NCBI GenBank assembly: GCA_030690305.1
Contig: JAUYHB010000027.1
Location: forward strand, 15,670 to 79,669
Direction of reading: 5' to 3'
Source of the DNA: a bacterium
GTDB taxonomy: Bacteria; Patescibacteriota; Minisyncoccia; Phycocordibacterales; JAGLPS01
DNA: 64,000 bases
Shown here: in pieces, positions 1 to 64,000 of the stretch
How the letters are laid out: each line of letters starts with the position of its first letter
How positions within the stretch are numbered: the stretch's first letter is position 1
The notes under the pieces: generated by a model
What the model was told of the DNA's origin: nothing
Database searches by the model: none
Seen by the model: only the letters and a program-made list of their open reading frames with translations
Program-made: the position numbers and the translations under genes

Positions 1-215
1 CCACACCGAGCCGGGGTGAGAAGCGAATACATGAAGCTTCGCAAGACCGGACTGAACGAAGGTGAAGGAGGTGGGCTCGCAGGTTTTGCCAGTGGGCAAA
101 AACCTGTGAGGTAAGATTTTTCCATCAGGAAGTTTTTCGTGTCCGTAGGTTTGACAATTAGAATGAGTTAGGCTCTAATTGTCTGCAGAAGGTATCTCTT
201 TGAAAGGAGGCTTCT

Positions 216-482
216 ATGCTTGCTACTAAAGCAATCGAACGTGAAGTTTTTCAAAAAGGGGATCCAATAACAATATTGTTCGCCGGGACGGTTAGATTAA
301 AGGGTGTAGTAAAAGAAGATCTCGGGAAAAAAGTGCGGGTGACATTACATACCCCTATTTTAATCAGAGAAAAAGTGGTTTTTCAAAGTGGCATTTTGGG
401 GGTGAGTTATTCCTACGAAGCTCCTCTCAAAGAAGACTTTACCCGCGAAGTCGAAGTAAGTCCCGACTGTATCAATGTGTAA
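216..482 (+). CDS. hypothetical small protein (88 aa)
   Basis: ORF with GAAAGGAGG Shine-Dalgarno about 8 nt upstream and a hairpin terminator just downstream; no family recognised by eye. Confidence 0.55.
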   Translation: MLATKAIEREVFQKGDPITILFAGTVRLKGVVKEDLGKKVRVTLHTPILIREKVVFQSGILGVSYSYEAPLKEDFTREVEVSPDCINV

Positions 483-500
483 AGTGTGTGAAAAATGAAA

Positions 501-534
501 AAAGGCCTTGCGAATTTCGCAAGGCCTTTTGTTT
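501..534. terminator. rho-independent terminator between convergent genes
   Basis: GGCCTTGCG-aattt-CGCAAGGCC hairpin followed by TTTTGTTTG; lies between the 3' ends of the 216..482 (+) and 541..1050 (-) genes. Confidence 0.6.
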
Positions 535-540
535 GAACAA

Positions 541-1050
541 TTACTTCAAAACACAAAAACGTGAAAGGGATTTTATAATAGCCACTTTCTCGTCAGGGAA
601 CATACGTATCCCGTCTTCGGGTTTGAACGCCCTGTCTTCGTAAGAAAATGAACCATCGGTTCGATATGCGCGCATATCCCTGACCTTTTCCATATCTTCC
701 AGGGTGAAAGGAACAAGGTGGGTTTTTTGCATTATAAGGATGACTTTAGGCCAGGGAATTACGGACATAAAAATTACTTTTTGGTAATCGTCGAACACCT
801 GTGTTTTATGTACCTCCTCGAGATTGGTAAGAAAACCAAGCCCGGTTTCCTCTCCAAACTCCCGCAAGGCACACTGGTGGAAATTCCCATTATCGACTGA
901 CTCCATTTTTCCCACGGCCGTAATCTGATATCCCCCGGCCCATGACTCAAAGTCTCCTTTCTCGGAATTCCACAAAGGCCGTTTGGAAAGAAATGCGTAC
1001 CACTCCCTGTTGATTTCGGACAAGACAACTATTCCAGCAAACAATTTCAT
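541..1050 (-). CDS. Nudix hydrolase
   Basis: Nudix box GX5EX7REUXEEXGU visible as ...ALREFGEETGLGF...; AAGGAGG RBS upstream on the minus strand. Confidence 0.8.
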   Translation of the reverse strand: MKLFAGIVVLSEINREWYAFLSKRPLWNSEKGDFESWAGGYQITAVGKMESVDNGNFHQCALREFGEETGLGFLTNLEEVHKTQVFDDYQKVIFMSVIPWPKVILIMQKTHLVPFTLEDMEKVRDMRAYRTDGSFSYEDRAFKPEDGIRMFPDEKVAIIKSLSRFCVLK

Positions 1051-1191
1051 TACGCGCCTCCTTTTTTGAGATGGTATTTAATCCCACATCTTTCAAATTC
1101 TAGTCCTAATTATACCATATAAAATGATAAATGACAATTTATTATTTCACCTTTTTCATATTTTGCTGTATTATCCTTACATTGAAAGATA

Positions 1192-1265
1192 GGGCGGATA
1201 GTTCAGTTGGTTAGAACGTACGGTTCACATCCGTAAGGTCACAGGTTCGAATCCTGTTCCGCCCA
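1192..1265 (+). tRNA. tRNA-Val (anticodon CAC)
   Basis: Manual cloverleaf: acceptor GGGCGGA/TCCGCCC, U8A9, D-stem GTTC/GAAC, anticodon stem TACGG/CCGTA, loop TTCACAT, T-arm ACAGG-TTCGAAT-CCTGT, discriminator A. Confidence 0.85.
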
Positions 1266-1287
1266 CAGCGCGGAATGTGGAAAATTC

Positions 1288-1387
1288 TTTTTAGAGTCGG
1301 GATGTAGTGTAACGGTAACATGCACGCTTCGGGGTTAATTTTAGTGTCGGGATGTAGTGTAACGGTAACATGCACGCTTCGGGTGCG
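1288..1387 (+). repeat. tandem duplication (2 x 50 nt) of the 5' half of tRNA-Pro(CGG) plus about 10 nt of upstream flank
   Basis: 1288-1333 and 1338-1383 are identical except for one base (ttttag[a/t]gtcgggatgtagtgtaacggtaacatgcacgcttcggg). The first copy ends at tRNA position 37 and the second continues into the complete tRNA. Confidence 0.7.
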
Positions 1388-1419
1388 TGAGACTCCGGGT
1401 TCAAATCCCGGCATCCCGA
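1348..1419 (+). tRNA. tRNA-Pro (anticodon CGG)
   Basis: Acceptor CGGGATG/CATCCCG, U8A9, D-stem GTGT/ACAT with AACGGTA loop, anticodon stem CACGC/GCGTG, loop TTCGGGT, T-arm CCGGG-TTCAAAT-CCCGG, discriminator A. Confidence 0.8.
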
Positions 1420-1465
1420 CACTGGGATTAACCGGAAGTCCGGGGGACTTCCGAGGCTCGAAGAG

Positions 1466-1579
1466 GTGAGACTCCGGGTGAGATATGCTGGGGGCATATC
1501 GCAAGACCTTTTGAGATAATTTCTGAATTATCCAAAAGGTGTACAGAATCTGTAAGATTCAAATCCCGGCATCCCGACT
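1466..1579 (+). pseudogene. tRNA-Pro 3'-half copy (anticodon-stem 3' strand through acceptor 3' end) interrupted in the T-loop by a 78-nt hairpin-rich insert; probable tRNA fragment or pseudogene
   Basis: gtgagactccgggt (1466-1479) and ttcaaatcccggcatcccgac (1558-1578) are identical to the authentic tRNA-Pro 3' half (1386-1420). Between them lies a 78-nt insert (1480-1557) with two hairpins, GAGATATGC/GCATATC and CCTTTTGAGATAAT/ATTATC-CAAAAGG. The candidate 5' segment CTGGGAT-TA at 1422-1430 continues into an extra 9-bp hairpin (CGGAAGTCC/GGACTTCCG, 1433-1453) and no anticodon arm can be drawn, so a clean cloverleaf cannot be built. Confidence 0.45.
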
Positions 1580-1589
1580 CTGAAAAGAA

Positions 1590-1663
1590 GGGCCTGTAGT
1601 AAAGTGGTATTACACAGCATTCGCATTGCTGAGGCGGGGGTTCGATTCCCCCCAGGTCCACCA
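1590..1663 (+). tRNA. tRNA-Ala (anticodon CGC), CCA encoded
   Basis: Acceptor GGGCCTG/CAGGTCC with G3:U70 (the Ala identity pair), D-arm GTAA-AGTGGTA-TTAC, anticodon stem CAGCA/TGCTG, loop TTCGCAT, T-arm GGGGG-TTCGATT-CCCCC, then ACCA. Confidence 0.85.
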
Positions 1664-1665
1664 AA

Positions 1666-1736
1666 CGGGCTGTAGTACAACGGTAGTATATACGCATGGG
1701 GTGCGTATGACCCGGGTTCAACTCCCGGCAGCCCGA
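1666..1736 (+). tRNA. tRNA-Pro (anticodon GGG)
   Basis: Acceptor CGGGCTG/CAGCCCG, U8A9, D-arm GTAC-AACGGTA-GTAT, anticodon stem TACGC/GCGTA, loop ATGGGGT, T-arm CCGGG-TTCAACT-CCCGG, discriminator A. Starts 2 nt after the CCA of the preceding tRNA. Confidence 0.8.
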
Positions 1737-1780
1737 TAGTTGAGAGCGTTGTTTTTATTTGTTTAAATGAAACTTGTTAC

Positions 1781-1851
1781 GGGCCTATAGTATAGTAGTA
1801 GAACGCTTCCATGGCATGGATGAGGCGGGGGTGCGATTCCCCCTAGGTCCA
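1781..1851 (+). tRNA. tRNA-Ala (anticodon GGC), atypical and possibly degenerate
   Basis: Acceptor GGGCCTA/TAGGTCC with G3:U70, anticodon loop ATGGCAT, T-arm GGGGG-TGCGATT-CCCCC. Anomalies: D-loop AGTAGTA lacks the canonical G18-G19 pair, D-stem has an A.A mismatch, anticodon stem has a T.T mismatch. Confidence 0.55.
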
Positions 1852-2061
1852 CAAAAACTAGACACCGGCTTTATGTCGGTTGTTTTGTTTCTGTCGCGAA
1901 GCGTTGGGGAATCACAAGATGAAGCAAGCGCAAGCGTGCGAGCTGAGGTCGCGGAAATTGCTAGTAAATAAATATCTGTAACCGATTTCCTACGGATCTA
2001 CATCGACCGGAAAACTTGTGTTTTTGGACAAGAACGTTACTGTTCAATAATCTTTTTTGCA

Positions 2062-2110
2062 CCGCCCCGTGAGACAGGCACAGCCGCCATCTCACGGGGC
2101 TTTTTCTTTT
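2062..2110 (+). terminator. rho-independent terminator
   Basis: GCCCCGTGAGA...TCTCACGGGGC hairpin followed by TTTTTCTTTT; ends an about 200-nt non-coding stretch downstream of the tRNA cluster. Confidence 0.65.
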
Positions 2111-2145
2111 CAAAAAATATTAAGTGCTGTGTTACAATAGGGGGA

Positions 2146-3111
2146 ATGGAAGAATCTATAATCGGTTTTCCGGAACAATTTTCTTTTCACCCAGTCATTG
2201 AAAATGCAGACGCGCTCCGTCCGGCGGAACATTTTATTTTATGCGGCATGGGCGGTTCCCATCTTGCCGCGGGGCTCATAAAACTGTACGACCCGACGCT
2301 CAATCTTTCGGTTCACTATGACTATGCATTGCCTCAATACCCGCACGCGAAATTGAAAGAAGGCCTTCTTATCGCCAGTTCGTTTTCCGGAAATACCGTT
2401 GAAACGATTGATTTTGCACAAAAAGCCTTTGACCAGAAACTCAATCTGATAATTATCGCGTCCGGAGGAAAACTTCTCGAATTTGCGAAAATAAACAATA
2501 TACCGTATATCGCTCTTCCGGCCGTGCGTATTCAGCCGAGAAACGCCGTCGGGTATTCGTTGCTTGCCCTTGCCGAAGCGACATCGAATAAAATGCTTCT
2601 TAATACGTTATGGGGCATGCGGGGGAACTTGGATGCCATGCGGTTTAAGCAGGACGGAGAAATGCTTGCCGAAAAGTTGCAGGGAAAGGTTCCGGTGATT
2701 TATTCCTCAAATAACAACCACTCACTTGCATACAATTGGAAAATAAAATTTAACGAAACCGCGAAAATCCCCGCCTTTTTCAATATGTTTCCGGAACTCA
2801 ATCACAATGAGCTCGCGGGTTTTGACACGACCGAAGAAAAAAAAGCACTCATGCGTCCGTTTCATTTTATTTTTCTTCGGGATTCCAACGACCATCCTGC
2901 AATCATAAAAAGAATGGACATCGCGAAAGACTTGTATCTTACGCGGGGTTTCGATGTGGAGGAGGTGATGCTTACGGGCTCGCATGTCCTTGAAAAAGCA
3001 TTCAACTCGATTTTTCTTGCGGACTGGACGGCATTTTCCCTTGCTTCTTTTTACGGCGTTGACCCGGAACAAGTGCCTCTCATTGAGGAATTCAAAAGTC
3101 TTATCGCATAA
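2146..3111 (+). CDS. pgi: SIS-domain bifunctional phosphoglucose/phosphomannose isomerase (archaeal-type PGI/PMI)
   Basis: SIS motif ...ILCGMGGSHLAAG...; about 320-aa two-SIS architecture typical of PGI/PMI; sits next to a glucokinase-like gene. Confidence 0.75.
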   Translation: MEESIIGFPEQFSFHPVIENADALRPAEHFILCGMGGSHLAAGLIKLYDPTLNLSVHYDYALPQYPHAKLKEGLLIASSFSGNTVETIDFAQKAFDQKLNLIIIASGGKLLEFAKINNIPYIALPAVRIQPRNAVGYSLLALAEATSNKMLLNTLWGMRGNLDAMRFKQDGEMLAEKLQGKVPVIYSSNNNHSLAYNWKIKFNETAKIPAFFNMFPELNHNELAGFDTTEEKKALMRPFHFIFLRDSNDHPAIIKRMDIAKDLYLTRGFDVEEVMLTGSHVLEKAFNSIFLADWTAFSLASFYGVDPEQVPLIEEFKSLIA

Positions 3112-3114
3112 AAC

Positions 3115-3957
3115 ATGTACATGCTTTTCGACATTGGCGGAACAAAGATGCGTATCGCCGTCTCCGACGGGGGCCGTCAACTTGGAGAATATAAAATCGT
3201 TGAAACCCCGAAAGACTTTAACGAAGGAATGTCGCGGTTTGCATCCGTCGTCGCGGAATTAACTCACGGAAAAAAAGCCCAGGGCGCCGCGGGAGGTATC
3301 GCGGGCACTTTCTTGAAAGAAAAAAAAGAACTTGTCCGTTCTCCCCATTTGCGCGCATGGGTGGGAAAGCCCATTCAGGAAGAGTTGGAGAAAATTATCG
3401 GAGGAAAAGTGTTTATTGAAAACGATGCGGCTATTGTGGGGTTGGGAGAAGCGTTATACGGGGCGGGCAAAGGACACAATATTGTCGTATATGTCACTGT
3501 AAGCACCGGTGTCGGCGGAGCGCGCATTGTCAAAGGAATTATCGACCCTTCAACTGCCGGTTTTGAACCCGGACATCAGGTCATAGATATCGCTTCGGCC
3601 ATTGACCCAGTTGATAATCCTAACGGTACGCTTGAGAATTTCATATCTGGTTCGGCTATGGAAAAACGGTTCGGTGTTCCTCCGTGGGAAGTTACCGACA
3701 AGCATGCGTGGGAAGAAATGGCGGAGTGGCTGGCCTACGGTCTTTTCAACACCACATTATATTGGTCCCCTGAGGTCATCGTTTTGGGCGGCCCCATGAT
3801 AGTCGGGCGTCCGGGCATCGATGTTCATCTGACGACGCTGTATCTAAAGAAACTTCTTGAAGAGTTTTCATATATGCCCCTTATCAAAAAGGCACAGCTT
3901 GAATCTATCGGAGGCCTCTACGGGGCGCTTGCCCATTTGAACAGAGTAATAAGATAG
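3115..3957 (+). CDS. ROK-family sugar kinase (glucokinase-like)
   Basis: N-terminal DIGGTKMRIAV actin-fold phosphate-1 motif and ENDAAIVGLGEALYGAGKG ROK signature. Confidence 0.8.
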   Translation: MYMLFDIGGTKMRIAVSDGGRQLGEYKIVETPKDFNEGMSRFASVVAELTHGKKAQGAAGGIAGTFLKEKKELVRSPHLRAWVGKPIQEELEKIIGGKVFIENDAAIVGLGEALYGAGKGHNIVVYVTVSTGVGGARIVKGIIDPSTAGFEPGHQVIDIASAIDPVDNPNGTLENFISGSAMEKRFGVPPWEVTDKHAWEEMAEWLAYGLFNTTLYWSPEVIVLGGPMIVGRPGIDVHLTTLYLKKLLEEFSYMPLIKKAQLESIGGLYGALAHLNRVIR

Positions 3958-3965
3958 TGTAGTCT

Positions 3966-4223
3966 TTGAAGACTATTAAGATAAAAATATCGCCCATTAT
4001 GTTTGGAAATTTTTTGCTTAAACAATTTATCAAATCAAAACTGAAAGGGGTGCCCGATTCCGAAATCGACAGACTTATTTCCATTGTTGAAAAAAACCCC
4101 GATTTTTTCAAAAAAGTCGCTACCGAAGTGGAACAGAAGGTAAAAGGAGGACAAGACCAGAGCGCGGCGATGGCCGAGGTTATGAAAAAATACGAATCGG
4201 AATTGAAAAATATCGCCCACTAA
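3966..4223 (+). CDS. hypothetical small protein
   Basis: Open frame filling the glucokinase-ychF gap. Start is uncertain: TTG at 3966 or ATG at 3999. No family recognised. Confidence 0.35.
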
Positions 4224-4233
4224 ATCATTTATC

Positions 4234-5334
4234 ATGCTTTCAATCGGAATTGTCGGGCTTCCAAATGTCGGAAAATCAACGTTGTTTAACGCGCTGACCC
4301 TCAAGTCTGTTCCCGCGGAAAACTTTCCTTTTTGCACCATTGACCCATCGGTAGGCATTGTTGCCGTGCCGGACGAACGGTTGTGGAAACTTACAACATT
4401 CAGCACATCGGCAAAAACCATTCCTGCCGCCATTGAATTTGTCGATATTGCCGGGCTTGTCAAAGGAGCCTCGGAAGGCGAAGGCCTTGGCAACCAATTC
4501 TTAAGTCACATCAGGGAGGTTGATGCCATTGCGGAAGTGGTGCGTATTTTTGAAGACCAAAACATCATTCACGTTGACGGGAAAATCCAGCCGCTGTCCG
4601 ACATTGAAACAATCAATCTCGAGCTTGTTTTGGCAGATTTGCAGACGGTTACGAAACGTAAGGGAAGTATTGAAAAAGACGCACGGCGAGGAGACAAAGT
4701 CGCGCTCATCGAATCGGGGGTATTGAATAAAATCGAGCCGGTTCTTAAAGAGGGGAAACCCGTTTCCACGCTCCAGTTTACGGAAGAAGAAAAACCCGTG
4801 CTTAGAAATCTTCACCTTCTGACCTCAAAACCGATTATGTATGTTCTCAACAAAAAAGGCGGGGGAACGAACCTTGATGAACTGAAAGACGAGCGCTGGA
4901 CGGCACTTTTAAAGTTTTTTGAAGACACTAACGCCAAGTGGACGATTGCCGACGCAAAAATCGAGGACGAACTCAAAGAACTTGTTGGAGAAGAAAAAGA
5001 AACGTTCCGCAAGGAACTTGGGGGAAAAGATGACGGTATCGACACGCTCATCAAAAAGGGATACGAATTGCTGAATCTCATTACGTTTTTTACCACGGGA
5101 GAAGACGAAAGCCGCGCATGGACGATACGCCGCGATTCAAAAGCGCCCGTTGCGGGCGCCGCAATCCATACCGACTTTCAGCACAGATTCATTTGTGCCG
5201 AAGTCATTCCGTGGAACACGCTTCTCGAAGCCGGCTCATACGGCACCGCCCGGGAAAAAGGCCTTCTGCGCACCGAAGGGAAGGAATATGTCGTTAAAGA
5301 TGGTGATGTGATTGAGTTCAAAATTGGTGCGTAG
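4234..5334 (+). CDS. ychF: ribosome-binding ATPase YchF (Obg-like ATPase)
   Basis: G1 motif [18 protein letters not shown]; C-terminal TGS-like end ...[14 protein letters not shown]; about 365 aa. Confidence 0.9.
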
Positions 5335-5404
5335 CTTGCTTACGTACCCTTTTTTTATCGTTAAAAAAGGAATATACTATACGTATATTCAATAAGTAAT
5401 TACT

Positions 5405-6349
5405 ATGGATACAACGCAGCCAACACAAAAACCCCGTACAACAGCCGCCGACTTCTTTCTCCATCTCGGAGTTATTGTCGCCTTGTACGTAACGGTAATC
5501 AGTTTTCTCAATCTCGTTTTCAGCCTTATTAACTATGTATATCCGAACTTGCCGCTTGAACAGGGGGTTCCGACAAGCGACCTGAGTATCCCCGTGTCTG
5601 CGCTTGTTATTTTTGCCCCGTTGTACATTTTTCTTTCATGGCTTCTCAATAAGCAATATGGCACCAACCCTTACAAGCGTGAGTTGGGAGTGCGAAAATG
5701 GCTGGTGTATCTTACGCTTTTTATCTCCGGTCTGGCGATTGCTATCGACCTTGTTGTTCTGGTGTACAGTTTCGTGAGCGGAGAATTAATCACTCTCGGT
5801 TTCCTCCTTAAGGTCTTGTCGGTCTTTACTGTTTTAGTCGCCGTTTTTTGGTATCATATTGCCGATTTGAAGGACAAAATAAACGCATCACAAAACAAAA
5901 AACTCGCAATTGCTCTTTCCGTTGTCATTATCGGCTTCATTTGTTTGAGTTTTGCCATTATGGGCTCGCCGTTTAAGCAAAGACTTCTGAAAATCGACGG
6001 TCGTCGAGTTTCCGACTTGCAAAACATTCAATATCAAGTGCTTAACTACTGGCAGTCAAAAGAGAAATTACCGACAACACTTGATGACCTTGTCGATTCT
6101 CTTTCGTACAACAAGGTTCCTGTCGACCCTGCTACCCAGTCCCAATATGAATATCGTGCAATTCCGCCCTTTTCCTTCGAATTGTGTGCTACCTTTGATC
6201 TTCCAAGTGAGGAAAGTGTAAAAAGTATTGCACAGCCCGAGTTTGTCAGCGACTATGAATTTGAAAACTGGAAGCATGAAAAGGGAAGAACCTGCTTTGA
6301 ACGCACTATTGACCCGGACAGGTATCCTCCGTATACCAAAGTAAGATAG
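5405..6349 (+). CDS. polytopic membrane protein, function unknown
   Basis: Several hydrophobic helices in the N-terminal 200 aa and a soluble C-terminal domain; no catalytic motif recognised. Confidence 0.6.
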   Translation: MDTTQPTQKPRTTAADFFLHLGVIVALYVTVISFLNLVFSLINYVYPNLPLEQGVPTSDLSIPVSALVIFAPLYIFLSWLLNKQYGTNPYKRELGVRKWLVYLTLFISGLAIAIDLVVLVYSFVSGELITLGFLLKVLSVFTVLVAVFWYHIADLKDKINASQNKKLAIALSVVIIGFICLSFAIMGSPFKQRLLKIDGRRVSDLQNIQYQVLNYWQSKEKLPTTLDDLVDSLSYNKVPVDPATQSQYEYRAIPPFSFELCATFDLPSEESVKSIAQPEFVSDYEFENWKHEKGRTCFERTIDPDRYPPYTKVR

Positions 6350-6361
6350 CTAAAAGAAGAG

Positions 6362-6392
6362 AAAGCGGCGGGAAAATCGCCGCTTTTTTCTG
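6362..6392 (+). terminator. rho-independent terminator
   Basis: AAGCGGCG-ggaaaat-CGCCGCTT hairpin followed by TTTTTTCT. Confidence 0.65.
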
Positions 6393-6406
6393 TATACTAG
6401 AGCAAT

Positions 6407-8845
6407 ATGGCGCAGGAATATAACCATTTGTCCATAGAAAAAAAATGGCGGGAGAAATGGGCAAAAGAAAAAATCTATAAAACAACGGAATTAGGTGACA
6501 AGCCAAAAGCCTATATTTTGGACATGTTCCCATACCCTTCAGGTGTGGGACTTCATGTCGGGCACCCAAAGGGCTACATTGCAACCGATATCTACTCACG
6601 TTTCAAGCATATGAACGGCTTCAATGTCCTGCATCCAATGGGGTGGGACGCATTCGGTTTGCCCGCGGAAGAATATGCCATTAAAAACAAAATTCATCCG
6701 CGCGTTGCCGTAGAGCAAAATATCAAACGCTACAAAGAACAGCTGGAAATTCTCGGATTCAATTATGACTGGGAGCGGGAAATCGATACTACCGACCCGA
6801 AATACTATAAATGGACGCAATGGATTTTTCTGCAGATGTTTAAAGACGGTCTTGCTTTCGAGTCGCACGAGCCGATTAACTGGTGTCCGTCATGTAAAAC
6901 AGGTCTTGCTAACGAAGACCTGGAAGGAGGAAAGTGCGAACGCTGCGGTTCGATTGTCGAAAAACGTCCGATTCGCCAGTGGGTCTTGAAAATCACCGAT
7001 TATGCGGAAGATTTGCTTGCCGACCTGAAAGATTTGGCATGGCCCGAATCCATAAAAGAATCCCAGCGAAACTGGATAGGGAAAAGTGAGGGAGCGGAAT
7101 TTGACTTCGAACTTGTGGATATTCCCGGCCAGCCCGATGGCAAACATAAGGTAAAAGTATTCACTACACGCCCCGACACGCTGTTCGGTGCGACCTTTGT
7201 AGCGATTTCCGCAGCGCGAGCGAAACTCTGGCTTGATATCGGCTGGAAAGCGAGCGAAGAAATAAAAAAATTCATCGAAAAAACTCTTGCCAAGGAAGCG
7301 GTTCGCGCGCTTAATGAAGTTCCGGAGAAGGAGGGAATGTTTACGGGCATATACGCAAAAAATCCCGCGAACAGAGAAAAAATTCCCGTATGGATTGCGA
7401 ATTACGTTCTCTCGGATTATGGAAGCGGGGTAATTATGGCAGTACCCGCCCACGATGAGCGTGATTTTGAGTTCGCCAAGAAATTCTCTATAGAAATTCG
7501 TCCTGTTGTTCTTTCAGGGGGTAGCGTCCAAATAGGTTGGACCATGGAAAAATATGCTGAAGAATGGAATGACCACTACGCTAAAAATGGCAAACTTTGG
7601 AATTCAGGTGAGTTTACTGGCATGGAAAGTGAGGAAGCGAAAAAGGAAATTATAAAGTTTGCAAAAGGAAAAGAAAAAATTCAGTACAAACTCAAAGATT
7701 GGGTATTCTCCCGTCAGCGATATTGGGGTGAACCTATTCCTCTCATCCATTGCAAAAAATGTGGTGTAGTTCCCGTGCCTGAAAAAGATTTGCCGGTGGA
7801 ATTGCCTGATGTGAAGTACTACGAACCGACCGGAACGGGGGAATCACCTCTCGCAAACATTTCAGAGTGGGTGAATGTGAAATGTCCGAAATGCGGCGGG
7901 GAAGCCAAGCGCGAAACAAATACAATGCCGCAGTGGGCCGGCTCGTGCTGGTACTACCTGCGCTACATGGACCCGAAAAATGACAAGGCGCTCGTTGACC
8001 CCAAAAAGGAAAAACACTGGGCTCCTGTGGACATGTATGTGGGAGGTACAGAACATGCCACGCGTCACCTTATCTATGCCCGTTTTTGGCATAAGTTTCT
8101 CTATAAAATAGGCGCAGTAAGCACCAAAGAGCCCTTCATAGCCCTTCGCAACCAAGGCCTTATCATGGGTACGGACGGACGAAAAATGAGTAAGCGGTTC
8201 GGAAATGTCGTTAATCCCGACGATATAGTTGCGCAATTCGGCGCGGACACCATGCGTGTATATGAAATGTTTATGGGTCCGTTTGAAGCGTCAATCTCAT
8301 GGAGTACGGACAATCTCGTGGGCTCACGGCGTTTCGTTGAGCGTGTCTGGAATCTCGCGCAAAAAGTTTCAAAAGAAGGAACCGTTTCGGACGAAACTCT
8401 TTTCAACCGTACCGTAAAGCAGGTGACCGAGGATATAGAAAATTTTCGTTTTAATACCGTCATATCGGACATGATGATATTGTTGAATTCTCTTGAAAAA
8501 GAAGAAAAAATTCCGCAAGCGATTTTTGAAACATTTATTACCCTTCTGTCTCCGGTTGCTCCACATATCACCGAGGAATTATGGCAGGCCTTGGGCTACC
8601 AAACCTCAATCCATCTTCAGCCGTGGCCGACATTTGACGTTGCAAAACTCGTATCCGAAACGGCCACAATTGCCGTGCAGGTAAACGGAAAAATCAGGGG
8701 GGAATGCACTGTCTCAAACACCGCAACAGAAGATGAAATTAAAACACAGGCACTTTCTTTAGAGTCCGTAAAAAAATGGACGGAAGGCAAGGAGATTAAA
8801 AAGACCATTTTCATAAAAGGAAAACTCATCAGTTTTGTTGTTTGA
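6407..8845 (+). CDS. leuS: leucyl-tRNA synthetase
   Basis: MFPYPSG...HVGHPKGY (HIGH region), editing/CP1 region, KMSKR (RKMSKRFGNVVNPDD); 812 aa. Confidence 0.95.
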   Translation: MAQEYNHLSIEKKWREKWAKEKIYKTTELGDKPKAYILDMFPYPSGVGLHVGHPKGYIATDIYSRFKHMNGFNVLHPMGWDAFGLPAEEYAIKNKIHPRVAVEQNIKRYKEQLEILGFNYDWEREIDTTDPKYYKWTQWIFLQMFKDGLAFESHEPINWCPSCKTGLANEDLEGGKCERCGSIVEKRPIRQWVLKITDYAEDLLADLKDLAWPESIKESQRNWIGKSEGAEFDFELVDIPGQPDGKHKVKVFTTRPDTLFGATFVAISAARAKLWLDIGWKASEEIKKFIEKTLAKEAVRALNEVPEKEGMFTGIYAKNPANREKIPVWIANYVLSDYGSGVIMAVPAHDERDFEFAKKFSIEIRPVVLSGGSVQIGWTMEKYAEEWNDHYAKNGKLWNSGEFTGMESEEAKKEIIKFAKGKEKIQYKLKDWVFSRQRYWGEPIPLIHCKKCGVVPVPEKDLPVELPDVKYYEPTGTGESPLANISEWVNVKCPKCGGEAKRETNTMPQWAGSCWYYLRYMDPKNDKALVDPKKEKHWAPVDMYVGGTEHATRHLIYARFWHKFLYKIGAVSTKEPFIALRNQGLIMGTDGRKMSKRFGNVVNPDDIVAQFGADTMRVYEMFMGPFEASISWSTDNLVGSRRFVERVWNLAQKVSKEGTVSDETLFNRTVKQVTEDIENFRFNTVISDMMILLNSLEKEEKIPQAIFETFITLLSPVAPHITEELWQALGYQTSIHLQPWPTFDVAKLVSETATIAVQVNGKIRGECTVSNTATEDEIKTQALSLESVKKWTEGKEIKKTIFIKGKLISFVV

Positions 8846-9030
8846 CCTGTTTTCTTCGCGTTTGAGCGAGAATCCACTTTTTCCAAACCTTGCGGAGTCC
8901 GGAAAGTATGAGCAGAGAAAAATCCAACAGGATTTTATCGTGTTTGGAAAAAGTGGGTTGGAGCGGGCATTTGACATTTCCTTGACTTTCTTTTAGTGTA
9001 GTGATACAACGTAGTGAATAAATAAACCTA

Positions 9031-10077
9031 TTGAACATGTCCGAAAAAATTACAGTAGCGTTTAAGCCCAAACAAGTTGTCAAAAAACTCCTTGCTGTTC
9101 TCGTTCCCAGGGCAAAAGACGTCATTGTAAGTCGTTATGGTCTCGGAAATGAAAGCGCCCGTCTTACTCTCGAAGCTATCGGGAAAAAATACAACATTAC
9201 CCGCGAGCGCGTGCGACAAATAGAAAACTACTCTCTCGACCACATTCGAAAATCCAAGGAATACAAAGAAACCCTTCCGGTTTTTGAAGAGCTCAAGGAA
9301 TCCATGCATTTAATGGGCGGACTTGTTCCGGAAGAAGAATTTTTAACGACGCTTGCCAAGGACAAGAGTACCCAAAACCATATCCACTTCCTTTTAGTTG
9401 TCGGTGAACATTTTACCCGTTACAAAGAAGATGACCACTTTAAAACCCGTTGGCACGTCGACAATGAACTTGCCGAACAGGTGCACGGGTCTTTGAAGAA
9501 ATTGTACGAAAATCTTTCCGACGATGACCTCATATCGGATCCAGACTTTATCGAATCTTTTCTGGAACAACTCCATGAGCTCGCCGAAAAATATAAAAGT
9601 GATGAAATCATGAAGCGCTGGCTTTCGCTTTCAAAGAAAATCGGACGCAATCCTCTTGGCGAATGGGGCAAATCAAGTTCCTCAAATATCAATGCCCGCG
9701 GTATGCGCGACTATGCATTCCTGGTTATCCGTAAACACGGTTCACCAATTCATTTTCGAGAAGTAGCCGAAGCAATTACCAAAATTTTCAATAAAAAGGC
9801 CCACGTTGCGACGACCCACAACGAACTTATCAAAGATTCCCGTTTTGTTCTTGTCGGCCGCGGCTTGTACGCCCTTTCCGAATGGGGATATATGAGTGGT
9901 GTCGTTAAAGATGTTATTCGCAAAGTGCTTGAGAAAAACGGCCCTCTTACCAAGCAGGAAATTATCGACAAGGTCTTGAAGGAACGATATGTTAAAGAAA
10001 ACACCATTGTCGTTAATCTTCAGAATCCGAAGTTTTTCAAAAAAGACACCCAAGGCCGCTACGCTCTCGCCAAATAA
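9031..10077 (+). CDS. DNA-binding protein with an N-terminal sigma-70 region-4-like HTH and two C-terminal HARE-HTH-like winged-helix domains
   Basis: TLEAIGKKYNITRERVRQIE matches the sigma-70 region 4.2 HTH. C-terminal ...IHFREVAEAI...DSRFVLVGRGLYALSEWGY and ...GPLTKQEIIDKVL...GRYALAK resemble HARE-HTH repeats. The start is TTG at 9031 or ATG at 9037. Confidence 0.65.
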   Translation: MNMSEKITVAFKPKQVVKKLLAVLVPRAKDVIVSRYGLGNESARLTLEAIGKKYNITRERVRQIENYSLDHIRKSKEYKETLPVFEELKESMHLMGGLVPEEEFLTTLAKDKSTQNHIHFLLVVGEHFTRYKEDDHFKTRWHVDNELAEQVHGSLKKLYENLSDDDLISDPDFIESFLEQLHELAEKYKSDEIMKRWLSLSKKIGRNPLGEWGKSSSSNINARGMRDYAFLVIRKHGSPIHFREVAEAITKIFNKKAHVATTHNELIKDSRFVLVGRGLYALSEWGYMSGVVKDVIRKVLEKNGPLTKQEIIDKVLKERYVKENTIVVNLQNPKFFKKDTQGRYALAK

Positions 10078-10113
10078 TTAAATCTACACCCATAGGTTTT
10101 TAGACGGTGCAGC

Positions 10114-10136
10114 TTACCCCCTTTTGGGGGTTTTTC
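10114..10136 (+). terminator. rho-independent terminator
   Basis: ACCCCC-TTTT-GGGGGT hairpin followed by TTTTCC. Confidence 0.6.
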
Positions 10137-10166
10137 CTTGTCTTTTTCATAATGTATACTTAAAAC

Positions 10167-11396
10167 GTGCTATTTGAACAATTCACGTCGTCATTCGGAG
10201 ACAGCATCTCACAAGCGCTCGATATTTTGCGTCGAACCGTATTCGTGTGGCTTCCGATTCTTTCGGGAACCGCGCTTTTTCATACGTGGATAAACTACAT
10301 ACGCGCGCGTTGGATACGTGAACAGGGCACCGTGTTGCTTGAAATCAAGCTTCCGACCGAAATTTTCCGCTCACCGGCGGCAATGGAGCTGGTGCTCACC
10401 CAGTTGTATCAGGCGGCAAATCCCACATATATTGACGCATATCTTATAGGAAAAGTGCGTCCGTGGTTTTCTCTTGAACTTGTTTCTCTCGGCGGGGAAG
10501 TCCATTTTTACATTTGGGGGCACCGAAAGTTCAAAAAATTCATTGAAAATCATATTTATGCCCAATATCCGAATGTGGAAATTTACGAGGTTGAGGATTA
10601 TGCGAAAAGATTTCCTTTCGACCCCGAAAACTATCCTTTTTGGGCCACCTATTTCAAACTTACCAAGGCTGATGCCTATCCGCTAAAAACCTATATCGAA
10701 TACGGCCTCGATAAAGACCCAAAGGAAGAATTTAAAATCGACCCCATCACGTCGCTTATTGAATATCTCGGAGGGCTCAGGAAGGGAGAGCAGGCGTGGA
10801 TTCAGATTCTTATCCGGGCCCACAGAAAAGAAGGATTGAAAGATTTACGGCTTGCAAGACCCGACTGGCAAAAAGACATTGAAAAAGAAATAAAAAAAAT
10901 TATGACGGAAGCAGTGGTGGACGAAGAAAAGCAAATGCCTTCCCTCATGCTTCTTGATGAGGAGCAGAGGAATCTTATTACTGCGATGCGTCGTAACATG
11001 GGAAAGTTTGCGTTTGATTCGATTGTGCGGGGTTTTTATCTTGCCGAAAAACCTTCCTTTGACGGCAGTAATATCAGTGGTTTGATAAGCAGTGTCAGGC
11101 AATTCAGCTCAAATACCCGCAACGGATTCAAGCTCGGAAAATTCAGCGCCTTTGAGTATCCATGGCAAGACTTTCAGAATATGCGCCGCCGTGTTATCGA
11201 GAGAAAAATGCTTGATTCCTATAAGCACCGTTCTTTCTTCTATCCTCCCCACACGCATTTCCGCGCCCAGCCTTACATTCTGACGACGGAAGAACTCGCA
11301 ACGATGTTCCACTTCCCGGGCAAAGTTGTCGGCACTCCGACGGTCACTCGTATTACTTCAAAGAAAGCCGAAGCGCCTTCAAATCTTCCTATATAA
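10167..11396 (+). CDS. hypothetical protein with an N-terminal TM helix (409 aa)
   Basis: GTG start behind a TATACT -10-like box; one hydrophobic segment near the N-terminus; no motif recognised. Confidence 0.55.
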   Translation: MLFEQFTSSFGDSISQALDILRRTVFVWLPILSGTALFHTWINYIRARWIREQGTVLLEIKLPTEIFRSPAAMELVLTQLYQAANPTYIDAYLIGKVRPWFSLELVSLGGEVHFYIWGHRKFKKFIENHIYAQYPNVEIYEVEDYAKRFPFDPENYPFWATYFKLTKADAYPLKTYIEYGLDKDPKEEFKIDPITSLIEYLGGLRKGEQAWIQILIRAHRKEGLKDLRLARPDWQKDIEKEIKKIMTEAVVDEEKQMPSLMLLDEEQRNLITAMRRNMGKFAFDSIVRGFYLAEKPSFDGSNISGLISSVRQFSSNTRNGFKLGKFSAFEYPWQDFQNMRRRVIERKMLDSYKHRSFFYPPHTHFRAQPYILTTEELATMFHFPGKVVGTPTVTRITSKKAEAPSNLPI

Positions 11397-11408
11397 ATTT
11401 CCTCGCTC

Positions 11409-12449
11409 ATGCGCTTTTCTTTCCCCGACATTTCAAAATTTTTTATTTCGACATTTCTGCCAGCGGTACGAAATGTTTTTAATCTGTTCTTTTTGTGGAT
11501 AAAGCGAAATGACACCGCGCTTATCAAAGGTGCCGTGGCGGTTGTGCTTACTTACGCTCTTTTCTACGCGTCATTTTTCAGCGCTCCTCGGGAATTTCCC
11601 GCGCAAGCGATTACAACGATTGAAGACGGGAAAACGCTCAATCAGGTGTCTATGTTTTTTGCCGAACAAAACATTATCCGTTCTCCGTTCTGGCTTAAAG
11701 TATTTGTGACCGTATTCGGGGGGGACAAGCGTATTTATGCCGGCGATTATTTTTTCAAAGATCCTTCTTCCGTCATTACCGTCGCCCGTCGCATCACAAG
11801 CGACGACCACGGCCTCACTTCGACTCGCATGACAATCCCCGAGGGCCTCAATGTATTCGAAATTGCGGATTTGGTGGCCAAAAAGTTTAAGAAATTCGAC
11901 CCGGAAAAATTTATCGCCATCGCGCCCGAAGGCTACCTTTTCCCTGACACATATTTTTTTCTTCAAAACGTCGAAGCTGAGTTTGTCGTAGCGGCCATGA
12001 AAAAAAACTTTGATGAAAAAATTCAAGGGATTATGCCCCGGATAGAAGAGTTCGGGCGTCCGTTTGAGGACGTGATTATCATGGCCTCAATCATAGAAAC
12101 CGAAGCGCGACAAAAAAATACCCGGCGTATGATTTCCGATATCTTGTGGCGTCGCATCGATATCGGTATGCCTCTTCAAGTCGATGTTTCCTTTAAATAC
12201 GTTAACGGCAAGGTAACGCCTGATTTGACGCTTGACGATTTGGAAATCGATTCGCCGTACAATACGTATAGATACGCCGGGTTGCCTCCGACGCCCATTG
12301 CAAATCCCGGTCTTGGGGCGATTGAAGCGGCGGTTACTCCCATTAAAAGCAGTTATCTGTATTTTCTTTCCGGTCACGACGGCGTAATGCATTATGCCCG
12401 CACGTTCGAGGAACATAAACAAAATCGGCGACTCTATCTTGATAGGTAA
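11409..12449 (+). CDS. mltG: endolytic murein transglycosylase MltG (YceG family)
   Basis: N-terminal TM helix plus YceG-like C-terminus with ...YNTYRYAGLPPTPIANPGLGAIEAA...YLYFLS. Confidence 0.85.
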   Translation: MRFSFPDISKFFISTFLPAVRNVFNLFFLWIKRNDTALIKGAVAVVLTYALFYASFFSAPREFPAQAITTIEDGKTLNQVSMFFAEQNIIRSPFWLKVFVTVFGGDKRIYAGDYFFKDPSSVITVARRITSDDHGLTSTRMTIPEGLNVFEIADLVAKKFKKFDPEKFIAIAPEGYLFPDTYFFLQNVEAEFVVAAMKKNFDEKIQGIMPRIEEFGRPFEDVIIMASIIETEARQKNTRRMISDILWRRIDIGMPLQVDVSFKYVNGKVTPDLTLDDLEIDSPYNTYRYAGLPPTPIANPGLGAIEAAVTPIKSSYLYFLSGHDGVMHYARTFEEHKQNRRLYLDR

Positions 12450-12495
12450 TATTTTCCTTTGCGCTCCCGCCGGTCTTGTGTAAACTAACGGCTAC

Positions 12496-13596
12496 ATGGA
12501 GAAGCGAAATAAAAAAGTTTTTGTAGGCATGTCGGGCGGGGTGGACAGCTCCGTTTCCGCCGCATTGCTTAAGAAAGCCGGCTATGACATCACGGGCGTG
12601 TTCATCAAAGTATGGCATCCGGATTTCCTGCCGTGCGATTGGAAAGAAGAACGCAGGGATACGATGCGTGTCTGCGCCGCTCTCAATATTCCTTTTCTCA
12701 CCTTTGATTTTGAAGAAGAATACAAGCGCGAGGTGGTGGATTATATGCTCTCGGAATACAAACGGGGAAGGACACCGAACCCCGATGTTATGTGCAACCG
12801 CTATATTAAATTCGGCTCATTCCTAAAAAAAGCGAAAACGATGGGCGCGGATATGATTGCCACCGGCCACTACGCCATTCGCGAGGAAGTAGGCAAGGGG
12901 TCACAGAAAGTTTTCCTTCTCAAGGAATCAAAAGATAAGGAAAAAGACCAATCGTATTTTTTATGGACACTGGGCCAAGAAGAACTTTCCCAAAGCCTGT
13001 TTCCTGTCGGTGGGTATGAAAAAAAGGAAGTACGTGCGCTTGCACAGAAGTTCAATCTTCCCACATTCGAAAAAAAAGACAGCCAGGGATTGTGCTTCTT
13101 GGGGAAAATTGATTTTCGGGAATTCTTGGCCGCCTATCTTCCCGTAAAGCGGGGGCATGTCGTCAACCTTAAGGAAGAAATTATCGGTATCCATGATGGC
13201 GTGCATCTGTATACCATTGGACAGCGCCATGGTTTTACCATAACGAAAAAAGGCACCTCCGATACCCCTTTATATGTAATTGATAAAGACGTGGCCAAAA
13301 ACAGGCTCATTGTTTCCGACAAGAAAGAAGCGATTTATGAAACAGTCAAAACAAAAAAAGTTACACTTTCCGATACGCACTGGGTTTCCGGCGCATTTCC
13401 TTCGCTGAATCGGGATTATAATATCCGTTTCCGTTATCACCAAAAACCGATATCGGGATTTTTGACAAAAGAGGGGAGGAAAACCGTCGCGGTTTTTAAA
13501 ACCTCTCAGGATAGCGTGGCCCTCGGGCAATCGCTGGTTTTTTATACGAAGGACGACGTATGCCTTGGTGGCGGGGTTGTCGATAGGATTGCCTAA
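12496..13596 (+). CDS. mnmA: tRNA-specific 2-thiouridylase MnmA
   Basis: PP-loop GMSGGVDSSV and catalytic cysteines (...LPCDW..., CNRYIKFGSFL). Confidence 0.9.
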   Translation: MEKRNKKVFVGMSGGVDSSVSAALLKKAGYDITGVFIKVWHPDFLPCDWKEERRDTMRVCAALNIPFLTFDFEEEYKREVVDYMLSEYKRGRTPNPDVMCNRYIKFGSFLKKAKTMGADMIATGHYAIREEVGKGSQKVFLLKESKDKEKDQSYFLWTLGQEELSQSLFPVGGYEKKEVRALAQKFNLPTFEKKDSQGLCFLGKIDFREFLAAYLPVKRGHVVNLKEEIIGIHDGVHLYTIGQRHGFTITKKGTSDTPLYVIDKDVAKNRLIVSDKKEAIYETVKTKKVTLSDTHWVSGAFPSLNRDYNIRFRYHQKPISGFLTKEGRKTVAVFKTSQDSVALGQSLVFYTKDDVCLGGGVVDRIA

Positions 13597-13656
13597 AGCC
13601 GTTGGACTGTTTCATGTGTTTTTAGACTTTCGCTTTCGCGGTATAATGATGGTCAT

Positions 13657-14487
13657 ATGAACGGAAACATTTATGTTATCAAGGCGCACGGGGACAAAGA
13701 ACTTTTTGCGCCCGAAAAACTTATACGCTCCTTAAAAAACTCCGGTGCTTCCGACGAGATGGCTTCCGATGTTTTGAAGTCCATCGAAAGCTTGCTTCAG
13801 GATGGGATGAAGACTTCCGATATTTACCGTCTCGCGTTTTCTTTGTTGCATAAGAAAGAAAGGGTGGCGGCGATGCGATATTCTCTTAAACGGGCGCTTA
13901 TGGACCTTGGGCCGAGCGGCTTTCCGTTCGAAAATTTTCTTTCAGAGGTTTTCAAGCGGAAAGGTTTTACCGTTGAGCGCGACATGATTGTTTCGGGGAA
14001 TTGCGTTGACCATGAGGTCGACCTTGTGATTTCTTCTCCGGAAAAAAGAATCATGGTTGAGGTTAAATTTCATAATGAAATCGGCATCAAGTCGGATGTG
14101 AAAGTCGCACTGTACGTTGCCGCCCGGTTTGAAGATATTTTTATAAAACAAGGAGGGCCGACCGACACGAAAAAAGAAGAGGGCTGGCTTATCACCAACA
14201 CAAAATTTACCCAGGCGGCTATCGAGTACGGAATGTGCAAAGGACTGACAATGATAGGGTGGAATTATCCTTCCAAAGGAAATCTCCAACAACTCATTGA
14301 AGAAAGCGGCCTCCATCCTTTGACGTGTCTTTCAACATTGACCACGTCGCAAAAGCAAACCCTCCTCTCCGAAGGTGTCGTGCTGTGCCGCGATGTTGTT
14401 GACCACCCGCGCCTTCCGTCTCTTGGCGTAAATGATGCCAAACTTAAGAAAGTTATTGACGAGGCGCGTTCTCTCTGCGGTATTTAA
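13657..14487 (+). CDS. ATP-cone domain protein fused to an Mrr-like (restriction-endonuclease-fold) domain
   Basis: N-terminal NrdR-like ATP-cone (IYVIKAHGDKELFAPEKLIRSL). Central ...FENFLSEVFKRKGFTVERDMIVSGNCVDHEVDLVI...EVKFHN resembles the Mrr catalytic D...(D/E)xK core. Confidence 0.6.
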   Translation: MNGNIYVIKAHGDKELFAPEKLIRSLKNSGASDEMASDVLKSIESLLQDGMKTSDIYRLAFSLLHKKERVAAMRYSLKRALMDLGPSGFPFENFLSEVFKRKGFTVERDMIVSGNCVDHEVDLVISSPEKRIMVEVKFHNEIGIKSDVKVALYVAARFEDIFIKQGGPTDTKKEEGWLITNTKFTQAAIEYGMCKGLTMIGWNYPSKGNLQQLIEESGLHPLTCLSTLTTSQKQTLLSEGVVLCRDVVDHPRLPSLGVNDAKLKKVIDEARSLCGI

Positions 14488-14492
14488 AACAT

Positions 14493-15311
14493 ATGTCTCC
14501 ACTGCCCTACAACGCCAAAAGAAAAAAAATTACTTTCAACCCCGAAAGCAATGCCGCTCACCGGCTTAGCCGCTCAAAAGTGGATTTGTTTTTTGAATGT
14601 CCGCGTTGTTTTTATCTGAATGAAATTCTAGGTATCGGGCGTCCGTCCATGCCCCCGTTTACGTTAAATGTCGCGGTTGACCATCTGTTGAAAAAGGAAT
14701 TTGATGTCCATAGGACGGAAGGGACCGCGCACCCGCTTATGAAAGAGTATGGAATCGATGCTGTCCCTTTCAACGACCAAAAAATCGAAGAATGGCGAAA
14801 TAATTTCAAAGGAGTAACCCGTTTCCACAAGGAAACCAACCTGACTTTTTTTGGAGCCGTTGACGATGTGTGGGTTAATCCGAAAGGGGAATTGATTGTC
14901 GTTGATTATAAAGCGACAAGTAAAGCGGGTAAAATTGATCTTTCCGGCGGGTGGGGCCCGCAATACAAACGGCAGATTGAATTTTATCAATGGCTTTTGC
15001 GCGGCAATGACTACCGGGTTTCCAATACGGGATATTTTGTTTACGCAAACGGCATTAAAGACAGAGCGGTGTTTGATAAAAAACTTGAATTTGAAGTGGA
15101 AATCATTTCTCATACCGGAGACGATTCGTGGATTGAAAAAACCGTAACGGATGTCAAATCGTGCCTTCTGCAAAAAATGTTGCCGGAAGCGGGAGAACTG
15201 TGTGAACACTGTTCATATCGCGAATCCGCCGGAAAAGCCATTCGGGGCTTGTACGGGCAAAAAATCGATGAAAAAAAAGACGATGACACAAAATCGGGCC
15301 GCCTCTTTTAG
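14493..15311 (+). CDS. PD-(D/E)XK nuclease superfamily protein, Cas4/RecB-like with a Cys cluster
   Basis: N-terminal CPRC and C-terminal CEHC cysteines (Fe-S-like, as in Cas4/AddB nuclease domains); VVDYKAT provides the D-x-K motif. Confidence 0.6.
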   Translation: MSPLPYNAKRKKITFNPESNAAHRLSRSKVDLFFECPRCFYLNEILGIGRPSMPPFTLNVAVDHLLKKEFDVHRTEGTAHPLMKEYGIDAVPFNDQKIEEWRNNFKGVTRFHKETNLTFFGAVDDVWVNPKGELIVVDYKATSKAGKIDLSGGWGPQYKRQIEFYQWLLRGNDYRVSNTGYFVYANGIKDRAVFDKKLEFEVEIISHTGDDSWIEKTVTDVKSCLLQKMLPEAGELCEHCSYRESAGKAIRGLYGQKIDEKKDDDTKSGRLF

Positions 15312-15552
15312 ACATAGGGTTTTTGCGGTTGTAAAGAACATTCCTGCGGGCAAAACGCTTTCTTACAAACAAGTGGCGCAAAGGGCGGGCCATCCGAAAA
15401 GTTTCAGAGCGGTGGGGAATGTGCTCAACGGCAATTACGACCCGGATATTCCATGCCATCGGGTTATCCGTTCCGACGGCACGATAGGAGGATATAACAG
15501 GGGCAACAAAGAGAAAATCAAAAAACTTCGCGAGGAGGGCGCGCTTATATGA
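15268..15552 (+). CDS. ogt: methylated-DNA-protein-cysteine methyltransferase-like (Ogt/MGMT DNA-binding domain) protein
   Basis: ...YKQVAQRAGHPKSFRAVGNVLNGNYDPDIPCHRVIRSDGTIGGY... with the PCHR active-site motif. The listed ORF (15151) overlaps the upstream gene; internal ATGs at 15268 or 15283 are more plausible starts. Confidence 0.7.
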   Translation: MKKKTMTQNRAASFRHRVFAVVKNIPAGKTLSYKQVAQRAGHPKSFRAVGNVLNGNYDPDIPCHRVIRSDGTIGGYNRGNKEKIKKLREEGALI

Positions 15553-16172
15553 CAGAGGAAAATAAAGAAAAAACACCGCTTTTAAAACAGATTCGTGACG
15601 AGGTAGTCAAACTTTCCGCCTCGCCTCTTTATTCGGAGCGGGTAAAAAATAAAGTTTTCCCCGTTATCGGCGAAGGAAGTCATGATGCGTGCATTATGTT
15701 TGTCGGGGAAGCGCCGGGAAGAAATGAGGCCGCAACAGGAAGGCCGTTTTGCGGGGCGGCGGGAAAACTGTTGGATGAGATGCTTGCGTCAATCAATATT
15801 CCCCGCACGGACGTGTATATCACAAATATCGTCAAAGACAGACCCACGGAAAATCGCGATCCAACTCCGCAGGAAATTGAGATATACGCGCCGTTTCTTG
15901 ACCGGCAGATAGACATCATTCAGCCGAAAGTCATAGCGACCCTTGGCCGTTTCTCAATGGCATATCTTTTCAATAAATTCGGTCTTGAGTTCGAGCTTGA
16001 ACCGATAAGCCGCATTCATGGAAAAACTTTTAAGGCGGCCGTCTCATACGGAGACATAACCATTATTCCCCTCTATCATCCTGCTGTTGCCATTTACAAC
16101 ATACACATGAAGGAAACGCTCTTTAAAGACTTTGAGATACTTAAAAAATACCACCTGGACGCATCACAATAA
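15549..16172 (+). CDS. udg: uracil-DNA glycosylase, family 4
   Basis: GEAPGRNEAATGRPFCGAAGKLL family-4 UDG motif; the start ATGA overlaps the ogt stop. Confidence 0.85.
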   Translation: MTEENKEKTPLLKQIRDEVVKLSASPLYSERVKNKVFPVIGEGSHDACIMFVGEAPGRNEAATGRPFCGAAGKLLDEMLASINIPRTDVYITNIVKDRPTENRDPTPQEIEIYAPFLDRQIDIIQPKVIATLGRFSMAYLFNKFGLEFELEPISRIHGKTFKAAVSYGDITIIPLYHPAVAIYNIHMKETLFKDFEILKKYHLDASQ

Positions 16173-16209
16173 AACTCGTATAGTAACTCTATTGCCTAGC
16201 GCAGTGAGT

Positions 16210-16239
16210 GAAATGAGAATGTTCGTACATTCTCATTTC
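16210..16239. repeat. perfect 13-bp inverted repeat (GAAATGAGAATGT-tcgt-ACATTCTCATTTC)
   Basis: Seen directly. No T-tract follows, so it could be an operator or a weak terminator after udg. Confidence 0.5.
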
Positions 16240-16271
16240 TGAGCCAGCGACGGCAAAAAAACACACCTTTT

Positions 16272-16511
16272 ATGTTTCCGATGTTTCCCTACAACATTCT
16301 TATTATGGCTTCCACCCTCCGTCTCGTGGGGGAAATTCTCATAGCAATAGTTTTGTTCTCTCTTCACAGTCATGTGATGAAAGAAGAAAAAACCAATGCC
16401 GAACGACTGGCCGTAATGAGTCGGGAGCGCCTCTATATTGTCGTCGGCCTTACCGCTATTTTTGCCGCGTACGCTGTTGAACTGTATGCCAGAGCGAGAG
16501 GATACGTTTAA
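16272..16511 (+). CDS. small hydrophobic protein (79 aa), hypothetical
   Basis: Two predicted TM segments; ends 4 nt before the alaS start; coding status uncertain. Confidence 0.35.
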   Translation: MFPMFPYNILIMASTLRLVGEILIAIVLFSLHSHVMKEEKTNAERLAVMSRERLYIVVGLTAIFAAYAVELYARARGYV

Positions 16512-16514
16512 ACC

Positions 16515-18260
16515 ATGCAATCGGAAGAAATACGTTCTCGTTTCCTAAAATTTTTTGAAAAGAAAGGACATGCCATTGTTCCTTCTTCTTCGCTTGTGCC
16601 GCAAAACGACCCTTCGGTTCTTTTTACAACCGCCGGAATGCAGCAATTCAAGCCCTACTATACCGCTCCCGAAAATGCCATCAAAGATTTTGGGAATAAA
16701 AATATTGTGACTGTCCAGAAATGCGTGCGCACCGGGGATATTGATGAAGTGGGAGACGAAACACACCTTACCTTTTTTGAAATGCTCGGTAATTTTTCTT
16801 TCGGCGGATATTGGAAAAAAGAAGCGATTGAATATGCTCATGAATTTATCACCAAAGAACTCGGGCTTTCGATAGATTACGTTTCCGTGTTCAAGGACGA
16901 AGTGAGTGGCATACCTGCCGACGAGGAATCCCGTGCTATTTGGGCTGGAATCGACCCTAATCTTGTAATAAAAGAGCACAATCGTCAGGATAATTTCTGG
17001 GGTCCGACGGGGGACGAGGGTCCTTGCGGTCCGACAACTGAAATTTATGTTAATGGCGTAGAAATTTGGAACATTGTATTCAACGAATACTACAAAACCC
17101 GAGAAGGGAAATATGAACCGCTTGCGGTAAAGGGAATTGATACAGGCATGGGGCTTGAACGTCTTGCGGTACAAGTACAGAAAAAAAATGATGTGTACGA
17201 GACTGATTTGTTTGAACCAATTATTTCTTTAATAAAGCAAAAGAGAGAACAGATTCCCGCTGTTTCTATATTAAAAGGAGATCCTAAAAATGATAGTCGT
17301 GAAGAAAGAATAAATCGTATTTTCACTGATCATTTAAAAACAAGCACCTTTTTAATTTCTGATGGTGTTTTACCAAGTAATAAAGACAAGGGCTATATTT
17401 TGAGAAGACTAATGCGTAGGACTATGGGTGAGACACTTTTAGCCCCATTTCACAAAGAAGCTTTTCAGAAAATTGAAAAAATATATAAAAAAACAAACTA
17501 CAAAATTAATCTTCAGATTGTCATTGAGGTCTATGAAAAAGAGTTGGAAAATTTTAAATCTAATCTGGAGAGGGGATTGAAAGAAATAAATAAGAATATC
17601 AACGCTGGTGGGATTGTTACAGGTCAAGAAGCTTTTAATTATTTCTCCACTTACGGGATACCGAAGGAAATGTTTTTAGATTCAATAAGCCACTTAATTT
17701 ATAGTAAAGATGAGAATTTTGAGCAGGACTATGAATTTTCTTATAAAAGGCACCAAGAACTCTCTCGCACATCGTCTGCGGGAATGTTTAAGGGTGGTCT
17801 TGCTAATCACAACGAGAAAACAATCAAGCACCACACCGCACATCACTTGCTCCTGGCTGCGCTTCAGGAAGTGCTGGGCAAAAGTGTAAAACAGAAGGGA
17901 AGTAATATCACCGAGGAACGTCTGCGTATGGATTTTTCTTTCGAAAGGAAAATGACGGATGAGGAAAAAAAGAAAGTTGAGGAAATCGTAAATAATTATA
18001 TTTCCCAAAATCTTTCCGTGATACGGAAAGAAATGCCCCTTGCAGAGGCGGAGAAAATCGGCGCAGAAATGGAGTTTGGCGCAAAATATCCCGATATTGT
18101 TTCCGTTTATCTTATTGAAGATAAACAAGGCAATCCCATCTCTAAAGAATTTTGCGGCGGACCTCATGTTGAGAACACCGGTATCTTAGGAAAATTTAAA
18201 ATTCTCAAAGAAGAGGCGGTTTCCGCCGGGGTACGCAGGATTAAAGCCGTACTTGAGTAA
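16515..18260 (+). CDS. alaS: alanyl-tRNA synthetase, short form (catalytic, tRNA-recognition and editing domains; no C-Ala domain)
   Basis: N-terminal FTTAGMQQFKP class-II core, DTGMGLERLAV, editing-domain HxxxH (HTAHHLL) and CGGPHV. Only 581 aa. Confidence 0.85.
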   Translation: MQSEEIRSRFLKFFEKKGHAIVPSSSLVPQNDPSVLFTTAGMQQFKPYYTAPENAIKDFGNKNIVTVQKCVRTGDIDEVGDETHLTFFEMLGNFSFGGYWKKEAIEYAHEFITKELGLSIDYVSVFKDEVSGIPADEESRAIWAGIDPNLVIKEHNRQDNFWGPTGDEGPCGPTTEIYVNGVEIWNIVFNEYYKTREGKYEPLAVKGIDTGMGLERLAVQVQKKNDVYETDLFEPIISLIKQKREQIPAVSILKGDPKNDSREERINRIFTDHLKTSTFLISDGVLPSNKDKGYILRRLMRRTMGETLLAPFHKEAFQKIEKIYKKTNYKINLQIVIEVYEKELENFKSNLERGLKEINKNINAGGIVTGQEAFNYFSTYGIPKEMFLDSISHLIYSKDENFEQDYEFSYKRHQELSRTSSAGMFKGGLANHNEKTIKHHTAHHLLLAALQEVLGKSVKQKGSNITEERLRMDFSFERKMTDEEKKKVEEIVNNYISQNLSVIRKEMPLAEAEKIGAEMEFGAKYPDIVSVYLIEDKQGNPISKEFCGGPHVENTGILGKFKILKEEAVSAGVRRIKAVLE

Positions 18261-18379
18261 ATCTATCCACTATCTTTCCTCAGGGTAGTTGATAAAATAA
18301 AAGGTAAAGGGAAGAGGCCGATATGTAATCGACTGAGGTTTTTTGTGTACGGCTCTTTTCAAGTTCCGGTCTTTAACCA

Positions 18380-21300
18380 ATGAACGAAAAGTCCACAATA
18401 CAATTTGTCATCTCGGGAGTATTCGTTTTTGCCATGCTTCTCCCAGGCATCGCTTTTTTGGTAGAGCACAAAGATGCTTATGCGGCAGAAAATCCTCTAT
18501 CCCAATTCGTAGAAAATATCGGACAAAGCGGCAAAAGCACGCTTTCTTTTGTTTCCGAAGTGGCGAGAAGCGGAGCGCAACAAGGGGTAAAACAACTCCA
18601 GGAATCCCGCCGAAGAATTTTTGTGCTTTTTGAAAAAAGTCGGGTCCATCTCCGGAATACCTTTGGGGAATTGTATGTCGGTGCTTTCATGCGTGCGCAA
18701 CCCGATTCCAAGGGAAACTTTTTTCTTCGTGCGAATGTTTTCGAAGCAATAGGGGAAATGTTCAATAATCTTTCTATTGGTTTATATAAAGGAGTCAATG
18801 AAATTTTTTCCAGTTTCTTCTCAAGTGAAGAATCATATATCCAGAATAAGGCACCCATAGTACAAGAACCTGTTTCTCCCGCGCCGGTCGCGGAAGAAAA
18901 GGCTGACGAGTCCGCCGCACAAAAAAGCGATTCTTTTCAGGAAACAGCGGAGCAATCCCCGACAGTTGTATATGTTCAGGCTCCACCCAAAACACAACCT
19001 CCTCAAACTGTTACAACTATCATCAAGGAAGTCCCTGCTCCCGACTCTGTTTCCAAAAGCGAATTGGAATCCCGTCTTTCCGCCCTCGCGGCGACGTTGT
19101 TGAGTAAAATTTCTTCAGCCCAAAATACTGCCGTTCAATATTTCTATCCCTCGGTTCCGCAACCTGTTCAACTTCTGAACAAAATAGACAACCTTTCCGG
19201 TGTTACTATCACTTCTTCCTCAATTATCGGTGGAACATGGAGTGATGTTGATATTACAAGCGGTTCAGGGGGTTTCGGAACACTTTCAAGCGATACATTT
19301 TCTAGTGGCGCTGTCACTGTAAGTGGCAGTCTCACATTAAGTACAACAACATCGGGATGTCTTGAGGCAACAAGTAGCGGAGTGGTATGGATTACCGGTA
19401 CCGCTTGCGGAACAGGAAGCGGAGGCGGTTCTTCCTTCGGTCAAGCCTTTGAAATCACCACTAACATTTTCTCCCAAGCTTCTCTCAAGGCAACCTCAAC
19501 AGCCGTTCACAACCTGGTCATTGATGGCACCGGTACATCCACTTTCTCCGGAGGCCTTGAAGTCTGGAGACAAATTGCTGCTCCGTACTTCCAGGCAACA
19601 TCGACCACTATCGCATCACAATTCCCATACGCTTCAACGACGGCACTTACTATCTCGGGTACTGCCTACATTAGTTCTCTCACAGGCCCTCTTCAAGCGC
19701 TGAGTGGTACCGTTTCTGCAACCACAACACTTTCTGCCGCATACGGAGGAACGGGACTCTCGACACTCCCTTCATACGGACAAATTCTCTTAGGTAATGC
19801 GTCAAGCGGATATACCTTAAATGCCACCTCCTCACTTGGCTTTATCGGTGCTGACTACAGAGATTGGAATTTGACCACGAACATCTTTAACCAATCCGTT
19901 CTCGCGCCAACGACAACACAAAACATTCTTGTCTCCGGCACCGGTACCTCCACCTTTGCAGGAAGCATTGAAGCCTGGAGACAAATCGCCGCTCCGTACT
20001 TTCATGCGACTTCTTCTACGGCGACGAGTACGTTTGCGGGGGGACTTACGGTAGATGGTTCAACATTCGTTGTTGACTATTCATCAGGGAATGTGGGCAT
20101 CGGGACGGCAACTACAACTGCCCTTTTCACAGTGTATGGAACAAATCCGATAGCCCACATAAGAAGTTCCAGTCTTAACGATAATGCCAACTCTCCAGCG
20201 ATTGAGCTTACTGAATCTACAGGAACCGAGGACTATGGTTTTCAAATCAAATACCTTGCACAATCAAATCGTTTTGAGATAAATACGGACAGCAGTGGTT
20301 CTAATGGCTTCGGACAGAACGCAGTGTCCATAATGAGAGAGACTCATAATTTTGGTCTTGGTTCCACATCTCCCTACGCCAAATTCTCTGTTGCGGGGAA
20401 AGACACCACTACCACCTTGATAGGAGCGGATGCCGTCTCTGGATTTTCCGGGAACCTTCTTGAACTTAAACTGGCCTCTACTACTGTCTTTATGGTGGAA
20501 GGAGATGGAGATGTACAATTTTTAGATGCTAAAGGAATTTACTTTAATTCTGCGGCCAATGATGCAAATTGGGGTATCGGAAGAAACATTGTGGAAGACA
20601 CCGGTGGGTTTCTCACAAGTAATAACCTTCAGCTAAAAATATACGGCAACTCTACTCCACAGACACAAGGTTTACAGGTAGTGAACCACAACAATGTTGT
20701 GTTGATGGAAATATCGGGGAGTGATGGAAAAACCGTATTTAACGGAAGTGGAAATATAGGTATTGGTACAACTTCACCTTATGCAGTGCTTTCAATACAC
20801 GCAACCTCAACTTCAAATTATGAAAATACCCTTTTTGCTATTGCTTCCTCTACGGCCTCTTTCGCCACCACTACCCACTTTGTTGTTACCGCTGGGGGCA
20901 ACGTCGGCATCAGTACAACAAGTCCGTACGCGAAGTTATCTGTCATCGGGCAAACTGTCGCTGCATACTTTACTGCCACCACAACCTCGGACAACACTTT
21001 CCCAAATCTTCTTTCAACAAATTCAACAACGACAAACGCCACCACCACAACCGCCTCATTCACCACTGCTTCCACAACTAATTTAATTGTCAGCAGTGCG
21101 GGCGGTTCTGCAGGCTGCGCACAATTCAGTATCACAGGCCTTATTTCAAATTCAGGTTCAGCCTGTGGCACGGGCGGAGGATTGTCTTCTTATGACGCTT
21201 GGACACATCCGATAGTGGGGCAATCGGCCACAACTTCTTCGATTGTCGCAGCAGGATTCTTTACAAACTCTAACTCAAACTTCAACGCATCAGTCGGCAT

Positions 21301-22714
21301 CGCATCTTCAACTCCGTGGGCTAAACTCTCCGTCGGTACTCACAACCTCGCCATCGCCACTCCTTCTTTCGTTATTGCTTCTTCTTCAACGGGAGTGGCA
21401 ACGACGACACAATTTATTGTCAAGAATGGTCAGGTAGGCATTGGAGCAACGGCTCCAAATACCGAGAAACTCTATGCCTTTGACAACACAGACTCAACAT
21501 TTGGTGTCATCAGTGCACGCACTGAATCCACTAACTCAGACAATATTGCCATCAATGCTACGGTCGCAGGAGCCGGGACTAATAACATCGCTCTGTATGG
21601 ATGGGCCTCTGATGCAGTAACCAATAACTGGGGTTTGTATATCGAAAGTGGTAACGCACACATTGAAGGCCTTCTTGAAATTGCAACGTTTGCCGCATCT
21701 GATGATAATTCCCGTTGGGTGTGTATCGATGCTTCAGGCGCGTCTACTTTGCAGGCGGGTGTTAACGCTTCCAGTGGCGATTGCGACACTTCCTCTGCCC
21801 GATTTAAACACAATATAGAAACACTTGAAGTCTCGGCTTTGTCCTTGGTTTCCGGGTGGCGACCTGTTTCATTTATATACAATGAGGATCTGGAAGAAAC
21901 AATTATGTGGGGTTTTATCGCGGAGGAAATGGCTTCCAGCAGTCCACAATTGGCATTTTACGATAGTTTAGGTCGTCCCAGAGGACTTCAAAAAAATGCC
22001 ATACTTTCCGTATTGGCCAAAGCGATTCAGGAGCTTAATCTCAACCTGGATAATATTGCCTCTACGACTGCCACATCTACACCGGAATCACAATCATTTG
22101 CAACGAGCTTCTTTAATAATCTCTTCAAGCGATTCACAACATGGTTTGCGGACGCGGCGAATGGCATTGGGGATGTGTTTGCCCGTTCATTCCGCGCAAA
22201 AGAAGAAATTTGTGTGGATGACCAGTGTCTCACGAAAGAGGACGTTCGTTCCCTGCTTACGCTTGCTAACGGCAGCACTGCTTTTGTTGGCGGAGGTAAC
22301 ATTGGCGACGAGGGTGGAAATGTCTCCGGTGACATTTCAGGAAATGGTGGAAACCAAGAGCAAGAAGCCTCCGATACCACTCCTCCTATCATTCTCATCC
22401 AAGGCAATAATCCTGCGGAAATAGCGATAAACACAAGTTACGCCGACCTCGGGGCGTTGATTACTGACGACCAGGACGAAAATCCAACGACGTATACCTA
22501 CCTTAATGGAGCAACCACTACAAGCATTTCAATCGACACATCGGTTGCCGGCACACACACGGTTACATATACCGCGACCGATGACGCTGGAAATACCACG
22601 ACCGTAGAGAGAATTGTAAACATTATGGAAGTGCAGAAAACTGACGATACATCTCCGAACAATAACGCCACGACGACGCAGGAAACCGCAACGTCAACAG
22701 AAAACGTAATATAA
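18380..22714 (+). CDS. giant secreted/surface fibre-like protein (1444 aa) with internal repeats, an internal peptidase-S74 intramolecular-chaperone domain and a C-terminal Ig-like (DUF5011-type) domain
   Basis: N-terminal TM/signal anchor; Ser/Thr/Gly-rich. Repeated NxGIGTxSPYAKLSV-like units (6 or more) and a duplicated GTGTSTF(A/S)G..E.WRQIAAPYF.ATS block. SSARFKHNIE...WGFIAEE...LQKNAILSVLAKAIQEL matches the SDxRxKxNI autoproteolytic chaperone motif of phage tail-fibre/endosialidase C-termini. ...TTPPIILIQGNNPAEIAINTSYADLGALITDD...GTHTVTYTATDDAGNTTTVERIVNI matches the DUF5011 Ig-like fold. Confidence 0.8.
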   Translation: MNEKSTIQFVISGVFVFAMLLPGIAFLVEHKDAYAAENPLSQFVENIGQSGKSTLSFVSEVARSGAQQGVKQLQESRRRIFVLFEKSRVHLRNTFGELYVGAFMRAQPDSKGNFFLRANVFEAIGEMFNNLSIGLYKGVNEIFSSFFSSEESYIQNKAPIVQEPVSPAPVAEEKADESAAQKSDSFQETAEQSPTVVYVQAPPKTQPPQTVTTIIKEVPAPDSVSKSELESRLSALAATLLSKISSAQNTAVQYFYPSVPQPVQLLNKIDNLSGVTITSSSIIGGTWSDVDITSGSGGFGTLSSDTFSSGAVTVSGSLTLSTTTSGCLEATSSGVVWITGTACGTGSGGGSSFGQAFEITTNIFSQASLKATSTAVHNLVIDGTGTSTFSGGLEVWRQIAAPYFQATSTTIASQFPYASTTALTISGTAYISSLTGPLQALSGTVSATTTLSAAYGGTGLSTLPSYGQILLGNASSGYTLNATSSLGFIGADYRDWNLTTNIFNQSVLAPTTTQNILVSGTGTSTFAGSIEAWRQIAAPYFHATSSTATSTFAGGLTVDGSTFVVDYSSGNVGIGTATTTALFTVYGTNPIAHIRSSSLNDNANSPAIELTESTGTEDYGFQIKYLAQSNRFEINTDSSGSNGFGQNAVSIMRETHNFGLGSTSPYAKFSVAGKDTTTTLIGADAVSGFSGNLLELKLASTTVFMVEGDGDVQFLDAKGIYFNSAANDANWGIGRNIVEDTGGFLTSNNLQLKIYGNSTPQTQGLQVVNHNNVVLMEISGSDGKTVFNGSGNIGIGTTSPYAVLSIHATSTSNYENTLFAIASSTASFATTTHFVVTAGGNVGISTTSPYAKLSVIGQTVAAYFTATTTSDNTFPNLLSTNSTTTNATTTTASFTTASTTNLIVSSAGGSAGCAQFSITGLISNSGSACGTGGGLSSYDAWTHPIVGQSATTSSIVAAGFFTNSNSNFNASVGIASSTPWAKLSVGTHNLAIATPSFVIASSSTGVATTTQFIVKNGQVGIGATAPNTEKLYAFDNTDSTFGVISARTESTNSDNIAINATVAGAGTNNIALYGWASDAVTNNWGLYIESGNAHIEGLLEIATFAASDDNSRWVCIDASGASTLQAGVNASSGDCDTSSARFKHNIETLEVSALSLVSGWRPVSFIYNEDLEETIMWGFIAEEMASSSPQLAFYDSLGRPRGLQKNAILSVLAKAIQELNLNLDNIASTTATSTPESQSFATSFFNNLFKRFTTWFADAANGIGDVFARSFRAKEEICVDDQCLTKEDVRSLLTLANGSTAFVGGGNIGDEGGNVSGDISGNGGNQEQEASDTTPPIILIQGNNPAEIAINTSYADLGALITDDQDENPTTYTYLNGATTTSISIDTSVAGTHTVTYTATDDAGNTTTVERIVNIMEVQKTDDTSPNNNATTTQETATSTENVI

Positions 22715-22754
22715 CCAAAGAATCTTTTTAAAAATTGTTGTACTATTTATAATC

Positions 22755-23951
22755 ATGAGTTTCCTTAAGAAAGAATCAAAATCAGAACCCTCCATCATTT
22801 TTGATATCGGTTCCGCCTCCATAAACGCTTCAATAGTTATCTTTTCGGAAACACACCTTCCCCATGTCGTGTATTCTTTAAGGCTTGGTTTGCCGATTAC
22901 CGAACACCCCGATTCCGACAGAATGCTCACTTCTATAGTGAGCCTGATAAAGGATGCTCTCGCGCAACTTGAAAAAGAGGGAATTCCTCTTTTGCACTCC
23001 TATCATCTTTCGGGAAAAGCAATTCGCCATATCCATTGCGTTCTTGCCTCACCTTGGTACGTTTCGCAGACAAAAACTCTTGAAGTGGAACGCAAGTCGC
23101 CGATTGTGATTTCCGAAGATTTTATTTCCGAAATTACCGGAAAGGAAGAAAAGGCGTTCGAAGACTCTATCGCGCATTCCGCATATGCCGACACATTCGA
23201 CAAAAATGTTGTTCTGGCCGAACAAAAAGTAATCCATATCAAACTCAATGGGTATGAAACGAAAAATCCTTATGGCAAAAAATCTTCTCACATTTCTTTT
23301 TCATTTTTCTCAAGTCTTGTGTCAAAAAAGGTAACGGAAAAAATAACCGAAGTTATTTCAAGCTCTTTTGATAAGGACAAAATCAAATTCCACAGTTTTT
23401 GCCTCGCATCGTTCGGCGCCTTTACCGAACTCTTTTCCGAAGTAAAAGATTTTTTGATGATGGATATTACGGGGGAAGTAACCGATGTTTCGCTCGTGCG
23501 AGGGGGAATCATACTTGAAACCGCATCGTTTCCCTCTGGCAGAAATTTTCTCGCGCGACGCATTATGAAGAAAATGAATACGAATGCCGAAGTCGCTCTT
23601 TCGTATCTTTCTTTGTACGCGAACAAAACCGCCGAACCCGCTTTGGCCGTAAAAGTAGAGCAAGTCATAAAAGAAGTCGAAGAGGAGTGGGTGATTTATC
23701 TCAATGAAGTGGCGAAGGACCTTGCCGGTCAAGGCAACGTACTTCCGAGGAAGGTATTTCTCACCGTTGATGACGACGTCGCTCCGGTTTTTCTTTCATA
23801 TCTTAAAAGAAGCGCGTATCCTCTGGACACGTTACCTCTCAACGAAAAACAAACCTCTCATATTGTCGCGATGGAAAAAGGAATGAAAGCCGATCCGTTT
23901 ATCGCGCTTGAAGCCGTATATTTAAACAAAATATTTCATAACAAAAATTAA
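22755..23951 (+). CDS. actin-fold ATPase, FtsA/PilM-like
   Basis: Phosphate-1 motif IIFDIGSASINASIV and phosphate-2-like LMMDITGEVTDVSLV; about 400 aa; followed 15 nt later by a single-pass membrane protein gene. Confidence 0.6.
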   Translation: MSFLKKESKSEPSIIFDIGSASINASIVIFSETHLPHVVYSLRLGLPITEHPDSDRMLTSIVSLIKDALAQLEKEGIPLLHSYHLSGKAIRHIHCVLASPWYVSQTKTLEVERKSPIVISEDFISEITGKEEKAFEDSIAHSAYADTFDKNVVLAEQKVIHIKLNGYETKNPYGKKSSHISFSFFSSLVSKKVTEKITEVISSSFDKDKIKFHSFCLASFGAFTELFSEVKDFLMMDITGEVTDVSLVRGGIILETASFPSGRNFLARRIMKKMNTNAEVALSYLSLYANKTAEPALAVKVEQVIKEVEEEWVIYLNEVAKDLAGQGNVLPRKVFLTVDDDVAPVFLSYLKRSAYPLDTLPLNEKQTSHIVAMEKGMKADPFIALEAVYLNKIFHNKN

Positions 23952-23966
23952 AGGTATAATAGACGT

Positions 23967-25262
23967 ATGGCAAGAAATATCGTTCAAGATGTATTACCTC
24001 CCGATAGGCGCTCCATAAGGGATATTCCGCTACCGAACCGCCGAAAAGAAGAAAGAAAGGCAGAGCCTCCCAAGCAATCCTCCTCACCTTCATCACCGGA
24101 AAAAAACGAAAAGAAAACCCATGTCGCTATTTGGGTTATCGCGGCGCTGTCGGTTATCGTGCTCCTTTTTGCGGTGGCTTCCTTATTTGTCGGTGCAACC
24201 GTTAAAGTTACCCCCCAAACTCAGGAGGTTTTATTCAATAACGCCATCATTCTCTCCGCTTCCCGAGATGCTCTCAATACAAATGCGGCCGCATTTGAAA
24301 TCATGACCCTGAACAAAGAAAAGGGGAAAGAGGTGCCGGCAACCAAAGAAGTGGACGCCCGAGTGAAGGCGTCGGGAACCATTGTAATTTACAACAATCA
24401 CAGCGCGGAAAGTCAGAGGCTGGTTAAAAATACCCGTTTTGAGACTCCCGAAGGTCTTGTATACCGCGTTGCCGAATCGGTGGTTGTGCCCGGAAAAACA
24501 ACCAAAGACGGGAAAACAACGCCCGGTAGTGCGGAATCCGTCGTGTATGCCGATGAACCCGGAGAAAAATACAATATAGGCCTCGCGGATTTTACGATAC
24601 CCGGTTTCAAAGGCTCTCCTCAATACAGCAATTTTTATGCGCGTTCGAAAACACCGATGACGGGAGGGTTTGTCGGTAAAATTAAAGAAGTGGAACAGGG
24701 AACGCTCGCGGAAACAAAACAGGAAATTCAAGGAGCACTCATGTCCGAACTTCTCACCGAAGCGAAAGACCAAATCCCTGAAAATTTCATTCTTTACGAC
24801 GGTGGAGTTTTTTATTCTTTTGAAGATTTACCACAGGGGGCGGGGAGCGCGACTTCCGCCGAAATCCGCCAGAAAGGCACACTATATGGAGTTATGTTTA
24901 AACGGGGCGATTTCATAAATTACCTCGCGCAAAGCATGGTGCCCGAATTCGGTTCCGAAGCGGATTTTCTGGGACTTGATGACCTTGTTCTTTCCATCAA
25001 AGAAAAGAACAATACCAATCCCGAAAGAATGACCGAATTTAAATTTACTTTTGAGGGAAATGGCGTTTTCGTGGCTTTATTTGAAGCTGAAAAGCTGAAA
25101 GTCGACCTTTCCGGAAGAGAACGAAGCGTGGCAAAGGAAATTTTTGGCACCTACTCCTCCATAGCCGAAGCCACGGTAACGGTGATGCCTTTCTGGAGAA
25201 GTATGCTTCCCGAAGACCCCAATAAAATAAAGGTTGAAATCGTTTTACCCGGACGTCGATGA
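23967..25262 (+). CDS. single-pass membrane protein with a basic cytoplasmic N-terminus and a large extracytoplasmic domain (431 aa)
   Basis: Lys/Arg/Pro-rich N-terminus, one TM helix (HVAIWVIAALSVIVLLFAVASLFVGA), then an about 350-aa domain; topology resembles FtsQ/PilN-type partners of actin-like ATPases. Confidence 0.55.
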   Translation: MARNIVQDVLPPDRRSIRDIPLPNRRKEERKAEPPKQSSSPSSPEKNEKKTHVAIWVIAALSVIVLLFAVASLFVGATVKVTPQTQEVLFNNAIILSASRDALNTNAAAFEIMTLNKEKGKEVPATKEVDARVKASGTIVIYNNHSAESQRLVKNTRFETPEGLVYRVAESVVVPGKTTKDGKTTPGSAESVVYADEPGEKYNIGLADFTIPGFKGSPQYSNFYARSKTPMTGGFVGKIKEVEQGTLAETKQEIQGALMSELLTEAKDQIPENFILYDGGVFYSFEDLPQGAGSATSAEIRQKGTLYGVMFKRGDFINYLAQSMVPEFGSEADFLGLDDLVLSIKEKNNTNPERMTEFKFTFEGNGVFVALFEAEKLKVDLSGRERSVAKEIFGTYSSIAEATVTVMPFWRSMLPEDPNKIKVEIVLPGRR

Positions 25263-25267
25263 GAGGG

Positions 25268-25297
25268 TTGACGAACCCTTGCACTTTTTGTTAGTAT
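25268..25297 (+). promoter_or_regulatory. sigma-70-like promoter upstream of a long infA leader
   Basis: TTGACG - 18 nt - TAGTAT, about 130 nt upstream of infA. Confidence 0.35.
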
Positions 25298-25422
25298 GTT
25301 CTCCATTACTTCGCTGAGCGAGGAGCGCCGCGAAAACTTCTTAGTTTTCATGGTGTCCGAGTGATGGCGAAGCAAGGGTAAATGTATCACGGCAAGCCCC
25401 GAGGCACCTTTACTTTAACGTA

Positions 25423-25653
25423 ATGCAGCTTTCAAAAGGAAAAAACTCGGAACTTGAAATTGTCATTGGGACTGTTATTGAAGCGTTGCCAAATACCCAG
25501 TTTCGAGTGGAGGTTCCGGGGAAGGAAAATCTGATACTCGCATATCTTGCGGGGAAGATGCGTATGCATAAAATACGTGTTCTTATCGGAGACAGAGTTG
25601 AAATGGTGCTTGATTTATACGGCGAAAAAGGACGTATTACGAAAAGGTTATAA
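25423..25653 (+). CDS. infA: translation initiation factor IF-1
   Basis: ...[16 protein letters not shown]...GKMR...[16 protein letters not shown]... S1-like fold typical of IF-1; 76 aa. Confidence 0.9.
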
Positions 25654-25655
25654 AT

Positions 25656-25772
25656 ATGCAGGTAAAATCTTCAATAAAAGCAAGAGGGGCGGGAGACAAA
25701 GTCGTCCGAAGACGAGGGCGTCTATACCGTATTAACAAACTTAAGCCGCGCAATAAGGCCCGTCAGGGTTAA
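25656..25772 (+). CDS. rpmJ: 50S ribosomal protein L36 (zinc-free type)
   Basis: 38-aa [41 protein letters not shown], 2 nt after the infA stop; matches the L36 pattern MKV+.S+K.....K.++R+G+..+I....+.KQRQG without the Cys ligands. Confidence 0.75.
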
Positions 25773-25807
25773 GCGTGCCTTTATAATTTTTTAATGTAAC
25801 TTTAGAC

Positions 25808-26188
25808 ATGCGTATTTTGGGTATTACCATACCGGATAACAAGAGAATAGAAATCGCCTTGACGGCTCTCTACGGAGTCGGCCGTTCGCGTGCGCACGCC
25901 GTTTTGGATGAAGCGAAAGTCGAATATGGAAAGAAAGCAAAAGAATTGAATGTTGAAGAGGAAAATGCGATACGAAAAGTACTTGAAAAATTTCAGCTTG
26001 AAGGTGATCTGAAACGCACCGTTTCCGGAAATATAAAACGACTCAAGGACATCTCGTCATACCGCGGCGCGCGTCACACAAAAGGTCTTCCCGTTCACGG
26101 ACAGAACTCGCGGACCAACTCCCGAACAAGACGGGGTAACGTAAGAAAGACGATGGGTACCGGAAGACGTAAACTTGAGAAGACATAG
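25808..26188 (+). CDS. rpsM: 30S ribosomal protein S13
   Basis: MRILGITIPDNKRIEIALTALYGVGRSRA... canonical S13 N-terminus. Confidence 0.95.
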   Translation: MRILGITIPDNKRIEIALTALYGVGRSRAHAVLDEAKVEYGKKAKELNVEEENAIRKVLEKFQLEGDLKRTVSGNIKRLKDISSYRGARHTKGLPVHGQNSRTNSRTRRGNVRKTMGTGRRKLEKT

Positions 26189-26196
26189 AAATAAAT

Positions 26197-26631
26197 ATGG
26201 GAAAGAAACGAATTGTTAAAAAAACAGAAACGATAAGCGAGGACGCGGCAAAGAAAGGCGCGGTTCCTTCGATTCCGAAAAAAACTGTAAGTGCCGCGAT
26301 TTTGAACGTTGAAGCAAGCTATAACAACACAAAAGTCGTATTAACCGACACGAGCGGGAAGGTTCTCTGCTGGTCTTCAAGCGGAAGCTTGGGTTTTTCC
26401 GGGGCCAAAAAAGGAACGCCGTTTGCTGCCGCAAAAGTAGGGGAGCTTCTTGCCGATAAAGCCCAAATCATGGGAGTCAACGATGTTTCGGTTGTCATTA
26501 AGGGGGTTGGATCGGGAAGAGAGTCGGCGGTTCGTGGTTTCATCTCGAAGGGTTTTAATTTATTGTCGATAAAAGATATCACGCCGGTGCCTTTTAACGG
26601 GCCTCGTGCTCCCAAACCGCGTCGCGTATAA
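26197..26631 (+). CDS. rpsK: 30S ribosomal protein S11
   Basis: ...ASYNNTKVVLTD.SG....WSSSGSLGFSGAKKGTPFAA... S11 signature. Confidence 0.95.
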   Translation: MGKKRIVKKTETISEDAAKKGAVPSIPKKTVSAAILNVEASYNNTKVVLTDTSGKVLCWSSSGSLGFSGAKKGTPFAAAKVGELLADKAQIMGVNDVSVVIKGVGSGRESAVRGFISKGFNLLSIKDITPVPFNGPRAPKPRRV

Positions 26632-26645
26632 GGAATAAAAATTTT

Positions 26646-27254
26646 ATGAAAATCGGACCAAAATACAAAATTGCACGAAGACTCAAAGCGCCTGTGTTTG
26701 AAAAAACCCAGACGCAGAAGTATGTGTTGTCTGAAGCGAAAAAAACAAAAGTTGAAAAACGGCGAGGGGCAATGAGTGATTACGGACGCCAGCTTATTGA
26801 AAAACAAAAAGCCCGCTACACGTACCTTCTCTCCGAAAGACAATTTTCAAAATATGTTGCGGAAGCCATGAACCGAAAAGGAATGAAAAACGCCGACGCG
26901 CTGTATGAAAACCTGGAACGACGTCTTGATAACGCCATCTTCCGTCTCGGATACGCGCCGAGCCGCCCAATGGCCCGCCAGCTTGTCTCCCACGGCCACA
27001 TTCAAGTAAACGGGGTCAGAGTAACACGCCCTTCCTATCAGATGAAAATCAACGACAAGATAAAGATAAGAGAATTGAGTCTTGCGAAGCCCTTATTTGC
27101 AAAACTCGACGAACGTCTGCAGGGAATCAACGCTCCGATATGGTTCAAATCCGATACGGCAAAGAAGGAAGCAGACATTGTCAGTTTGCCAAAAAGGGAC
27201 GGAGCGGACATGTTGTTTGACCTCAATTCGGTGCTCGAGTTCTACAGTAGGTAG
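26646..27254 (+). CDS. rpsD: 30S ribosomal protein S4
   Basis: S4 N-terminal domain and S4 RNA-binding domain (LERRLDNAIFRLGYAPSRPMARQLVSHGHIQVNG). Confidence 0.95.
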   Translation: MKIGPKYKIARRLKAPVFEKTQTQKYVLSEAKKTKVEKRRGAMSDYGRQLIEKQKARYTYLLSERQFSKYVAEAMNRKGMKNADALYENLERRLDNAIFRLGYAPSRPMARQLVSHGHIQVNGVRVTRPSYQMKINDKIKIRELSLAKPLFAKLDERLQGINAPIWFKSDTAKKEADIVSLPKRDGADMLFDLNSVLEFYSR

Positions 27255-27322
27255 GTTTCTTGCCGAGTTTGATATTTTAAGGTATAATTTACAAGTTAAT
27301 TTTTTAAGCGCAAAGCTTCCAT

Positions 27323-28291
27323 ATGCCGGACTACACCATCGTTTTGCCCTCAAAACCGAAAATAATTTCGGAAGAGGAATTCAAAGGCGTCTACGAAATA
27401 GACGGCTTATACCCCGGGTACGGCCACACCCTGGGTAATTCGTTGCGAAGAATTATTCTCTCTTCGCTTCCCGGCGCCGCTATCACTTCCGTAAAAATCG
27501 CGGGAGTAAGCCATGAGTTTTCCGTTCTTGACGGCGTTAAGGAAGACATGATTACCCTTCTTCTCAATTTAAAGAGGGTAAGAATCAAAATGCTTACCGA
27601 CGAGCCCCAAACTCTCCGATTCAATGTTAAGGGGGTAAAAGAAGTCACGGCGGGAGACATCGAGAAGATGGGACAAGTGGAAATTCTCAACCCGGAACTT
27701 TCTATCGCCAATCTTACGAGCGCGAACGCAGTGCTTGATGTGGAAATGACCGTTGAACGTGGCTTGGGCTTCATCTCAAAAGAAACTCTTCAGAAAGGAA
27801 AAGTGGATATCGGTACCATTGCGCTTGATGCCATCTTTACTCCCATCCGCCGCGTCAACTATGAAGTTGAAAACATGCGTGTCGGAGACAGAACCGATTT
27901 TAATCGTCTAAGAATTTTTGTTGAAACCGACGGAACAATCAGCCCCAAAGACGCCCTTGAACGTTCAATTGAAATAATGATTAACCAGCTCAAGGCCATT
28001 GTCGGATTCAAAGAGGAAGACTTGGAAGAATTAAAAGCGGAAAAAGAAGTGGAGACCGAAGAAAAAAAGAAAGCCAAGGACGTTGACCCCGAAGTGCTCA
28101 AAACAAGAATAGAAACACTCGCCCTTTCCGCACGTACCATGAACGCTTTGCTAAACGGCAATGTAAGAACCGTGGGAGGTTTGGTGCGAAAGAAAGAAGA
28201 CGATGTATTAAACATTGAAGGCATCGGAGCCAAAGGTATCGAGGAAATCAAAGAAGCTCTTACCGCCCTTAACCTTTCCCTAAAAGACTAA
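27323..28291 (+). CDS. rpoA: DNA-directed RNA polymerase subunit alpha
   Basis: ...GHTLGNSLRRIILSSLPGAAITSVKIAGVSHEFSVLDGVKED... alpha N-terminal domain; C-terminal alpha-CTD helix-hairpin-helix. Confidence 0.95.
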   Translation: MPDYTIVLPSKPKIISEEEFKGVYEIDGLYPGYGHTLGNSLRRIILSSLPGAAITSVKIAGVSHEFSVLDGVKEDMITLLLNLKRVRIKMLTDEPQTLRFNVKGVKEVTAGDIEKMGQVEILNPELSIANLTSANAVLDVEMTVERGLGFISKETLQKGKVDIGTIALDAIFTPIRRVNYEVENMRVGDRTDFNRLRIFVETDGTISPKDALERSIEIMINQLKAIVGFKEEDLEELKAEKEVETEEKKKAKDVDPEVLKTRIETLALSARTMNALLNGNVRTVGGLVRKKEDDVLNIEGIGAKGIEEIKEALTALNLSLKD

Positions 28292-28336
28292 CGATAGACA
28301 CGAAAGAGAAAACGGGTATTATATCCTTTTACACAT

Positions 28337-28684
28337 ATGCGACACCATAACGCCAACAAAAAATTAAGCAGAAAAGCCGGACCACGCAGAGCCCTCATAC
28401 GCTCTCTTGCCCGTTCCTTGGTGCTTAAAGAAAAAATGAAAACGACCGTTACAAAAGCAAAGGTGGTGAAACCGTTTGTAGAGCGTCTTGTTACATATGG
28501 AAAGAAAGGTACTCTTGCCGCCCGCCGTCTTGTCATCAAAGAAATCGGAAACGAGGGAACAAAGAAGATATTTTCCGTTATTGCTCCAAAATACGAAAAG
28601 AGAACGGGAGGTTATCTTCGCATTGTTAAATTGGGCAGACGCCTTTCGGACAGCGCGCCTATGGCACATATCGAATTTGTATAA
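28337..28684 (+). CDS. rplQ: 50S ribosomal protein L17
   Basis: MRHHNANKKLSRKAGPRRALIRSLARSLV... canonical L17. Confidence 0.95.
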   Translation: MRHHNANKKLSRKAGPRRALIRSLARSLVLKEKMKTTVTKAKVVKPFVERLVTYGKKGTLAARRLVIKEIGNEGTKKIFSVIAPKYEKRTGGYLRIVKLGRRLSDSAPMAHIEFV

Positions 28685-28689
28685 ATAAC

Positions 28690-29034
28690 ATGAAGCACAC
28701 GATTGACGCAACAAATCAAAAGATGGGGCGCTTGGCGAGTAAAATCGCTGCGATGCTTTTGGGAAAAACAACACCCGCATTCAAACGAAACGAAGTAGCG
28801 GAAATTTCCGTTGAAGTCCTCAATGCTTCAAAAATGAGCATTGCCCCAAAAAAGAAAGAGGATACGATATATAACCGATACTCAGGCTACCCGGGCGGGC
28901 TCCGTCACGAGTCAATGAAGCAAATCATAGAAAAGAAAGGGTACGGGGCGGTACTTCAGGAAGCGGTGTACGGAATGTTGCCCGGAAACAAATTAAGAGG
29001 GGAACGCATGAAGCGCCTCACCATCAGCGAATAA
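28690..29034 (+). CDS. rplM: 50S ribosomal protein L13
   Basis: ...IDATNQKMGRLASKIAAMLLGK... L13 N-terminal signature; GMLPGNKLRGERMKRL. Confidence 0.85.
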   Translation: MKHTIDATNQKMGRLASKIAAMLLGKTTPAFKRNEVAEISVEVLNASKMSIAPKKKEDTIYNRYSGYPGGLRHESMKQIIEKKGYGAVLQEAVYGMLPGNKLRGERMKRLTISE

Positions 29035-29039
29035 ATATT

Positions 29040-29450
29040 ATGGAAACAACGAAAGGAACAAAAGAATACATAGAAACGGTAGGAAGACGAAAAACCTCTA
29101 TTGCCCGCGTGCGGCTATATCCTGCCGGCAAAACAACTTTTGTCGTCAATGAGAAAGATCTTTCGACTTATTTTCCGACGCAAGAATTGCAATTAATAGT
29201 CAAAGATCCTTTTACACAGGTAAAATCGGAAGGAAAATTCAAAATAAGCGTACTTGTTAAGGGTGGAGGCATTCACTCCCAAGCCGAAGCGGTTCGCCAC
29301 GGAATCAGCCGCGCACTCATAGAGGGCGATATACAACTTCGCGGAACATTAAAGAAAGCCGGCCTTTTGACACGCGACCCTCGAATGAAAGAACGACGCA
29401 AATTCGGTCTCCGGAAAGCCCGAAAATCCAAACAATGGTCCAAGCGTTAG
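29040..29450 (+). CDS. rpsI: 30S ribosomal protein S9
   Basis: ...GRRKTSIARVRL..G.......GGG...QAEAVRHGISRAL...DPRMKERRKFGLRKARK... with the Lys/Arg C-terminus ending KR. Confidence 0.95.
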   Translation: METTKGTKEYIETVGRRKTSIARVRLYPAGKTTFVVNEKDLSTYFPTQELQLIVKDPFTQVKSEGKFKISVLVKGGGIHSQAEAVRHGISRALIEGDIQLRGTLKKAGLLTRDPRMKERRKFGLRKARKSKQWSKR

Positions 29451-29518
29451 TCTTTGGTTTTCTTCCCGGATTTTTTCAATTCAATATTGTCGGTTTAGCT
29501 TGCTAAGCACTTTTTTCT

Positions 29519-30094
29519 ATGGATAAAGAAAATAAAAAAAAGGAAATGGAAGAAGAAACGGAATCCATACAGGAATCCGAAGACGTGGTCTTTGAAGAAG
29601 ATCCCCGCGACCTCATAAAAAAACTCAAAGAGAAACTGAAAACGGCCCAGGAAGAAAGACAGGCCTACCTTGAAGGATGGCAACGTGATAAAGCGGATTT
29701 TATAAATGCCCGAAAAGATGATGAGAAACGCAATGTTGAATTGCTTAAGTTCGCCAAGGAAGGCCTGATTGAAGAAATCATTCCCGTGCTTGACAGTTTT
29801 GAACTTGCGGTAAAAAATCCTTCCTGGGGTTCCGTTTCTCCGGAATGGCAGGCTGGAGTGGAACATATCTACTCTCAGCTTAAGAATGTGCTCTCAACTA
29901 ACGGCATTGCCGAAGTTGACCCTCTCGGAGAGAAATTCAATCCTCGGGAACACCATGCCATGGGAATAATTGCTGTTTCCGATGAAGAAGAGGACGGAAA
30001 AATTCTTGAAGTTGTTCAAAAAGGGTATACACTTAACGGAAAGATTGTACGCACGGCGAACGTAAAAATAGGGGAATTTAAAAAAGGTCAATAA
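29519..30094 (+). CDS. grpE: nucleotide exchange factor GrpE
   Basis: Acidic N-terminus, coiled coil, C-terminal ...HHAMGIIAVSDEEEDGKILEVVQKGYTLNGKIVRTANVKIG GrpE beta-domain. Confidence 0.9.
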   Translation: MDKENKKKEMEEETESIQESEDVVFEEDPRDLIKKLKEKLKTAQEERQAYLEGWQRDKADFINARKDDEKRNVELLKFAKEGLIEEIIPVLDSFELAVKNPSWGSVSPEWQAGVEHIYSQLKNVLSTNGIAEVDPLGEKFNPREHHAMGIIAVSDEEEDGKILEVVQKGYTLNGKIVRTANVKIGEFKKGQ

Positions 30095-30132
30095 AATAAA
30101 TTTAAATATAAGTTAATTTTTTATCAAAACAT

Positions 30133-32061
30133 ATGTCAAAAATCATAGGAATCGATCTAGGCACAACATACTCCGCAGTCGCCGTAATGGAAGCCGGTAG
30201 TCCGAAAATCATCGAGAATGCCGAAGGTGCTCGAACGACCCCTTCGATTGTTGCCATGTCCAAGACGGGAGAAAGGCTGGTGGGACTTCTTGCCAAGCGG
30301 CAGGCGGTTACAAATCCCCACAATACGATTTTCGGAATTAAGCGCTTCATGGGGCATATTTTCGAAGAACCGGGAGTTCAGAAAGACAAAGCGGCTGTCG
30401 CATACGAAGTTATAAAGGGTGCAGACGGCGGTGCGCTTGTTAAAATGGGCGACAAACAATACCGTCCGGAAGAAATTTCCGCGATGATTTTGCAAAAACT
30501 GAAAAACGACGCCGAAGCCCGTCTCGGTGAAAAAATTACCGAGGCCATTATTACCGTTCCGGCCTATTTCAATGACAGCCAGCGTAAAGCGACAAAAGAC
30601 GCGGGACAAATCGCGGGGCTTGATGTAAAACGCATCATTAACGAACCGACGGCCGCCGCGCTTGCATATGGATTTGATAAAAAGAAAAATGAAAAGATTG
30701 TCGTCTTTGACTTTGGGGGCGGAACATTCGATATTTCCGTTCTTGAAGTCGGCGACGATGTCGTCGAAGTAAAAGCGACGGACGGAGACAGCCACCTCGG
30801 CGGGCGCGACATCGACCAAAAAATCGTCGGCTGGCTCGCTGACGAATTCAAAAAAGAATCGGGGATAGACCTTCGCAAGGACCCGCTTGCTTTACAGCGT
30901 CTCGATGAGGGTGCCGAAAAGGCGAAAATCGAACTTTCTTCCGCGGTTGAGACCGAAATCAATCTTCCGTTCATTTCTTCGGACGCTTCCGGACCCAAAC
31001 ACCTTGTCAAAAAAATGACCCGGGCAACGCTAGAAAGTCTTGCGGGAGAATTTTTAGACCGCGCCCTTACAATCACCAAACGGGCCATGGAATCTTCTCC
31101 GTTTAAAGTTGCCGATATAAATGAAATCGTTCTTGTTGGGGGACAGACCCGAATGCCGAAAATGATTGAAGCGGTGAAGCAGTTTTTCGGAAAAGAACCG
31201 AACCGCTCGATTAACCCGGACGAGGTTGTGGCTGCAGGAGCCGCCATTCAGGCCGGTATTTTACAGGGCAATGTCCGTGACGTCCTGCTTCTCGACGTTA
31301 TTCCTCTTTCTTTGGGGATAGAAACGATGGGTGGAGTTGCGACAAAAATCATAGAAAAAAACACCACCATTCCGGCATCCCGTTCGCAGGTGTTTTCAAC
31401 GGCCGCTGACAACCAAACCTCCGTTGAAATTCACATTGTTCAAGGTGAACGTGCTATGGCGTCGGACAACAAAAGCCTCGGGCGTTTTATCCTCGATGGT
31501 ATTCCTCCCGCGTCCCGCGGTGTTCCTCAAGTTGAGGTGGCATTTGATATCGATGCAAACGGCATTTTAAGCGTTAAAGCCAAAGATAAAAGTTCAAACA
31601 AAGAACAATCAATCAGAATCGAGGCAAGCTCCGGACTTTCAAAAGAAGAAATCGAACGGATGAAACGGGAGGCGGAAACAAGCGCTTCCGACGACGCGAA
31701 GAAAAAAGAAGTTGTTGAAGTGCGTAATCTTGCCGACCAGATGCTCTATACGGCGGAAAAATCTCTCAACGACTACAAAGACAAAATTTCCGAAGGACTT
31801 AAAAACTCCGTCACGGAAAAAATAAATACTCTCAAGAAGGAGAAGGACACGGATAATATTGAAAATATCAAGTCATCTACCTCCGCCCTTTCTTCGGAAT
31901 TGCAGAAAATCGGGGAGGAAATATCAAAACAGCAACAGACAAGTGGGCAACCTTCGGGCAGTTCCACAGAAAATAAAAATGACTCCGGAAACGTCCGCGA
32001 TGCCGACTTTGAAGAGAAAAAAGACGATAAGGACGGAAAAGAAGACAATACGGCAAAATAG
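30133..32061 (+). CDS. dnaK: molecular chaperone DnaK (Hsp70)
   Basis: [38 protein letters not shown] Hsp70 signatures; 642 aa. Confidence 0.97.
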
Positions 32062-32077
32062 GATAGTATAAGCTTAT

Positions 32078-33160
32078 ATGGCCAAAAATTACTACGAAAT
32101 TCTTGGTATTGAAAAAAGCGCAAGCAAAGACGATATAAAAAAAGCGTTCCGCAAGCTTGCCCACAAATATCACCCCGACAAAAAGGGCGGTGATGAAGCA
32201 AAATTCAAAGAAGCGAGCGAAGCGTACGGCGTTCTTTCCGACGATAAAAAGCGTGCCCAATATGACTCATATGGGAGGGTATTTAACGATGCGGGAGGAT
32301 TCAGCCAAGGCCAAGGACAGGGTTTTGAAGGCTTTGATTTCTCCGGTTTCGGTAACGCCGGTTTCAATTTTGAAGATGTAGACCTCGGGGACATTTTCGG
32401 AGACTTTTTTGGTGGTACCCGTGGCGGGCGCCCCAAACGCGGCCGCGATATTTCCATCGATCTCGAACTTTCCTTTGAGGAAAGTATTTTCGGCGTTGAG
32501 CGAAAAGTGCTTGTAAATAAAATTTCTTTCTGCGAAACGTGCAAAGGAAGCGGGGCCGAAGAGGGTTCCGAGTTGGTAACCTGCGCTCAATGTGGCGGCA
32601 AAGGAAAAGTAAAGAACGTTCGGCACTCGATTTTAGGTTCGTTTGCTACAGTCCAGGAATGTACCGACTGTCATGGCAAAGGAAAAACTCCGAAGAAAAA
32701 ATGCAATGTCTGCAAAGGCATGGGTATTTTGGACAGACGCGAAGAAATCCGCATCAAAATTCCGGCGGGAATTGAAGATGGTGAAGCAATCCGACTTTCC
32801 CAAAAAGGGGAAGCTGTTGCAGGTGGTATAGCCGGCGACTTGTATGTCCGTATCCGTACCAAAAAGCACCCGATTTTCAGGAAAGAGGGTCACAACCTCT
32901 CAATGACCCTCAATGTCCGCCTTACAGACGCCCTCTTGGGCGGTAAATACACCGTACGGACGCTTGATGGGGATATTATCGTCAAAATCCCCGAGGGGGT
33001 GGCATTTGGCGAGATTTTGCGCATCAAGGGCAAGGGAGTGCCTTACGAGGACGGTAAAACGCGCGGCGACATTCTCATAAAGATTGCCGTGGAACTTCCA
33101 AGAAAACTCTCCAAAAAATCAAAAGAAAACATCGAAAAACTCCGAGAAGAGGGGATTTAG
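32078..33160 (+). CDS. dnaJ: molecular chaperone DnaJ
   Basis: J-domain with HPD (AHKYHPDK), Gly/Phe-rich linker, four CxxCxGxG zinc-finger repeats. Confidence 0.95.
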
Positions 33161-33277
33161 CCTCTATACAATTTGGCAAAAATCTGCTATAATTGTGGGT
33201 ATAGTGAAGTATAGGGAAATACAGAGTATTCAGAGTGGATTATTGATGATTCTTTCATTTATATTTTAAGTATTGTC

Positions 33278-33305
33278 TAAAACGCCTTTATGGGCGTTTT
33301 TTGTT
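33278..33305 (+). terminator. rho-independent terminator after dnaJ
   Basis: AAAACGCC-tttat-GGGCGTTTT hairpin followed by TTGTTT. Confidence 0.65.
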
Positions 33306-33311
33306 TAATAC

Positions 33312-34082
33312 ATGGCAACAAGTTTAGCTACAAAACCAAAATTAAGGGCGGTACCGGAGATATTTGCCGTGGCTGATTTTCAGGAAGAACAGAAATTTCT
33401 TCCGGCGTACCGTTTATTCCCGACAATTTTTCAGGCGTTTCTCACTCCCGTTATGCGCCTGTTTTTTTACATATTCGGAAGAATTGAAATAAAAGGTCTT
33501 GAAAATCTTAAACATATTCCTCACGGTGTGATTCTCGCCTCAAACCACATTAGCGAACTCGACCCTATTATTATTCCGGCTGTGCTACCGCTGTCTTCCC
33601 GTTTACGGCCTCTTTTCTTCACCTCCAGGCAACGAAAAACATACGTCCATAATCCTCGTTTTAGCTGGCGTGGTTATTTTTACGGAGGCTTATTGTTTAA
33701 ACTTCTTGGTGGGTATCCGGTTATAATCGGTATTCACAATTATGAGCAATCTCTTGCCGCGCATATCAAACTTGTTGACGAGGGCCGCACTGTTGTTATT
33801 TTCCCTGAAGGAACACGAACGCGCGACGGTAATTTGCGGGAAGCCAAAGGGGGAGTGGCGTATCTTGCGTACAGAACCAATGCTCCAATCGTCCCGATTT
33901 CAATTGACGGGTTATATAACATAAACCTTTTTGAGCTTCTTACGTTCAAAAGAAAAATAAAAATTTCTTTCGGAAAACCTTTTTTTGTCATGGATATTTT
34001 ACCTTCGCGAGAAGTTGAAATTCACGACTTCCATATTGCCGCCCAGGAAGTGATGAAGAAGATTAAAGAATTAAAGGGCTAA
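33312..34082 (+). CDS. plsC: lysophospholipid (1-acyl-sn-glycerol-3-phosphate) acyltransferase family protein
   Basis: NHISELD (HX4D) and FPEGTRTRDG acyltransferase motifs. Confidence 0.8.
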   Translation: MATSLATKPKLRAVPEIFAVADFQEEQKFLPAYRLFPTIFQAFLTPVMRLFFYIFGRIEIKGLENLKHIPHGVILASNHISELDPIIIPAVLPLSSRLRPLFFTSRQRKTYVHNPRFSWRGYFYGGLLFKLLGGYPVIIGIHNYEQSLAAHIKLVDEGRTVVIFPEGTRTRDGNLREAKGGVAYLAYRTNAPIVPISIDGLYNINLFELLTFKRKIKISFGKPFFVMDILPSREVEIHDFHIAAQEVMKKIKELKG

Positions 34083-34084
34083 AT

Positions 34085-34789
34085 ATGTTGGACACAAGAT
34101 TCTGGAAAAAATATTTCGAAGTATACGACCTACTCAATATCCTCGAGCCGTATCAGACACTGCTTCAAGATATCCGTGAACCCCTTGGCGAGATAGAAGG
34201 AATGAAAATTCTTGATGCGGGAGCTGGAACTGGTAACTTGGCGATTTTGCTTTCCCGAGAGGGTGCCGACGTTGTCGCTCTTGATTTTTCACAGGAAGGA
34301 CTTGGAAAATATCTTGAGAAATTTCCCTCGGGAAAAACTGTGCTTCATGACCTCACAGAACCGCTTCCGTTCGATTCCGAAACCTTTGACACTATTGTCT
34401 CGAATAATACGATTTACACTTTACCTAAAGAAACTCGTCCGTATGCATTTAAAGAGTTTTACCGAATTTTGAAACGAGGTGGAAAAATTGTCGTTTCAAA
34501 CGTGCATACTGGCTTTAAACCGATAAAAATTTATTTTGCCCACATTGGATGGAGTTTAAAAAACAAAGGTTTGGGGAAAACCATGGGGGAAGTGCTAAGT
34601 CTCTTAGTGCCGACAATGAAGATTTTTTACTATAATTCTCTTATCATAAAAGAGCATAAAGGTAATAATTTTGCTTTTATAGGCGAAAATGAGCAGAAAG
34701 AACTCCTCGAAAGCACGTTTTTCAAAGAAATTTCTCAAAACAAGTCCACGTATGCCAATCAGGCAATCCTTAATCACGCGATAAAATAA
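34085..34789 (+). CDS. class I SAM-dependent methyltransferase
   Basis: ILDAGAGTGNLAILL motif I and downstream motif II/III spacing. Confidence 0.75.
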   Translation: MLDTRFWKKYFEVYDLLNILEPYQTLLQDIREPLGEIEGMKILDAGAGTGNLAILLSREGADVVALDFSQEGLGKYLEKFPSGKTVLHDLTEPLPFDSETFDTIVSNNTIYTLPKETRPYAFKEFYRILKRGGKIVVSNVHTGFKPIKIYFAHIGWSLKNKGLGKTMGEVLSLLVPTMKIFYYNSLIIKEHKGNNFAFIGENEQKELLESTFFKEISQNKSTYANQAILNHAIK

Positions 34790-34843
34790 GCCATTCTAAA
34801 ATGGCTTGTTTTCTAATACAATTTACCTAATTCTCCAAGAGCT

Positions 34844-35596
34844 ATGAAGATTTACAAAAAACTTAAATTAGCAATAAAAGAAGGAGAAAAAGAAGTTATC
34901 TTTGGTGAAACTGAAACTGTAGATGAACTAAAACAAGTTTATGAATTCCGTTTTAAAGAATATTCGAGAAAAGGGTATATCATTCCCTCCCAGTTTCCCG
35001 ACAATCAAGAAAGTGACGAGTATGATAAATCTAGAAAATGTAAGTATTTTGTAGCAATTGTAGATAATAAAATTATTGGAACAGTTCGTCTTATCATTAC
35101 TGACCCTCTTCCTACGGAGAGTGTTTATCATTTTATCGAACCCGTTGAAATGCTAAAAATTCCTCGTGACAGAAGAGGGGAGCTGGGACGTCTGATTATT
35201 GTTCCCTTAGACCGTGAGAAGAAAATCTATCTTCCAAGAGGTCTCGTTCTACTTATGATGTTGGATATGTTGGCTGATTATGGTACACGAAATAATATTC
35301 AGGGAGGGTATGCATTTATTAAAAAAAGTCTTGAGCAAAAAATGAAATTACTCCGTTTTCCTTTTAATCCTATTAAAAAATTTGAATATATTGATTTAGC
35401 GACCAACACTATTCGTAATTATTTTCATCAACCTAATGACCCTGCCTTACCAATTTTTTATTTGACTGTGGATTTTAAAAAATATATTTCAAAAATTATT
35501 TATAATCCGTGGTTGTTCAAAAAAGAAAAAGATAACACCCTAATTCTTAGAAAAAACCTATATTCTTTTTTCCTCAAGGTTCTAGGGATAATTTAA
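34844..35596 (+). CDS. GNAT-fold N-acyltransferase of the autoinducer-synthase-like (LuxI/FeeM N-acyl amino acid synthase) type
   Basis: ...VYEFRFKEYSRKGYIIPSQFPDNQESDEYDKSRKCKYFVAIVDNKIIGTVRLII... and ...ELGRLIIVP... resemble the R-x-x-VF/E-x-D-x-D and GxxRL/ExSRL blocks of LuxI/FeeM-type acyl synthases. AT-rich gene. Confidence 0.55.
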   Translation: MKIYKKLKLAIKEGEKEVIFGETETVDELKQVYEFRFKEYSRKGYIIPSQFPDNQESDEYDKSRKCKYFVAIVDNKIIGTVRLIITDPLPTESVYHFIEPVEMLKIPRDRRGELGRLIIVPLDREKKIYLPRGLVLLMMLDMLADYGTRNNIQGGYAFIKKSLEQKMKLLRFPFNPIKKFEYIDLATNTIRNYFHQPNDPALPIFYLTVDFKKYISKIIYNPWLFKKEKDNTLILRKNLYSFFLKVLGII

Positions 35597-35623
35597 GTTA
35601 TAATGAAAGGAATAATAATTTAA

Positions 35624-37186
35624 ATGGAAAATTTGATTGTACCAATTTTATATATCGTGGTGGCAGTTAATGTTATTCTCGCTTTTGTTATTTTCTCTCG
35701 AGGTCTTAAGAATTTAAAAAATCTTCTTTTTGCACTGATTGCTCTTACGACAGCAATATGGAGCGTTGCTATTATAGGTTTTTTTTCACCAGAATATCGA
35801 AGTTTTTTTGAGTGGATACGTCTAACCCACATCTCCGCTCTTTTAATTGCATTTGTGTTTTTTCATTTTTCGTTAGTTTTTCCTCAAAAAGTCTACAGAA
35901 GTTCATTGATAGCTTATTTATTCAGCATACCCTGCTTGGTTGCTTTATACTTTTTGTTTTTTACAAATCTGATAGTGAGTAACAGTGGTACAGGTGTCGC
36001 ATACGGCATTGAGGGTGGTTATATATTTTATGGCTTACTTTTGACATTCTACTTTTTCTCTGGTTATTTTTTCTTAGACGTCCAGTATAAACGCGCAAAA
36101 ACCGAAGAACAAAAAGGTCAAGTGAAGTATGTTTTTATTGGTTCCTTACTTACTTCTGCACTAGCCATAGTACCTGATTTAATTTTCCCTTTTTTTAAAA
36201 TTTTTGATTATACATGGTTAGGCCCGATATTCACCTTATTTTTAGTCGTGTCAATCTTTATTGCCATGGTTAGATTCCAGCTTTTCAATATTAGAATCAT
36301 TTTAACTGAGCTTTTTACAGGAGTAATTATCATTGTAATGATGATAGATTTATTCCTTTCAAGCTCTACCTTCGACCTATTAGTAAAATCAGGGATATTG
36401 GTATTAATTACATTTTTTGGTTTCTTATTAATAAAAAGTGTTTATAGGGAGGTTGAACAGAGAGAACATATTGAAAAACTGGCGGGGGAGCTTGAGGAGG
36501 CCAACAGACGCCAGGAGAGCCTTCTGCACTTCATAGGGCATGAAATCAAGGGATACTTCACCAAGAGCCACTGGGCGCTTTCCTCAATGATTGACGGAGA
36601 CTACGGAGAAATTGCTCCTGATTTAAAGATGCTTACCACCCAGGCCCTAGACGACACCAGGCAGGGCATTGATATGGTTGATGGTATTTTAAAGGCTGGT
36701 AATTTTAAAAAAGGGACAGTGAGTTTCAACATGAAGCCTTTCGATTTCAAGGGCGAGCTTAACAATGTTATTGGGATGCTTAAGCCTAATATTGAGACGA
36801 AAAAACTGGCCCTCCAACTTAATATTGACGAAAACCAGGATTATACGCTAAATGGCGACGGAGAGCAGATAAGCAAGCACGTCCTAAGAAATCTTATTGA
36901 TAACGCGATTAAATACACGCCTTCCGGAACCATTACAATCAGCCTTTCAAAGAAAGACAGCAAAATTCTTTTCTCTGTTAAAGATTCTGGGGTAGGAATT
37001 AAAGAAGAAGATAGAAAATTGCTGTTTACCGAAGGTGGACGAGGCAAGGATTCGGTAAAAATAAACGTCCACAGCACCGGCTACGGCCTCTTTATCGCAA
37101 AACAAATTGTAGACGCCCACAAAGGGCGCATTTGGGCTGATTCTACCGGCCCCAATCAGGGCTCCACTTTCTCTATAGAGATTTAA
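35624..37186 (+). CDS. sensor histidine kinase with an N-terminal 7-TM-like membrane domain; no adjacent response regulator
   Basis: About 7 hydrophobic helices (aa 1-280), HisKA H-box LHFIGHEIKGY, HATPase_c N/G boxes (LIDNAIKYT, VKDSGVGI, GTGYGLFIAKQIV...GSTFSIEI). Confidence 0.85.
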   Translation: MENLIVPILYIVVAVNVILAFVIFSRGLKNLKNLLFALIALTTAIWSVAIIGFFSPEYRSFFEWIRLTHISALLIAFVFFHFSLVFPQKVYRSSLIAYLFSIPCLVALYFLFFTNLIVSNSGTGVAYGIEGGYIFYGLLLTFYFFSGYFFLDVQYKRAKTEEQKGQVKYVFIGSLLTSALAIVPDLIFPFFKIFDYTWLGPIFTLFLVVSIFIAMVRFQLFNIRIILTELFTGVIIIVMMIDLFLSSSTFDLLVKSGILVLITFFGFLLIKSVYREVEQREHIEKLAGELEEANRRQESLLHFIGHEIKGYFTKSHWALSSMIDGDYGEIAPDLKMLTTQALDDTRQGIDMVDGILKAGNFKKGTVSFNMKPFDFKGELNNVIGMLKPNIETKKLALQLNIDENQDYTLNGDGEQISKHVLRNLIDNAIKYTPSGTITISLSKKDSKILFSVKDSGVGIKEEDRKLLFTEGGRGKDSVKINVHSTGYGLFIAKQIVDAHKGRIWADSTGPNQGSTFSIEI

Positions 37187-37202
37187 CCTGAAGTGGTTTT
37201 TC

Positions 37203-37231
37203 TTGACAAAGCAAGAAAAAGATTATATTAT
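37203..37231 (+). promoter_or_regulatory. near-consensus sigma-70 promoter for the rSAM-peptide operon, followed by a palindrome
   Basis: TTGACA - 17 nt - TATTAT; downstream GTCTTTG-ACA-AAAGAC inverted repeat (37245-37260) and AAAGGAGG RBS before ATG 37295. Confidence 0.6.
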
Positions 37232-37294
37232 ATGAGGAAGTTGGTCTTTGACAAAAGACTTTTGAATCTCTAGACAGAAAGGAGGATAGATGAC

Positions 37295-38350
37295 ATGAGT
37301 TCATTCCAAGTGAAAATTGTTGGTGATTTCTGTAACATCCGTTGTACATATTGCAGAAACCGTGACTTTGATCAAGATACGAATGTTTTGATGTCTGTGG
37401 CCAATCTAGAAAAACTTTTTGTTTTTCTAGATTCGTTACCACAAGCACGAATTCGTGTGAATTGGCACGGGGGCGAGCCATTGCTGGCAGGAAAAAAGTT
37501 TTTCCATCATATCTTGAGACTGGAAAACCAATATAAGCAAAAAATATGGATGAATGCTGTTCAGACAAATGCCATGTTGATTGATGATGATTGGGCTAAA
37601 CTTTTCCATGATAACCACTTTGATATCGGAGTAAGTATTGATGGAAGTGAACAAACGCATAACAGTGACAGAATAAATGTTGCTGGACGTGGAACATATA
37701 AGGAAGCGATGCGTGGTGTGGAAGCTCTTCGTCATAATAGCATTCATCCCGGCGTTATCTGTACTGTTACTAAAAAGACTGTCAGATACGCAAAAGAGAT
37801 GCTTCTTGATCTAGTGGATGCTGGGTTTAAAAGCATTGCTTTCAATGCTTTCTATAACACAGCGTCAGATTGTGATGGTGATACGTACGGACTAACAGAC
37901 ACAGAATGGCTGGCGTTTCTCATAGAAATATTTGAAACGTGGCTCGTACTTAATGATCCCACAATTCGTGTTCGCGAGTTGGATAGCATGCTTGCATGGA
38001 CCAAATCAAAAAGTGCTAATTCTTGCGTGTATAAAGGTACCTGTTATCAGTGGTTCGCTATCCATTACACTGGCGACATTTATCCTTGTGAAAGGCTGGG
38101 TAAATCTACCCATTTTGGAAGTATTGACTCCCTGAGAACTTTTCAGGACTTAGTGAATACTCCTGTTTTCCTTAATTGGAAAGAGTCAATTGGCCAACTT
38201 CCTCAAAGGTGTCGCACTTGCAGTTTGCAGTCATTGTGTCATAATGGTTGCGTTAGCCATCGGAAAGCAGATGAAGAGGGGGTGCCTCTTTACAGGTATT
38301 GTGAAAGTAGGCTCGGTTTCTATGATTACATCAAGGAAAGACTTAAATGA
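37295..38350 (+). CDS. radical SAM enzyme with a C-terminal SPASM domain (peptide-maturase type)
   Basis: CNIRCTYC (CX3CX2C) radical-SAM cluster motif. C-terminal auxiliary-cluster cysteines CVYKGTC...YPCE...CRTCSLQSLCHNGC are typical of SPASM (anSME/PqqE/MftC/AlbA-like) enzymes. Confidence 0.85.
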   Translation: MSSFQVKIVGDFCNIRCTYCRNRDFDQDTNVLMSVANLEKLFVFLDSLPQARIRVNWHGGEPLLAGKKFFHHILRLENQYKQKIWMNAVQTNAMLIDDDWAKLFHDNHFDIGVSIDGSEQTHNSDRINVAGRGTYKEAMRGVEALRHNSIHPGVICTVTKKTVRYAKEMLLDLVDAGFKSIAFNAFYNTASDCDGDTYGLTDTEWLAFLIEIFETWLVLNDPTIRVRELDSMLAWTKSKSANSCVYKGTCYQWFAIHYTGDIYPCERLGKSTHFGSIDSLRTFQDLVNTPVFLNWKESIGQLPQRCRTCSLQSLCHNGCVSHRKADEEGVPLYRYCESRLGFYDYIKERLK

Positions 38351-38365
38351 AAGGGGGTAAGGACC

Positions 38366-38551
38366 ATGTCACGTAAGAGTAGTTCTTTAGTTAATGAACG
38401 GCAGTCATCGCTATCTGGAAATCTCGCGCTTCAAGGTTCATTTAGCCGGATTGAGGATGGTAGTCGTTTTTCATCAAAAATACCGGAAGTCACGAATTAC
38501 GATGACTATCAGTATTCCGATTGCGACTACGATGACAGTGGAAAAAACTGA
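38366..38551 (+). CDS. putative RiPP precursor peptide (61 aa) with a Tyr/Asp-rich C-terminal core
   Basis: ATG 15 nt after the rSAM stop with AAAGGGGGT RBS. Sequence MSRKSSSLVNERQSSLSGNLALQGSFSRIEDGSRFSSKIPEVTNYDDYQYSDCDYDDSGKN. A strong terminator follows. Confidence 0.55.
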   Translation: MSRKSSSLVNERQSSLSGNLALQGSFSRIEDGSRFSSKIPEVTNYDDYQYSDCDYDDSGKN

Positions 38552-38574
38552 CACGAAGTAAGTTTTTAGTTAGC

Positions 38575-38610
38575 CAAGAGCGGGTTTGCAAAAACCCGCT
38601 CTTTTTTTTA
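38575..38610 (+). terminator. strong rho-independent terminator ending the rSAM-peptide operon
   Basis: GAGCGGGTTT-gca-AAACCCGCTC hairpin followed by TTTTTTTT. Confidence 0.75.
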
Positions 38611-38623
38611 ATATGAATACATT

Positions 38624-39409
38624 GTGAATAAAGATTTGTTAATGTCTTATGATCAGTACTCGAAAATTAAGCATGAAACTCCATATTTTTACATTGCCAA
38701 ATCAACAAAACAATCAATCTACTATTTTGGTTCCAGTCATTCCCATGATCCCAATCATCCGCAATTTGAATTATTAAAAGCGAAATGGAACGAATTTCTT
38801 GATGAAACTAAGGGACTGAAAACAGTAGTTCTTGTAGAAGCACATGAAATGCCAGAGCCAGAAGCTACACTGGAAAAAGAAATTATTAAACATGGTGAGT
38901 CAGGTGCGGGAGCCTATCTAGCGTATAAAAATAAGGCGCTGCTTATCTTTGGAGAACCTCAAAACGATAAAATAATTGTCCATCTGCTTCAATATTTTTC
39001 TAAAGAAGAGATTCTTTTTTGGTATGAATGCCAAGCTATAAAATTTTGGCAGCAACACAAAAAGGGAAGAAGCATACATGAATTTCTTTCAAATCATACT
39101 GAGAAATATCGTAAATTATTTAAATGGCCGGATTTGGTTATATCTTTAGAACTTGTTAATTCGATATATAAAAAATTATTTAATCAAGAGTTGAATATTG
39201 ATGACGAAGAATTATTCTCTCAAATTACCACTCCAATAACTGTTTTATCAAGAATTAATGAATTGTCCAGAAGCCAATCTATCTACAGAAATGAGCAGAT
39301 ATTGGTGCAAATAGAAAAATATTGGAAAGAGGGAAGTAATATTTTTGTTATCTATGGTGCTGGTCATGCGGTTATGCAGGAATCCGCCATCCGTAGTTTA
39401 GTTGGCTAG
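38624..39409 (+). CDS. TraB/GumN (Tiki-like) family protein, putative metalloprotease
   Basis: N-terminal ...IYYFGSSHSHDPNHP... and C-terminal ...FVIYGAGHAVMQESAIRSLVG match the two conserved GxxH blocks of TraB/GumN/Tiki proteins. GTG start; very AT-rich. Confidence 0.55.
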   Translation: MNKDLLMSYDQYSKIKHETPYFYIAKSTKQSIYYFGSSHSHDPNHPQFELLKAKWNEFLDETKGLKTVVLVEAHEMPEPEATLEKEIIKHGESGAGAYLAYKNKALLIFGEPQNDKIIVHLLQYFSKEEILFWYECQAIKFWQQHKKGRSIHEFLSNHTEKYRKLFKWPDLVISLELVNSIYKKLFNQELNIDDEELFSQITTPITVLSRINELSRSQSIYRNEQILVQIEKYWKEGSNIFVIYGAGHAVMQESAIRSLVG

Positions 39410-39432
39410 ACAATTCTTAAGGAATATATTTA

Positions 39433-39903
39433 ATGATACTACGACAAAGAGTAGCTGCGATTGTGGTTAAAGAAGATACGGTGCTTCTAATGCATCGTAT
39501 TAATGATGGAAAGGAATATTATTCTTTTCCTGGTGGTGGCAAGGAAGAAAATGAAAGTCTAGAAACAGGAGCGCTTCGAGAACTTTCTGAAGAAACGACA
39601 GTTGATGCAATAATTGACCGTTTGGTGTATAAGGTTATATGGGATAGCGGTGATGAGAACTACTTCTATCTTTGTAATTACATTTCAGGAGAACCAAAAC
39701 TAAGAGAGGATGCCGAAGAGCTAAAAGAGATGGCTGACGGAAAACAGGCGTATAAGCCGGAATGGGTTTATATTTCCGATTTACCCAACACCCTTTTATA
39801 TCAGTTAGAAATCAGAGATTTACTTATAAAAGACTTAAAAAATGGCTTTCTCGAACATCCTCAAGAACTCTTTATAAAAGTTGAAGAAAGACGTCGGATA
39901 TAA
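39433..39903 (+). CDS. Nudix hydrolase
   Basis: Nudix box GGGKEENESLETGALRELSEETTV. Confidence 0.8.
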   Translation: MILRQRVAAIVVKEDTVLLMHRINDGKEYYSFPGGGKEENESLETGALRELSEETTVDAIIDRLVYKVIWDSGDENYFYLCNYISGEPKLREDAEELKEMADGKQAYKPEWVYISDLPNTLLYQLEIRDLLIKDLKNGFLEHPQELFIKVEERRRI

Positions 39904-39908
39904 ATTAA

Positions 39909-40664
39909 ATGAAAGAAAATACTTCATGGGGAAATGTTGCGGATTGGTATGATACGCACCTTGAACAGGGCGGGGATACGTATCAGCGCAAAGTAATATT
40001 GCCGAATTTGCTTCGGGTGCTTGATTTGAAAGCGGGGGAAAGCGTGCTTGATTTAGCCTGCGGGCAGGGATTTTTCTCCCGTGAATTCGCAAATGCCGGT
40101 GCCAAGGTCATTGGGACCGACATTTCAAAGGAACTTATTGGGTACGCACAAGAACATTCTCCCAAAGAAATTACTTTTCATGTTTCTCCCGCCGACAATC
40201 TTTCTTTCGCTAAAGATGCTGAATTTGATGTGGTTACGATTATTCTTGCAATTCAAAATATTGAAAATATTTCGGGAGTTTTTTCTGAAGTAAAACGTGT
40301 TCTTTCTCCGCAAGGCGGGCTAATCATGGTGCTCAACCACCCGGCATTTAGAATCCCGAAGCAATCGGAATGGGGATGGGACGAGGAAAAGCAAATTCAG
40401 TACCGCAGAATCGACCGCTATCTTTCTCCTCAAAAAATTTCCATTGAAATGCATCCGGGGGAAGAAAAAGGGGAGCAAACGATTTCTTACCACCGTTCCT
40501 TACAGGACTTTTTCAAAGCATTGTCCAAAAACGGTTTTGCAATATCCAAACTTGAAGAATGGATTTCCCACAGAGAAAGCCAGGAAGGCCCGCGTCAGAA
40601 AGCGGAAGACACCGCCCGCAAAGAAATCCCGCTATTTCTGATGCTTGAGGCTAAAAAGATGTAG
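39909..40664 (+). CDS. class I SAM-dependent methyltransferase
   Basis: VLDLACGQGFFSREFA motif I, acidic motif II (GTDIS), IMVLNHPAF. Confidence 0.75.
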   Translation: MKENTSWGNVADWYDTHLEQGGDTYQRKVILPNLLRVLDLKAGESVLDLACGQGFFSREFANAGAKVIGTDISKELIGYAQEHSPKEITFHVSPADNLSFAKDAEFDVVTIILAIQNIENISGVFSEVKRVLSPQGGLIMVLNHPAFRIPKQSEWGWDEEKQIQYRRIDRYLSPQKISIEMHPGEEKGEQTISYHRSLQDFFKALSKNGFAISKLEEWISHRESQEGPRQKAEDTARKEIPLFLMLEAKKM

Positions 40665-41285
40665 TTGGTATTCTCAAACAAAAAATCTTGTATGTCACAC
40701 AATGTATCGTGGGAAAAATATATTAAGAAAACCGAGTCAAACCCACCCCGAGTTTTACTTACTGAAGCAGTAGAACATGTGCGGAATAAAGATGAGGCTC
40801 TTGATTTGGGAGCTGGAGCAATGAACGATTCAAAATACCTTTTATCAGTTGGTTTTAAACATGTAACGGCAATTGACAGTGATATCGCTGCCCAAGAAAA
40901 GGCAAAAGACATCTTAGGAGATAAGTTTTCTTTTTTCTTAAGTAGCTTTGAAAATTTTTCTTTTCCTCATGAGACGTATGACTTGATAAATGCTCAGTAC
41001 GCTTTACCGTATAATTCTCCAAAAACATTTAACAGTTTAATAAAGAACATTACTCTCTCACTTAAACCTAAAGGTGTGTTTGCAGGTCAACTATTTGGTA
41101 ATAAAGATTCTTGGAATACTGAAAACAGTGGTAAAACCTTTCATACAAAAGAAGAGGCTGAAAAGTTATTTTTAGATTTTAAGATAATCAAATTTATAGA
41201 GGAAGAAAATGATAAACCGAGTGTTCTTGGAAAACCAAAACATCAACACCTGTTTAATTTTATAGTTTCAAAACCAGAAAAATAA
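40665..41285 (+). CDS. class I SAM-dependent methyltransferase (small, TehB/TPMT-like size)
   Basis: ALDLGAGAMNDSKYL motif I and AIDSD motif II. Begins immediately after the previous stop (TTG at 40665 or ATG at 40692); AT-rich. Confidence 0.65.
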   Translation: MVFSNKKSCMSHNVSWEKYIKKTESNPPRVLLTEAVEHVRNKDEALDLGAGAMNDSKYLLSVGFKHVTAIDSDIAAQEKAKDILGDKFSFFLSSFENFSFPHETYDLINAQYALPYNSPKTFNSLIKNITLSLKPKGVFAGQLFGNKDSWNTENSGKTFHTKEEAEKLFLDFKIIKFIEEENDKPSVLGKPKHQHLFNFIVSKPEK

Positions 41286-41316
41286 AAAGAGCAGAGAAAA
41301 AATCTCTGCTCTTTAG
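41286..41316. terminator. bidirectional terminator between convergent genes
   Basis: AAAGAGCAGAG-aaaaaat-CTCTGCTCTTT hairpin. Confidence 0.6.
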
Positions 41317-41331
41317 TAAATGGGAGGGGGA

Positions 41332-41553
41332 TTAATTTAACCAGGAAAGCCATAACGGAGATGTTGACGCTTTCAATTTCTTTTCATTCCAGCGGGGAAT
41401 GTGTCTTTGCCCGACCCACGACATATCGTGGAAAAACTGGGCACGGGCTCTTTCTGTTGTGGCCACTTCTTTGGGAGAAGCGACCTTGGTGCAGGCCCTG
41501 TGTGGCCTTTCAGCCTGGGCAATGTCTTCCATAATTCTGGTCCTTAAACTCAT
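41332..41553 (-). CDS. small Trp-rich hypothetical protein (73 aa)
   Basis: Start chosen at the ATG preceded by AAAAAGGAGGATATATG (minus strand), not the longer 41628 ORF; consensus promoter upstream. Confidence 0.5.
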   Translation of the reverse strand: MSLRTRIMEDIAQAERPHRACTKVASPKEVATTERARAQFFHDMSWVGQRHIPRWNEKKLKASTSPLWLSWLN

Positions 41554-41599
41554 ATATCCTCCTTTTTGAAGGTGCAAAAACTTTTCTAACCTAATTCTA

Positions 41600-41629
41600 A
41601 TTATACTATTATTTTTATGTAAAGTCAAG
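41600..41629 (-). promoter_or_regulatory. consensus sigma-70 promoter (minus strand) for the 41332..41553 gene
   Basis: Reverse complement reads TTGACT - 18 nt - TATAAT. Confidence 0.55.
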
Positions 41630-41687
41630 GCACTTATTATCTTTTTGCTTTCAAAAAAGGCCTTATTTTGGTATTATTTCTCCATAT

Positions 41688-42671
41688 ATGACTTCAGGCA
41701 AGAAAATTTTGATTTCAGGTCTTAAGCCTACAGGAAGGCCCCATATCGGAAACTATTTCGGCGCGATGAAGCAATTTGTCGACCTCCAGAGTGACTACAA
41801 TTCGCTCATATTCATCGCCGACCTTCATGCCCTTACTTCGGTTGCAAACAAGCAAGAACTCGCGCAGAGCACCTTGGATGTCGCCATAGACTATCTGGCC
41901 ATCGGCCTTGACCCAAAGAAGGCTCTCATTTTCAAACAATCAGATACTCCGCAAGTGGCCGAACTTGCATGGGTTTTTAATTGTCTTACCACCATGCCGT
42001 ATCTTATGCGTGCGCACGCATTCAAGGATGCGGAAGCAAAAAACAAAGATATCAATGTCGGAATTTTCCAATATCCATTGCTTATGGCGGCTGACATTCT
42101 CTTGAATAATGCCGATGTCGTGCCCGTAGGCATGGACCAGGAACAGCATTTGGAAATCGCTCGCGACACCGCCCGCGCTTTTAATCGTGCGTATGGAGAA
42201 ACATTCAAAGAACCTAAAGCGCTTATTCTGGAAGACGTGAAAACCGTCCCCGGAACAGACGGGCAGAAAATGAGCAAGAGCTACGACAACACCATTCCAC
42301 TTTTTGCGATAAAAGAAGAAATTGAAAAAGCCGTAATGAGCATTCCGACGGATTCTAAAGGCATTGATGAACCAAAAAACCCGGAGCAGGACAAAATATT
42401 CGCTTTGCACAAACTATTTGCGTCGGGAATGCCTCTTGATGAAATCAGAGCGCGGTACGAAAAGGGAGGTATCGGCTACAAGGAATCAAAAGAAATACTT
42501 ATCAGAAACATCGAATCTTTCGCGGCTCCGTTGCGCGAAAAACGAGAAAAAATTGCCCAAGACAAGGAGTACGTAGTCGACCTGCTTTCGGAAAATGGGA
42601 AACGGGCTTTTGAACGGGTGGAAGAAAAGATGAAGGAAGTAAGGGAAAAGGTTGGTTTGACACTTTCATAA
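41688..42671 (+). CDS. trpS: tryptophanyl-tRNA synthetase
   Basis: HIGH-region variant PTGRPHIGNYFGA and KMSKS (QKMSKSYDN); 327 aa. Confidence 0.93.
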   Translation: MTSGKKILISGLKPTGRPHIGNYFGAMKQFVDLQSDYNSLIFIADLHALTSVANKQELAQSTLDVAIDYLAIGLDPKKALIFKQSDTPQVAELAWVFNCLTTMPYLMRAHAFKDAEAKNKDINVGIFQYPLLMAADILLNNADVVPVGMDQEQHLEIARDTARAFNRAYGETFKEPKALILEDVKTVPGTDGQKMSKSYDNTIPLFAIKEEIEKAVMSIPTDSKGIDEPKNPEQDKIFALHKLFASGMPLDEIRARYEKGGIGYKESKEILIRNIESFAAPLREKREKIAQDKEYVVDLLSENGKRAFERVEEKMKEVREKVGLTLS

Positions 42672-42672
42672 C

Positions 42673-44013
42673 ATGGAACGTACATACATCAACAATCTTA
42701 AAAATGAAATTGGCAAGGAAGTTTTGATTTCCGGATGGGTGGACATTCGCCGCGACCACGGAAAACTTATTTTTCTTGACCTGCGGGACGCGAGCGGAAA
42801 GGTGCAATGTGTTACCTCGGCAAAAGATGCGGCATACGCGACTGCAAACGAGCTTCGTTCGGAGTGGGTGATTTCCATAAAGGGGAAAGTAAATGCCCGT
42901 CCGGAAAAGATGGTAAAAACCGACGAAGAAAATGGTTCTGTGGAAATTTATATCGAAGAAATCTCCGTGTTGGGAAAAGCCAAAGAATTGCCTTTTGAAT
43001 TGAGAACGGAACTTAATATCGATACATATCTTGACCATCTTCCGCTCACACTGCGGACTCCCAAAGGCAAGGCTATTTTTAAGGTGCAGGCAACAATCAT
43101 CAACGCATTTCGAAAATTTTTGATAAACGAAAATTTTGTTGAGATTCAAGCACCGAAACTCATCGGCGAAGACGCCGAAGGGGGCGCCAACTCTTTCAAT
43201 GTCGAGTATTTCAAACATACCGCGCATTTAGCTCAAAGCCCTCAGTTCTACAAGCAGATTATGGTTGGCATATTTGAAAAAGTATTTGCAACAGGAAACG
43301 TGTACCGTGCCGAAAAACATTCGACAACACGCCATCTCAACGAATACACAAGCCTTGACCTCGAAATGGGCTTCATCAAAGACCATACGGACATAATGAA
43401 GCTTCAGAATAGATTGCTCGCTTTTATAATGGAAGAACTGAAAACTTCTTGTGAAAAAGAGTTCAAGTTGCTTGGTGCGGAAATTCCGTCCGTACCCGAA
43501 ACAATACCGTCTCTTAAACTTAAAGAAGCTCAGGAGGTACTCAAAAAAGAATATGGAATTGATTGTGGCACTGCTCCCGACCTTGACCCAGACCATGAAC
43601 GCAAACTGTGTGAGTACTCAAAACAAAAATACGATTCGGATTTCATATTTGTTACCCATTTTCCGATGAGTAAGCGCCCGATGTATACGTATGAAGACGA
43701 AAGCGACCCGGGATACGCCAAGGGTTTTGACCTTCTTTTTCGGGGCGTTGAAATAACCACAGGAGGACAACGTATTCACGACCACGACGTTCTTGTAGAA
43801 GCTATGAAAAAGAAAGGTCTTGACCCGGAAAAGTTTTCTTTCTACCTGCAAGCCTTTAAATACGGAATGCCACCGCACGGGGGACTGGGCTTAGGCCTTG
43901 AGCGTATTACGGCGAAACTTCTCGGACTTGAAAACGTCAAAGAAGCGACTCTTTTTCCGCGGGACCTCAACCGCATCGACATTCTTCTCTCCAAAGACGA
44001 TGGAGGAAAATAA
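42673..44013 (+). CDS. aspS: aspartyl-tRNA synthetase, archaeal/eukaryal type (class IIb, probably non-discriminating)
   Basis: OB anticodon-binding N-domain, class II motifs (FRAE.HSTTRHLNEYTSLDLEM; GFDLLFRGVEITTGGQRIHD...GMPPHGGLGLGLERI...LFPRD). Length 446 aa and C-terminus match archaeal-type AspRS rather than bacterial AspRS or AsnRS. Confidence 0.85.
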   Translation: MERTYINNLKNEIGKEVLISGWVDIRRDHGKLIFLDLRDASGKVQCVTSAKDAAYATANELRSEWVISIKGKVNARPEKMVKTDEENGSVEIYIEEISVLGKAKELPFELRTELNIDTYLDHLPLTLRTPKGKAIFKVQATIINAFRKFLINENFVEIQAPKLIGEDAEGGANSFNVEYFKHTAHLAQSPQFYKQIMVGIFEKVFATGNVYRAEKHSTTRHLNEYTSLDLEMGFIKDHTDIMKLQNRLLAFIMEELKTSCEKEFKLLGAEIPSVPETIPSLKLKEAQEVLKKEYGIDCGTAPDLDPDHERKLCEYSKQKYDSDFIFVTHFPMSKRPMYTYEDESDPGYAKGFDLLFRGVEITTGGQRIHDHDVLVEAMKKKGLDPEKFSFYLQAFKYGMPPHGGLGLGLERITAKLLGLENVKEATLFPRDLNRIDILLSKDDGGK

Positions 44014-44749
44014 CTCATTCAAAATAAAGACGGAGGTTTTCGAAGGGCCCTTAGACCTTCTGCTTTCTCTTATTGAAAAACGGAAACTGCTCATCAACGA
44101 TATTTCGCTTGCTCAAGTTACGGACAATTTTATTTCCTATATAAAAAGTTTTTCGGATTTTCCGATAAAGCAGAGCGCGGATTTTATTCTCGTCGCTTCA
44201 ACTCTGGTGCTTATCAAGTCAAAGTCATTGTTGCCGACACTTGAACTTTCCGATGAGGAACAGGGAAGTATTGAAGACTTGGAGCGCCGTCTCAAACAAT
44301 ATAAGCGAATCAAGGAACTAAGCCATCATGTCAAAACACGGTTCGGGGATAAAGTCCTTTTTATGAGAAACCCGAACAAAAACGTGGAGCCTGTTTTTTC
44401 CCCGACAAAAGAAATTACCGTTTCGGCCATGCTTTCATCTATCCGCGATGTTTTAAAAAACTTGCCAAAGGTGGAGCAGCTCGCGAAAGCTGTTGTTGAA
44501 AAAGTAATCAGCCTTGAAGATATGATAGGCCGGCTCATGGAACGTGTTACTTCCAATTTAAAAATGACCTTCAAAGAATTTTCCAAGCACGGAGATATGA
44601 AAACAAAAGAACAAAAAGTGCATGTTGTAGTCAGTTTTCTTGCCCTGCTCGAACTTGTCAAACAAGGGGCGATTAAGGCGGTTCAGGAAAATCTTTTTGA
44701 GGATATTCATCTGGAATCAAATAAAATTAAAACGCCGAATTATACGTAA
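44000..44749 (+). CDS. scpA: segregation and condensation protein A
   Basis: FEGPLDLLLSLIEKRKLLINDISLAQVTDNF ScpA N-terminal signature. Start moved to the internal ATG at 44000 (14-nt overlap with aspS). Confidence 0.85.
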   Translation: MEENNSFKIKTEVFEGPLDLLLSLIEKRKLLINDISLAQVTDNFISYIKSFSDFPIKQSADFILVASTLVLIKSKSLLPTLELSDEEQGSIEDLERRLKQYKRIKELSHHVKTRFGDKVLFMRNPNKNVEPVFSPTKEITVSAMLSSIRDVLKNLPKVEQLAKAVVEKVISLEDMIGRLMERVTSNLKMTFKEFSKHGDMKTKEQKVHVVVSFLALLELVKQGAIKAVQENLFEDIHLESNKIKTPNYT

Positions 44750-44759
44750 TCAAAAAAAT

Positions 44760-45086
44760 ATGAATACGCACATTATTATCATCACCACGTGTCCGAATTT
44801 GGAAGAATCAAGAAAGTTGGCTCAAGGTCTCGTACAGCAGAAACTTGCCGCCTGTGTTCAGCTCGGCCAGATTGAAAGCGTGTACCGTTTTGAGGGTAAA
44901 GTCGAGGATGAAAAAGAATATCGTTTGTATATCAAGACCAAGCGCGACCTTTTCGACCAAGTGAAAGAATATATTCTTTTACACCACTCATACAAATTGC
45001 CTCAAATCGTCGCCATATCCATCGTTGAGGGTTTTGACAAATACTTGCAGTGGATTGATGCAAACACCGCGGAAAGTATACAATAG
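44760..45086 (+). CDS. cutA: divalent-cation tolerance protein CutA
   Basis: About 108 aa, MNTHIIIITTCPNLEESRKLAQGLVQQKLAACVQ....YRFEGKVEDEKEYRLYIKT... CutA1 fold signature. Start at the internal ATG 44760. Confidence 0.8.
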   Translation: MNTHIIIITTCPNLEESRKLAQGLVQQKLAACVQLGQIESVYRFEGKVEDEKEYRLYIKTKRDLFDQVKEYILLHHSYKLPQIVAISIVEGFDKYLQWIDANTAESIQ

Positions 45087-45091
45087 GCCCT

Positions 45092-45655
45092 ATGTCTCTC
45101 GCGCAACGCATTGAAGCGATATTGTTTTTTAAAGGTGAGCCGGTTTCAACGAAACGACTCTCGGAAATGCTTTCCGTTTCGGAGGAAGAAGTTTTGGCCG
45201 CGCTGACCGAGTTGGAATCCTCTCTTTCCAATCGCGGCATTACGCTCATGCGCAAAGAAAAAGAGGTTATGCTTGCGACAGCCAAAGACGCAAGCGAACT
45301 TATTGCGAAAGTCGCCAAAGAAGAATTGTCCCGCGAGCTTGGAAGGGCGGGGCTTGAAACTCTTACCATTGTCCTATATCGTTCTCCTATAAGCCGTCGT
45401 GAAATCGACTATATACGAGGCGTCAACTCGGCCTTTATAGTAAGAAATCTTATGGTTCGCGGGCTTGTTGAACGCATACAAAACGAAAAGGACGAGCGGG
45501 TATTTTTATACAAACCTACATTCGAACTTCTTTCGTATCTGGGCATTTCCCGCGTGGAAGATTTGCCGGAATATGAAACGGTGCGGCAGGAAATTGAAAG
45601 TTCGCAGAAAGCCGCCGAGGAACAGGAAAAAGAGGAACAACCAAGCTTATTATGA
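45092..45655 (+). CDS. scpB: segregation and condensation protein B
   Basis: Two winged-helix repeats; ...IEAILFFKGEPVSTKRL... and ...LYRSPISRREIDYIRGVNSAFIVRNLMVRGLV... ScpB signature. Confidence 0.85.
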   Translation: MSLAQRIEAILFFKGEPVSTKRLSEMLSVSEEEVLAALTELESSLSNRGITLMRKEKEVMLATAKDASELIAKVAKEELSRELGRAGLETLTIVLYRSPISRREIDYIRGVNSAFIVRNLMVRGLVERIQNEKDERVFLYKPTFELLSYLGISRVEDLPEYETVRQEIESSQKAAEEQEKEEQPSLL

Positions 45656-46617
45656 ACAGACCGAAATTCCCACAACTTGAGACACTTGAAACGCACGAAC
45701 TGGTGGCGTGTTTTCTCATTACGTTTGCGACCATGCTTTCCTTTTATACTATTTTCCCCCGTGCCACTCACTTTGTTTTTGCCGACGATGTTTCAACTTT
45801 AACGGCAGAAAAAATCAATCCGTATCAAACAATTACTCTTTCTGCAAAAGCGGCGTATGTGTACGACTTGGCGGAAAACCGACCGCTGTATTCTTCAAAC
45901 GCCGATGAACCGTTGGCACTTGCGTCACTGACCAAAGTAATGACCGCGCTTACCGCCATAGAACTTATTCCCGCGTATACCGTTGTGACAATCGGGAATG
46001 ACGATTTGGCCGAAGAGGGGGACAGTGGGTTGTTCGGAGACGAACGGTGGAAACTCAAAGACCTCCTTGATTACAGTCTTGTCGTTTCTTCAAACGATGG
46101 CGCCCGGGCGGTTGCTTCCGTCGCGGGAAGTGTTGATTTAGGGACTGAAAAAAGCCAATTGGGACGCGAAGGATTCATTGCGCGGATGAACGAAAAAGCG
46201 AAAGAAATCGGTCTTTTGGAAACTCATTTTTCAAACGAGAACGGTCTTGACGTCGCGGAAGCATCGGGAGGAGCCTACGGCTCGGCGCGCGACATGGCAA
46301 AACTTTTTGGTTATATCATCGAAAACCATCCTGAACTTCTCGAAGCGACGCGTTATGACACCCTCACATTTACTTCGTTAAGCAACCTTGTCCATGAAGC
46401 AAAAAATACCAACACAAAAATAGGAGAAATTCCCGGCCTTGTCGCTTCCAAAACCGGCTTTACCGATTTGTCCGGAGGAAATCTTGTTATTATTTTCAAT
46501 TCGGAGGTCAACCGCCCCATTGCTGTTGTCGTTTTGGGTTCCACATATGAGGGCCGTTTTGATGACGTGCTGTCCTTGGTCAAAGCGACTTTCCAGACAA
46601 TCGCTCAAACTGACTGA
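45652..46617 (+). CDS. D-alanyl-D-alanine carboxypeptidase (serine-type, PBP5 family)
   Basis: N-terminal TM anchor; SLTK (ASLTKVMTA) active-site motif; SxN (SSND) and KTG (SKTGFT) motifs. Confidence 0.85.
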   Translation: MNRPKFPQLETLETHELVACFLITFATMLSFYTIFPRATHFVFADDVSTLTAEKINPYQTITLSAKAAYVYDLAENRPLYSSNADEPLALASLTKVMTALTAIELIPAYTVVTIGNDDLAEEGDSGLFGDERWKLKDLLDYSLVVSSNDGARAVASVAGSVDLGTEKSQLGREGFIARMNEKAKEIGLLETHFSNENGLDVAEASGGAYGSARDMAKLFGYIIENHPELLEATRYDTLTFTSLSNLVHEAKNTNTKIGEIPGLVASKTGFTDLSGGNLVIIFNSEVNRPIAVVVLGSTYEGRFDDVLSLVKATFQTIAQTD

Positions 46618-46679
46618 AGGAGAGAGGGCTTTAAAAACAGTCATTCCCAAATGGCCATCTCCCCGCTATAATCTAGTCA

Positions 46680-47756
46680 ATGGAAGTTTTAGACATAGTT
46701 AAAGTGCTTTTTCCCACAGTCGTATCTTTCGGCGTGGGAATTTTGATTACCCCGGCGGTAACTCATTTCCTTTACAAGCACAAAATGTGGAAGAAAAAGT
46801 CCGGAAAAGTGGACATGGACGGGACCGAAACGCCAATTTTCAACGCACTGCACAAAGACAGGGAGGTAAATACCCCTCGAATGGGTGGTCTTGTCATTTG
46901 GGTATCTTCCCTTATCACCATCCTCGGTTTTTGGCTCTTCGCCAAAGTTTTTCCTTTCGATTTTTTCTCAAAACTTGATTTCTTGAGCCGCGACCAAACA
47001 TGGATTCCTTTGTTTACACTTATCGCGGGAGGTATTGTCGGAATGATTGACGATGTTTTGGAAATCCGGGGCAATGGAGGCCGTTTTTCCGGAGGACTTT
47101 CTTTAAAAAAACGTCTCGGAGTCGTAACGGTCATCGGTATTCTCGCGGCATCGTGGTTCTTTTTTAAACTTGATGTTATAGGCCTTGGGCTCCCTAATGG
47201 CGGGATAATAGAACTCGGCTGGCTTTTCATCCCTGTTTTTGTTGCCATAATGCTTTTCATATATGCCGGCGGAATCATAGACGGCATTGACGGCCTTGCA
47301 GGAGGAGTGTTTGCAACGACATTTCTTGCGTATTCAAGTGTCGCTTTTCATCAGGACCAAATCAACCTTGCCGCTTTCTGCGCTATGCTTGCCGGTTCCA
47401 TCCTCGCATTCTTGTGGTTCAATATTCCTCCCGCGCGATTTTATATGTCCGAAACGGGAACGATGGGGCTCACACTCACGCTTGCCGTTGTCGCTTTTCT
47501 GACCGACTCCTTGGGCGAAGGCTACGGGGTACTTGTGCTTCCCGTTATCGCACTGCCATTAGTACTGACAACGCTTTCGGTTATTATTCAGGTTCTCTCA
47601 AAACGTTTCCGTAAAGGGAAGAAAGTGTTTTTGTCCGCTCCCGTGCACCACCATTTCGAAGCTATCGGCTGGCCGCCGTATAAAGTGACGATGCGGTATT
47701 GGATTATCAGCATCATCTTTGCGCTCCTTGGAATGGTGTTGGCATTTATCGGTTAG
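46680..47756 (+). CDS. mraY: phospho-N-acetylmuramoyl-pentapeptide transferase
   Basis: 10-TM protein with DD (IDDVLEIRG) and ...IDGIDGLAGG motifs of the MraY/WecA family. Confidence 0.92.
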   Translation: MEVLDIVKVLFPTVVSFGVGILITPAVTHFLYKHKMWKKKSGKVDMDGTETPIFNALHKDREVNTPRMGGLVIWVSSLITILGFWLFAKVFPFDFFSKLDFLSRDQTWIPLFTLIAGGIVGMIDDVLEIRGNGGRFSGGLSLKKRLGVVTVIGILAASWFFFKLDVIGLGLPNGGIIELGWLFIPVFVAIMLFIYAGGIIDGIDGLAGGVFATTFLAYSSVAFHQDQINLAAFCAMLAGSILAFLWFNIPPARFYMSETGTMGLTLTLAVVAFLTDSLGEGYGVLVLPVIALPLVLTTLSVIIQVLSKRFRKGKKVFLSAPVHHHFEAIGWPPYKVTMRYWIISIIFALLGMVLAFIG

Positions 47757-47937
47757 AAATCGTTCAACTATATTTTTTGCAAAGTGCTCACCCGCTTCCA
47801 GCGGCGGGTTTGCTAAACTCGGAAAATTTTCGGCTAAGAGCCGAACCAAGCAAATTTTCCTGCGAACATTGCAAAAAATATAGTTTCGCTCTAACGGCCA
47901 GAGGGAGGGGGAAGGGGAAAATGCTATTATTGCTACA

Positions 47938-49038
47938 ATGCCACGGGCTAGAACCGACAATTTATTTTTTATCTCCGTTGCCGTGCTTGTGGCGGCAGGC
48001 CTTTTGGTATTCTTGTCCGCTTCCATGGGATTGTGGAACCGTGAGGGGATTGACCCGGTAAGCATCACTGTCAAACAAATTCTCATCGGTCTTGTCGGAG
48101 GAATTATCGCGTGTAATTTTACCTCCCGTCTAGATTACAAATTATGGAGAAAATGGTCACCTCTGCTTTTTTTGGGAAGCATCATTCTCACACTTCTGGT
48201 TTTTGTCCCCGGCATCGGATTGGATTCCGGCGGAGCGCGTCGCTGGATAGACCTGAAAATTATTTCTTTTCAGCCTTCCGAATTTCTTAAAATTTCTTTC
48301 ATTATTTATTTTGCCGCTTTGCTTTCAAAATTTCGGGGAACAACACGTTCATGGACCGAAAGCCTCTTGCCGTTTGCGATACTTTCGGGCCTTGCCGGAG
48401 CGGTGCTCGTGCTTCAGCCGGACATAGACACATTTGCCGTTATCTGTTTTTCGGGAATAGCGATGCTTATTGTTGCGGGCGCGAAATGGCGGCACATTGG
48501 TCTTATCATTCTTATCGGCCTTATAGGCATCGGAGCATTATTTTATATTAAGCCCTACATTAAAGACCGAATTCTTACTTTTCTTGACCCGGCGCGCGAC
48601 CCCCACCGTTCCGGATACCAAATTCAACAATCTCTCATCGCCATAGGCTCGGGAGGCCTTTCCGGAAGGGGATTCGGGCAAAGCATTCAGAAATTCGGCT
48701 CGCTTCCGGAACCTATCGGCGACTCGATTTTTTCCGTAGCCGCTGAAGAATTCGGCTTTATTGGCACAACCGCTCTTGTATTTCTATATATGTTTTTCTT
48801 TCTGCGGGGCCTTAAAATAGCCTCACACGCGGCCGATTCGTTCGGTAGACTGATAACCGTAGGAATTGTTATACTGATAGTATCCCAGTCATTTCTTAAT
48901 ATTTCCGCCATGCTGGGACTGTTTCCTTTGTCCGGTATCCCGCTTTTATTCATAAGCCACGGAGGAACGGCATTATTTGTCACTCTTGCCGAAATAGGTA
49001 TCATTTTTAACGTATCTAAGTACGGCTCGCGAGTGTAA
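47938..49038 (+). CDS. ftsW: SEDS-family peptidoglycan glycosyltransferase FtsW/RodA
   Basis: Polytopic; ...IDLKIISFQPSEFLKI... and ...FIGTTALVFLYMFF... SEDS conserved blocks; sits between mraY and murG. Confidence 0.88.
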   Translation: MPRARTDNLFFISVAVLVAAGLLVFLSASMGLWNREGIDPVSITVKQILIGLVGGIIACNFTSRLDYKLWRKWSPLLFLGSIILTLLVFVPGIGLDSGGARRWIDLKIISFQPSEFLKISFIIYFAALLSKFRGTTRSWTESLLPFAILSGLAGAVLVLQPDIDTFAVICFSGIAMLIVAGAKWRHIGLIILIGLIGIGALFYIKPYIKDRILTFLDPARDPHRSGYQIQQSLIAIGSGGLSGRGFGQSIQKFGSLPEPIGDSIFSVAAEEFGFIGTTALVFLYMFFFLRGLKIASHAADSFGRLITVGIVILIVSQSFLNISAMLGLFPLSGIPLLFISHGGTALFVTLAEIGIIFNVSKYGSRV

Positions 49039-49042
49039 GCAC

Positions 49043-50170
49043 ATGAAAATACTCTTTACAGGAGGCGTCACAGGCGGTCATTTCTATCCGATCATTGCCG
49101 TCGCCCAGGAAATAAACAAACAAGTAAAAGAAAACAAACTCTTCGGGGTGGAACTTTACTACATATCAACCTCTCCGTACAACGAAGGAATCTTGTATGA
49201 AAACGGAATCATATACAGGAAAAATCCGGCAGGGAAAATACGCGGATATTTCTCGTTGCTTAATGTTTTTGACGTGTTTAAAACCGCATGGGGAGTAATC
49301 CGGGCGCTTTTCGTCGTGTTTGATATTTTTCCCGATGTTATTTTCGGCAAAGGGGGGTACGCGAGTTTTCCCGCCTTACTTGCCGGCCGTATCCTAAAGA
49401 TTCCCGTCGTTATACACGAATCCGATACTGCGCCCGGAAAGGTAAATGCGTGGGCGGGAAAATTCGCCCGTCGCATTGCGCTTTCATATCCGGAAACCAT
49501 CTCATATTTTCCCAAAGAGAAAGTGGCCATAACCGGCAATCCCGTTCGAAAAGAAATGCTTGAACCCGCAACGGAAGACGCCGAAGAATATTTTAATCTC
49601 GAAAAAAATGTTCCCGTCATTCTCGTGCTCGGAGGTTCCCAGGGCGCGCAAATTGTGAATAATGCCATCATCGACTCTTTGCCCCAACTGGTAGAGCGCT
49701 ACCAGGTCATCCACCAGACCGGGAAGAAAAATCTCGAGGAAGTGAAAACCACCGCCGATGTTTTGCTTTTGCAAAATCAAAATAAATACAGACACAAGCC
49801 GTATGATTATTTGGATACCAAAGAATTGCGCATGGCCTCTCAAATGGCCGATCTTGTCATTTCCCGCGCCGGTTCGACGATTTTTGAAATCGCCGCGTGG
49901 GGCAAGCCTGCGGTTCTCATTCCCATCACCAACTCAAACGACGACCATCAGCGCAAAAACGCTTTTGCCTACGCGAGAGCCGGAGCGGCATTCGTTATTG
50001 AAGAAAAAAACTTGAGCGCCAATATTCTTTTGTCGGAAATAGAACGCATACTCGCAAATCCGGAAGAAAAAACAAAAATGGAAAAAGCGGCCAAAGATTT
50101 TTTCAAACCGGACGCGGCGGAAAAAATCGCGCGAGAAATTCTTTCAATAGGAGTTGAACATGAAGGCTAA
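49043..50170 (+). CDS. murG: UDP-N-acetylglucosamine--N-acetylmuramyl-(pentapeptide) pyrophosphoryl-undecaprenol N-acetylglucosamine transferase
   Basis: MKILFTGGVTGGHFYPIIAV N-terminal G-loop motif, GT-B fold, C-terminal GGSQGA. Confidence 0.92.
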   Translation: MKILFTGGVTGGHFYPIIAVAQEINKQVKENKLFGVELYYISTSPYNEGILYENGIIYRKNPAGKIRGYFSLLNVFDVFKTAWGVIRALFVVFDIFPDVIFGKGGYASFPALLAGRILKIPVVIHESDTAPGKVNAWAGKFARRIALSYPETISYFPKEKVAITGNPVRKEMLEPATEDAEEYFNLEKNVPVILVLGGSQGAQIVNNAIIDSLPQLVERYQVIHQTGKKNLEEVKTTADVLLLQNQNKYRHKPYDYLDTKELRMASQMADLVISRAGSTIFEIAAWGKPAVLIPITNSNDDHQRKNAFAYARAGAAFVIEEKNLSANILLSEIERILANPEEKTKMEKAAKDFFKPDAAEKIAREILSIGVEHEG

Positions 50171-50172
50171 TT

Positions 50173-51522
50173 ATGGAAAAAAGCGACACATATTCTACGC
50201 AAATTGTTGTTACCCGTTTCGCCCCCTCTCCAACAGGGTTTTTCACTCTTGGTAATTGCCGCACCGCGCTGTTTAACTATATTTACGCCCGCCAACATGA
50301 GGGCAAGTTTATTCTCCGTATCGAAGATACCGACAAGGAACGCAGCAAGAAAGAGTACGAGGACGACATTCTGGAAAATTTCAAATGGCTCGGCTTTTCC
50401 CACGATGAGTTTTACAGACAATCAGAAAGAGGGGACGTATACAGACGATATCTGGAGAAACTCATTACCGAAGGAAAAGCATACGTTTCCAAAGAAGAGA
50501 TGGTAAAAGAAGGGGACAGGAGTGAGGTCATCCGTTTCAAAAATCCGGGCACGAAAATCTGTTTTGCCGACCTCATCCGAGGAGAAGTCTGTTTTGACAC
50601 GACGGAGCTGAAAGACTTCGTCATTGCAAAAAGTCTCGACGAACCCGTATTTCATTTTGCCGTTGTTATAGACGATTTTGAAATGGGCGTAACCCACGTT
50701 ATTCGCGGAGAAGACCATATTTCAAACACTCCGCGACAAATTCTTGTGCAGGAGGCCATCGGCGCTCCTCGTCCGGCATACGCGCACCTTCCTTTGATTC
50801 TCGCGCCGGACCGTTCGAAGCTTTCCAAAAGAAACGGGGGAATGTCCATACGCGAATGCAGAGAGCGGGGCTACCTTCCGGAAGCCGTCATCAACTACCT
50901 CGCCCTTTTGGGTTGGAATCCGGGAACCGACCAGGAGAAACTCTCCCTTGAAAATCTTATCCTCCAATTCCGTCTTAATAAGATACAGAAGGGCGGCGCC
51001 GTCTTTAACCCCGAAAAGTTCAATTGGGTAAACAAAGAGTACATACGGGACCTTCCCCAGGAAAAAATGACCGAGATTATCGGGCAATACGCGGCAGCGG
51101 CGGGAAAAACGCTTCCCGGAGAAATGGCGGTAAAAATAACCCCGCTTGTAACCGAGCGCGTTGAAAAATTGGAAGACCTCAAAGCCATGTTTGATTCCGG
51201 AGAACTCGATTTCTTTGTCGGGACACCCGAATATCCGGCCGAAAAACTTTCCTGGAAAGATACGCCGAAAGAAAAAACAATCACCAATTTAAAAACGGCG
51301 CTCACCATACTTTCAACTCTTTCTGAAGAAGAATTCAATGCGACGGAAGTAAAAGAGGCGTTGTGGGAATATGCCGAGAAAGAGGGGCGGGGAAACGTGC
51401 TGTGGCCCATACGGTTTTCATTATCGGGAAAAGACAAATCTCCCGACCCGTTCACCCTCGCAAGCGTGTTGGGGAAAAAAGAAACCTTGGCCCGCATATC
51501 AAGCGCGATTCAAAAATTATAA
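50173..51522 (+). CDS. gltX: glutamyl-tRNA synthetase
   Basis: RFAPSPTGFFTLGNCRTAL (HIGH-region variant), KLSKR (SKLSKRNGG); 449 aa. Confidence 0.92.
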   Translation: MEKSDTYSTQIVVTRFAPSPTGFFTLGNCRTALFNYIYARQHEGKFILRIEDTDKERSKKEYEDDILENFKWLGFSHDEFYRQSERGDVYRRYLEKLITEGKAYVSKEEMVKEGDRSEVIRFKNPGTKICFADLIRGEVCFDTTELKDFVIAKSLDEPVFHFAVVIDDFEMGVTHVIRGEDHISNTPRQILVQEAIGAPRPAYAHLPLILAPDRSKLSKRNGGMSIRECRERGYLPEAVINYLALLGWNPGTDQEKLSLENLILQFRLNKIQKGGAVFNPEKFNWVNKEYIRDLPQEKMTEIIGQYAAAAGKTLPGEMAVKITPLVTERVEKLEDLKAMFDSGELDFFVGTPEYPAEKLSWKDTPKEKTITNLKTALTILSTLSEEEFNATEVKEALWEYAEKEGRGNVLWPIRFSLSGKDKSPDPFTLASVLGKKETLARISSAIQKL

Positions 51523-51524
51523 CA

Positions 51525-52832
51525 ATGAAATTTTCATGGCAAAAGATTTTCATATTGACGCTCGCTGTCGCACTAACATTTGCTCCACAAAGCAAAGGGG
51601 CTACCGTTGAGGAACTCCAAGGAAAAATCACCGACAAAAGCACCCAGATAGAGCAACTGGAAAAAGAAATACAGCAGTACCAAAAAGAACTTACGGAAAC
51701 AGGTAAACAGGCCCAAACGCTCCAGAATGCGGTCAAAACGCTTGATACGACGGCTAAAAAGCTTGCCGCCGACGTCAGACTAACCGAACAAAAAATCAGT
51801 GTCGCAAATGACAGCATTAGTGACCTTAGTGACGGGATTTCTGTTAAGGAAGAGGAAATTTTGCAGAATCTCGCCGCTATTGAAAAAACGTTGCGGAATA
51901 TCAATGCCGCTGATGATGCGACCTTGATTGAAATATTTCTTTCAAATACCGACTTATCGGAATTTTGGAACGAAATTGAAAACCTTCAGCGTTTCCAGAT
52001 CGGGGTGCGCGAAAAACTCGGCGAATTAAGAAACTTGAAAGTAGACCTGCAGGACAAGAAGACAAGTGAGGAAAAAAGAAAAAAAGAACTGGTTTTTCTT
52101 AAAAGCCAGCTTGCCGACCAGCAAAAAATCGTGACCGCGAATAAACTGGAAAAGAGCACGCTGCTCAAACAGACACAAAACAAAGAATCGGAATACAAAA
52201 AACTTCTCACGGAAAAGCAGAAGCAAAAAGAAGCGTTCGAGAGGGAACTGGCCCAGTACGAATCCGACCTCAAAATCGCCATTGACCCGAATTCCATTCC
52301 CAAAGCTTCGGCTATTTTTACCTGGCCGTTTGACACTTCCAAAGTTAAACCCCTTTCAATCATTACCCAGCTTTTTGGCGGCACCGAATTCGCCAAATTG
52401 AACCCCCAGGTCTACGGCAGACCGTTCCACAATGGCACGGACTTCGGTATGCCTGTAGGAACCCCGATTTTAAGCGCCTTAGGCGGAGTGGTGGAAGATT
52501 CCGGCAATACCGACGCTTTCCCGGGCTGTTATTCGTACGGGAAATGGGTCTTGGTTAAGCACTCAAACGGCCTTTCAACCCTTTATGCACACCTTTCCTT
52601 GATAAAAGTAACCCCGGGCAGCCAACTTTCAACCGGCTCGCTTCTCGGGTACAGCGGCAATACCGGTTACAGCACCGGGCCGCACCTCCATTTCACCGTG
52701 TATCTCACCAAAGGCGTGCAGGTTATCCGTTTCGGCGAAGCGAAAAAAGTTACGAACTGCGCCGACGCTCGAATTCCCATCGCTCCGTACGATGCGTACC
52801 TTGATCCTATGCTATACTTACCATCGAAATAG
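51525..52832 (+). CDS. M23-family peptidoglycan metalloendopeptidase with an N-terminal coiled-coil (EnvC-like architecture)
   Basis: Signal/TM, long coiled coil, C-terminal HNGTDFGMPVGTPI...HLHFTVY LytM/M23 HxxxD and HxH motifs. Start set to ATG 51525 (MKFSWQKIF...). Confidence 0.85.
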   Translation: MKFSWQKIFILTLAVALTFAPQSKGATVEELQGKITDKSTQIEQLEKEIQQYQKELTETGKQAQTLQNAVKTLDTTAKKLAADVRLTEQKISVANDSISDLSDGISVKEEEILQNLAAIEKTLRNINAADDATLIEIFLSNTDLSEFWNEIENLQRFQIGVREKLGELRNLKVDLQDKKTSEEKRKKELVFLKSQLADQQKIVTANKLEKSTLLKQTQNKESEYKKLLTEKQKQKEAFERELAQYESDLKIAIDPNSIPKASAIFTWPFDTSKVKPLSIITQLFGGTEFAKLNPQVYGRPFHNGTDFGMPVGTPILSALGGVVEDSGNTDAFPGCYSYGKWVLVKHSNGLSTLYAHLSLIKVTPGSQLSTGSLLGYSGNTGYSTGPHLHFTVYLTKGVQVIRFGEAKKVTNCADARIPIAPYDAYLDPMLYLPSK

Positions 52833-52889
52833 AATTTAATGAAAAAATTAATTTAAATTTTAATTTTATTCGCCAAAAAAGTTATCAAC

Positions 52890-53144
52890 ATGTACAAAAG
52901 AGGATTCATTAGGGATATAATCATAATTGTCATTGCGGTCCTTGCCTTGGGTTACTTCGGTTTCGATATCAAAGGATGGCTCGACTCTCCTGAAGTGAAA
53001 GCGGTAGTCGGACCGGCGCTTGAATTCATCGAAAACATTTGGACTAACTACATTCAAGGATTCGCAGACTACCTGTGGAACGATATTATCATAGGGGTCG
53101 TCTGGCAGTGGATTCTTTCGATTATAGAAACAATCAAAAACTAA
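52890..53144 (+). CDS. small membrane protein (84 aa), hypothetical
   Basis: Two hydrophobic helices; paired with the next small membrane ORF. Confidence 0.45.
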   Translation: MYKRGFIRDIIIIVIAVLALGYFGFDIKGWLDSPEVKAVVGPALEFIENIWTNYIQGFADYLWNDIIIGVVWQWILSIIETIKN

Positions 53145-53165
53145 TTTTACGGACACGAAGTTCAG

Positions 53166-53366
53166 GTGAAAGCGATTAAAATTCTACTTTTTATCCTTGC
53201 TGTTCCAATTCTCGCGCCTTTAATGTGGCTTTCTCACCAGGCAGACCAATACTGGAGAGAGGGCAAAGAAGCGCCGTTTTGGTATTACCTCCTTTTCATA
53301 TTTATTGCTCCCGCTAACGCGGTTTTATATGTCGTCGAGGAGCATTGGGAGGAGCTTTTGGATTAG
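53166..53366 (+). CDS. small membrane protein (66 aa), hypothetical
   Basis: Two hydrophobic helices. Confidence 0.4.
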   Translation: MKAIKILLFILAVPILAPLMWLSHQADQYWREGKEAPFWYYLLFIFIAPANAVLYVVEEHWEELLD

Positions 53367-53463
53367 CTTTTTGCAAGCATCTTAAACCCTCGTAATATTT
53401 CAACCGTTATAGGGGATTTTATTTTTGTGCTAAAATACAGGACTATATTTAGCCATTACTACA

Positions 53464-54168
53464 ATGTACAAAATCATCTTATTGCGGCATGGCCTTTCAG
53501 ATTGGAATAAACAGAACCTTTTTACAGGATGGGAAGATATCGATTTAAATGAAGAGGGAATTCAAGAGGCCCATGAAGCGGCAGAGCTCCTCAAGGAAAA
53601 TGGTTTTACATTCGATCTGGCTTTTACGTCTGTTTTAAAACGGGCAATTAATACCCTCTCAATTCTTTTGAGCGATATGCATTTAACCGGCATTCAGATA
53701 GAAAAATCATGGCGTCTCAATGAGCGTCATTACGGGACTCTCCAAGGTCTTAATAAGGATGAAGTTAAACGGCAATATGGTGAAGAACTATTCAAGGCAT
53801 GGCGCAGAGGTTACGCTACCCGACCTCCAGCAGTGTTAAAAACGGACAAAAGATATCCTGGAAATGATCCTCTATATGGAGACCTTTCTCCTTTGGAATT
53901 ACCGACCAGTGAGTCTCTTAAAGACACGTACGACCGATTCTTGCCATATTGGCACGAGGAGATCGCTCCTCAGATAAAGAAAAGGAAGAAAATAATCATC
54001 TGTACCCACGGCAATCTTATCCGGGCTCTTGTTAAATATCTTGATAACGTCTCAGACAACGATATTGCCGAATTCAGTATTGAGACAGGAATTCCGCTTG
54101 TCTATGAACTTGATGAAAAGTTGGCTCCCATCAGGCACTATTATTTGGAAAAAAAGGTTAAAGTGTAG
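53464..54168 (+). CDS. gpmA: 2,3-bisphosphoglycerate-dependent phosphoglycerate mutase
   Basis: LLRHGLSDWN catalytic RHG motif, ...RHYG... second His region; about 230 aa. Comparatively AT-rich gene. Confidence 0.88.
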   Translation: MYKIILLRHGLSDWNKQNLFTGWEDIDLNEEGIQEAHEAAELLKENGFTFDLAFTSVLKRAINTLSILLSDMHLTGIQIEKSWRLNERHYGTLQGLNKDEVKRQYGEELFKAWRRGYATRPPAVLKTDKRYPGNDPLYGDLSPLELPTSESLKDTYDRFLPYWHEEIAPQIKKRKKIIICTHGNLIRALVKYLDNVSDNDIAEFSIETGIPLVYELDEKLAPIRHYYLEKKVKV

Positions 54169-54221
54169 AGTAAAAGCCCCTCATAAATTGATTGAGGGTC
54201 TTTTTATTGTAAAATAAACAC

Positions 54222-55265
54222 ATGTCAAAAGTTTTTGTGACTGGAGGAACAGGCTTTGTCGGCTCGGCCCTCGTGCGGGCACTTGTTGCGCACGGGGATG
54301 AAGTAACACTTCTTGTTCAAAAAAACGACTCCCAAGCCAAAAGTGTTGACGGTCTTGCGATAAAAATAGTTGAGGGAGATATTTTAAACCTCGACAGTTT
54401 TAAAGTTGCGGCGCAGGGGACTGAAGTCTTCTATCATGCCGCTTTTTTGTACACACTTCCGGCTATAGGGATTAGAAAAGAACCCCGAATGGACGCAGTC
54501 AATCTACAAGGCACAAAAAATGCCGTGGAAGTGGCTCAAAGTGTGGGAGTAAAAAAGTTTGTATTTACAAGCTCCGTATACACCATAGGACAGTTGGGAA
54601 AACACATTACCGCCGACGAGAAAGACCATATCCCTCCGGGAAAAGAAATTGGCTATTACGGGCGAACAAAAAGAATTGCGGAAGATTATGTTCTTACAAA
54701 GGCTCGCGCGGAGGGATTTCCCGCGGTAGTCGTCAATCCATCGGCAATTTTCGGACCGGGGGATTCGCGCCCCACACCGTCCGGGGAAATTGTCATTAAA
54801 TTCCTTCAAAAGAAATATCCGGGGTATTTTGACGCGCTTGTCGCCGTTGCCGATGTTGATGATGTCGCACAAGGTCATATCCTTGCCGCGGAACGCGGAA
54901 AAATAGGAGAACGATATATTTTATGTAATGAGAAAAATTACACGGAAAAAGAATTATTTGAAATATTTGAAAAAGTATCAGGTATTCCTGCTCCCAAAAC
55001 AAAATTTCCCGTATGGTTCATGAACATATTCGTCCAAGCCGACGAATGGATCAGAAGATTCTTCCCGAAGCACAAGGTGCTCATATACTGGGACCATTTC
55101 CGTCTTGCCAAGGATTTTGTCGCATTTAGCAACAAAAAGGCCGTTATGGAGCTTGGCTGGACTACAAAACCATTCGAAGAAACGGCCCGGAAGGCGGTTC
55201 TGTGGTACAAAGCACACGGTATGTGGCATAAAGCCGGCATATCAGATTCGGGGGACATGAAATAA
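54222..55265 (+). CDS. NAD-dependent epimerase/dehydratase (extended SDR)
   Basis: VTGGTGFVGSALV Rossmann motif, YxxxK (YGRTKRIAE). Confidence 0.85.
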   Translation: MSKVFVTGGTGFVGSALVRALVAHGDEVTLLVQKNDSQAKSVDGLAIKIVEGDILNLDSFKVAAQGTEVFYHAAFLYTLPAIGIRKEPRMDAVNLQGTKNAVEVAQSVGVKKFVFTSSVYTIGQLGKHITADEKDHIPPGKEIGYYGRTKRIAEDYVLTKARAEGFPAVVVNPSAIFGPGDSRPTPSGEIVIKFLQKKYPGYFDALVAVADVDDVAQGHILAAERGKIGERYILCNEKNYTEKELFEIFEKVSGIPAPKTKFPVWFMNIFVQADEWIRRFFPKHKVLIYWDHFRLAKDFVAFSNKKAVMELGWTTKPFEETARKAVLWYKAHGMWHKAGISDSGDMK

Positions 55266-55449
55266 TAAAAATAAATTTTTCGTCCCGAATAAAAAATTTT
55301 ATCTCGATAGAGGAGTGGAGGTTCGATAATACCGCCATAGAGTCGTATACAAAAAGAAGACTTAAAGGGGGTGTCAAAAGAGGTCTCCTTATTTGCCCCT
55401 ATGGTAACGTCGCAAAAGATATATTGTGCGACGTTCCAGAGTTATCCAC

Positions 55450-55476
55450 AGGGGCTTTACAAAGCCCCTTTTCTTC
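55450..55476 (+). terminator. rho-independent terminator after the epimerase gene
   Basis: GGGGCTTT-aca-AAGCCCC hairpin followed by TTTTCTTC. Confidence 0.65.
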
Positions 55477-55596
55477 AGTATTCCCTAACCCAGCCGAATT
55501 CGATGTGAATCTAAACTGTAAATGTTCTTGATGACTTCACTATACAGTTATCATCGAGAGATGCAAGCCAAGCCCTGTGGATATTAATGAACAATG

Positions 55597-56622
55597 CTAC
55601 GCAACGGCAATAACGCCTTCACCCGGCATGACCCCCCTTCCCCACTCGTTGTCCTCAAAAATTTTTCTATACGTTTCTTCGATCTCAAGTCTGCTTAATT
55701 TCGTATAGTGAGCAATCGTATGAGGCGTAGAATGTCCCACCAACAATGCAATGATGGCATCAGGCACTCCTTTCTTCGCTAATCGATGTATGAATCCGTG
55801 CCGGAAAGAATGAGGACAAATTATCCTTTCTATCCCGGCCAATCGTGTCGTTTCCTTAACCATTCTCTCCACTGAGCGAGAAGTAATTCCATCTCTAAAA
55901 TTTCCCTTCAGCCCAATAAATAGGGCGCTAGTCAGTTTTGCACTTTGGCAGAATTGGGTTCGCGCTATCATATATTCCTTTACTACACGAGCAGTCTCAT
56001 CTGTCCAGAACACTCTTCGTTTGCGGGTAGTCTTTTCTGTTTTGATCACTGCGGTTCCTTCCTCCATATCCTCGATGTTCAAAGCACATAACTCTCCTAC
56101 TCTCATTCCAGTGTCGTGCAGAAGACGGATAATACACTGATTCCTGAGATCAAAAATTCCATACTCCTGCAAGGCCGCTAACATCTGTTGATATTCATCT
56201 TCCGTAATCGCATTATGCGAATTGGCGATAGCAGTTGGAACCTTCACCAGATATAGAGGAAGAGATAATTTGCCTTGTTCCTTCCAGAATCGAAGATAGT
56301 TGTAAATGATGTTCATGCCATACTCTACATTCTTCGGTGAGTATACCGCTTGGATCATCCTCATGAACATCGTGATATCAGATAATTCAAGTTTCTCTGG
56401 ATCCTTTCCTACAAAACTCTGAAACCGCTCAACCCATATTCTGTACGCCTTAAAGGCTGTCCTTGAATGAGTCTCTTTCCACATTAAGTATTCTTCTACC
56501 GGCCCATGCGTGGTTGTGATAATCTTCTGGCCTAATCTCCGTCGGATGTTTATCAGCCTATCTAAAGCTACGTAATCTTTTTCTATTTGCATAAAGTTTT
56601 CAAATAAGGCGGGTAATAGCAC
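55597..56622 (-). CDS. tyrosine-type site-specific recombinase/integrase
   Basis: C-terminal catalytic residues in ...HSFRHGFIHRLAKKG...LVGHS...AHYTKLS (R-H-R-Y tetrad context); N-terminal SAM-like core-binding domain; GTG start. Confidence 0.88.
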   Translation of the reverse strand: MLLPALFENFMQIEKDYVALDRLINIRRRLGQKIITTTHGPVEEYLMWKETHSRTAFKAYRIWVERFQSFVGKDPEKLELSDITMFMRMIQAVYSPKNVEYGMNIIYNYLRFWKEQGKLSLPLYLVKVPTAIANSHNAITEDEYQQMLAALQEYGIFDLRNQCIIRLLHDTGMRVGELCALNIEDMEEGTAVIKTEKTTRKRRVFWTDETARVVKEYMIARTQFCQSAKLTSALFIGLKGNFRDGITSRSVERMVKETTRLAGIERIICPHSFRHGFIHRLAKKGVPDAIIALLVGHSTPHTIAHYTKLSRLEIEETYRKIFEDNEWGRGVMPGEGVIAVA

Positions 56623-57076
56623 ATTAACCCTCGGTGAGTGAACATCAGGTACTGCTTTTAGGCACCCTTAATTAAGGTTGACTGTGCTCCCACTGCTAAT
56701 TAAAGCAGCGGGAATTATTACCACCTTAGAACTTCGGTTTACCGGCCTCTTGATCTTAGGTAGGCAAAACAAAACCATCCACCTCTACGTTCAATTTACC
56801 GGCCTTGGCGAAAGGTGGCTAGTATACTTGAATTTGTGCCACTCTTCCTGCCCGTTTCCTCATTGGCAGTTGCCCTGTTATCCACAGGTAAGTTAGGGGT
56901 CACAACGTAAAGGCGGCGATCTTGCCAAACGCCATACTACTGTCTTCTCGAATCTTGTCAAAGAACTCAGCATGCCTTACCAATCATATACAAATACCTC
57001 TACATACATGGTATGTAGGACTAACTTGTGGCCTCAATCGGCCAACTATCTCTTAACTGAGGACTGGTTCACTAGT

Positions 57077-57219
57077 TCCCCGCGTGTCGTGCTCGCGCCC
57101 GACTTGCTCTTCTTCCTGACGGCTATCGGGTTTGTCTCCGCACTATCGTTTGAGTCTGCACCAAGAAGCGCAAGTCGGCCGCTCGATTGAGCGTCGACAC
57201 GCGGGGAAAAGCTCAAACG
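57077..57219. repeat. large nested imperfect inverted repeat (candidate oriT/attP-like structured site)
   Basis: CCCCGCGTGTCG...GCGCCCGACTTGC (57077-57106) pairs with GCAAGTCGGCCGC...CGACACGCGGGG (57167-57205). Inner ATCGTTTGAG (57144-57153) pairs with CTCAAACGAT (57210-57219). Confidence 0.55.
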
Positions 57220-57402
57220 ATTAACCACTACGTGCTCACTACTCATTGCCTGCTGGCAATCAATTTTCCATAAGTTATAATTACCCCGGACTCATTGCAC
57301 ATTCCAGTAAGCCGCTCAGGCTTCAAAATCAGCTCCCACTACCCTTTCGGCTCGTTTCTCATACCGTATGTCGGCAAGGGACTGGAAGCTGGCTTTGCAA
57401 CC

Positions 57403-58683
57403 ATGAGTAACGAAATCCTTGCAGGCAAAAGACTTTCTTGGGGAGGGACGGAAACGCTCTTTGGAATCAAGACGGAAGACAGCCGGAGACATGTGTATAT
57501 CGTCGGAAAGACGGGTTCGGGTAAGAGTACGCTCTTACATAATTTTCTCGTTCAACACATCGAAGCCGGCCACGGCATAGGCCTCATCGATCCTCACGGA
57601 GACCTCGCGCATGATCTTCTCGATTACATCCCCTCGTGGAGAACGCGTGATGTCGTCTATCTCAATCCAGCCGACCTCAAATATCCCGTAGGAATTAATC
57701 TCTTTGCCGATATTCCTTTCGACAGACGCCATCAGGCCGCTTCGGGGATTGTCAGTTCGTTTAAAAGTATCTGGCGGGACTCATGGGGGCCCCGTCTTGA
57801 ATATATCCTCTATAACGCAGTCGCCGCTCTGCTTGACTGCGAGAATACGACCATCTTGGGAATTCCAAGACTTCTCACGGATTCTTCATACCGGAAATGG
57901 GTAGTAAAACAGGTGCGTGATCCATTTGTGAAGGCTTTCTGGGTCAATGAGTATGAAAACTACGATAACCGCTTTATGCGGGAGGCTATCGCTCCAATTC
58001 AAAATAAAATCGGCCAGTTTCTTACGACTCCCGCGATTCGCAACATCTTGGGCCAAGTAAAAAGCACCGTTGATTTCCGGTTTATGATCGACAATGAACG
58101 GATTTTCATAGCCAATCTCGCCAAAGGATCTCTTGGCGAAGATAAAGCAAACCTCTTGGGCTCGCTTTTAGTCACTCAATTACAGCTTGCGGTCATGTCC
58201 CGCACGGATATCCCCGAGGAAGAACGAAAAGACTATTTTCTGGTGATTGACGAATTCCAGTCGCTGACGACGGACAGTTTCGCTTCCATTCTCTCCGAAG
58301 CCCGCAAGTACCGCCTCTCCCTCATCCTCAGTCATCAGTACCTTGACCAAATCACACCTGAAGTAAGGCAGGCGATTCTCGGCAACGTCGGCACCATCAT
58401 TTCTTTCTGCGTAGGCAATACCGACGCCGAAATATTGGAAAAGGAATTAGGTAATTCTCATTCAGCCGAGCAGTTCACCGATCTAAAAAGATATGAGATA
58501 ATTGTTAAGCTGCTTGCAGATGGCGAGTACCTTGAGCCGTTCCGGGCAAGAACGCTTTCGAAGATGGGAATTTCGAAATACCATCGAGAAAGGATAGTGG
58601 AACAATCAAGACAACGATATTCCTTAAAAAGAGAAATCGTTGAAAATAAAATCGCCAGATGGCTGCATAGCGCATCAGCATAA
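57403..58683 (+). CDS. P-loop ATPase of the TraD/VirD4-coupling-protein / FtsK-HerA (AAA-like, DUF87-type) superfamily
   Basis: Walker A VGKTGSGKST, IDPHGDL (DPxGD-like), Walker B LVIDEFQSL. No N-terminal TM. Start set to ATG 57403 (MSNEILAGK...) rather than the ORF-track 57295. Confidence 0.7.
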   Translation: MSNEILAGKRLSWGGTETLFGIKTEDSRRHVYIVGKTGSGKSTLLHNFLVQHIEAGHGIGLIDPHGDLAHDLLDYIPSWRTRDVVYLNPADLKYPVGINLFADIPFDRRHQAASGIVSSFKSIWRDSWGPRLEYILYNAVAALLDCENTTILGIPRLLTDSSYRKWVVKQVRDPFVKAFWVNEYENYDNRFMREAIAPIQNKIGQFLTTPAIRNILGQVKSTVDFRFMIDNERIFIANLAKGSLGEDKANLLGSLLVTQLQLAVMSRTDIPEEERKDYFLVIDEFQSLTTDSFASILSEARKYRLSLILSHQYLDQITPEVRQAILGNVGTIISFCVGNTDAEILEKELGNSHSAEQFTDLKRYEIIVKLLADGEYLEPFRARTLSKMGISKYHRERIVEQSRQRYSLKREIVENKIARWLHSASA

Positions 58684-58723
58684 TTTTGTCACAACAAACC
58701 TGCCGAAAACGGGGCGGCGGGTT

Positions 58724-59677
58724 ATGAAATATATGGTATTTATAAGAACCCCGAGGTTCAATCGTTCCGCTAAAACTCAACATATCCGCGTCACTCCACG
58801 CGATCTCCACATCATCCACCACGTCTTCAGATATCGCCTTCTAAGCTCTAAGCAAATTGCGACTCTTACAGAAGGCAGTCATCAAAACTTATTAAGACGA
58901 CTCAAGCTGTTGTACAACAACCGCTATCTCGACCGGCCCATAAGCCAGCTCGACTACTACCGCGCCGGCGGTTCTCATCCGATGATTTACGCTCTCGGCA
59001 ATCGCGGCGCGGATTTGATCCAAGCTAAATTCGGCATTCCAAGGACGGAGATCGATTGGACGGCAAAAAACCGATCCGTCAAACGGCTTTTTATTCAACA
59101 CACCTTATCGGTCTCTGAAATTCTCGTCCGGTTGAAATCCAGATGCCGGGATAGTGATGTGGAATTTCTGGAAAAAGAAAAGGCCCTGCGGAATCTTGCC
59201 GGTACTTCACCAGCACACAAAAAACTTGGCTGGAATGTATCCGTCCCTTTTAATAAGGACGTATTTTCAATTGGAGTGATCCCCGACTACCTATTCGGCC
59301 TGCGCCCCCAAAACGGCACCGATACGGTTTACTTCTTCCTCGAAGTCGATAGAGGCACCATGCCTGTCATGCGGAAGAATTTGAATCAGACTTCATTTTA
59401 TCGAAAACTCCTTGCTTACCATGAGACATGGAGACAAGAGCTTCACACTTCCCTCTTCGGATTGAAAAGATTTCGCGTGCTCGTTGTCGTAAACAGCAAA
59501 GAGCGACTGAGTCATCTCATTGCGGCGAACAAACTGCTTAATGACGGCAAGGGATCAGGTATCTTTCTCTTTGCGAGCATGTCCGATGTTGATTCCTGCG
59601 AAAATATTTTAAATTTGCCCTTTATTGATGGACACGGTGATTCGACTTCCTCTTTACTAACGGACATAGGAAGCTGA
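58724..59677 (+). CDS. replication-relaxation family protein
   Basis: N-terminal winged-helix (...RVTPRDLHIIHHVFRYRLLSSKQIATL...) and C-terminal ...YFFLEVDRGTM... block match the Replic_Relax family of integrative and plasmid elements. Start at internal ATG 58724. Confidence 0.6.
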   Translation: MKYMVFIRTPRFNRSAKTQHIRVTPRDLHIIHHVFRYRLLSSKQIATLTEGSHQNLLRRLKLLYNNRYLDRPISQLDYYRAGGSHPMIYALGNRGADLIQAKFGIPRTEIDWTAKNRSVKRLFIQHTLSVSEILVRLKSRCRDSDVEFLEKEKALRNLAGTSPAHKKLGWNVSVPFNKDVFSIGVIPDYLFGLRPQNGTDTVYFFLEVDRGTMPVMRKNLNQTSFYRKLLAYHETWRQELHTSLFGLKRFRVLVVVNSKERLSHLIAANKLLNDGKGSGIFLFASMSDVDSCENILNLPFIDGHGDSTSSLLTDIGS

Positions 59678-59702
59678 TATTCTCGCATCTTCAGAAAGTT
59701 AC

Positions 59703-59740
59703 AAAAGCCCTGCCATACAGCAGGGCTTTTCTTTCTTCTT
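59703..59740 (+). terminator. rho-independent terminator
   Basis: AAAGCCCTGC-catacag-GCAGGGCTTTT hairpin followed by CTTTCTTCTT. Confidence 0.65.
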
Positions 59741-59838
59741 GTTATCCACACCCCCTCCCTTCTGAACTTCAGTCCCCGGCGTATACTTACGATTGGAACT
59801 GTTCATTTTGAGAAACTCAAATCCAAAGGAGGCGATCT

Positions 59839-60849
59839 ATGTCTGAATCGAATAACGGTTTTGTCGATTTCAAAGCCATTAAACAGTCAGTCTCAATGCT
59901 TCAGGTTCTTGAGTATTACGGGCTCATGCAGAGTCTCAAAAGAAATGTAGATTCTCTGAGCGGTCCCTGCCCTCTTCACAGCGGGCACACAGAGGGACAG
60001 TTTAAAGTCAGCGTTTCCAAAAACTGCTGGAATTGCTTCGGTAAATGCAAATCCGGCGGGAATATTTTGGACTTCGTGAGCCGTAAGGAAAACGTCGGAA
60101 TCCGCGAGGCAGCGATTCTCATTGTGAAATGGTTTGATCTATCGGCAGACACCGCACCGGATAAACAAACAGAAAAAACAAAAGATAAAAACCCGCAAAG
60201 CCAGAAAGACGCCGAAGAATCGGCCGCACCAGAAAGCCAGTCTAAGGAAAATAAACCTCTTGGATTCTCCCTTAAACATCTCGATCCCAATCATACATAT
60301 CTTACTGAAAGAGGATTGTCCCCAGAGACAATCATTGCGTTCGGCTTAGGCCACTGCAAAAAAGGCATCTTGACCGGAAGAATAGCCATCCCAGTCCACA
60401 ACTTGGATGGAGGGCTTGTGGCGTATATCGGTCGCTGGCCCGGACAACCGCCGGAAGGAAAAGAAAAATATAAATTTCCCGAAGGTTTTAAAAAATCGCT
60501 GGAAATATTCAATGTTCACCGTGCGATAAACGAATCTTCAACGGAACCCCTCATCGTGGTACAAGGCGTATTTGACTGCATGAAAATTTGGCAGGAGGGC
60601 TTCCATCGAGTAGTTGCCATTATGGGAAACGCGGTCTCGGAAGAACAGTCAACACTGCTTCTTCAAGCCGTTTCTCCTCAAGGCCGCATCGTCCTTATGT
60701 TCAATGAGGATGAAGCCGCGCAACAGGGCTGTCAAAACGCTCTCATGCGCCTGTCGTCTGCCTGCTATGTCAGAACGATCAAACTCCCTCAAGAAGGACT
60801 GCAATCAGAACATCCGTCTCAAAAAAGATTCATTGAGCTGCTTAAATAA
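59839..60849 (+). CDS. DNA primase-like protein (CHC2 zinc finger plus Toprim)
   Basis: CPLHSGHTEGQFKVS...CWNCFGKCKSGGNILDFV is the DnaG/P4-type CHC2 zinc-binding motif. Toprim-like ...LIVVQGVFDCMKIWQEG...VVAIMGNA... downstream. AAAGGAGG RBS. Confidence 0.75.
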   Translation: MSESNNGFVDFKAIKQSVSMLQVLEYYGLMQSLKRNVDSLSGPCPLHSGHTEGQFKVSVSKNCWNCFGKCKSGGNILDFVSRKENVGIREAAILIVKWFDLSADTAPDKQTEKTKDKNPQSQKDAEESAAPESQSKENKPLGFSLKHLDPNHTYLTERGLSPETIIAFGLGHCKKGILTGRIAIPVHNLDGGLVAYIGRWPGQPPEGKEKYKFPEGFKKSLEIFNVHRAINESSTEPLIVVQGVFDCMKIWQEGFHRVVAIMGNAVSEEQSTLLLQAVSPQGRIVLMFNEDEAAQQGCQNALMRLSSACYVRTIKLPQEGLQSEHPSQKRFIELLK

Positions 60850-61025
60850 CTGTCGGGTCGGGAAGTTCGGGGGCATTCCGAACGGACGTGAAGGGATAAC
60901 CCTTTCATTCTGCCCGTTCCTGCTTGACGAAGCAGACTCGGGCTTTGTTCGTCGGCATGCGGGGGACCCCAAAACTTCCCGGCCCTAATAATTCTTCCGT
61001 CTTACAAAAAACGAAAGGAACGATC

Positions 61026-61289
61026 ATGGCCTACACGCCGGAACTGACTTATAAAGCGAGTTCTACGTTACGCAGGATCGCTTGGTCGCTGAACAAACCG
61101 ATGACCAAAACCATGGAATGGATCCTTACCGACTTAATCAAATTCATTCCTGCTCCCGCCATCTGCGAGGCGTGCAAAGACCAAACGAAATGCGAAACAT
61201 GTCCCTTTAACACGAACGGAAAACCGACAGGAGGCAACATGCCGCCGGATCTTCTAAAACAATCGGAGGAAATCTTATGCGAACGATAA
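61026..61289 (+). CDS. small Cys-rich (zinc-ribbon-like) protein, 87 aa
   Basis: Start at the internal ATG with AAAGGAA RBS; C-terminal CEACKDQTKCETCPF cluster. Confidence 0.5.
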   Translation: MAYTPELTYKASSTLRRIAWSLNKPMTKTMEWILTDLIKFIPAPAICEACKDQTKCETCPFNTNGKPTGGNMPPDLLKQSEEILCER

Positions 61290-61726
61290 AATGTTTTGAG
61301 AGAGATTTGGAGGCGGCTAATACAGCCATTGTCCGGGACACTTTTGGGAACCAAGCATTAATAAGTGCAATCTTCAATATATGGGAATCTCGGACAATGG
61401 GCAAAACAGATCGCGAGTTCGACAAACTCATGCGTAGAACAATGGGCAAGAAGATCTGGAGCCATATGACTCAGGAAGAAAAATTCACAGAGTTTAGAAC
61501 CAGTATTTTAAACGATCTGTGGATTAGTCTGAATGAAATCAGGGAAGGAAACAGAGTCGTGGTTGAATACTTTCTGGATCGCGCCCTTGACCCACTGGAT
61601 CCATTTGCTGGGGTCTATCAGGCGTTCTTGAGAGGACTCGGTGCTGAGATTCTTTATGAAGAAAAAGTTTTTAAAGGTATTCGTTTCCCAAAAGGGGCCG
61701 AAAAACAGACGATTGTTCTCGAATAA
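61277..61726 (+). CDS. hypothetical protein (149 aa)
   Basis: ATG overlapping the previous gene's end; no family recognised. Confidence 0.5.
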   Translation: MRTIKCFERDLEAANTAIVRDTFGNQALISAIFNIWESRTMGKTDREFDKLMRRTMGKKIWSHMTQEEKFTEFRTSILNDLWISLNEIREGNRVVVEYFLDRALDPLDPFAGVYQAFLRGLGAEILYEEKVFKGIRFPKGAEKQTIVLE

Positions 61727-61746
61727 ACCTTCAAAGGAGAAAAACC

Positions 61747-62010
61747 ATGAATATTACCGTCGAAAGAATTTATCGCCAGCCGGAAAGCAAATCACTTAAA
61801 GCCTTTGTTGATCTGTCGATTGACAATGTTTTGCTGATTAAAGGAATCCGTATCGTTCAAGGCCCGAAAGGACTCTTTGTATCCATGCCGCAAGGGCAAG
61901 GAAAAGACAAGCGCTGGTATGATTCCATCCGTTGTCTGGATCAAGAATTCAAGAAACGATTGGATGACGAAGTCATGTCCGCTTATACCAAAGAGATCGA
62001 TAACGAATAA
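61747..62010 (+). CDS. spoVG: SpoVG-family protein
   Basis: MNITVERIYRQPESKSLKAFVDLSIDNVLLIKGIRIVQGPKGLFVSMPQGQGKDKRWYDSIRCLDQEFKKRLDDEVMSAY aligns with the SpoVG consensus (M.VTDVR.....KA.ASI.+D+.FV+HDIRVI+G.NGLFVAMPS......+RDI.HPI....R..I..AV); AAAGGAGA RBS. Confidence 0.75.
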   Translation: MNITVERIYRQPESKSLKAFVDLSIDNVLLIKGIRIVQGPKGLFVSMPQGQGKDKRWYDSIRCLDQEFKKRLDDEVMSAYTKEIDNE

Positions 62011-62067
62011 GAATTTTCTGAAACCGTTGGCAAATACATTGTCCAAACCAGTAAAGGAGGTGATCGT

Positions 62068-62370
62068 ATGTACCCGGAAGTCAATGCGTTATCTAATACA
62101 AAACTGGCAAAGTTTCCCGTGGGACAAATAGTCTCCACTACAAACGCTTTGTCAAAGCTGACGCATCACGACATACTGATAGCATTAAGTCGTCATGTTA
62201 AAGGAGATTGGGGCGAAGTTTGCGAGGAAGACCGTCGAGAGAACGAACTGTCGCTGAAGGAAGGATACAGATTGCTTTCTGTTTATCAGGGAGCCGCCGG
62301 AACAAAATTCTGGATTATCACTGAATCCGACCGATCTGTCACAACAGTTTTACTTCCCGAGGATTATTGA
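62068..62370 (+). CDS. conserved small protein of mobile elements (100 aa), function unknown
   Basis: Strong TAAAGGAGGTGA RBS; ...GDWGEVCEEDRRENELSLKEGYRLLSVYQ....KFWIITESDRSVTTVLLPEDY is a pattern I recall from plasmid/ICE accessory proteins. Confidence 0.55.
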   Translation: MYPEVNALSNTKLAKFPVGQIVSTTNALSKLTHHDILIALSRHVKGDWGEVCEEDRRENELSLKEGYRLLSVYQGAAGTKFWIITESDRSVTTVLLPEDY

Positions 62371-62384
62371 GTTAAAACAAAACA

Positions 62385-62427
62385 CCTCTTCTTAAATTTG
62401 AAGAGGTGTTTTCTATTATGTGTAAAA
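62385..62427. terminator. bidirectional rho-independent terminator between convergent genes
   Basis: AACACCTCTTC-ttaaatttg-AAGAGGTGTT hairpin flanked by A-run and T-run. Confidence 0.65.
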
Positions 62428-62604
62428 ATCATTTGCTCTAAATAATCGTTTAATATGCCAAAAAGAACTTGGGCCCATTGAAATGAATCATATGATTGGG
62501 ATCGGCAATCCAAACTTCTGTTTCCCATATAACACTTGCCCCAACCTTCCCGTGCGCGTGTTAAAAACTTTTGCCGTCTTGAAAGATCGGCAAACTCCCT
62601 TTTT

Positions 62605-63909
62605 CTATTCTGCTGTCCGTCCGTATTTTTCGCGGCGTTTTCTAAAAGCTGTTTTCCCACCTTCTAATATATCCAATCCGTGTTCTCTTATACCTCGTTT
62701 TTCTAATGGTATTTTTGCTTTTTCGCTCACAAATGAGTTTTCAATAGCTCCACTTACATATGAAATACGGGATGGTTGTAAACTTGGGACAGCATCAAAA
62801 TTTGCGACAATGATCTGTTCCGCGTCAGTGTTCAATACCAAGTTAGGATTGTGAGTGATAACAATGACTTGGCGTCGGCGTTTAATTTCTCTAAAGTAAT
62901 CAACCAGCGAAGGGAATACTGATTTATTATCAAGATTTTCTTCGGGTTGGTCTATAACGAGCGGGACACTACCTTCTGTATCTAGCACCAAATACATGAG
63001 CAACAATACTACTCCCTTTTTGCCCGGTGAAAGCAACTCCAAACTCGTTCCTTGATATTTAATATTATAGGCAACTTTAAAATCGCTAGTGTCAAAAAAC
63101 CAATTAGAAAAATCTAATTTTTGTTTTCCTTTGAGTAATTGCGAGCGTATATCCAACTCTTTCCCATCCACATCCTTTTCAAAGCTATTGTAAAAAGTTT
63201 TTATTTCGCCAGATATATTTTCAACCTCACCAAGCTCAATAGATTCGGCAATACCTTTGATCTTCTTAAACAAGTTGTCATTGCCTCTATAATACTTACC
63301 CTTCCTCCCAAAATCTAAAACAGACTGCGCTTTGCGGAAGTATCCTTCCACATCTAATTCAATTCTCGCAAAAAATTCCATCTGATTTTCTTTTTCCTTT
63401 TTCTCTCTATCTTTTAGAGGGGCGTAAAGTTCTTCTAAAGACTTCTTTTCTTCTTTTAATAATTCAAAGTATTGTTTATAGGTTTCATCTCTTAATACTT
63501 CTTTTTTGGGCAGTTCCAATATTTTTACTGTTTCTATATCGGTTATATTTTTTTCAAGTTCCGTTGTCCTTGTTTTAATTTTCGCTATTTTACCGTCGTA
63601 TTCTTTTATAGCTTTGCGAGTAGATTCAACAATGCTTGAAATTGATTCAAGCTTTTTTATCCACTCCTCGGTATCACTCAAAGGCAAGTCTTTGACCAAT
63701 TCTTCTTTTAACTCGTCCAATTTTACTTCTTTATTTTCCGCCGTATCATTTTCCTCCTTGGTTTTGATAGCTCCTTTCAACTTGTTGATTTGCTCATTGA
63801 ACTTCGTTTTTTGCTCATCAAGAGCCGTGAGAAAATCCGGTGTTATAGAAAATTCTATCTTTTCGTAGATTAAACCGATATTTTTAAGATCGTCCTTAAT
63901 TTGCGACAA
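62605..63909 (-). CDS. SMC/RecF/SbcC-like ABC-type ATPase, C-terminal two-thirds (coiled coil plus signature, Walker B and H-loop); no Walker A head in this ORF
   Basis: LSPGKKGVVLLL (ABC signature-like), LVIDQPEENLD (Walker B/D-loop), VIVITHNP (H-loop), long coiled-coil N-terminal part. The ORF starts at TTG just after an in-frame stop, 90 nt from the window edge. Confidence 0.6.
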   Translation of the reverse strand: MSQIKDDLKNIGLIYEKIEFSITPDFLTALDEQKTKFNEQINKLKGAIKTKEENDTAENKEVKLDELKEELVKDLPLSDTEEWIKKLESISSIVESTRKAIKEYDGKIAKIKTRTTELEKNITDIETVKILELPKKEVLRDETYKQYFELLKEEKKSLEELYAPLKDREKKEKENQMEFFARIELDVEGYFRKAQSVLDFGRKGKYYRGNDNLFKKIKGIAESIELGEVENISGEIKTFYNSFEKDVDGKELDIRSQLLKGKQKLDFSNWFFDTSDFKVAYNIKYQGTSLELLSPGKKGVVLLLMYLVLDTEGSVPLVIDQPEENLDNKSVFPSLVDYFREIKRRRQVIVITHNPNLVLNTDAEQIIVANFDAVPSLQPSRISYVSGAIENSFVSEKAKIPLEKRGIREHGLDILEGGKTAFRKRREKYGRTAE

Positions 63910-64000
63910 TTGCTTGTCCGCGTATGTTTTAAGCGTTGAGGTTTTTGTCTTGATATTCTCAACGGTTAATAAGTGAGATTTAAGAATAGCAATTTTATTA

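What the first reader, a model, noticed from the sequence alone, without database searches (positions are those of the whole stretch)
1421..1589. Second, broken copy of the tRNA-Pro 3' half carrying a 78-nt double-hairpin insert in the T-loop
The segments 1466-1479 and 1558-1578 reproduce, base for base, the anticodon-stem 3' strand through acceptor 3' end of tRNA-Pro(CGG). They are separated by a 78-nt insert (1480-1557) composed of two hairpins (GAGATATGC/GCATATC and CCTTTTGAGATAAT/ATTATC-CAAAAGG). Upstream, CTGGGAT-TA could be a degenerate acceptor 5' strand, but a 9-bp hairpin CGGAAGTCC/GGACTTCCG replaces the D-arm. Taken with the duplicated 5' half upstream, the Pro-tRNA locus is flanked by fragments of itself. 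That is the footprint expected from integration or excision of an element at a tRNA gene, or from a miniature insertion element that targets tRNA T-loops.
Basis: seen in the sequence. Interest (0 to 1): 0.55.

Follow-up and report, generated by a model that had tools for sequence, protein, structure and literature searches.

The report
Nested tRNA-Pro gene with hairpin cassette
The "broken" tRNA-Pro piece is the displaced 3' part of an older tRNA-Pro(CGG) gene copy that is split by a small non-coding cassette carrying a complete replacement tRNA, and the same arrangement recurs at proline tRNA genes of many Patescibacteria and appears undescribed.

Summary
Window 1466-1479 and 1558-1577 repeat tRNA-Pro(CGG) bases 40-53 and 53-72 exactly, split by a 78-nt hairpin insert in the T loop.

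It is not a lone decaying copy. The locus is nested:
- outer leader and 5' half (1285-1333)
- a 132-bp cassette (1334-1465): inner leader, intact tRNA, complementary trailer, conserved hairpin hpA, mini-hairpin
- outer 3' piece (1466-1577) and trailer (1578-1589), which pairs with the outer leader (20 bp)

The same layout, with sharp boundaries, occurs at tRNA-Pro genes in at least ten other Patescibacteria loci. Close relatives at one locus differ in whether the cassette is present. Leader-trailer stems show 13 G·U against 1 A·C mismatches, which points to pairing in the RNA. The 78-nt insert has no second copy in the window, phages or plasmids. It is 76% conserved, with compensatory changes, at the equivalent position in a relative whose neighbouring phosphoglucose isomerase (PGI) is 68% identical.

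Most likely this is a relic of a recurrent, non-coding, tRNA-carrying cassette insertion, co-transcribed and held in nested helices. The enzyme and the mechanism are unknown. An integrase scar, a simple MITE, an intron and an assembly artefact all fit poorly.

The parts
1146..1174 (+). Promoter-like site upstream of the tRNA cluster (context, weak)
   Evidence: TTCACC-17-TATTAT, 9 of 12 matches. With the terminator-like site at 1864-1880, it suggests that Val-Pro-Ala-Pro-Ala is one transcription unit. This is an inference.
1285..1297 (+). Outer leader, complementary to the outer trailer
   Evidence: inverted repeat I1: 1285-1304 pairs with 1570-1589 over 20 nt at 95%. One search counts 12 Watson-Crick pairs and 1 G·U. 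The pairing appears in the minimum-free-energy fold.
1298..1333 (+). Outer 5' half of tRNA-Pro(CGG): tRNA index 1-36, ending at canonical G37 (relic)
   Evidence: 36/36 identical to 1348-1383. Absent from contig L003, which comes from another sample of the same species.
1334..1347 (+). Inner leader (IR-L), the left end of the cassette
   Evidence: inverted repeat I2: 1333-1354 pairs with 1412-1433. One search counts 12 Watson-Crick pairs and 3 G·U.
1348..1419 (+). Intact inner tRNA-Pro(CGG), the functional gene
   Evidence: ARAGORN. Rfam tRNA at 65.4 bits. It has C1-G72 and A73, the bacterial tRNA-Pro type as I recall it (not tested).
1420..1432 (+). Inner trailer (IR-R), complementary to the inner leader.
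1433..1453 (+). hpA: conserved hairpin CGGAAGTCC-GGG-GGACTTCCG
   Evidence: single copy in the window. The same hairpin follows nested tRNA-Pro genes in L009, L019, L124, L125, L127, L128 and L129. Covarying variants occur in L009 and L144.
1454..1465 (+). AGG linker plus mini-hairpin CTCGAAGAG (in the place of hpB), the right end of the cassette
   Evidence: The same CTCGAAGAGG follows hpA in L009 at 610. Other loci carry an A+T-rich hpB here.
1466..1479 (+). Outer 3' piece, part 1: tRNA index 40-53 (end of the anticodon stem, variable loop, T-stem 5' strand)
   Evidence: 14/14 identical to 1387-1400.
1480..1557 (+). 78-nt insert in the T loop, with hairpins at 1482-1500, 1507-1539 and 1546-1560
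   Evidence: fold; 59 of 78 positions identical to L009 137-216. A 22-nt block is invariant and two pairs in hairpin 1 changed on both sides.
1558..1577 (+). Outer 3' piece, part 2: tRNA index 53-72 (T loop, T-stem 3' strand, acceptor 3' strand, A73)
   Evidence: 20/20 identical to 1400-1419.
1578..1589 (+). Outer trailer, complementary to the outer leader

Best explanation
Window 1421-1589 is the downstream remnant of an older tRNA-Pro(CGG) gene copy.

What the DNA shows:
- That copy is interrupted just after G37 by a 132-bp non-coding cassette (1334-1465), which takes the place of nt 38-40.
- The cassette holds a complete tRNA-Pro(CGG), a leader and a trailer that pair with each other, the conserved hairpin hpA, an NGG linker and a second small hairpin.
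- The displaced 3' piece (positions 41-73) also carries a three-hairpin insert in its T loop.

What I infer about the RNA:
- The whole structure lies inside the Val-Pro-Ala-Pro-Ala tRNA operon and is probably transcribed with it.
- The outer leader and 5' half pair with the outer 3' piece and trailer (20 bp). The inner leader pairs with the inner trailer (22 bp including the acceptor stem).
- This lets the inner tRNA fold on its own while the two relic halves are held together. Release probably needs a double-strand RNase first, then RNase P and RNase Z.

What I infer about the origin:
- The cassette belongs to a family that repeatedly forms or inserts in the loops of tRNA genes in Patescibacteria: the anticodon loop of tRNA-Pro, and the T loop of several tRNAs.
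- It is lost again by recombination between the direct repeats.
- hpA is the likely cis-acting site. The enzyme that makes the nests is unknown.

Shown: the anatomy, the recurrence, presence and absence among close relatives, and covariation. Inferred: transcription, processing, and the direction and mechanism of insertion.
For: Nested anatomy and fold: (z = -10.4).

Recurrence of the layout [5' relic | leader | intact tRNA | complementary trailer | hpA | NGG | small hairpin | 3' relic]:
- L009 (two tRNA-Pro genes, one of them three levels deep), L019, L124, L125 (= L036), L127, L128 (= L071), L129, and L144/L146.
- L144 was fetched through yraN homology, not through the hpA pattern, yet carries a covarying hpA (CGGATGTG / CACATCCG), then TGG, then a mini-hairpin.

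Sharp boundaries:
- The 5' relic ends at tRNA index 36-38 in 8 loci.
- The 3' relic starts at index 40-45.
- T-loop pieces mostly start at index 53-58.

Allelic series at one locus:
- L132-L136 have no cassette.
- L127 has a full cassette replacing AGC (38-40), with relics 100% identical to the inner tRNA.
- L137-L142 keep the 5' relic and leader but have lost the trailer, hpA, hpB and the 3' relic.
- L003 compared with the window is the mirror case.

RNA-level pairing:
- Eleven leader-trailer stems differ in sequence but pair: 184 Watson-Crick, 13 G·U, 1 A·C.
- The hpA-hpB structure is 99% paired, with 5 pairs changed on both sides; 0 of 500 shuffles reach the covariation score.

Conservation:
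- The T-loop insert is 59/78 identical between the window and L009, where PGI is 68% and the ROK-family protein (the next gene downstream) 78% identical. That exceeds the inner tRNA-Pro(CGG) (46/66). The adjacent spacer cannot be aligned.

No open reading frame fits in the cassette.
Against: - No enzyme, no target-site duplication and no conserved terminal sequence was found, and no protein family recurs next to the nests. Mobility is therefore inferred, not shown.
- The inner tRNA is identical to the relic halves in the window and in L127. tRNA-Pro(GGG) is 71/71 identical between the un-nested window copy and the nested L009 copy. The tRNA in the cassette therefore looks native rather than imported.
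- The allelic series can be read as gain or as loss.
- In an equilibrium folding test the correct nested pairing is favoured even with shuffled leaders (0.76-0.95 against 1.0). The helices are not strictly needed for partner choice.
- The strong conservation of the T-loop insert is more than a mere relic should show.
- hpA was the search pattern for most loci, so its sequence conservation is partly an ascertainment effect.
Confidence: 0.55

Rival explanations
1. The region is a selected, structured non-coding RNA element rather than a relic. On this view the tRNA-derived 3' piece, its T-loop insert and hpA act in the tRNA-operon precursor, or as a separate tRNA-like RNA. Possible roles are a processing scaffold or a binding site for a tRNA-handling protein.
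For: - The insert is 76% identical, with a 22-nt invariant block, between genomes whose PGI is 68% identical. That is better conserved than the functional tRNA-Pro(CGG), and the next spacer cannot be aligned.
- Hairpin 1 shows compensatory changes, and so does an alternative pairing of AUGCUGGGG with the relic's T-stem and acceptor strand.
- G·U outnumbers A·C 13 to 1 in the flanking helices.
- hpA-hpB covary.
- The fold z-scores are strong.
Against: - Only two independent sequences of the insert exist.
- L019, with the same Val-Pro(CGG)-Pro(GGG) gene order, has a much shorter T-loop insert that cannot be aligned, and only a 12-nt 5' relic.
- Relics in L125, L128 and L143 are decaying.
- Alleles lacking parts of the nest exist.
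- No Rfam family matches.
- No function can be named.
Confidence: 0.2
2. The fragments are att-site scars. On this view integrative elements (phage or ICE type, using a tyrosine integrase) recombined in the anticodon loop and the T loop of tRNA-Pro and were later almost entirely deleted, leaving duplicated tRNA fragments.
For: - The breakpoints lie in the anticodon-loop region and the T loop, the classical integrase sublocations in tRNA genes (from my own knowledge of Williams 2002).
- A displaced 3' fragment lies downstream of a restored gene.
- An archaeal precedent exists for a tRNA 5' fragment left by a recombinase-carrying element (PMC3293823).
Against: - The material between the repeats is only 46 bp (1420-1465), or 132 bp for the whole cassette. 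It has no open reading frame and no integrase nearby.
- 5' halves are duplicated too, in nested order, with matching leader-trailer helices.
- The repeat starts at position 41 inside the stem and leaves out the anticodon loop, where crossover would occur.
- At least ten independent loci keep the same tiny layout, which random deletions would not produce.
- There is no similarity to phages, plasmids or viral contigs.
Confidence: 0.1
3. The nests are purely local replication errors with no element involved. On this view, template switching and fold-back synthesis at the tRNA's own inverted repeats create tandem partial duplications, extend palindromes (so the trailer becomes the reverse complement of the leader) and insert hairpins into loops.
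For: - Many inserted segments are inverted copies of adjacent sequence: GGAATCGAA against TTCGATTCC in L017 and L030, CTTGAACC against GGTTCAAG in L019, and AUGCUGGG against CCCGGCAU in the window.
- Tandem copy number varies: L017 against L099, and the window against L003.
- The tRNA inside the cassette is the native sequence.
Against: - The same foreign hairpin hpA, the NGG linker and a second hairpin occur at different tRNA genes and in distant lineages.
- The boundaries are the same everywhere.
- The G·U over A·C bias shows selection on one strand, not just a mutational footprint.
Confidence: 0.1
4. The duplicated halves are an assembly artefact of repeated tRNA k-mers.
For: Logan contig L003 lacks the 50-nt 5'-half unit. 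Short-read contigs often break at these loci.
Against: - The broken 3' copy with its insert is reproduced 100% in independent contigs from another sample.
- The same architecture appears in many assemblies made by different groups and assemblers.
- The junction GTTAA is complementary to the inner trailer, which a collapsed or expanded repeat would not create.
Confidence: 0.03

Closest known systems
tRNA gene fragments flanking integrative elements (att-site duplications made by tyrosine integrases; sublocations in the anticodon loop and T loop)
   Same: - A functional tRNA gene is followed by a displaced copy of its 3' part.
- The breakpoints lie in the anticodon-arm and T-loop regions.
   Different: - There is no integrase and no element body.
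- The insert is 132 bp and contains a whole tRNA.
- 5' halves are duplicated as well, in nested order.
- The repeat begins at position 41 and nt 38-40 are replaced.
- A conserved hairpin sits at the junction.
Disrupted tRNA genes of Archaea (introns at 37/38, split and tri-split tRNAs with complementary leaders, a 5' fragment left by a mobile element; PMC3293823, PMC10714607)
   Same: - The interruption lies immediately 3' of position 37.
- Complementary flanking sequences form helices.
- There is a link to mobile DNA, and a 5' fragment lies upstream of a replacement gene.
   Different: - The organism is bacterial (Patescibacteria).
- There is no bulge-helix-bulge motif.
- The outer halves cannot be joined into a functional tRNA because nt 38-40 are missing.
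- The interrupted copy is redundant with an intact copy that sits inside it.
Group I introns in bacterial tRNA anticodon loops
   Same: The insertion lies in the anticodon loop of a bacterial tRNA gene. L129, one of the related loci, has a real group I intron in another tRNA.
   Different: - No group I core was detected.
- The insert is too short.
- It contains a tRNA and is not flanked by a complete exon pair.
Leader-trailer helices of rRNA operons (RNase III processing stems; PMC10250234)
   Same: - Sequences flanking a structural RNA pair into a helix of 20 bp or more.
- The helix is kept by covariation and tolerates G·U.
   Different: - Here the helix flanks a single tRNA and extends its acceptor stem, including a -1:73 pair.
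- Such leader-3' end pairing is reported to hinder RNase P (PMC9433436, abstract).
- Cleavage is untested.
REP/BIME, MITE and IS200/IS605-derived hairpin elements
   Same: They are small, non-coding and hairpin-rich, and show conserved structure with variable sequence.
   Different: - These modules are not dispersed: there is one copy in 64 kb.
- They sit only in loops or flanks of tRNA genes.
- They have no terminal repeats or target duplications.
- They are accompanied by a full tRNA copy.

Membership tests
Functional tRNA gene (for 1421-1589) | A cloverleaf recognised by ARAGORN or by the Rfam tRNA model | tested here: not met
   no tRNA call in 1421-1589, even at E-values up to 10.
Integrase att-site duplication at a tRNA gene | An integrase gene and an element body between the repeats | tested here: not met
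   Only 46-132 bp lie between the repeats. The only ORFs listed there are two 97-aa minus-strand frames that overlap the tRNA genes, which I judge spurious. The neighbouring genes are NUDIX-like and PGI.
Integrase att-site duplication at a tRNA gene | A direct repeat running from the crossover loop to the 3' end, with only one side of the gene duplicated | tested here: not met
   The repeat starts at index 40, inside the stem, and is split by the insert. The 5' half is duplicated as well.
Archaeal-type tRNA intron or split tRNA | A bulge-helix-bulge motif at the junctions, and exons that join into a complete tRNA | tested here: not met
   Nt 38-40 are absent, so only 3 bp of the anticodon stem could form. 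The predicted fold shows no bulge-helix-bulge motif.
Archaeal-type tRNA intron or split tRNA | A splicing endonuclease and ligase in the genome | not tested
   Only 64 kb of the genome is at hand.
Group I intron in a tRNA | A match to the group I catalytic core (Rfam RF00028) | tested here: not met
   no match in 1100-2000. Positive control: L129 scores 53 bits.
MITE or REP-like dispersed element | Several dispersed copies in the genome | tested here: not met
   a single copy of each hairpin or module in 64 kb. The rest of the genome was not available.
MITE or REP-like dispersed element | Terminal inverted repeats of conserved sequence, and a target-site duplication | tested here: not met
   The leader-trailer repeats differ in sequence between loci, and no duplication is seen at the junctions.
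Leader-trailer processing helix (RNase III type) | A helix of about 20 bp or more formed by the flanks and kept by covariation | tested here: met
   helices of 20 and 22 bp; 184 Watson-Crick, 13 G·U and 1 A·C over 11 stems.
Leader-trailer processing helix (RNase III type) | Cleavage by RNase III in vivo or in vitro | not testable with these tools
   No expression or cleavage data.
Nested tRNA-Pro cassette family (defined here) | 5' relic ending at G37, leader, intact tRNA, complementary trailer, hpA, NGG, small hairpin, 3' relic starting near position 41 | tested here: met
   Window. Other members.

The most novel reading that the evidence does not exclude
A previously undescribed class of non-coding, self-nesting tRNA cassette. 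It would be a roughly 130-200-bp unit made of an intact tRNA, a leader-trailer helix and a conserved hairpin module (hpA-NGG-hpB). It would insert, or be copied, into the single-stranded loops of a folded tRNA gene or transcript: after G37 in tRNA-Pro, and in the T loop of Arg, Gly and Ala tRNAs. It would compensate for the damage by bringing its own working tRNA, producing nested layers of tRNA halves. It would be widespread in Patescibacteria, with related T-loop forms in Actinomycetota, and would be moved by an enzyme not yet identified.
Probability: 0.3. Interest if true: 0.85.

Novelty: new variant of a known kind. Interest (0 to 1): 0.66.

Why it matters
Disrupted tRNA genes (introns at 37/38, split and permuted genes) are regarded as an archaeal and eukaryotic matter. 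In bacteria, only group I introns and integrase att sites are known at tRNA genes.

A recurrent bacterial structure matters for three reasons. In it a tRNA gene sits inside the anticodon loop of an older copy of itself, with helices kept by covariation and a conserved hairpin.
- It would be a new way in which tRNA genes are remodelled, and a concrete bacterial model for how split and intron-bearing tRNA genes can arise.
- It would point to an unknown activity that acts on tRNA loops in the reduced genomes of Patescibacteria.
- It explains why short-read assemblies of these organisms break at tRNA-Pro loci, and why tRNA finders leave unannotated structured DNA there.

Tried and rejected
Searches that led nowhere:
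- A GTDB scan with 30 nt of the tRNA 5' half gave 0 hits.
- Two viral-contig scans, for hpA and for the invariant 22-mer, gave 0 hits.
- Phage and plasmid BLAST of 1421-1560 gave no match.
- Rfam with permissive thresholds on the window and on 8 related loci found only tRNAs and one group I intron elsewhere.
- The covariance model of hpA-hpB found no further module in the window and did not recognise the hairpins of the 78-nt insert. Relatedness between the T-loop insert and hpA-hpB is therefore only architectural.
- PGI homologues at 55-67% identity (L005, L131, P0007) have no tRNA cluster upstream, or no DNA was available.
- About half of the 118 metagenome hits to the hpA pattern belong to an unrelated, longer palindrome family.
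- An all-against-all comparison of ORFs near the nests found no recurrent nuclease or recombinase, only the CCA-adding enzyme gene, which I read as shared gene order.

A test that gave weak support:
- The idea that the helices are needed to choose the right pairing partner gets only weak support from equilibrium folding.

Ideas considered and set aside:
- IS200/IS605 or TnpB guide-RNA-like right ends. Nt 38-40 are lost, the modules are not dispersed, and there is no open reading frame.
- Integron attC sites. The orientation of the GTT/AAC motifs is wrong, and the termini are not conserved.
- Hammerhead, HDV-like and twister ribozymes. I saw no core motifs by eye; this was not formally tested beyond Rfam.
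- A resemblance of hpA to the conserved GGAAAGUCCGGG segment of RNase P RNA. This is recalled from memory, only about 11 nt long, with no long-range partner, so I treat it as coincidence.
- A correlation between the NGG linker or the hpA loop and the anticodon of the host tRNA. There is none.

Full report
**1. The observation**

The window holds five tRNA genes:
- Val(CAC) at 1192-1266
- Pro(CGG) at 1348-1419
- Ala(CGC) at 1590-1663
- Pro(GGG) at 1666-1736
- Ala(GGC) at 1781-1852

A promoter-like site lies at 1146-1174 and a terminator-like hairpin at 1864-1880.
- 1466-1479 repeats 1387-1400 exactly. The tRNA part of the second repeat (1558-1577) matches 1400-1419 at 20/20.
- The two segments are separated by 78 nt that fold into three hairpins: 1482-1500, 1507-1539 and 1546-1560.
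- Upstream, 1289-1333 repeats 1339-1383 at 44/45. This is the leader plus tRNA index 1-36, ending at canonical G37.
- Nothing in 1421-1589 is called as a tRNA or as any Rfam family.
- Contigs from a second sample reproduce the broken copy exactly.

**2. The anatomy is nested**

- 1285-1304 pairs with 1570-1589 (20 nt, 95%). This joins the outer leader and 5' acceptor strand to the outer 3' acceptor strand and trailer.
- 1333-1354 pairs with 1412-1433 (22 nt). This joins the inner leader to the inner trailer, around the intact tRNA.
- The two stems differ by a compensatory pair (AGAGT/ACTCT against AGTGT/ACACT). The three apparent mismatches of the inner stem are all G·U.
- Folded as one RNA, 1280-1595 adopts exactly this nested structure, at -149 kcal/mol and z = -10.4.

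The locus therefore reads as follows:
- outer leader and outer 5' half (1285-1333)
- a 132-bp cassette (1334-1465): inner leader, intact tRNA, inner trailer, hairpin hpA (1433-1453), AGG, and the mini-hairpin CTCGAAGAG
- outer 3' piece starting at position 41 (1466-1577), carrying the 78-nt T-loop insert
- outer trailer (1578-1589)

Nt 38-40 of the outer copy are missing. The outer halves therefore could not be joined into a working tRNA.

**3. The organism and the orthologous locus**

The neighbouring phosphoglucose isomerase (PGI) is 100% identical to a protein of a Patescibacteria MAG.

A relative from Hainich groundwater (L009; PGI 68% and ROK 78% identical) has the same gene order. After its tRNA-Pro(CGG) come, in turn:
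- a trailer
- an hpA variant with one G·U
- an A+T-rich second hairpin (hpB)
- a 3' piece whose T loop holds a homologous insert

The two inserts compare as follows.
- 59 of 78 positions are identical.
- The block GGTGTACAGAATCTGTAAGATT is invariant.
- Hairpin 1 changed from GATATGC/GCATATC to GAAGTGC/GCACTTC, which is two pairs changed on both sides.
- This exceeds the identity of the functional tRNA-Pro(CGG) of the two genomes (46/66). The spacer after the relic cannot be aligned.
- Part of the insert (AUGCUGGGG) is complementary to the relic's own T-stem and acceptor strand, and that pairing also covaries.

The insert is therefore neither unique nor a dispersed repeat. No other copy exists in the window, in viral contigs, in phages or in plasmids.

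In L009, tRNA-Pro(GGG) is 71/71 identical to the un-nested window gene. There it is nested three levels deep: three 5' halves each ending at G37, a perfect 12-bp leader-trailer stem around the intact copy, and two further 3' pieces. Each 3' piece is preceded by an hpA-type hairpin, and one has a different T-loop insert.

**4. A family**

I scanned the metagenome and GTDB collections for the hpA hairpin.

The same layout occurs at tRNA-Pro(TGG) in L125 (= L036), L128 (= L071), L124 and L127, and at tRNA-Pro(CGG) in L129 and L019.

A 'T-loop type' also exists. It is a 3' piece that starts in the T loop, preceded by its own complement and by hpA-NGG-hpB. It follows these genes:
- tRNA-Arg (L017/L099, L030)
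- tRNA-Gly (L126, L041)
- two unidentified tRNAs (L067, L098)
- tRNA-Ala of two Actinomycetota contigs (L011/L130)

Of 125 hairpin hits, 20 lie 13-90 nt downstream of a tRNA 3' end on the same strand. About half of all hits belong to an unrelated longer palindrome.

The boundaries are sharp:
- 5' relics end at tRNA index 36-38 in eight loci.
- 3' relics begin at index 40-45.
- T-loop pieces mostly begin at index 53-58.

The leader-trailer stems have unrelated sequences in different loci but always pair. Over eleven stems there are 184 Watson-Crick pairs, 13 G·U and 1 A·C. This strand asymmetry is what selection on the sense-strand RNA predicts.

hpA-hpB is 99% paired, with five pairs changed on both sides.

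**5. Gain and loss among close relatives**

In several lineages the gene yraN lies just upstream of tRNA-Pro(TGG). I used its homologues to fetch the same locus from relatives of L127.
- L132-L136 (yraN 96% identical, five assemblies): one plain tRNA-Pro(TGG) with the native leader and no cassette. A hairpin-rich T-loop-type element and a displaced T-loop piece lie downstream.
- L127: the same native leader, then a roughly 190-bp cassette replacing AGC (38-40), with both relics 100% identical to the inner tRNA.
- L137-L142 (yraN 86%, six assemblies): the 5' relic and the same inner leader are kept. The 5' relic now has a 65-nt hairpin in its D loop. The trailer, hpA, hpB and the 3' relic are gone. 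Recombination between the 32-nt direct repeats would produce exactly this.
- L003 compared with the window is the mirror case: the 5' unit is lost.
- L143 (yraN 70%) is another half-nest.
- L144/L146 (yraN 55%) were found without using hpA as bait. They have a nest with at least two 5' relics, a covarying hpA (CGGATGTG / CACATCCG), TGG, a mini-hairpin, and a 3' piece whose acceptor strand matches the second 5' relic.

Nests are therefore made and lost on short time scales, and relic loops collect hairpins.

**6. What it most likely is**

Shown:
- The window segment is the displaced 3' remnant of a tRNA-Pro(CGG) copy split by a tRNA-carrying, non-coding cassette.
- This arrangement recurs.
- Its helices and hairpins are kept by covariation.

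Inferred:
- The structure is transcribed within the operon.
- The nested helices let the inner tRNA fold and keep the relic halves paired.
- Release of the inner tRNA needs a double-strand RNase before RNase P and RNase Z. Pairing of the leader with the 3' end is reported to hinder RNase P (PMC9433436, abstract).
- hpA is the cis-acting site of whatever makes the nests.

The weak points are these.
- No enzyme was found, and no gene family recurs next to the nests except the CCA-adding enzyme, which I read as shared gene order.
- There is no target duplication.
- The tRNA inside the cassette looks native.
- Equilibrium folding prefers the nested pairing even without the leaders.

**7. Rivals**

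- A selected structured RNA. The conservation of the insert favours this, but L019 has only a short T-loop insert that cannot be aligned, and other relics decay.
- An integrase scar. The breakpoints resemble integrase sublocations, and there is an archaeal precedent for a 5' fragment left by a recombinase element (PMC3293823). But there is no element body, both halves are duplicated in nested order, and the repeat starts inside the stem.
- Pure replication error. Many inserts are inverted copies of neighbouring sequence, but hpA recurs at unrelated tRNAs and lineages.
- An assembly artefact. Independent assemblies agree.

**8. Comparison with what is known, and novelty**

Full-text searches for tRNA introns, split tRNAs or tRNA gene fragments in Patescibacteria or CPR found nothing on this. 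For CPR they found only introns in rRNA genes.

The closest known things are:
- att-site duplications at tRNA genes
- archaeal disrupted tRNA genes
- group I introns in tRNA genes
- rRNA leader-trailer helices
- REP- or MITE-type hairpins

Each fails at least one defining feature, as the membership table shows. I file this as a new variant of the known kind 'tRNA genes disrupted by insertions'. I give about a 30% chance that it is a new class of self-nesting tRNA cassette.

Noticed in passing
L129 4108-4460 and about 3700-4000 (minus strand): A tRNA gene is interrupted in its anticodon loop by a group I intron (Rfam RF00028, 53 bits). An HNH-type endonuclease ORF, recognised by eye, lies just upstream, about 500 nt downstream of a nested tRNA-Pro(CGG).
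   Followed up: partly
window 1289-1338, compared with L003: The 50-nt unit (leader, 5' half and GTTAA) is absent from a Logan contig of the same species from another sample. This is either a real deletion between the 45-nt repeats or a collapse in the de Bruijn graph.
   Followed up: partly
L125, L127, L128, L132-L146: The gene order cca (CCA-adding enzyme, PolyA_pol + HD domains), yraN (UPF0102 nuclease-like), tRNA-Pro(TGG) is conserved across several Patescibacteria lineages. Most short-read contigs carrying yraN are only about 1 kb long, apparently because they break at the nested repeats.
   Followed up: partly
L011 7041-7182 and L130 (minus strand) 5865-6000: In two Actinomycetota contigs, tRNA-Ala(CGC) is followed after 31 nt by the same hpA hairpin and a 10-14-nt copy of the tRNA 3' end. 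This is a T-loop or 3'-end type outside Patescibacteria.
   Followed up: no
L024 (three copies) and about 55 other metagenome loci: A longer palindrome, GACTT-CGGAAGTCC-nnn-GGACTTCCG-AAGTC, forms a separate and abundant hairpin repeat family in high-GC contigs. It is unrelated to the tRNA nests.
   Followed up: no
L137-L142, locus L137 about 1988-2052: A 65-nt near-perfect hairpin is inserted in the D loop (after GTAGTA) of the relic 5' half. L019's 5' relic ends at the same position, index 12.
   Followed up: no
L017 3035-3200 and L099 126-400: The 130-nt unit after tRNA-Arg(GCG), made of trailer, complement, hpA-hpB and a 3' piece, is present once in one assembly and twice in tandem in another.
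   Followed up: no
L127 about 3040-3180, and L132, L137, L143: The T-loop-type element contains a conserved hairpin, TCCGG-AATCGAAAG-CCGGA. Its loop is complementary to the T loop TTCGATT of the adjacent tRNA-Pro, so a loop-loop contact is possible.
   Followed up: no
window 1211-1504 and 1428-1721 (minus strand): Two 97-aa ORFs overlap the tRNA genes on the opposite strand. They are almost certainly spurious.
   Followed up: no

What the first reader, a model, noticed from the sequence alone, without database searches (positions are those of the whole stretch)
18380..22714. Giant surface protein with an internal tail-fibre-type autoproteolytic chaperone (S74) domain followed by an Ig-like domain
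The 1444-aa protein is repeat-rich (NxGIGTxSPYAKLSV units, duplicated WRQIAAPYF blocks). It carries the SDxRxKxNI-type motif (SSARFKHNIE... WGFIAEE... LQKNAILSVLAKAIQEL) of peptidase S74 intramolecular chaperones, which normally sit at the extreme C-terminus of phage tail fibres or endosialidases and cleave themselves off after trimerisation. Here the domain is internal, at about aa 1100-1215. About 230 further residues follow, including a DUF5011-type Ig-like domain (...GTHTVTYTATDDAGNTTTVERIVNI). Either the released fragment is itself functional, or this is a cellular, non-phage co-option of a phage fibre-maturation module for a surface fibre.
Basis: partly seen in the sequence, partly recalled or inferred. 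Interest (0 to 1): 0.6.

Follow-up and report, generated by a model that had tools for sequence, protein, structure and literature searches.

The report
Self-cleaving cell-surface fibre of a Patescibacterium
This chromosomal gene of an ultra-small (Patescibacteria) bacterium encodes a long surface fibre that carries a phage-type self-cleaving folding domain followed by a conserved extra tail, a layout that is the rule in this group of bacteria and has not been described in the papers I could search.

Summary
Window 18380-22714 (+) is one 1444-aa ORF. It has an N-terminal hydrophobic anchor and a repeat-rich Ser/Thr/Gly/Ala shaft. Peptidase_S74 matches at aa 1138-1189 (30.3 bits, cut-off 22) with the Ser1138/Lys1143 dyad. 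A Bact_surface_Ig-like (ex-DUF5011) domain lies at aa 1339-1415 (38 bits, cut-off 27).

It is not a prophage gene. It sits between alaS and the infA-rpoA ribosomal cluster, and has no PHROG hit. The identical protein is in NCBI from a Patescibacteria MAG.

The internal position of S74 is a family trait. In Patescibacteria-labelled genomes, 60 of 60 S74 ORFs have at least 85 residues after the S74 helix. Eight of 13 ORFs from other phyla end 9-36 residues after it. Ser and Lys are conserved in 73/73 and 73/74 alignable S74 domains.

The post-S74 helix plus two-Cys module is better conserved (45-65% identity) than S74 (35-49%) or the shaft (23-35%). In other homologues the same module follows a Peptidase_G2-like chaperone instead.

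Best reading: an N-anchored trimeric adhesive fibre that cuts itself at Thr1137|Ser1138. Cellular S74 fibres (Bdellovibrio MAT) and internal S74 (MYRF) are already known, so this is a new variant of a known kind. The role of the tail is unresolved.

The parts
18380..22714 (+). Whole gene: 1444-aa precursor (150 kDa, pI 4.5) of the surface fibre
   Evidence: ORF listing. The identical protein is NCBI MDP2705447.1/MDZ4240548.1, 'DUF5011 domain-containing protein', Patescibacteria group bacterium. There are 278 homologues with E<=1e-3.
18401..18463 (+). aa 8-28: the only hydrophobic segment. It is an N-terminal signal anchor or a Sec signal peptide (possible A33-Y-A35|A36 cleavage site)
   Evidence: Kyte-Doolittle 19-mer maximum is 2.52 at aa 10, and no other segment exceeds 1.6. 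41 of 49 N-complete S74 homologues have such a segment. In 16 of them it lies behind a cytoplasmic N-domain, which indicates a true membrane anchor. The cleavage site is read from the sequence and is an inference.
18491..19189 (+). aa 38-270: N-proximal region (Phe-rich stretches, then a Pro/Gln-rich linker) of unknown fold
   Evidence: No Pfam, NCBIfam or PDB match. It is poorly conserved among homologues.
19190..21790 (+). aa 271-1137: Ser/Thr/Gly/Ala-rich repeat shaft, which would be the mature fibre after cleavage
   Evidence: Composition S 12.5%, T 12.5%, A 10.2%, G 9.3%. Internal repeats. Identity to homologues is 23-35%. No PDB sequence match apart from compositional noise.
19448..19672 (+). 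aa 357-431: first copy of the duplicated ~70-aa block containing WRQIAAPYF
   Evidence: Aligns with aa 496-564 at 49-58% identity, E 5e-20 to 2e-19.
19865..20071 (+). aa 496-564: second copy of the WRQIAAPYF block
20351..21334 (+). Span holding four strict 'xG(I/L)(G/S/A)(S/T)(S/T)xP(Y/W)A(K/V)(L/F)S(V/I)' units at aa 658-671, 793-806, 842-855 and 972-985
   Evidence: Regex matches. The profile region holding the family copy of this motif gives weak matches to Bdellovibrio MAT fibre structures 8ol4, 8ojn, 8oml and 8ond (E 0.2-0.9). A related capping-loop motif is described for MAT and MyRF in PMC10769870.
21722..21784 (+). aa 1115-1135: loop closed by two cysteines, immediately before the cleavage site. 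It would be the extreme tip of the mature fibre
   Evidence: The eight cysteines fall into four close pairs: 327/343, 913/929, 1115/1135 and 1278/1283. Cys1135 is nearly invariant and the loop between the two cysteines is variable. The tip role is an inference.
21791..22072 (+). aa 1138-1231: Peptidase S74 intramolecular chaperone/autoprotease. It holds nucleophile Ser1138 (nt 21791-21793), Lys1143 (nt 21806-21808), GFIAEE at aa 1178-1183, and a C-terminal helix at aa 1205-1230
   Evidence: Pfam. Profile against PDB: 8jov E 2e-15, 6f45 2e-10, MyRF 7dc3 3.6e-9, T5 8hqz 3.7e-7. AF2 pLDDT is 78-94. Foldseek gives MyRF ICA E 3e-3 and 99 BFVD hits with E<=1e-3, mostly phage S74 proteins. Ser is conserved 73/73 and Lys 73/74.
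22073..22279 (+). aa 1232-1300: post-chaperone module. It consists of an amphipathic Phe-rich helix (aa 1235-1259), then a beta-hairpin with Cys1278/Cys1283 and a helix (aa 1276-1297; 'EICVDDQCLTKEDVRSLL')
   Evidence: It is the best conserved part of the protein after the Ig domain of the closest relative (45-65% identity). Cys1278 and Cys1283 are invariant. Secondary structure comes from the AF2 model, with pLDDT 48-57 for the helix and 62-80 for the hairpin plus helix. It also follows G2-like domains in 18 homologues.
22280..22387 (+). aa 1301-1336: Gly/Asn/Glu-rich flexible linker
   Evidence: Sequence composition. pLDDT is below 50.
22388..22627 (+). aa 1337-1416: Ig-like domain (PF16403, formerly DUF5011)
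   Evidence: Pfam. pLDDT is above 90. Foldseek top hit is 2kpn, a bacterial Ig-like domain (E 3e-4). phmmer against 2kpn gives E 3e-3. Identity to P0002 is 80%.
22628..22711 (+). aa 1417-1444: Thr/Asn-rich low-complexity C-terminal end, with no sorting signal
   Evidence: No LPxTG-like motif and no C-terminal hydrophobic segment.

Best explanation
The gene encodes the precursor of a trimeric cell-surface fibre of a Patescibacteria (Paceibacteria-type) cell, most likely an adhesin for contact with a host or partner cell.

Proposed steps, with their status:
1. The chain is exported by Sec and held at the membrane by its N-terminal hydrophobic segment. This is inferred from hydropathy, from paired cysteines, and from paralogues with a cytoplasmic N-domain followed by a TM segment.
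2. The C-terminal S74 domain of three chains associates through its helix (aa 1205-1230) and templates folding of the repeat shaft from the C-terminal end. This is inferred from what is established for S74/ICA domains.
3. Once the trimer has formed, the Ser1138/Lys1143 dyad cuts the Thr1137|Ser1138 bond. Presence and conservation of the dyad are shown here; cleavage itself is not.
4. A ~113-kDa mature fibre remains, whose tip is the Cys1115-Cys1135 loop. A 33-kDa C-terminal fragment is detached. That fragment holds S74, an amphipathic helix, a two-Cys hairpin-helix, a linker, the Ig-like domain and a Thr-rich end.

The extra 213 residues are a conserved pro-tail specific to this bacterial group. 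My preferred reading (about 0.4 of the weight within this explanation) is that the tail acts during assembly: it extends or nucleates the trimer and keeps the three C-termini together and soluble at the cell surface until cleavage. A function for the released Ig-bearing trimer is not excluded.
For: Domain identity.
- Pfam S74 and Ig hits are above curated cut-offs.
- The family profile hits solved S74 structures: phage fibre 8jov E 2e-15, 6f45 2e-10, MyRF ICA 7dc3 3.6e-9, T5 pb1 8hqz 3.7e-7.
- The AF2 model is confident for S74 and Ig.
- Fold matches include MyRF ICA and 99 viral proteins, mostly S74.

Catalysis is retained. The S-x4-K spacing is the same as endoNF S911/K916 and MyRF S587/K592 (PMC8326128). 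Ser is conserved 73/73 and Lys 73/74 across the family.

Cellular, not phage.
- The flanks are alaS, infA-rpmJ-rpsM-rpsK-rpsD-rpoA-rplQ and grpE-dnaK-dnaJ.
- No PHROG hit.
- Homologues P0004, P0016 and P0009 also sit among housekeeping genes.

Surface location and N-terminal anchoring.
- There is a single N-terminal hydrophobic segment, and the eight cysteines fall into four close pairs.
- 41 of 49 complete homologues have an N-terminal hydrophobic segment. In 16 it follows a ~100-aa N-domain that includes HTH_17.

The tail is selected and tied to the chaperone.
- Region identities: helix plus Cys module 45-65%, S74 35-49%, shaft 23-35%.
- 57 of 59 S74 homologues have at least 40 aa after the S74 helix, and the Ig domain is downstream of S74 in 22 of 22.
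- In species-representative genomes, 60 of 60 Patescibacteria-labelled ORFs have at least 85 aa after S74, whereas 8 of 13 ORFs from other phyla have 9-36 aa.
- The same tail follows a Peptidase_G2-like domain in homologues without S74.

Precedent. Bdellovibrio MAT fibres end in S74. Bd3182 cleaves at S782, and cleavage is blocked by S782A (PMC10769870).
Against: - No experiment or proteomic data exist for this protein, so cleavage, trimerisation and surface display are all inferred.
- The shaft could not be modelled (pLDDT 32-50 for aa 1040-1112), and it has no significant match to any solved fibre. 'Trimeric beta-helical fibre' therefore rests on the S74 association and on weak motif-level matches (E 0.2-0.9).
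- The N-terminal segment might be a cleaved signal peptide, which would leave retention on the cell unexplained.
- A conserved Ig domain in a fragment that is thrown away is not what a pure 'disposable pro-domain' model predicts.
- The host-adhesion role is an analogy to MAT proteins and phage fibres. It was not tested.
Confidence: 0.6

Rival explanations
1. S74 serves here only as a permanent trimerisation knot and does not cleave, or cleaves without dissociating. The C-terminal Ig-like domain would then be the true distal adhesive tip of the fibre and stay attached.
For: Adhesive tips of bacterial fibres are usually C-terminal beta-sandwich domains, as in the non-S74 MAT proteins Bd2133 and Bd1334 (PMC10769870). 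The Ig domain is well conserved, up to 80% identity. It is always distal to S74 (22/22; also all Ig-bearing S74 proteins of the and one search sets). It is joined by a flexible linker.
Against: The Ser/Lys dyad is conserved in 73/73 and 73/74 domains, which is hard to explain without catalysis. In characterised S74/ICA domains cleavage follows trimerisation (PMC8326128; PMC10769870). 37 of 59 S74 homologues have no Ig domain at all, only low-complexity tails, so Ig cannot be the general tip.
Confidence: 0.15
2. The released C-terminal trimer (S74, helix, Cys module, Ig) is itself the functional product, for example a secreted glycan-binding or decoy factor. A variant of this idea is that the tail is a temporary tether to the membrane or cell wall, so that self-cleavage frees the fibre tip, in the way MYRF cleavage frees its N-terminal trimer from the membrane.
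For: The tail is more conserved than the shaft and the S74 core. The same tail is attached to two unrelated autoproteolytic chaperone types. It contains a strongly amphipathic Phe/Trp-rich helix (hydrophobic moment up to 1.7). One homologue (P0007) has a short hydrophobic stretch directly after S74. MYRF provides the precedent of an internal S74 followed by a membrane anchor.
Against: The window protein has no transmembrane segment after aa 28 and no known wall-sorting motif. Most tails in the family are low-complexity Ser/Thr/Pro/Glu sequence, which looks more like a spacer than an effector. The hydrophobic stretch of P0007 has only 14 core residues, by my own hand count. No direct evidence exists for any activity.
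Confidence: 0.2
3. It is a phage or prophage tail fibre gene, or a recent phage remnant, rather than a cellular gene.
For: S74 domains and the GIGTxSP-type motifs are typical of phage tail fibres.
Against: No PHROG family matches. No phage gene lies within 64 kb, and the flanks are aminoacyl-tRNA synthetases, ribosomal proteins and chaperones. GC content is the same as the surroundings, 0.46 against 0.44-0.46. There is an N-terminal export or anchor segment. Homologues lie in chromosomal contexts, and some contigs in the genome scan carry more than one S74 locus.
Confidence: 0.03

Closest known systems
Bdellovibrio bacteriovorus MAT (mosaic adhesive trimer) fibres, S74 subgroup, e.g. Bd3182 (Caulton et al. 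2024, PMC10769870)
   Same: Both are chromosomal, non-phage bacterial surface fibres of about 1000 aa or more. Both are exported through an N-terminal signal, have a repeat shaft with related Gly-x-x-Pro capping-type motifs, and carry an S74 chaperone/protease with an S-x4-K dyad. In both cases the organism lives on other bacteria. The family profile gives weak matches to MAT structures.
   Different: The paper describes 13 MATs as 'terminating in' S74, and Bd3182 (construct aa 632-922) cleaves at S782. Here 307 residues follow the Ser, including a conserved helix plus two-Cys module and an Ig domain. The conserved beta-rich N-terminal domain of MATs was not detected. The organism belongs to a different phylum.
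Phage tail-fibre / endosialidase C-terminal intramolecular chaperone domains (Peptidase S74: K1F endoNF, T5 pb1, 8jov fibre)
   Same: Same domain family, dyad and fold. The expected mechanism is also the same: trimerisation-dependent folding and self-cleavage.
   Different: In the phage example 8jov the family-profile match ends at residue 436 of 439. Here the equivalent point is aa ~1231 of 1444. The gene is cellular and has its own export or anchor segment.
MYRF (myelin regulatory factor) ICA domain
   Same: The S74/ICA domain is internal, with further functional sequence downstream. The Ser/Lys dyad, the C-terminal helix that forms the trimer core and the trimer-dependent cleavage are shared features (PMC8326128). 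The profile match to 7dc3 has E 3.6e-9 and Foldseek gives E 3e-3.
   Different: MYRF has a transmembrane helix after ICA and an Ndt80-type DNA-binding domain before it, both on the cytosolic side. Here there is no TM segment after S74, the upstream part is an extracellular fibre, and the membrane anchor is N-terminal.
Phage phi29 gp12 pre-neck appendage auto-chaperone (Peptidase_G2). This applies to paralogues elsewhere, not to the window protein
   Same: In 18 homologues the same helix plus two-Cys (with or without Ig) tail follows a domain that resembles Peptidase_G2. Four of 9 match PF11962, best E 2.3e-6. The top PDB profile hit is 3gqh, aligned from its residue 1 ('DFAEYFE').
   Different: The matches are weak: the single tested protein that matched scored 23.3 bits against a cut-off of 25, and the PDB E-value is 0.68. 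Catalytic residues were not examined. The window protein itself uses S74.

Membership tests
Peptidase S74 / intramolecular chaperone auto-processing (ICA, CIMCD) domain | Sequence match to the family profile above the curated threshold | tested here: met
   PF13884, 30.3 bits against a cut-off of 22, E 5.2e-7, aa 1138-1189. The family profile hits S74 structures 8jov, 6f45, 7dc3 and 8hqz with E 2e-15 to 4e-7.
Peptidase S74 / intramolecular chaperone auto-processing (ICA, CIMCD) domain | Catalytic Ser-Lys dyad with S-x4-K spacing at the start of the domain | tested here: met
   Ser1138 and Lys1143 are present. They are conserved 73/73 and 73/74 in homologues. Equivalence to endoNF S911/K916 and MyRF S587/K592 follows PMC8326128.
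Peptidase S74 / intramolecular chaperone auto-processing (ICA, CIMCD) domain | Fold: beta-rich core followed by a long C-terminal helix that forms the trimer core | tested here: met
   The AF2 model has pLDDT 78-94 with a helix at aa 1205-1230. Foldseek gives MyRF ICA 7dc3 with probability 1.00 and E 3e-3, and 99 BFVD hits with E<=1e-3, mostly S74 proteins. The trimer itself was not modelled.
Peptidase S74 / intramolecular chaperone auto-processing (ICA, CIMCD) domain | Position at the extreme C-terminus of the precursor (the usual phage arrangement) | tested here: not met
   213 residues follow the S74 helix. This is not a strict family criterion, because MYRF also breaks it.
Peptidase S74 / intramolecular chaperone auto-processing (ICA, CIMCD) domain | Autoproteolysis after trimerisation | not testable with these tools
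   This needs expression with S1138A and K1143A mutants, or proteomics.
Bdellovibrio-type MAT fibre family | Conserved beta-rich ~130-aa domain directly after the signal peptide | tested here: inconclusive
   aa 38-270 has no Pfam or PDB match. No MAT N-terminal domain sequence was available for direct comparison.
Bdellovibrio-type MAT fibre family | Trimeric beta-helical shaft with capping-loop motif V-G-G/N-pi-x-x-P-x-x-x-L | tested here: inconclusive
   A related motif occurs four times in strict form. The profile region holding the family copy of this motif matches MAT structures only weakly, E 0.2-0.9. The shaft model has low confidence.
Bdellovibrio-type MAT fibre family | S74 or an alternative adhesive domain at the C-terminal end | tested here: met
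   S74 is present, but with a further tail that is not described for MATs.
MYRF-type membrane-tethered ICA proteins | Transmembrane helix downstream of the ICA domain | tested here: not met
   No hydrophobic 19-mer exceeds 1.6 after aa 28.
Phage / prophage tail fibre | Located in a phage structural module and matching phage protein families | tested here: not met
   No PHROG hit. The neighbours are housekeeping genes.
Bact_surface_Ig-like (PF16403, ex-DUF5011) | Profile match above threshold and an Ig-like beta-sandwich fold | tested here: met
   38 bits against a cut-off of 27. pLDDT above 90. Foldseek top hit 2kpn, E 3e-4.

The most novel reading that the evidence does not exclude
Patescibacteria have evolved a lineage-specific 'post-chaperone' C-terminal module: an amphipathic helix, a two-Cys hairpin-helix and optionally Ig domains. 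It is fused downstream of two unrelated phage-derived autoproteolytic folding domains (S74 and G2-like) in a large family of giant surface proteins.

The module would define a previously undescribed maturation logic. Either it nucleates and holds the C-termini at the cell surface until trimerisation-triggered self-cleavage frees the fibre tip, which would be a bacterial counterpart of MYRF release. Or it yields a second, secreted trimeric product. These fibres would then be main host-contact organelles of episymbiotic ultra-small bacteria.
Probability: 0.25. Interest if true: 0.7.

Novelty: new variant of a known kind. Interest (0 to 1): 0.5.

Why it matters
How ultra-small episymbiotic bacteria (Patescibacteria/CPR) recognise and hold on to their hosts is largely unknown. 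The abstract of PMC11623550, listed, says so explicitly. This gene belongs to a large family of phage-fibre-like surface proteins, and some contigs in the genome scan carry more than one such locus. These proteins are plausible host-contact fibres, parallel to the MAT fibres that Bdellovibrio uses on its prey.

The family also offers a natural experiment on intramolecular chaperones. The same conserved C-terminal tail is attached behind two different self-cleaving folding domains. Tail-deletion constructs could show directly what, beyond the classical chaperone, is needed to assemble a long trimeric fibre on a cell surface.

For annotation, the current label 'DUF5011 domain-containing protein' hides the more informative S74 fibre nature of the protein.

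Tried and rejected
- **Prophage origin: rejected.** There is no PHROG hit, the flanks are housekeeping genes and GC content is not unusual.
- **Gene-fusion or frameshift artefact creating the tail: rejected.** The identical protein occurs in two assemblies, and 60 of 60 Patescibacteria-labelled relatives have a tail.
- **Conserved operon partners: none found.** The two downstream genes (398 aa and 431 aa) have no homologues next to P0004, P0016 or P0009. They have no informative family hits either: PilM at E 1.2, and a GlxA barrel match at 28 bits.
- **Sequence search of the shaft (aa 270-1137) and the N-terminus against PDB.** It returned only compositional hits to antibody chains.
- **The search of protein representatives with alignment A1.** The profile retained the Ig columns, so tandem-Ig proteins dominated the list and the counts. 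The result cannot be used to size the S74 cassette family.
- **The search for homologous proteins with the 193-aa cassette and with the helix plus Cys alignment A5.** Both returned only short fragments.
- **The search for related loci with the 15-sequence alignment A3.** The 4-sequence alignment A4 worked.
- **Sortase-type anchoring.** There is no LPxTG-like motif, and the only TLxTC-pattern match in the six-frame translation of the window is an isolated one of unclear meaning.
- **Literature.** Five full-text searches found no paper linking S74 to Patescibacteria.
- **GC check of the three non-Patescibacteria-labelled full-cassette loci.** It could not decide between misbinning and gene transfer.

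Full report
**1.

Window 18380-22714 (+) is a single ATG-initiated ORF of 1444 aa. The protein is rich in Ser, Thr, Ala and Gly (12.5, 12.5, 10.2 and 9.3%).

It is internally repetitive:
- aa 357-431 and aa 496-564, each containing WRQIAAPYF, align at 49-58% identity (E 5e-20 to 2e-19).
- Units around aa 645-677, 780-812, 835-858 and 968-1026 are mutually similar.
- Two Cys-containing stretches, aa 324-353 and 910-938, also match each other.
- Four strict copies of the 'xGIGTTSPYAKLSV'-type motif start at aa 658, 793, 842 and 972.

Pfam places Peptidase_S74 at aa 1138-1189 (30.3 bits, cut-off 22, E 5.2e-7). It places Bact_surface_Ig-like (PF16403, the former DUF5011) at aa 1339-1415 (38 bits, cut-off 27, E 1.7e-9). 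NCBIfam adds nothing above threshold, and PHROGs gives no match. The domain runs from Ser1138 to the end of its helix at about aa 1231.

**2. Whose gene it is**

The identical protein is in NCBI as MDP2705447.1 / MDZ4240548.1, 'DUF5011 domain-containing protein', from Patescibacteria-group metagenome-assembled genomes.

Upstream lies a short alanyl-tRNA synthetase gene. Downstream lie two unknown genes, then infA-rpmJ-rpsM-rpsK-rpsD-rpoA-rplQ-rplM-rpsI and grpE-dnaK-dnaJ. The rest of the window encodes several aminoacyl-tRNA synthetases, a tRNA cluster and other housekeeping functions. GC content of the gene (0.46) equals that of its surroundings. This is a chromosomal cellular gene, not a prophage module. 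The S74, repeat and Cys-module motifs occur nowhere else in the window.

**3. Anatomy**

Hydropathy finds exactly one hydrophobic segment, aa 8-28, which is a signal anchor or a signal peptide. The eight cysteines fall into four close pairs (327/343, 913/929, 1115/1135, 1278/1283), as expected for an extracellular protein.

An AlphaFold2 model of aa 1040-1444, built on a 23-sequence family alignment, gives the following:

| Region (aa) | Feature | pLDDT |
|---|---|---|
| 1040-1112 | shaft just upstream of S74 | 32-50 |
| ~1139-1229 | S74 core, including the helix at 1205-1230 | 78-94 |
| 1235-1259 | second, amphipathic helix | 48-57 |
| 1276-1297 | beta-hairpin plus helix around Cys1278/Cys1283 | 62-80 |
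| 1301-1336 | Gly/Asn-rich linker | below 50 |
| 1337-1416 | Ig-like sandwich | above 90 |

The poor shaft model is what one would expect for a monomer prediction of an intertwined trimer.

Foldseek finds a bacterial Ig-like domain (2kpn, E 3e-4) for the Ig part and the MyRF ICA domain (7dc3, E 3e-3, probability 1.00) for the S74 part. Against predicted viral structures there are 99 hits at E<=1e-3, mostly phage 'intramolecular chaperone auto-processing' or S74 tail-fibre proteins.

A profile of the family alignment hits solved S74 structures by sequence:
- phage fibre 8jov, E 2e-15
- 6f45, E 2e-10
- MyRF 7dc3, E 3.6e-9
- T5 L-shaped fibre 8hqz, E 3.7e-7

In 8jov the match ends at residue 436 of 439. 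The corresponding point in this protein is about aa 1231 of 1444. The roughly 213 residues beyond it therefore lie outside the S74 domain as delimited by that phage example.

**4. Catalytic competence**

The motif S1138-S-A-R-F-K1143-H-N-I has the S-x4-K spacing of the dyad that cleaves endoNF (S911/K916) and MyRF (S587/K592) (PMC8326128). The same dyad cleaves Bdellovibrio Bd3182 at S782 (PMC10769870).

In the 23-sequence alignment, Ser1138, Lys1143, Gly1178, Ala1181, Cys1278 and Cys1283 are invariant. That is strong evidence that proteolysis, and not only folding assistance, is under selection. Cleavage itself was not and cannot be shown here.

**5. The internal position is a lineage trait**

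The full-length search returned 278 homologues. They are giant proteins (about 900-2500 aa) from Patescibacteria/Paceibacterota, Taylor-, Vogel- and Zambryskibacteria.

With HMMs cut from the family alignment:
- 59 of the 120 listed homologues have S74.
- 57 of those 59 have at least 40 residues after the S74 helix (median 201).
- 38 carry the helix plus two-Cys module.
- 22 carry Ig domains, and in all 22 the Ig lies downstream of S74.

An independent scan of one genome per species gave 80 loci. Extracting the ORFs gave the following:
- 60 of 60 Patescibacteria-labelled S74 ORFs with a stop codon have at least 85 residues after S74 (median 169).
- 8 of 13 ORFs from other phyla (Bacteroidota, Saprospira, Chlorobi, Spirochaetaceae, Pseudomonadota) end 9-36 residues after it, which is the phage-like arrangement.
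- Three non-Patescibacteria-labelled loci (L016, L040, L043) carry the full Patescibacteria-type tail. This reflects either gene transfer or misbinning, and a GC check was inconclusive.

A caveat applies. One of the two search patterns lies in the tail, so the scan is biased toward finding tail-bearing relatives. The other pattern (GFIAEE) lies in the S74 core and is not biased in this way.

**6. The tail is the conserved part**

I compared this protein region by region with seven homologues.

| Region | Identity |
|---|---|
| Shaft | 23-35% |
| S74 | 35-49% |
| Helix plus two-Cys module (aa 1232-1300) | 45-65% |
| Ig domain | 31-80% |

The consensus of the module is roughly 'SFAxSFFxNxFxRxxxWLADAxNGIxxxFA...(E)(I/L)CVDDxCxTKxxxxALL'.

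Eighteen homologues carry this module, often with Ig, but have no S74. Upstream they share a different domain: 'D(L/Y)AE(N/Y)..AG(D/E)IV..G(V/I)IST.PG..(R)PVAL(S/A)GRVP.KV..E.G.I.IGD..'. Four of nine such sequences match Pfam Peptidase_G2, 'IMC autoproteolytic cleavage domain' (best E 2.3e-6). The best PDB hit of their profile is the phi29 pre-neck appendage auto-chaperone 3gqh, aligned from its first residue ('DFAEYFE'), though at a weak E of 0.68.

So the same tail is placed behind two unrelated phage-type self-cleaving chaperones. This ties the tail functionally to the maturation step rather than to S74 as such.

**7. Topology in the family**

Of 49 N-terminally complete S74 homologues, 41 have an N-terminal hydrophobic segment. 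In 25 it is at the very start. In 16 it lies at aa 50-182, behind a cytoplasmic domain that in several cases is an HTH_17 helix-turn-helix. Those 16 must be N-in membrane anchors. This supports the picture of a fibre fixed to the cell by its N-terminus, with the chaperone end distal.

No sortase-type motif or C-terminal hydrophobic signal is present in the window protein.

**8. Mechanism proposed**

*Shown:* domain identities, the dyad and its conservation, the internal position, conservation of the tail, and the chromosomal context.

*Inferred from established S74/ICA biology* (PMC8326128; PMC10769870): three chains associate through the S74 C-terminal helices. This templates the upstream shaft, and only the trimer is cleavage-competent. 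The bond before Ser1138 is then cut.

*Inferred here:* the mature ~113-kDa fibre ends in the variable loop closed by Cys1115/Cys1135, which becomes exposed only after cleavage. The MAT paper notes that exposure by S74 proteolysis is needed for ligand binding in related S74 proteins. The detached 33-kDa fragment carries the tail.

For the tail I favour an assembly role, for two reasons. It is coupled to both chaperone types. Its best conserved elements, a helix and a small disulfide-capable hairpin-helix, are the sort of elements that register and nucleate trimers. The resemblance to the T4 fibritin foldon is an analogy from my own knowledge and was not tested.

The conserved Ig domain argues that the fragment may also act after release. 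The rival view, that S74 does not release and Ig is the true tip, is weakened by the invariant dyad and by the 37 of 59 S74 family members that have no Ig.

**9. Comparison with what is known, and novelty**

Cellular S74 fibres are published for Bdellovibrio: the MAT family, in which 13 of 21 members end in S74. An internal S74 followed by further sequence is known in MYRF. The protein itself is already deposited with automatic domain labels.

Five full-text searches found no description of any of the following:
- the presence of S74 fibres in Patescibacteria;
- the lineage-wide internal position of the domain;
- the conserved post-chaperone module;
- the occurrence of that module behind both S74 and G2-like domains.

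I therefore class the finding as a new variant of a known kind, of moderate interest (0.5). The more novel reading is a distinct maturation logic that defines the host-contact fibres of episymbiotic ultra-small bacteria. I give that reading about 0.25 probability.

Noticed in passing
Homologues P0063, P0090, P0092, P0097, P0086, P0119, P0025, P0005, P0017, P0093 (not in the window): Giant Patescibacteria proteins that carry the same helix plus two-Cys (with or without Ig) C-terminal tail, but behind a Peptidase_G2-like domain (phi29 gp12-type auto-chaperone) instead of S74. Four of 9 match PF11962 (best E 2.3e-6), and the top PDB profile hit is 3gqh, aligned from its residue 1 (E 0.68).
   Followed up: partly
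Homologues P0009, P0027, P0043, P0068, P0113 (also PF12728 in P0036, P0038, P0050, P0075, P0101, P0114): Many family members begin with a cytoplasmic HTH_17/MerR-like helix-turn-helix domain, followed by a transmembrane segment and then the extracellular fibre. A DNA-binding domain is thus fused to a giant surface fibre. This recalls membrane-tethered transcription factors, but with the opposite topology to MYRF.
   Followed up: partly
Homologues P0046, P0064, P0075, P0101, P0103: Two S74 domains in tandem, about 50 residues apart, each with a GLIAEE-type core. The second copy gives a weaker match (E 1e-4 to 4e-6).
   Followed up: no
window 34085-41285: A low-GC stretch (0.35-0.41, against about 0.45 elsewhere). 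It encodes two methyltransferases, a FeeM-like N-acyl amino acid synthase, a 7TM-receptor histidine kinase, a radical SAM/SPASM enzyme and unknown proteins. It could be a horizontally acquired small-molecule or peptide-modification cluster.
   Followed up: partly
window 16515-18260: The alanyl-tRNA synthetase is only 581 aa. The catalytic and tRNA_SAD domains are present, and the tRNA_SAD match ends at aa 576, so there is little sequence beyond it.
   Followed up: no
window 22755-25262: Two genes directly downstream of the fibre gene, separated from it by a 40-bp gap, with no terminator-like site before 25263. One is a 398-aa protein with no family hit (PilM-like only at E 1.2). The other is a 431-aa protein that appears to have an N-terminal membrane segment (by eye) and matches the GlxA beta-barrel domain. 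Neither is conserved next to homologues of the fibre gene.
   Followed up: partly
window 1192-1852: A cluster of five tRNA genes: Val-CAC, Pro-CGG, Ala-CGC, Pro-GGG and Ala-GGC.
   Followed up: no
window 57295-58683: A TrwB/VirD4-type type IV secretion coupling protein (PF10412, E 6e-13). A bioRxiv preprint (10.1101/2025.01.22.634366, listed) describes a Patescibacteria type IV secretion system.
   Followed up: no
window 13657-15311: Adjacent genes for an ATP-cone plus Mrr-type restriction endonuclease-like protein and a PD-(D/E)XK/Cas4-like nuclease.
   Followed up: no
L016 (Deltaproteobacteria GWA2_54_12), L040 (Blastocatellia), L043 (Pseudolabrys): Three loci labelled as non-Patescibacteria carry the complete Patescibacteria-type S74, helix plus Cys and Ig cassette. 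This is either horizontal transfer or misbinned contigs. GC content (0.52-0.57) does not settle it.
   Followed up: partly
L002 2973-15977 (contig JAXLZT010000001.1, around P0004): In this Paceibacterota genome the S74 fibre gene sits in a run of genes for proteins with N-terminal hydrophobic leaders: an HTH-containing protein, two paralogous ~225-255-aa proteins, a fibronectin-III protein and a Gly_rich_2 protein. This may be a surface-structure gene cluster.
   Followed up: no

Follow-up and report, generated by a model that had tools for sequence, protein, structure and literature searches.

Organisation of the dnaJ-trpS interval

The window analysed here, a 64-kb (64,000-nucleotide) stretch of DNA from a member of the Patescibacteria with a tiny genome, carries dnaK-dnaJ upstream and trpS-aspS-scpA downstream of an interval (33312-41285) in which ten genes, all on the + strand, fill the dnaJ-trpS gap. 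Pfam and NCBIfam scans find the predicted domains in these genes, bearing out the original prediction save for one label, TraB-like, considered below. The features are:

33165-33193, promoter-like site, noted with the following hairpin
33279..33300, +, terminator-like hairpin of the intrinsic type, 3' of dnaJ (9-bp stem, 4 G-C pairs, then a T run)
33312..34082, +, PlsC/AGPAT-family acyltransferase, 256 aa (PF01553, 71.9 bits)
34085..34789, +, class I SAM methyltransferase MT1, 234 aa (Pfam Methyltransf_25/11)
34844..35596, +, LuxI/FeeM-branch GNAT N-acyltransferase, 250 aa (PF21926 FeeM, 40.6 bits)
35624-37186, +, histidine kinase, whole gene (HisKA_7TM and HATPase_c)
35624..36430, +, polytopic membrane input domain of the kinase (HisKA_7TM, PF16927, 35.7 bits, cut-off 28.6)
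36431..37186, +, cytoplasmic DHp and catalytic core of the kinase (HATPase_c, 83.5 bits)
37203..37231, +, promoter-like site 5' of the radical SAM gene (TTGACA-17-TATTAT; 11/12 consensus matches only)
37295..38350, +, putative radical SAM/SPASM peptide maturase, 351 aa (PF04055, PF13186, PF13353)
38366..38551, +, 61-aa precursor peptide gene (homologous ORFs at the same position; invariant C-x3-D)
38576..38603, +, predicted strong intrinsic terminator directly 3' of the precursor gene (12-bp stem, 6 G-C pairs, then T8)
38624..39409, +, 261-aa conserved protein, always the third gene of the radical SAM unit
39433..39903, +, Nudix hydrolase, 156 aa (PF00293, 49.6 bits)
39909..40664, +, class I SAM methyltransferase MT2, 251 aa (domain scan; 44.6% GC)
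40665..41285, +, class I SAM methyltransferase MT3, 206 aa (domain scan; 32.7% GC)
41286..41314, no strand assigned, palindromic terminator-like hairpin before trpS that closes the stretch (12-bp stem)

The hairpin behind dnaJ sets the chaperone operon apart from the accessory stretch. In our best explanation, to which as a whole we give somewhat less than an even chance, the stretch would form three transcription units: unit 1 (33312-37186), unit 2 (37295-38551 with the 261-aa gene) and a Nudix-MT2-MT3 tail.

An N-acyltransferase and its methyltransferase partner

The GNAT passes the Pfam FeeM cut-off of 27 bits and fails to reach that of TIGR03694 (43.5 bits, cut-off 112). Its AlphaFold2 model (pLDDT 87.7) retrieves BjaI, LasI, MesI, RpaI, EsaI and TofI as top GNAT-branch matches in a Foldseek search of the PDB, and within that branch FeeM (2g0b) ranks first by target-normalised TM (0.72). 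The LuxI/FeeM-like assignment made from the letters alone is thus upheld by score and fold, and the enzyme is not an unrelated acetyltransferase. Aligned to RpaI, the profile preserves the R, E-x-D-x-x-D, R and E-x-x-R positions. Two features count against the signalling reading that we prefer below, namely a Pfam Autoind_synth (AHL-synthase) score of 22.8 bits, just under the cut-off of 24, and the replacement of the aligned RpaI Trp by Tyr.

The GNAT family spans 122 representative clusters (E<=1e-30), and in all ~15 distinct Patescibacteria-like loci the GNAT adjoins MT1, in either order. These GNATs share just 40-49% identity with that of the window, and the flanks of the pair vary (ligA/ftsW in L082, dnaJ/trpS in L083). 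Three proteins fuse the two enzymes, as GNAT-MT (P0160, P0172) or MT-GNAT (P0251), and MT1 shares 49% identity with P0172 over the C-terminal half of the latter; another, P0233, joins the GNAT to an aminotransferase. MT1 is best explained as a probable obligate partner of the GNAT. The best PDB matches of its family profile are phosphoethanolamine N-methyltransferases (78 bits), with LahSB and CypM, two peptide methyltransferases, among its further matches. The acyltransferase at the head of unit 1 has the HX4D (NHISELD) and FPEGTR motifs; its homologues adjoin dnaJ (L013, L014, L016, L019, L025, L083, L106) or stand beside the GNAT-methyltransferase-kinase set (L082, L083, L093, L101, L087), and it lies in or adjoining the GNAT module in ~7/11 loci.

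The sensor kinase

By hydropathy the kinase input domain has ~8-9 hydrophobic segments, lacks any large extracytoplasmic loop and would be wholly membrane-embedded. The phospho-acceptor His is preserved in a variant H-box (FIGHEIKG) and in 17/17 aligned kinases; the window kinase also retains its ATP-binding boxes. Four probes detected no receiver domain in the 64-kb window, and none was found in any module locus, a point against the reading preferred below. The kinase was originally described as an orphan, which holds for the missing adjacent response regulator but not otherwise, as no gene accompanies the GNAT-MT1 pair more constantly: it is present in all 13 informative loci and directly adjacent in ten.

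The membrane domain appears to have diverged with the neighbouring enzymes. Pair by pair, its sequence identity rises with that of the GNAT (r 0.46, p 0.004) and of MT1 (r 0.39, p 0.015) and shows no correlation with that of its own kinase core (r 0.02), the comparison covering just 9-10 loci of shared ancestry. Mean identity is 42% for the membrane domain and 36% for the core, and between the kinases of L089 and L091 identity is 87% across the membrane domain and 7-43% beyond it. The same division is seen in base composition: the membrane part of the window kinase has a GNAT-like GC3 of 0.29, the cytoplasmic part a backbone-like 0.49, with a jump from ~0.3 to ~0.55 at codons 260-280, the domain boundary.

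The position ahead of the kinase is taken in relatives by an alpha-oxoamine synthase of the BioF/Kbl/CqsA family. A survey of candidate phyla radiation (CPR) genomes reported 18 LuxI-homologue/kinase pairs and 51 CqsA-homologue/kinase pairs (PMC7567580), so that the view of such a locus as unusual for a reduced genome was overstated. LuxI-homologue/kinase pairs have been known in these bacteria since 2020; what the present analysis adds is the methyltransferase partner, the gene fusions, the mosaic build of the kinase domains and the peptide unit.

The radical SAM peptide unit and the tail

Unit 2 has its own promoter-like site, and the strong predicted terminator stands right behind its precursor gene. 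The radical SAM enzyme carries CNIRCTYC and a CX2CX5CX3C SPASM motif, has 272 homologues, many in Paceibacteria, and falls under the cut-offs of its nearest curated families (anSME 230/349, DynA 183/450, PapB 147/340 bits). A Shine-Dalgarno-like purine-rich stretch precedes the ATG of the precursor, which has a leader ..ALQGSFSRIE..SRFS..IP.V and an acidic and aromatic core, NYDDYQYSDCDYDD. Homologues occupy the same position in L103/L107-109, L104/105, L106 and L110-112, and C-x3-D is invariant in 5/5 distinct precursor sequences. PapB introduces Cys-to-Asp cross-links in CX3D motifs (PMC9413430), which the motif here resembles; the window enzyme, however, is closest by score to anaerobic sulfatase maturases, not PapB, and this too speaks against the preferred reading.

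The original prediction of a two-gene RiPP unit was right as to the peptide unit but one short in its gene count, as the 261-aa gene follows the precursor in all homologous loci (42-75% identity). The three-gene unit is found in the window and in four further distinct contexts, with a 7TM kinase within ~3.5 kb in 5/5. The 261-aa family has invariant His, Glu and Arg columns. Its AlphaFold2 model (pLDDT 94.5) has no match in a PDB fold search (best E 0.25, TM 0.24); its one match is an uncharacterised Edafosvirus protein (E 3.5e-9, TM 0.76). The TraB-like label is not upheld, failing on the PDB search and on a Pfam score of 16.8 bits against a cut-off of 26.8.

The tail is different in kind. 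The Nudix box is near-canonical, GGKEENESLETGALRELSEETTV, and no homologue of the enzyme occurs in the 111 other fetched loci; MT2 cross-matches MT1 orthologues only (28-32% identity), and MT3 has no homologue in the fetched loci. The three genes are best explained as genome-specific cargo, apparently with no counterpart in any fetched locus.

Composition and alternative explanations

The stretch is 37.7% GC against 45.3 +/- 2.6% for 43 backbone genes, the latter below the 48-50% first supposed, and mean GC3 is 0.337 inside against 0.471 +/- 0.043 outside (Mann-Whitney p = 4e-6). As was proposed, very AT-rich genes (GNAT 31.3%, MT3 at the value listed, 261-aa gene 33.2%) stand beside others closer to the backbone (MT2, near backbone level, and the acyltransferase, 42.0%). 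Two hydrophobic backbone genes have a GC3 of 0.47-0.50, so the low values are not due to hydrophobicity alone. These could instead mark a foreign donor, the stretch being an island gained recently by horizontal transfer whose accessory genes are unrelated and share no function, as the Nudix and MT3 genes without counterpart and a dnaJ-to-trpS gap of 0.1 to ~9 kb among relatives might suggest, but we consider this very unlikely. The GNAT module is AT-richer than its own flanks in 10/11 other genomes, which makes low GC a property of the module and not proof of recent import, and the housekeeping alanyl-tRNA synthetase gene of the window is also low (39.5%). Both modules recur in many genomes with internal order kept, a search for attachment-like repeats flanking the stretch found none, and family scans of the ten genes reveal no integrase or transposase domains. 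The stretch does vary between relatives, which do not share one gene order of uniform composition, no GNAT lying within 10 kb of dnaJ in any of 80 related GTDB representative genomes; an acyltransferase adjoining dnaJ and a 7TM kinase before trpS nevertheless recur in relatives without the GNAT, indicating that the frame of the locus is ancestral. Of the accessory island of mixed composition first envisaged, the variability and low GC stand, an arbitrary mixed origin does not: the interval combines two conserved modules typical of the lineage with an idiosyncratic tail and is not a random island.

The main rival takes unit 1 as a membrane aminolipid pathway, in which the GNAT, as OlsB/GlsB, would use a (hydroxy)fatty acid to N-acylate an amino acid, the PlsC-type enzyme, as OlsA/GlsA, would add the second chain and MT1, as OlsG, would N-methylate the head group. 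The outcome would be a lipid without phosphorus, assembled from scavenged fatty acids, and the kinase would monitor or regulate membrane composition and not sense a diffusible signal. The three enzyme types of unit 1 fit a structural membrane lipid made by the OlsB, OlsA, OlsG route (that of methylated ornithine lipids) equally well. The GNAT reaches PF13444 (22.6 bits, cut-off 22.4), as do family members, the acyltransferase has PlsC catalytic motifs and often accompanies the module, and among solved structures the best relatives of MT1 are amine N-methyltransferases that act on lipid head-group precursors, OlsG being described as kin of phospholipid N-methyltransferases (PMC12971839). Some loci also place an acyltransferase, alpha/beta hydrolase and HAD protein (L013) or an SPT-like alpha-oxoamine synthase (L025, L106) before the kinase. 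We nonetheless judge this pathway unlikely, if a serious contender. The acyltransferase reached no curated equivalog (OlsF 16 bits against 620, GlsA 15 against 260) and the GNAT matched no OlsB/GlsB model in NCBIfam; the kinase is the steadier partner of the GNAT-MT pair, the acyltransferase adjoining dnaJ in GNAT-less relatives as well; histidine kinases appear nowhere in the text of a 2026 aminolipid review; and a patchy module, absent from the 80 related genomes, is more what one would expect of an accessory trait than of a bulk lipid. The two units might alternatively form one pathway, in which the GNAT would N-acylate the radical SAM-modified peptide, MT1 would methylate it and the 7TM kinase would sense the resulting ribosomal lipopeptide. 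In the window, L091/92, L094 and L095, radical SAM maturases and GNAT-MT are no more than ~3 kb apart and MA-type peptidase-like or ABC genes accompany them, so that units 1 and 2 may share one substrate; a methyltransferase and a 7TM kinase are invariably close to the radical SAM unit, and the MT1 match to peptide methyltransferases would fit. However, most GNAT-MT-kinase loci have housekeeping flanks and no nearby radical SAM or precursor gene (L082, L083, L093, L097, L101), most radical SAM units have no nearby GNAT (L103, L104, L106, L110), the nearby radical SAM enzymes are of different subfamilies (23-24% identity), and both P0233, by its fusion, and L097, which has a class III aminotransferase, suggest that the substrate is a small amine, making a shared lipopeptide highly improbable.

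A proposed signal synthase and receptor beside a probable RiPP unit

The reading that we prefer, tentatively and at slightly under even odds, is a lipophilic N-acyl amino signal synthase paired with a receptor kinase in the membrane, with a thioether-type RiPP unit alongside. The interval would then be, with the same reserve, a lineage-typical signalling locus of Paceibacteria-type Patescibacteria, in keeping with the signalling or lipid-modification role first suggested, which fits the comparative data. We infer that the GNAT and MT1 would make a lipophilic, methylated N-acyl amino acid or amine, to which the PlsC-type acyltransferase may attach a second acyl chain. The kinase would detect this product, or the resulting membrane state, within its polytopic membrane domain, and signal to a response regulator encoded elsewhere. 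The most likely role of the radical SAM/SPASM enzyme in unit 2 is to bridge the one conserved Cys and the Asp four positions further on, as in a ranthipeptide-type thioether, with the 261-aa protein as a conserved accessory factor, possibly the leader peptidase. On this reading the layout of unit 1 would follow the logic of known synthase-receptor pairs, LuxM/LuxN, CqsA/CqsS and PhcB/PhcS.

Layout and composition of the locus

Ten close-packed forward-strand genes lie at 33312-41285, flanked by dnaK-dnaJ and trpS-aspS-scpA, in a Patescibacteria/Paceibacterota bacterium whose closest DnaJ among the GTDB representatives is 72% identical (the public run SRR13727534 contains the same contig). Family scans identify a PlsC-type acyltransferase, three class I SAM methyltransferases (MT1, MT2 and MT3), a GNAT and a histidine kinase, and scans together with translation add a radical SAM/SPASM enzyme, ORFs of 61 and 261 aa and a Nudix hydrolase, which matches PF00293 at 49.6 bits (cut-off 21.1) and has a near-canonical Nudix box. 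This confirms the gene content listed in the original prediction, nearly all domain calls of which are borne out by the scans. Consensus scans, in which promoter and terminator calls are sequence matches and not evidence of function, suggest three putative transcription units: the acyltransferase, MT1, GNAT and kinase genes, separated by only 2-54 bases; the radical SAM and 61-aa genes; and the 261-aa, Nudix, MT2 and MT3 genes, separated by 0-23 bases.

Consensus-scan features of the locus, with the 261-aa gene
33279-33300, terminator after dnaJ
37203-37231, promoter-like site ahead of the radical SAM gene
38576-38603, strong terminator directly 3' of the 61-aa gene
38624-39409, forward strand, 261-aa gene
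41286-41314, palindromic terminator-like hairpin closing the run from the 261-aa gene to MT3

The 400-bp gap between MT3 and trpS (41286-41687) holds a single ORF, of 98 aa on the minus strand, without a family match.

The locus is AT-rich (GC 37.7% against 45.3 +/- 2.6% in 43 backbone genes; the 48-50% first estimated for the backbone was too high), and mean GC3 is 0.337 within it and 0.471 outside (Mann-Whitney p = 4e-6). Within the kinase gene GC3 is split, at ~0.2-0.4 in the membrane domain and 0.5-0.6 from codons 260-280 on. Hydrophobicity does not account for the low values of the membrane part, as two hydrophobic backbone genes have GC3 of 0.47-0.50. Neither can low GC be taken as proof of recent import, given that in 10 of 11 other genomes the GNAT-methyltransferase-kinase module has a lower GC than the sequence on either side, and that the window's housekeeping alanyl-tRNA synthetase gene is likewise 39.5% GC.

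Elsewhere in the window, a cluster of five tRNAs (Val-CAC, Pro-CGG, Ala-CGC, Pro-GGG, Ala-GGC) stands at its start (1192-1852), and the alanyl-tRNA synthetase gene (16515-18260, GC3 0.37) encodes a product of only 581 aa. A 1444-aa protein (18380-22714) stands out for its GC at second codon positions (0.51, unusually high). It combines a Peptidase_S74 intramolecular-chaperone domain with a bacterial surface Ig-like one, pointing to a large fibre or adhesin on the cell surface. From ~62500 to the window end GC is low (33-37%), and this region includes a minus-strand AT-rich gene (62605-63909, 35.5% GC) with weak AAA_21/SMC_N ATPase matches.

A variable position between dnaJ and trpS

The grpE-dnaK-dnaJ and trpS-aspS-scpA blocks are syntenic in 80 dnaJ loci of GTDB representative genomes, among which the dnaJ-trpS gap ranges from ~0.1 kb (L062, L003) to ~9 kb (L008, L028). 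A PlsC acyltransferase is directly 3' of dnaJ also in L013, L014, L016, L019 and L025, and a 7TM kinase immediately precedes trpS also in L008, L014, L024 and L028. The variable gap size and the recurrence of these two genes at its edges therefore mark the position as a variable hotspot framed by PlsC and kinase. A profile search found the GNAT in none of the 80 loci. In the slot before the kinase, relatives carry other acyl-amino chemistry: L025 (16240-20084) and L106 (3665-9785) encode an alpha-oxoamine synthase of the BioF/Kbl/serine-palmitoyltransferase/CqsA family, followed in L025 by an amidohydrolase, and L013 has an acyltransferase, an alpha/beta hydrolase and a HAD hydrolase. Across the 111 other fetched loci no Nudix or MT3 homologue was found and MT2 gave only cross-matches to MT1; the Nudix-MT2-MT3 tail is the truly idiosyncratic part of the locus.

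An integrative mobile element was rejected as the source of the locus, there being no flanking direct repeats above chance-level short matches and neither integrase nor transposase domains among the family-scan hits of the ten genes. The interpretation of the stretch as an accessory island for signalling or lipid modification is supported in part: its place in a variable position stands, and its composition does not prove recent import.

A GNAT-methyltransferase core

GNAT-homologue contexts and a metagenome scan yielded ~15 distinct Patescibacteria-like loci of this module, with GNATs 40-49% identical to that of the window. All of them place an MT1 orthologue next to the GNAT, on one side or the other; an acyltransferase is within or beside the set in ~7 of 11. 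The flanks vary, being ligA and ftsW/rpoB in L082 and dnaJ and trpS in L083. In an exhaustive profile search the family comprises 122 representative clusters at E<=1e-30, including natural GNAT-methyltransferase (P0160, P0172) and methyltransferase-GNAT (P0251) fusions, which show that the two enzymes act in one pathway. In a further member (P0233, 617 aa) the GNAT is joined to an aminotransferase domain of class I/II, and in L097 a class III aminotransferase directly precedes the methyltransferase, GNAT and kinase genes; together these suggest that a PLP enzyme makes the amine substrate in some lineages. The most distant homologue, P0008 (34% identity), occurs in non-Patescibacteria-like surroundings (L084-L086) beside a mandelate racemase-like gene, a LytTR two-component system and a sigma-54 activator, with no adjoining methyltransferase or 7TM kinase.

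The AlphaFold2 model of the GNAT (pLDDT 87.7) is matched best in the PDB by AHL synthases (Foldseek; 5w8g, 1ro5, 6wns, 6wn0, 1k4j and 3p2h at E 1.6e-8 to 3e-6), sharing the fold of LasI, EsaI, TofI and BjaI, and it also matches FeeM (2g0b_C, E 2.7e-6, TM 0.72 normalised to FeeM). FeeM is likewise the best Pfam match (PF21926, 40.6 bits, cut-off 27, profile positions 1-103 of 158), and the score against PF13444 is borderline (22.6 bits, cut-off 22.4). The score against the LuxI-type AHL synthase family PF00765 is 22.8 bits, below the cut-off of 24, which is exceeded by the family members P0172 (28.4) and P0233 (25.9). TIGR03694, the PEP-CTERM/exosortase-associated acyltransferase family, was also missed (43.5 bits, cut-off 111.95). 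Of the LuxI/FeeM-like character proposed for this protein, the fold and the FeeM Pfam assignment hold; the TIGR03694 and PF00765 scores of the window protein stay below their cut-offs. Aligned to RpaI, the family profile keeps R36, E56/D58/D61, R82 and E113/R116. The conserved Trp of LuxI enzymes belongs to the SAM pocket; the aligned residue is Tyr45 in all eight family members compared. The NCBIfam models for OlsB/GlsB gave no match to the GNAT at E<0.01. The acyltransferase reaches only the generic PlsC family (PF01553, 71.9 bits), scoring far below the curated OlsF (16.4, cut-off 620) and GlsA (15.2, cut-off 260) models.

A possibly mosaic membrane kinase

The 7TM kinase is present in all 13 informative loci and directly adjoins the GNAT-methyltransferase pair in 10. 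Its input domain scores above the Pfam cut-off for HisKA_7TM (PF16927, 35.7 bits, cut-off 28.6, residues 9-223), as had been called from the sequence, and consists of ~8-9 hydrophobic segments with no large external loop. The HATPase_c domain (83.5 bits) has N, G1 and G2 boxes, and the phospho-acceptor His of the DHp helix is conserved in 17 of 17 aligned kinases. Two H-box types occur among the kinases; that of the window has a variant H-box and does not match the Pfam HisKA model. Four probes found no receiver domain in the 64-kb window, upholding the original prediction that a cognate response regulator is missing there, or in any module locus; nor did a search of the window and module loci find a response regulator or an acyl carrier protein.

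Pairwise comparison over 9-10 loci shows membrane-domain identity to track GNAT identity (r 0.46, p 0.004) and MT1 identity (r 0.39, p 0.015), but not the identity of the cytoplasmic core in the same kinase (r 0.02); mean identity is 42% for the membrane domain and 36% for the core. The kinases of L089 (5174-6760) and L091 (9877-11470) are 87% identical in the membrane domain, beyond which identity falls abruptly to 7-43%, while the neighbouring methyltransferases are 80% and the GNATs 46% identical; the pair thus looks like a clean swap of domains where the membrane part meets the DHp helix. The co-divergence pattern, the L089/L091 break, the two H-box types and the GC3 jump at the same boundary of the window kinase all point to recombination at the membrane/DHp junction, a result that is suggestive rather than conclusive because the loci are few and share ancestry.

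A radical SAM peptide unit

For the radical SAM enzyme 272 homologues were detected, many of them 60-92% identical, and those with an organism named in the source come from Paceibacteria lineages. It matches PF04055 (60.2 bits) and PF13186 (27 bits, cut-off 21.5), and the CX3CX2C cluster motif and SPASM domain are visible in its translation. Every curated family model is missed, the anaerobic sulfatase maturase TIGR03942 coming closest (230.5, cut-off 349.45), followed by comparisons with DynA (183 bits, cut-off 450) and the PapB model NF047865 (147 bits, cut-off 340). Sulfatase maturases act on a C/S-x-P/A-x-R motif. The 61-aa precursor has no motif of this type, and with the sub-threshold score this led us to reject a sulfatase maturase. 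The radical SAM RiPP family represented here is uncurated.

The order maturase, homologous small ORF, homologous 255-261-aa gene recurs in four further distinct contexts, each with a 7TM kinase no farther than ~3.5 kb away and an adjoining methyltransferase. Three of these are:

L104: M16 peptidase, radical SAM, precursor, 261-aa gene, acyltransferase, methyltransferase, kinase
L106: dnaJ, acyltransferase, alpha-oxoamine synthase, radical SAM, precursor, 261-aa gene, 277-aa gene, two kinases
L110: radical SAM, precursor, 261-aa gene, DUF6624, methyltransferase, kinase, trpS-aspS-scpA

The precursors share the leader ALQ.AF.RIE..SRFS followed by an acidic, aromatic core, and a C-x3-D motif is invariant in all five distinct sequences, which are homologous and hold the same position in the locus. 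In CX3D motifs PapB bonds the Cys to the Asp beta-carbon (PMC9413430), so that a single thioether ring is the most economical prediction for the mature peptide.

The constant 261-aa partner yields a very confident AlphaFold2 model (pLDDT 94.5), for which no PDB fold match was found (best E 0.25); its family profile likewise gave only chance-level matches to PDB sequences. The sole clear structural match is an uncharacterised protein of the giant virus Edafosvirus (A0A3G4ZS86, E 3.5e-9, TM 0.76). Columns of invariant His, Glu and Arg may reflect a metal site. The TraB-like label given to this protein at the outset fails, as PF01963 scores 16.8 (cut-off 26.8) over the last 38 residues only and the high-pLDDT model has no significant PDB fold match, so that a TraB/PrgY/GumN assignment was rejected; a viral protein annotated 'TraB family protein' matches at only E 0.19 and TM 0.21.

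Signal, lipid or lipopeptide

What recurs most strongly in these loci is that an acyl-amino synthase and its methyltransferase are coupled to a kinase with a polytopic input domain. Synthase-receptor pairs have the same layout when they serve lipophilic autoinducers, as LuxM/LuxN, CqsA/CqsS and PhcB/PhcS do, and we therefore favour, tentatively and at somewhat less than an even chance, a signal-plus-receptor module in which the synthase is encoded beside its kinase receptor. The main rival would make the same genes an aminolipid pathway. The enzyme classes equal those of OlsB, OlsA and OlsG, the nearest solved relatives of MT1 are head-group amine N-methyltransferases, and OlsG is related to phospholipid N-methyltransferases (PMC12971839); but the curated aminolipid models are missed and the acyltransferase accompanies the pair less constantly than the kinase does, and we consider this explanation unlikely. 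It is more doubtful still that the GNAT module and the peptide unit form a single lipopeptide pathway: radical SAM genes lie close to the GNAT-methyltransferase pair in four loci, but most loci of either module lack the other.

The signal-plus-receptor interpretation can be extended, speculatively and with a low chance of holding as a whole. GNAT, methyltransferase and 7TM membrane domain would form a self-contained cassette that moves horizontally between Patescibacteria and recombines with one kinase core or another. The cassette would encode the synthase of a new signal class, methylated N-acyl amino compounds, along with the receptor that matches it, a pherotype-like communication in ultra-small, host-dependent bacteria, with the adjacent thioether peptide unit supplying a second signal read at the same locus.

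Patescibacteria are thought to be host-attached, to run a minimal metabolism and to make little lipid themselves. If true, an acylated, methylated amino compound with its own membrane sensor would offer a handle on how they talk with hosts or with each other; alternatively, the module would be a handle on membrane building from scavenged fatty acids. The module genes are short and should be open to heterologous expression, which puts a direct test of either reading within reach. With the peptide unit come a radical SAM RiPP family that is uncurated and a partner protein whose fold has no solved relative.

Comparison with known systems

LuxM/LuxN, CqsA/CqsS, LqsA/LqsS and PhcB/PhcS are quorum-sensing pairs of a synthase and a polytopic receptor kinase, PhcB being a methyltransferase encoded next to a histidine kinase. 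As in the LuxM/LuxN type, an acyl-signal synthase gene would lie beside a histidine kinase gene, and a multi-helix membrane domain is the sole input of the kinase. Unlike these systems, the locus has no nearby response regulator or phosphotransfer domain, and its kinase does not belong to those receptor families by sequence.

With the FeeM/LuxI enzymes (2g0b, 1ro5, 5w8g, 6wn0) the GNAT shares a sub-fold (Foldseek E 1e-8 to 1e-6) and aligned R, D, D, R, E and R positions, but it is ~50-60 residues longer, only 12-20% identical, has Tyr for the aligned Trp and falls just under the Pfam AHL-synthase cut-off. It is always paired or fused with a methyltransferase, which is not known as a feature of the FeeM or LuxI families.

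The OlsB/OlsA (GlsB/GlsA) and OlsG pathway (PMC12971839) likewise combines a GNAT-type N-acyltransferase, a PlsC-type O-acyltransferase and a SAM methyltransferase. It has no counterpart of the kinase, and the locus acyltransferase is both far from the curated OlsF and GlsA models and less constant in the module than the kinase. The peptide unit resembles the PapB/PapA ranthipeptide system (freyrasin), in which the Cys-X3-Asp/Glu precursor motif was defined (PMC9413430), in pairing a radical SAM/SPASM maturase with a small Cys-X3-Asp precursor. It differs in having one motif where PapA has six, a maturase nearer the anaerobic sulfatase maturases (230 bits) than PapB (147), a constant 261-aa partner and a Patescibacteria host.

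Literature searches on N-acyl amino acid synthases in Patescibacteria and on this radical SAM unit found nothing specific, and a 2024 study (PMC11580390) reported candidate synthase genes for the compounds at issue there as not found. The closest precedent is the survey of Bernard et al. (2020, mSystems, PMC7567580), which lists 36 LuxI homologues in CPR genomes, 18 of them beside a sensor kinase, together with 51 CqsA-homologue/kinase pairs and PlsC-type 'HdtS' homologues, all read as quorum sensing. The synthase-kinase pair is therefore already known as a bioinformatic observation: the organisms are of the same kind (Vogel-, Nomura- and Giovannonibacteria), the GNAT branch is the same, with LuxI residues kept and Trp replaced by an aromatic, and the GNAT adjoins a membrane sensor kinase. 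The survey differs in reading the enzymes as AHL synthases, and the word 'methyltransferase' is absent from its text and supplements. Relative to it, the obligate methyltransferase partner, the GNAT-methyltransferase fusions and the frequent PlsC partner appear to be new, as do the membrane domain's apparent co-divergence with the enzymes and the swapping of kinase cores, a putative mosaic evolution. To these our comparison would add the radical SAM-precursor-261-aa unit as a conserved set, the association of this unit with those kinases and the structure of the dnaJ-trpS hotspot.
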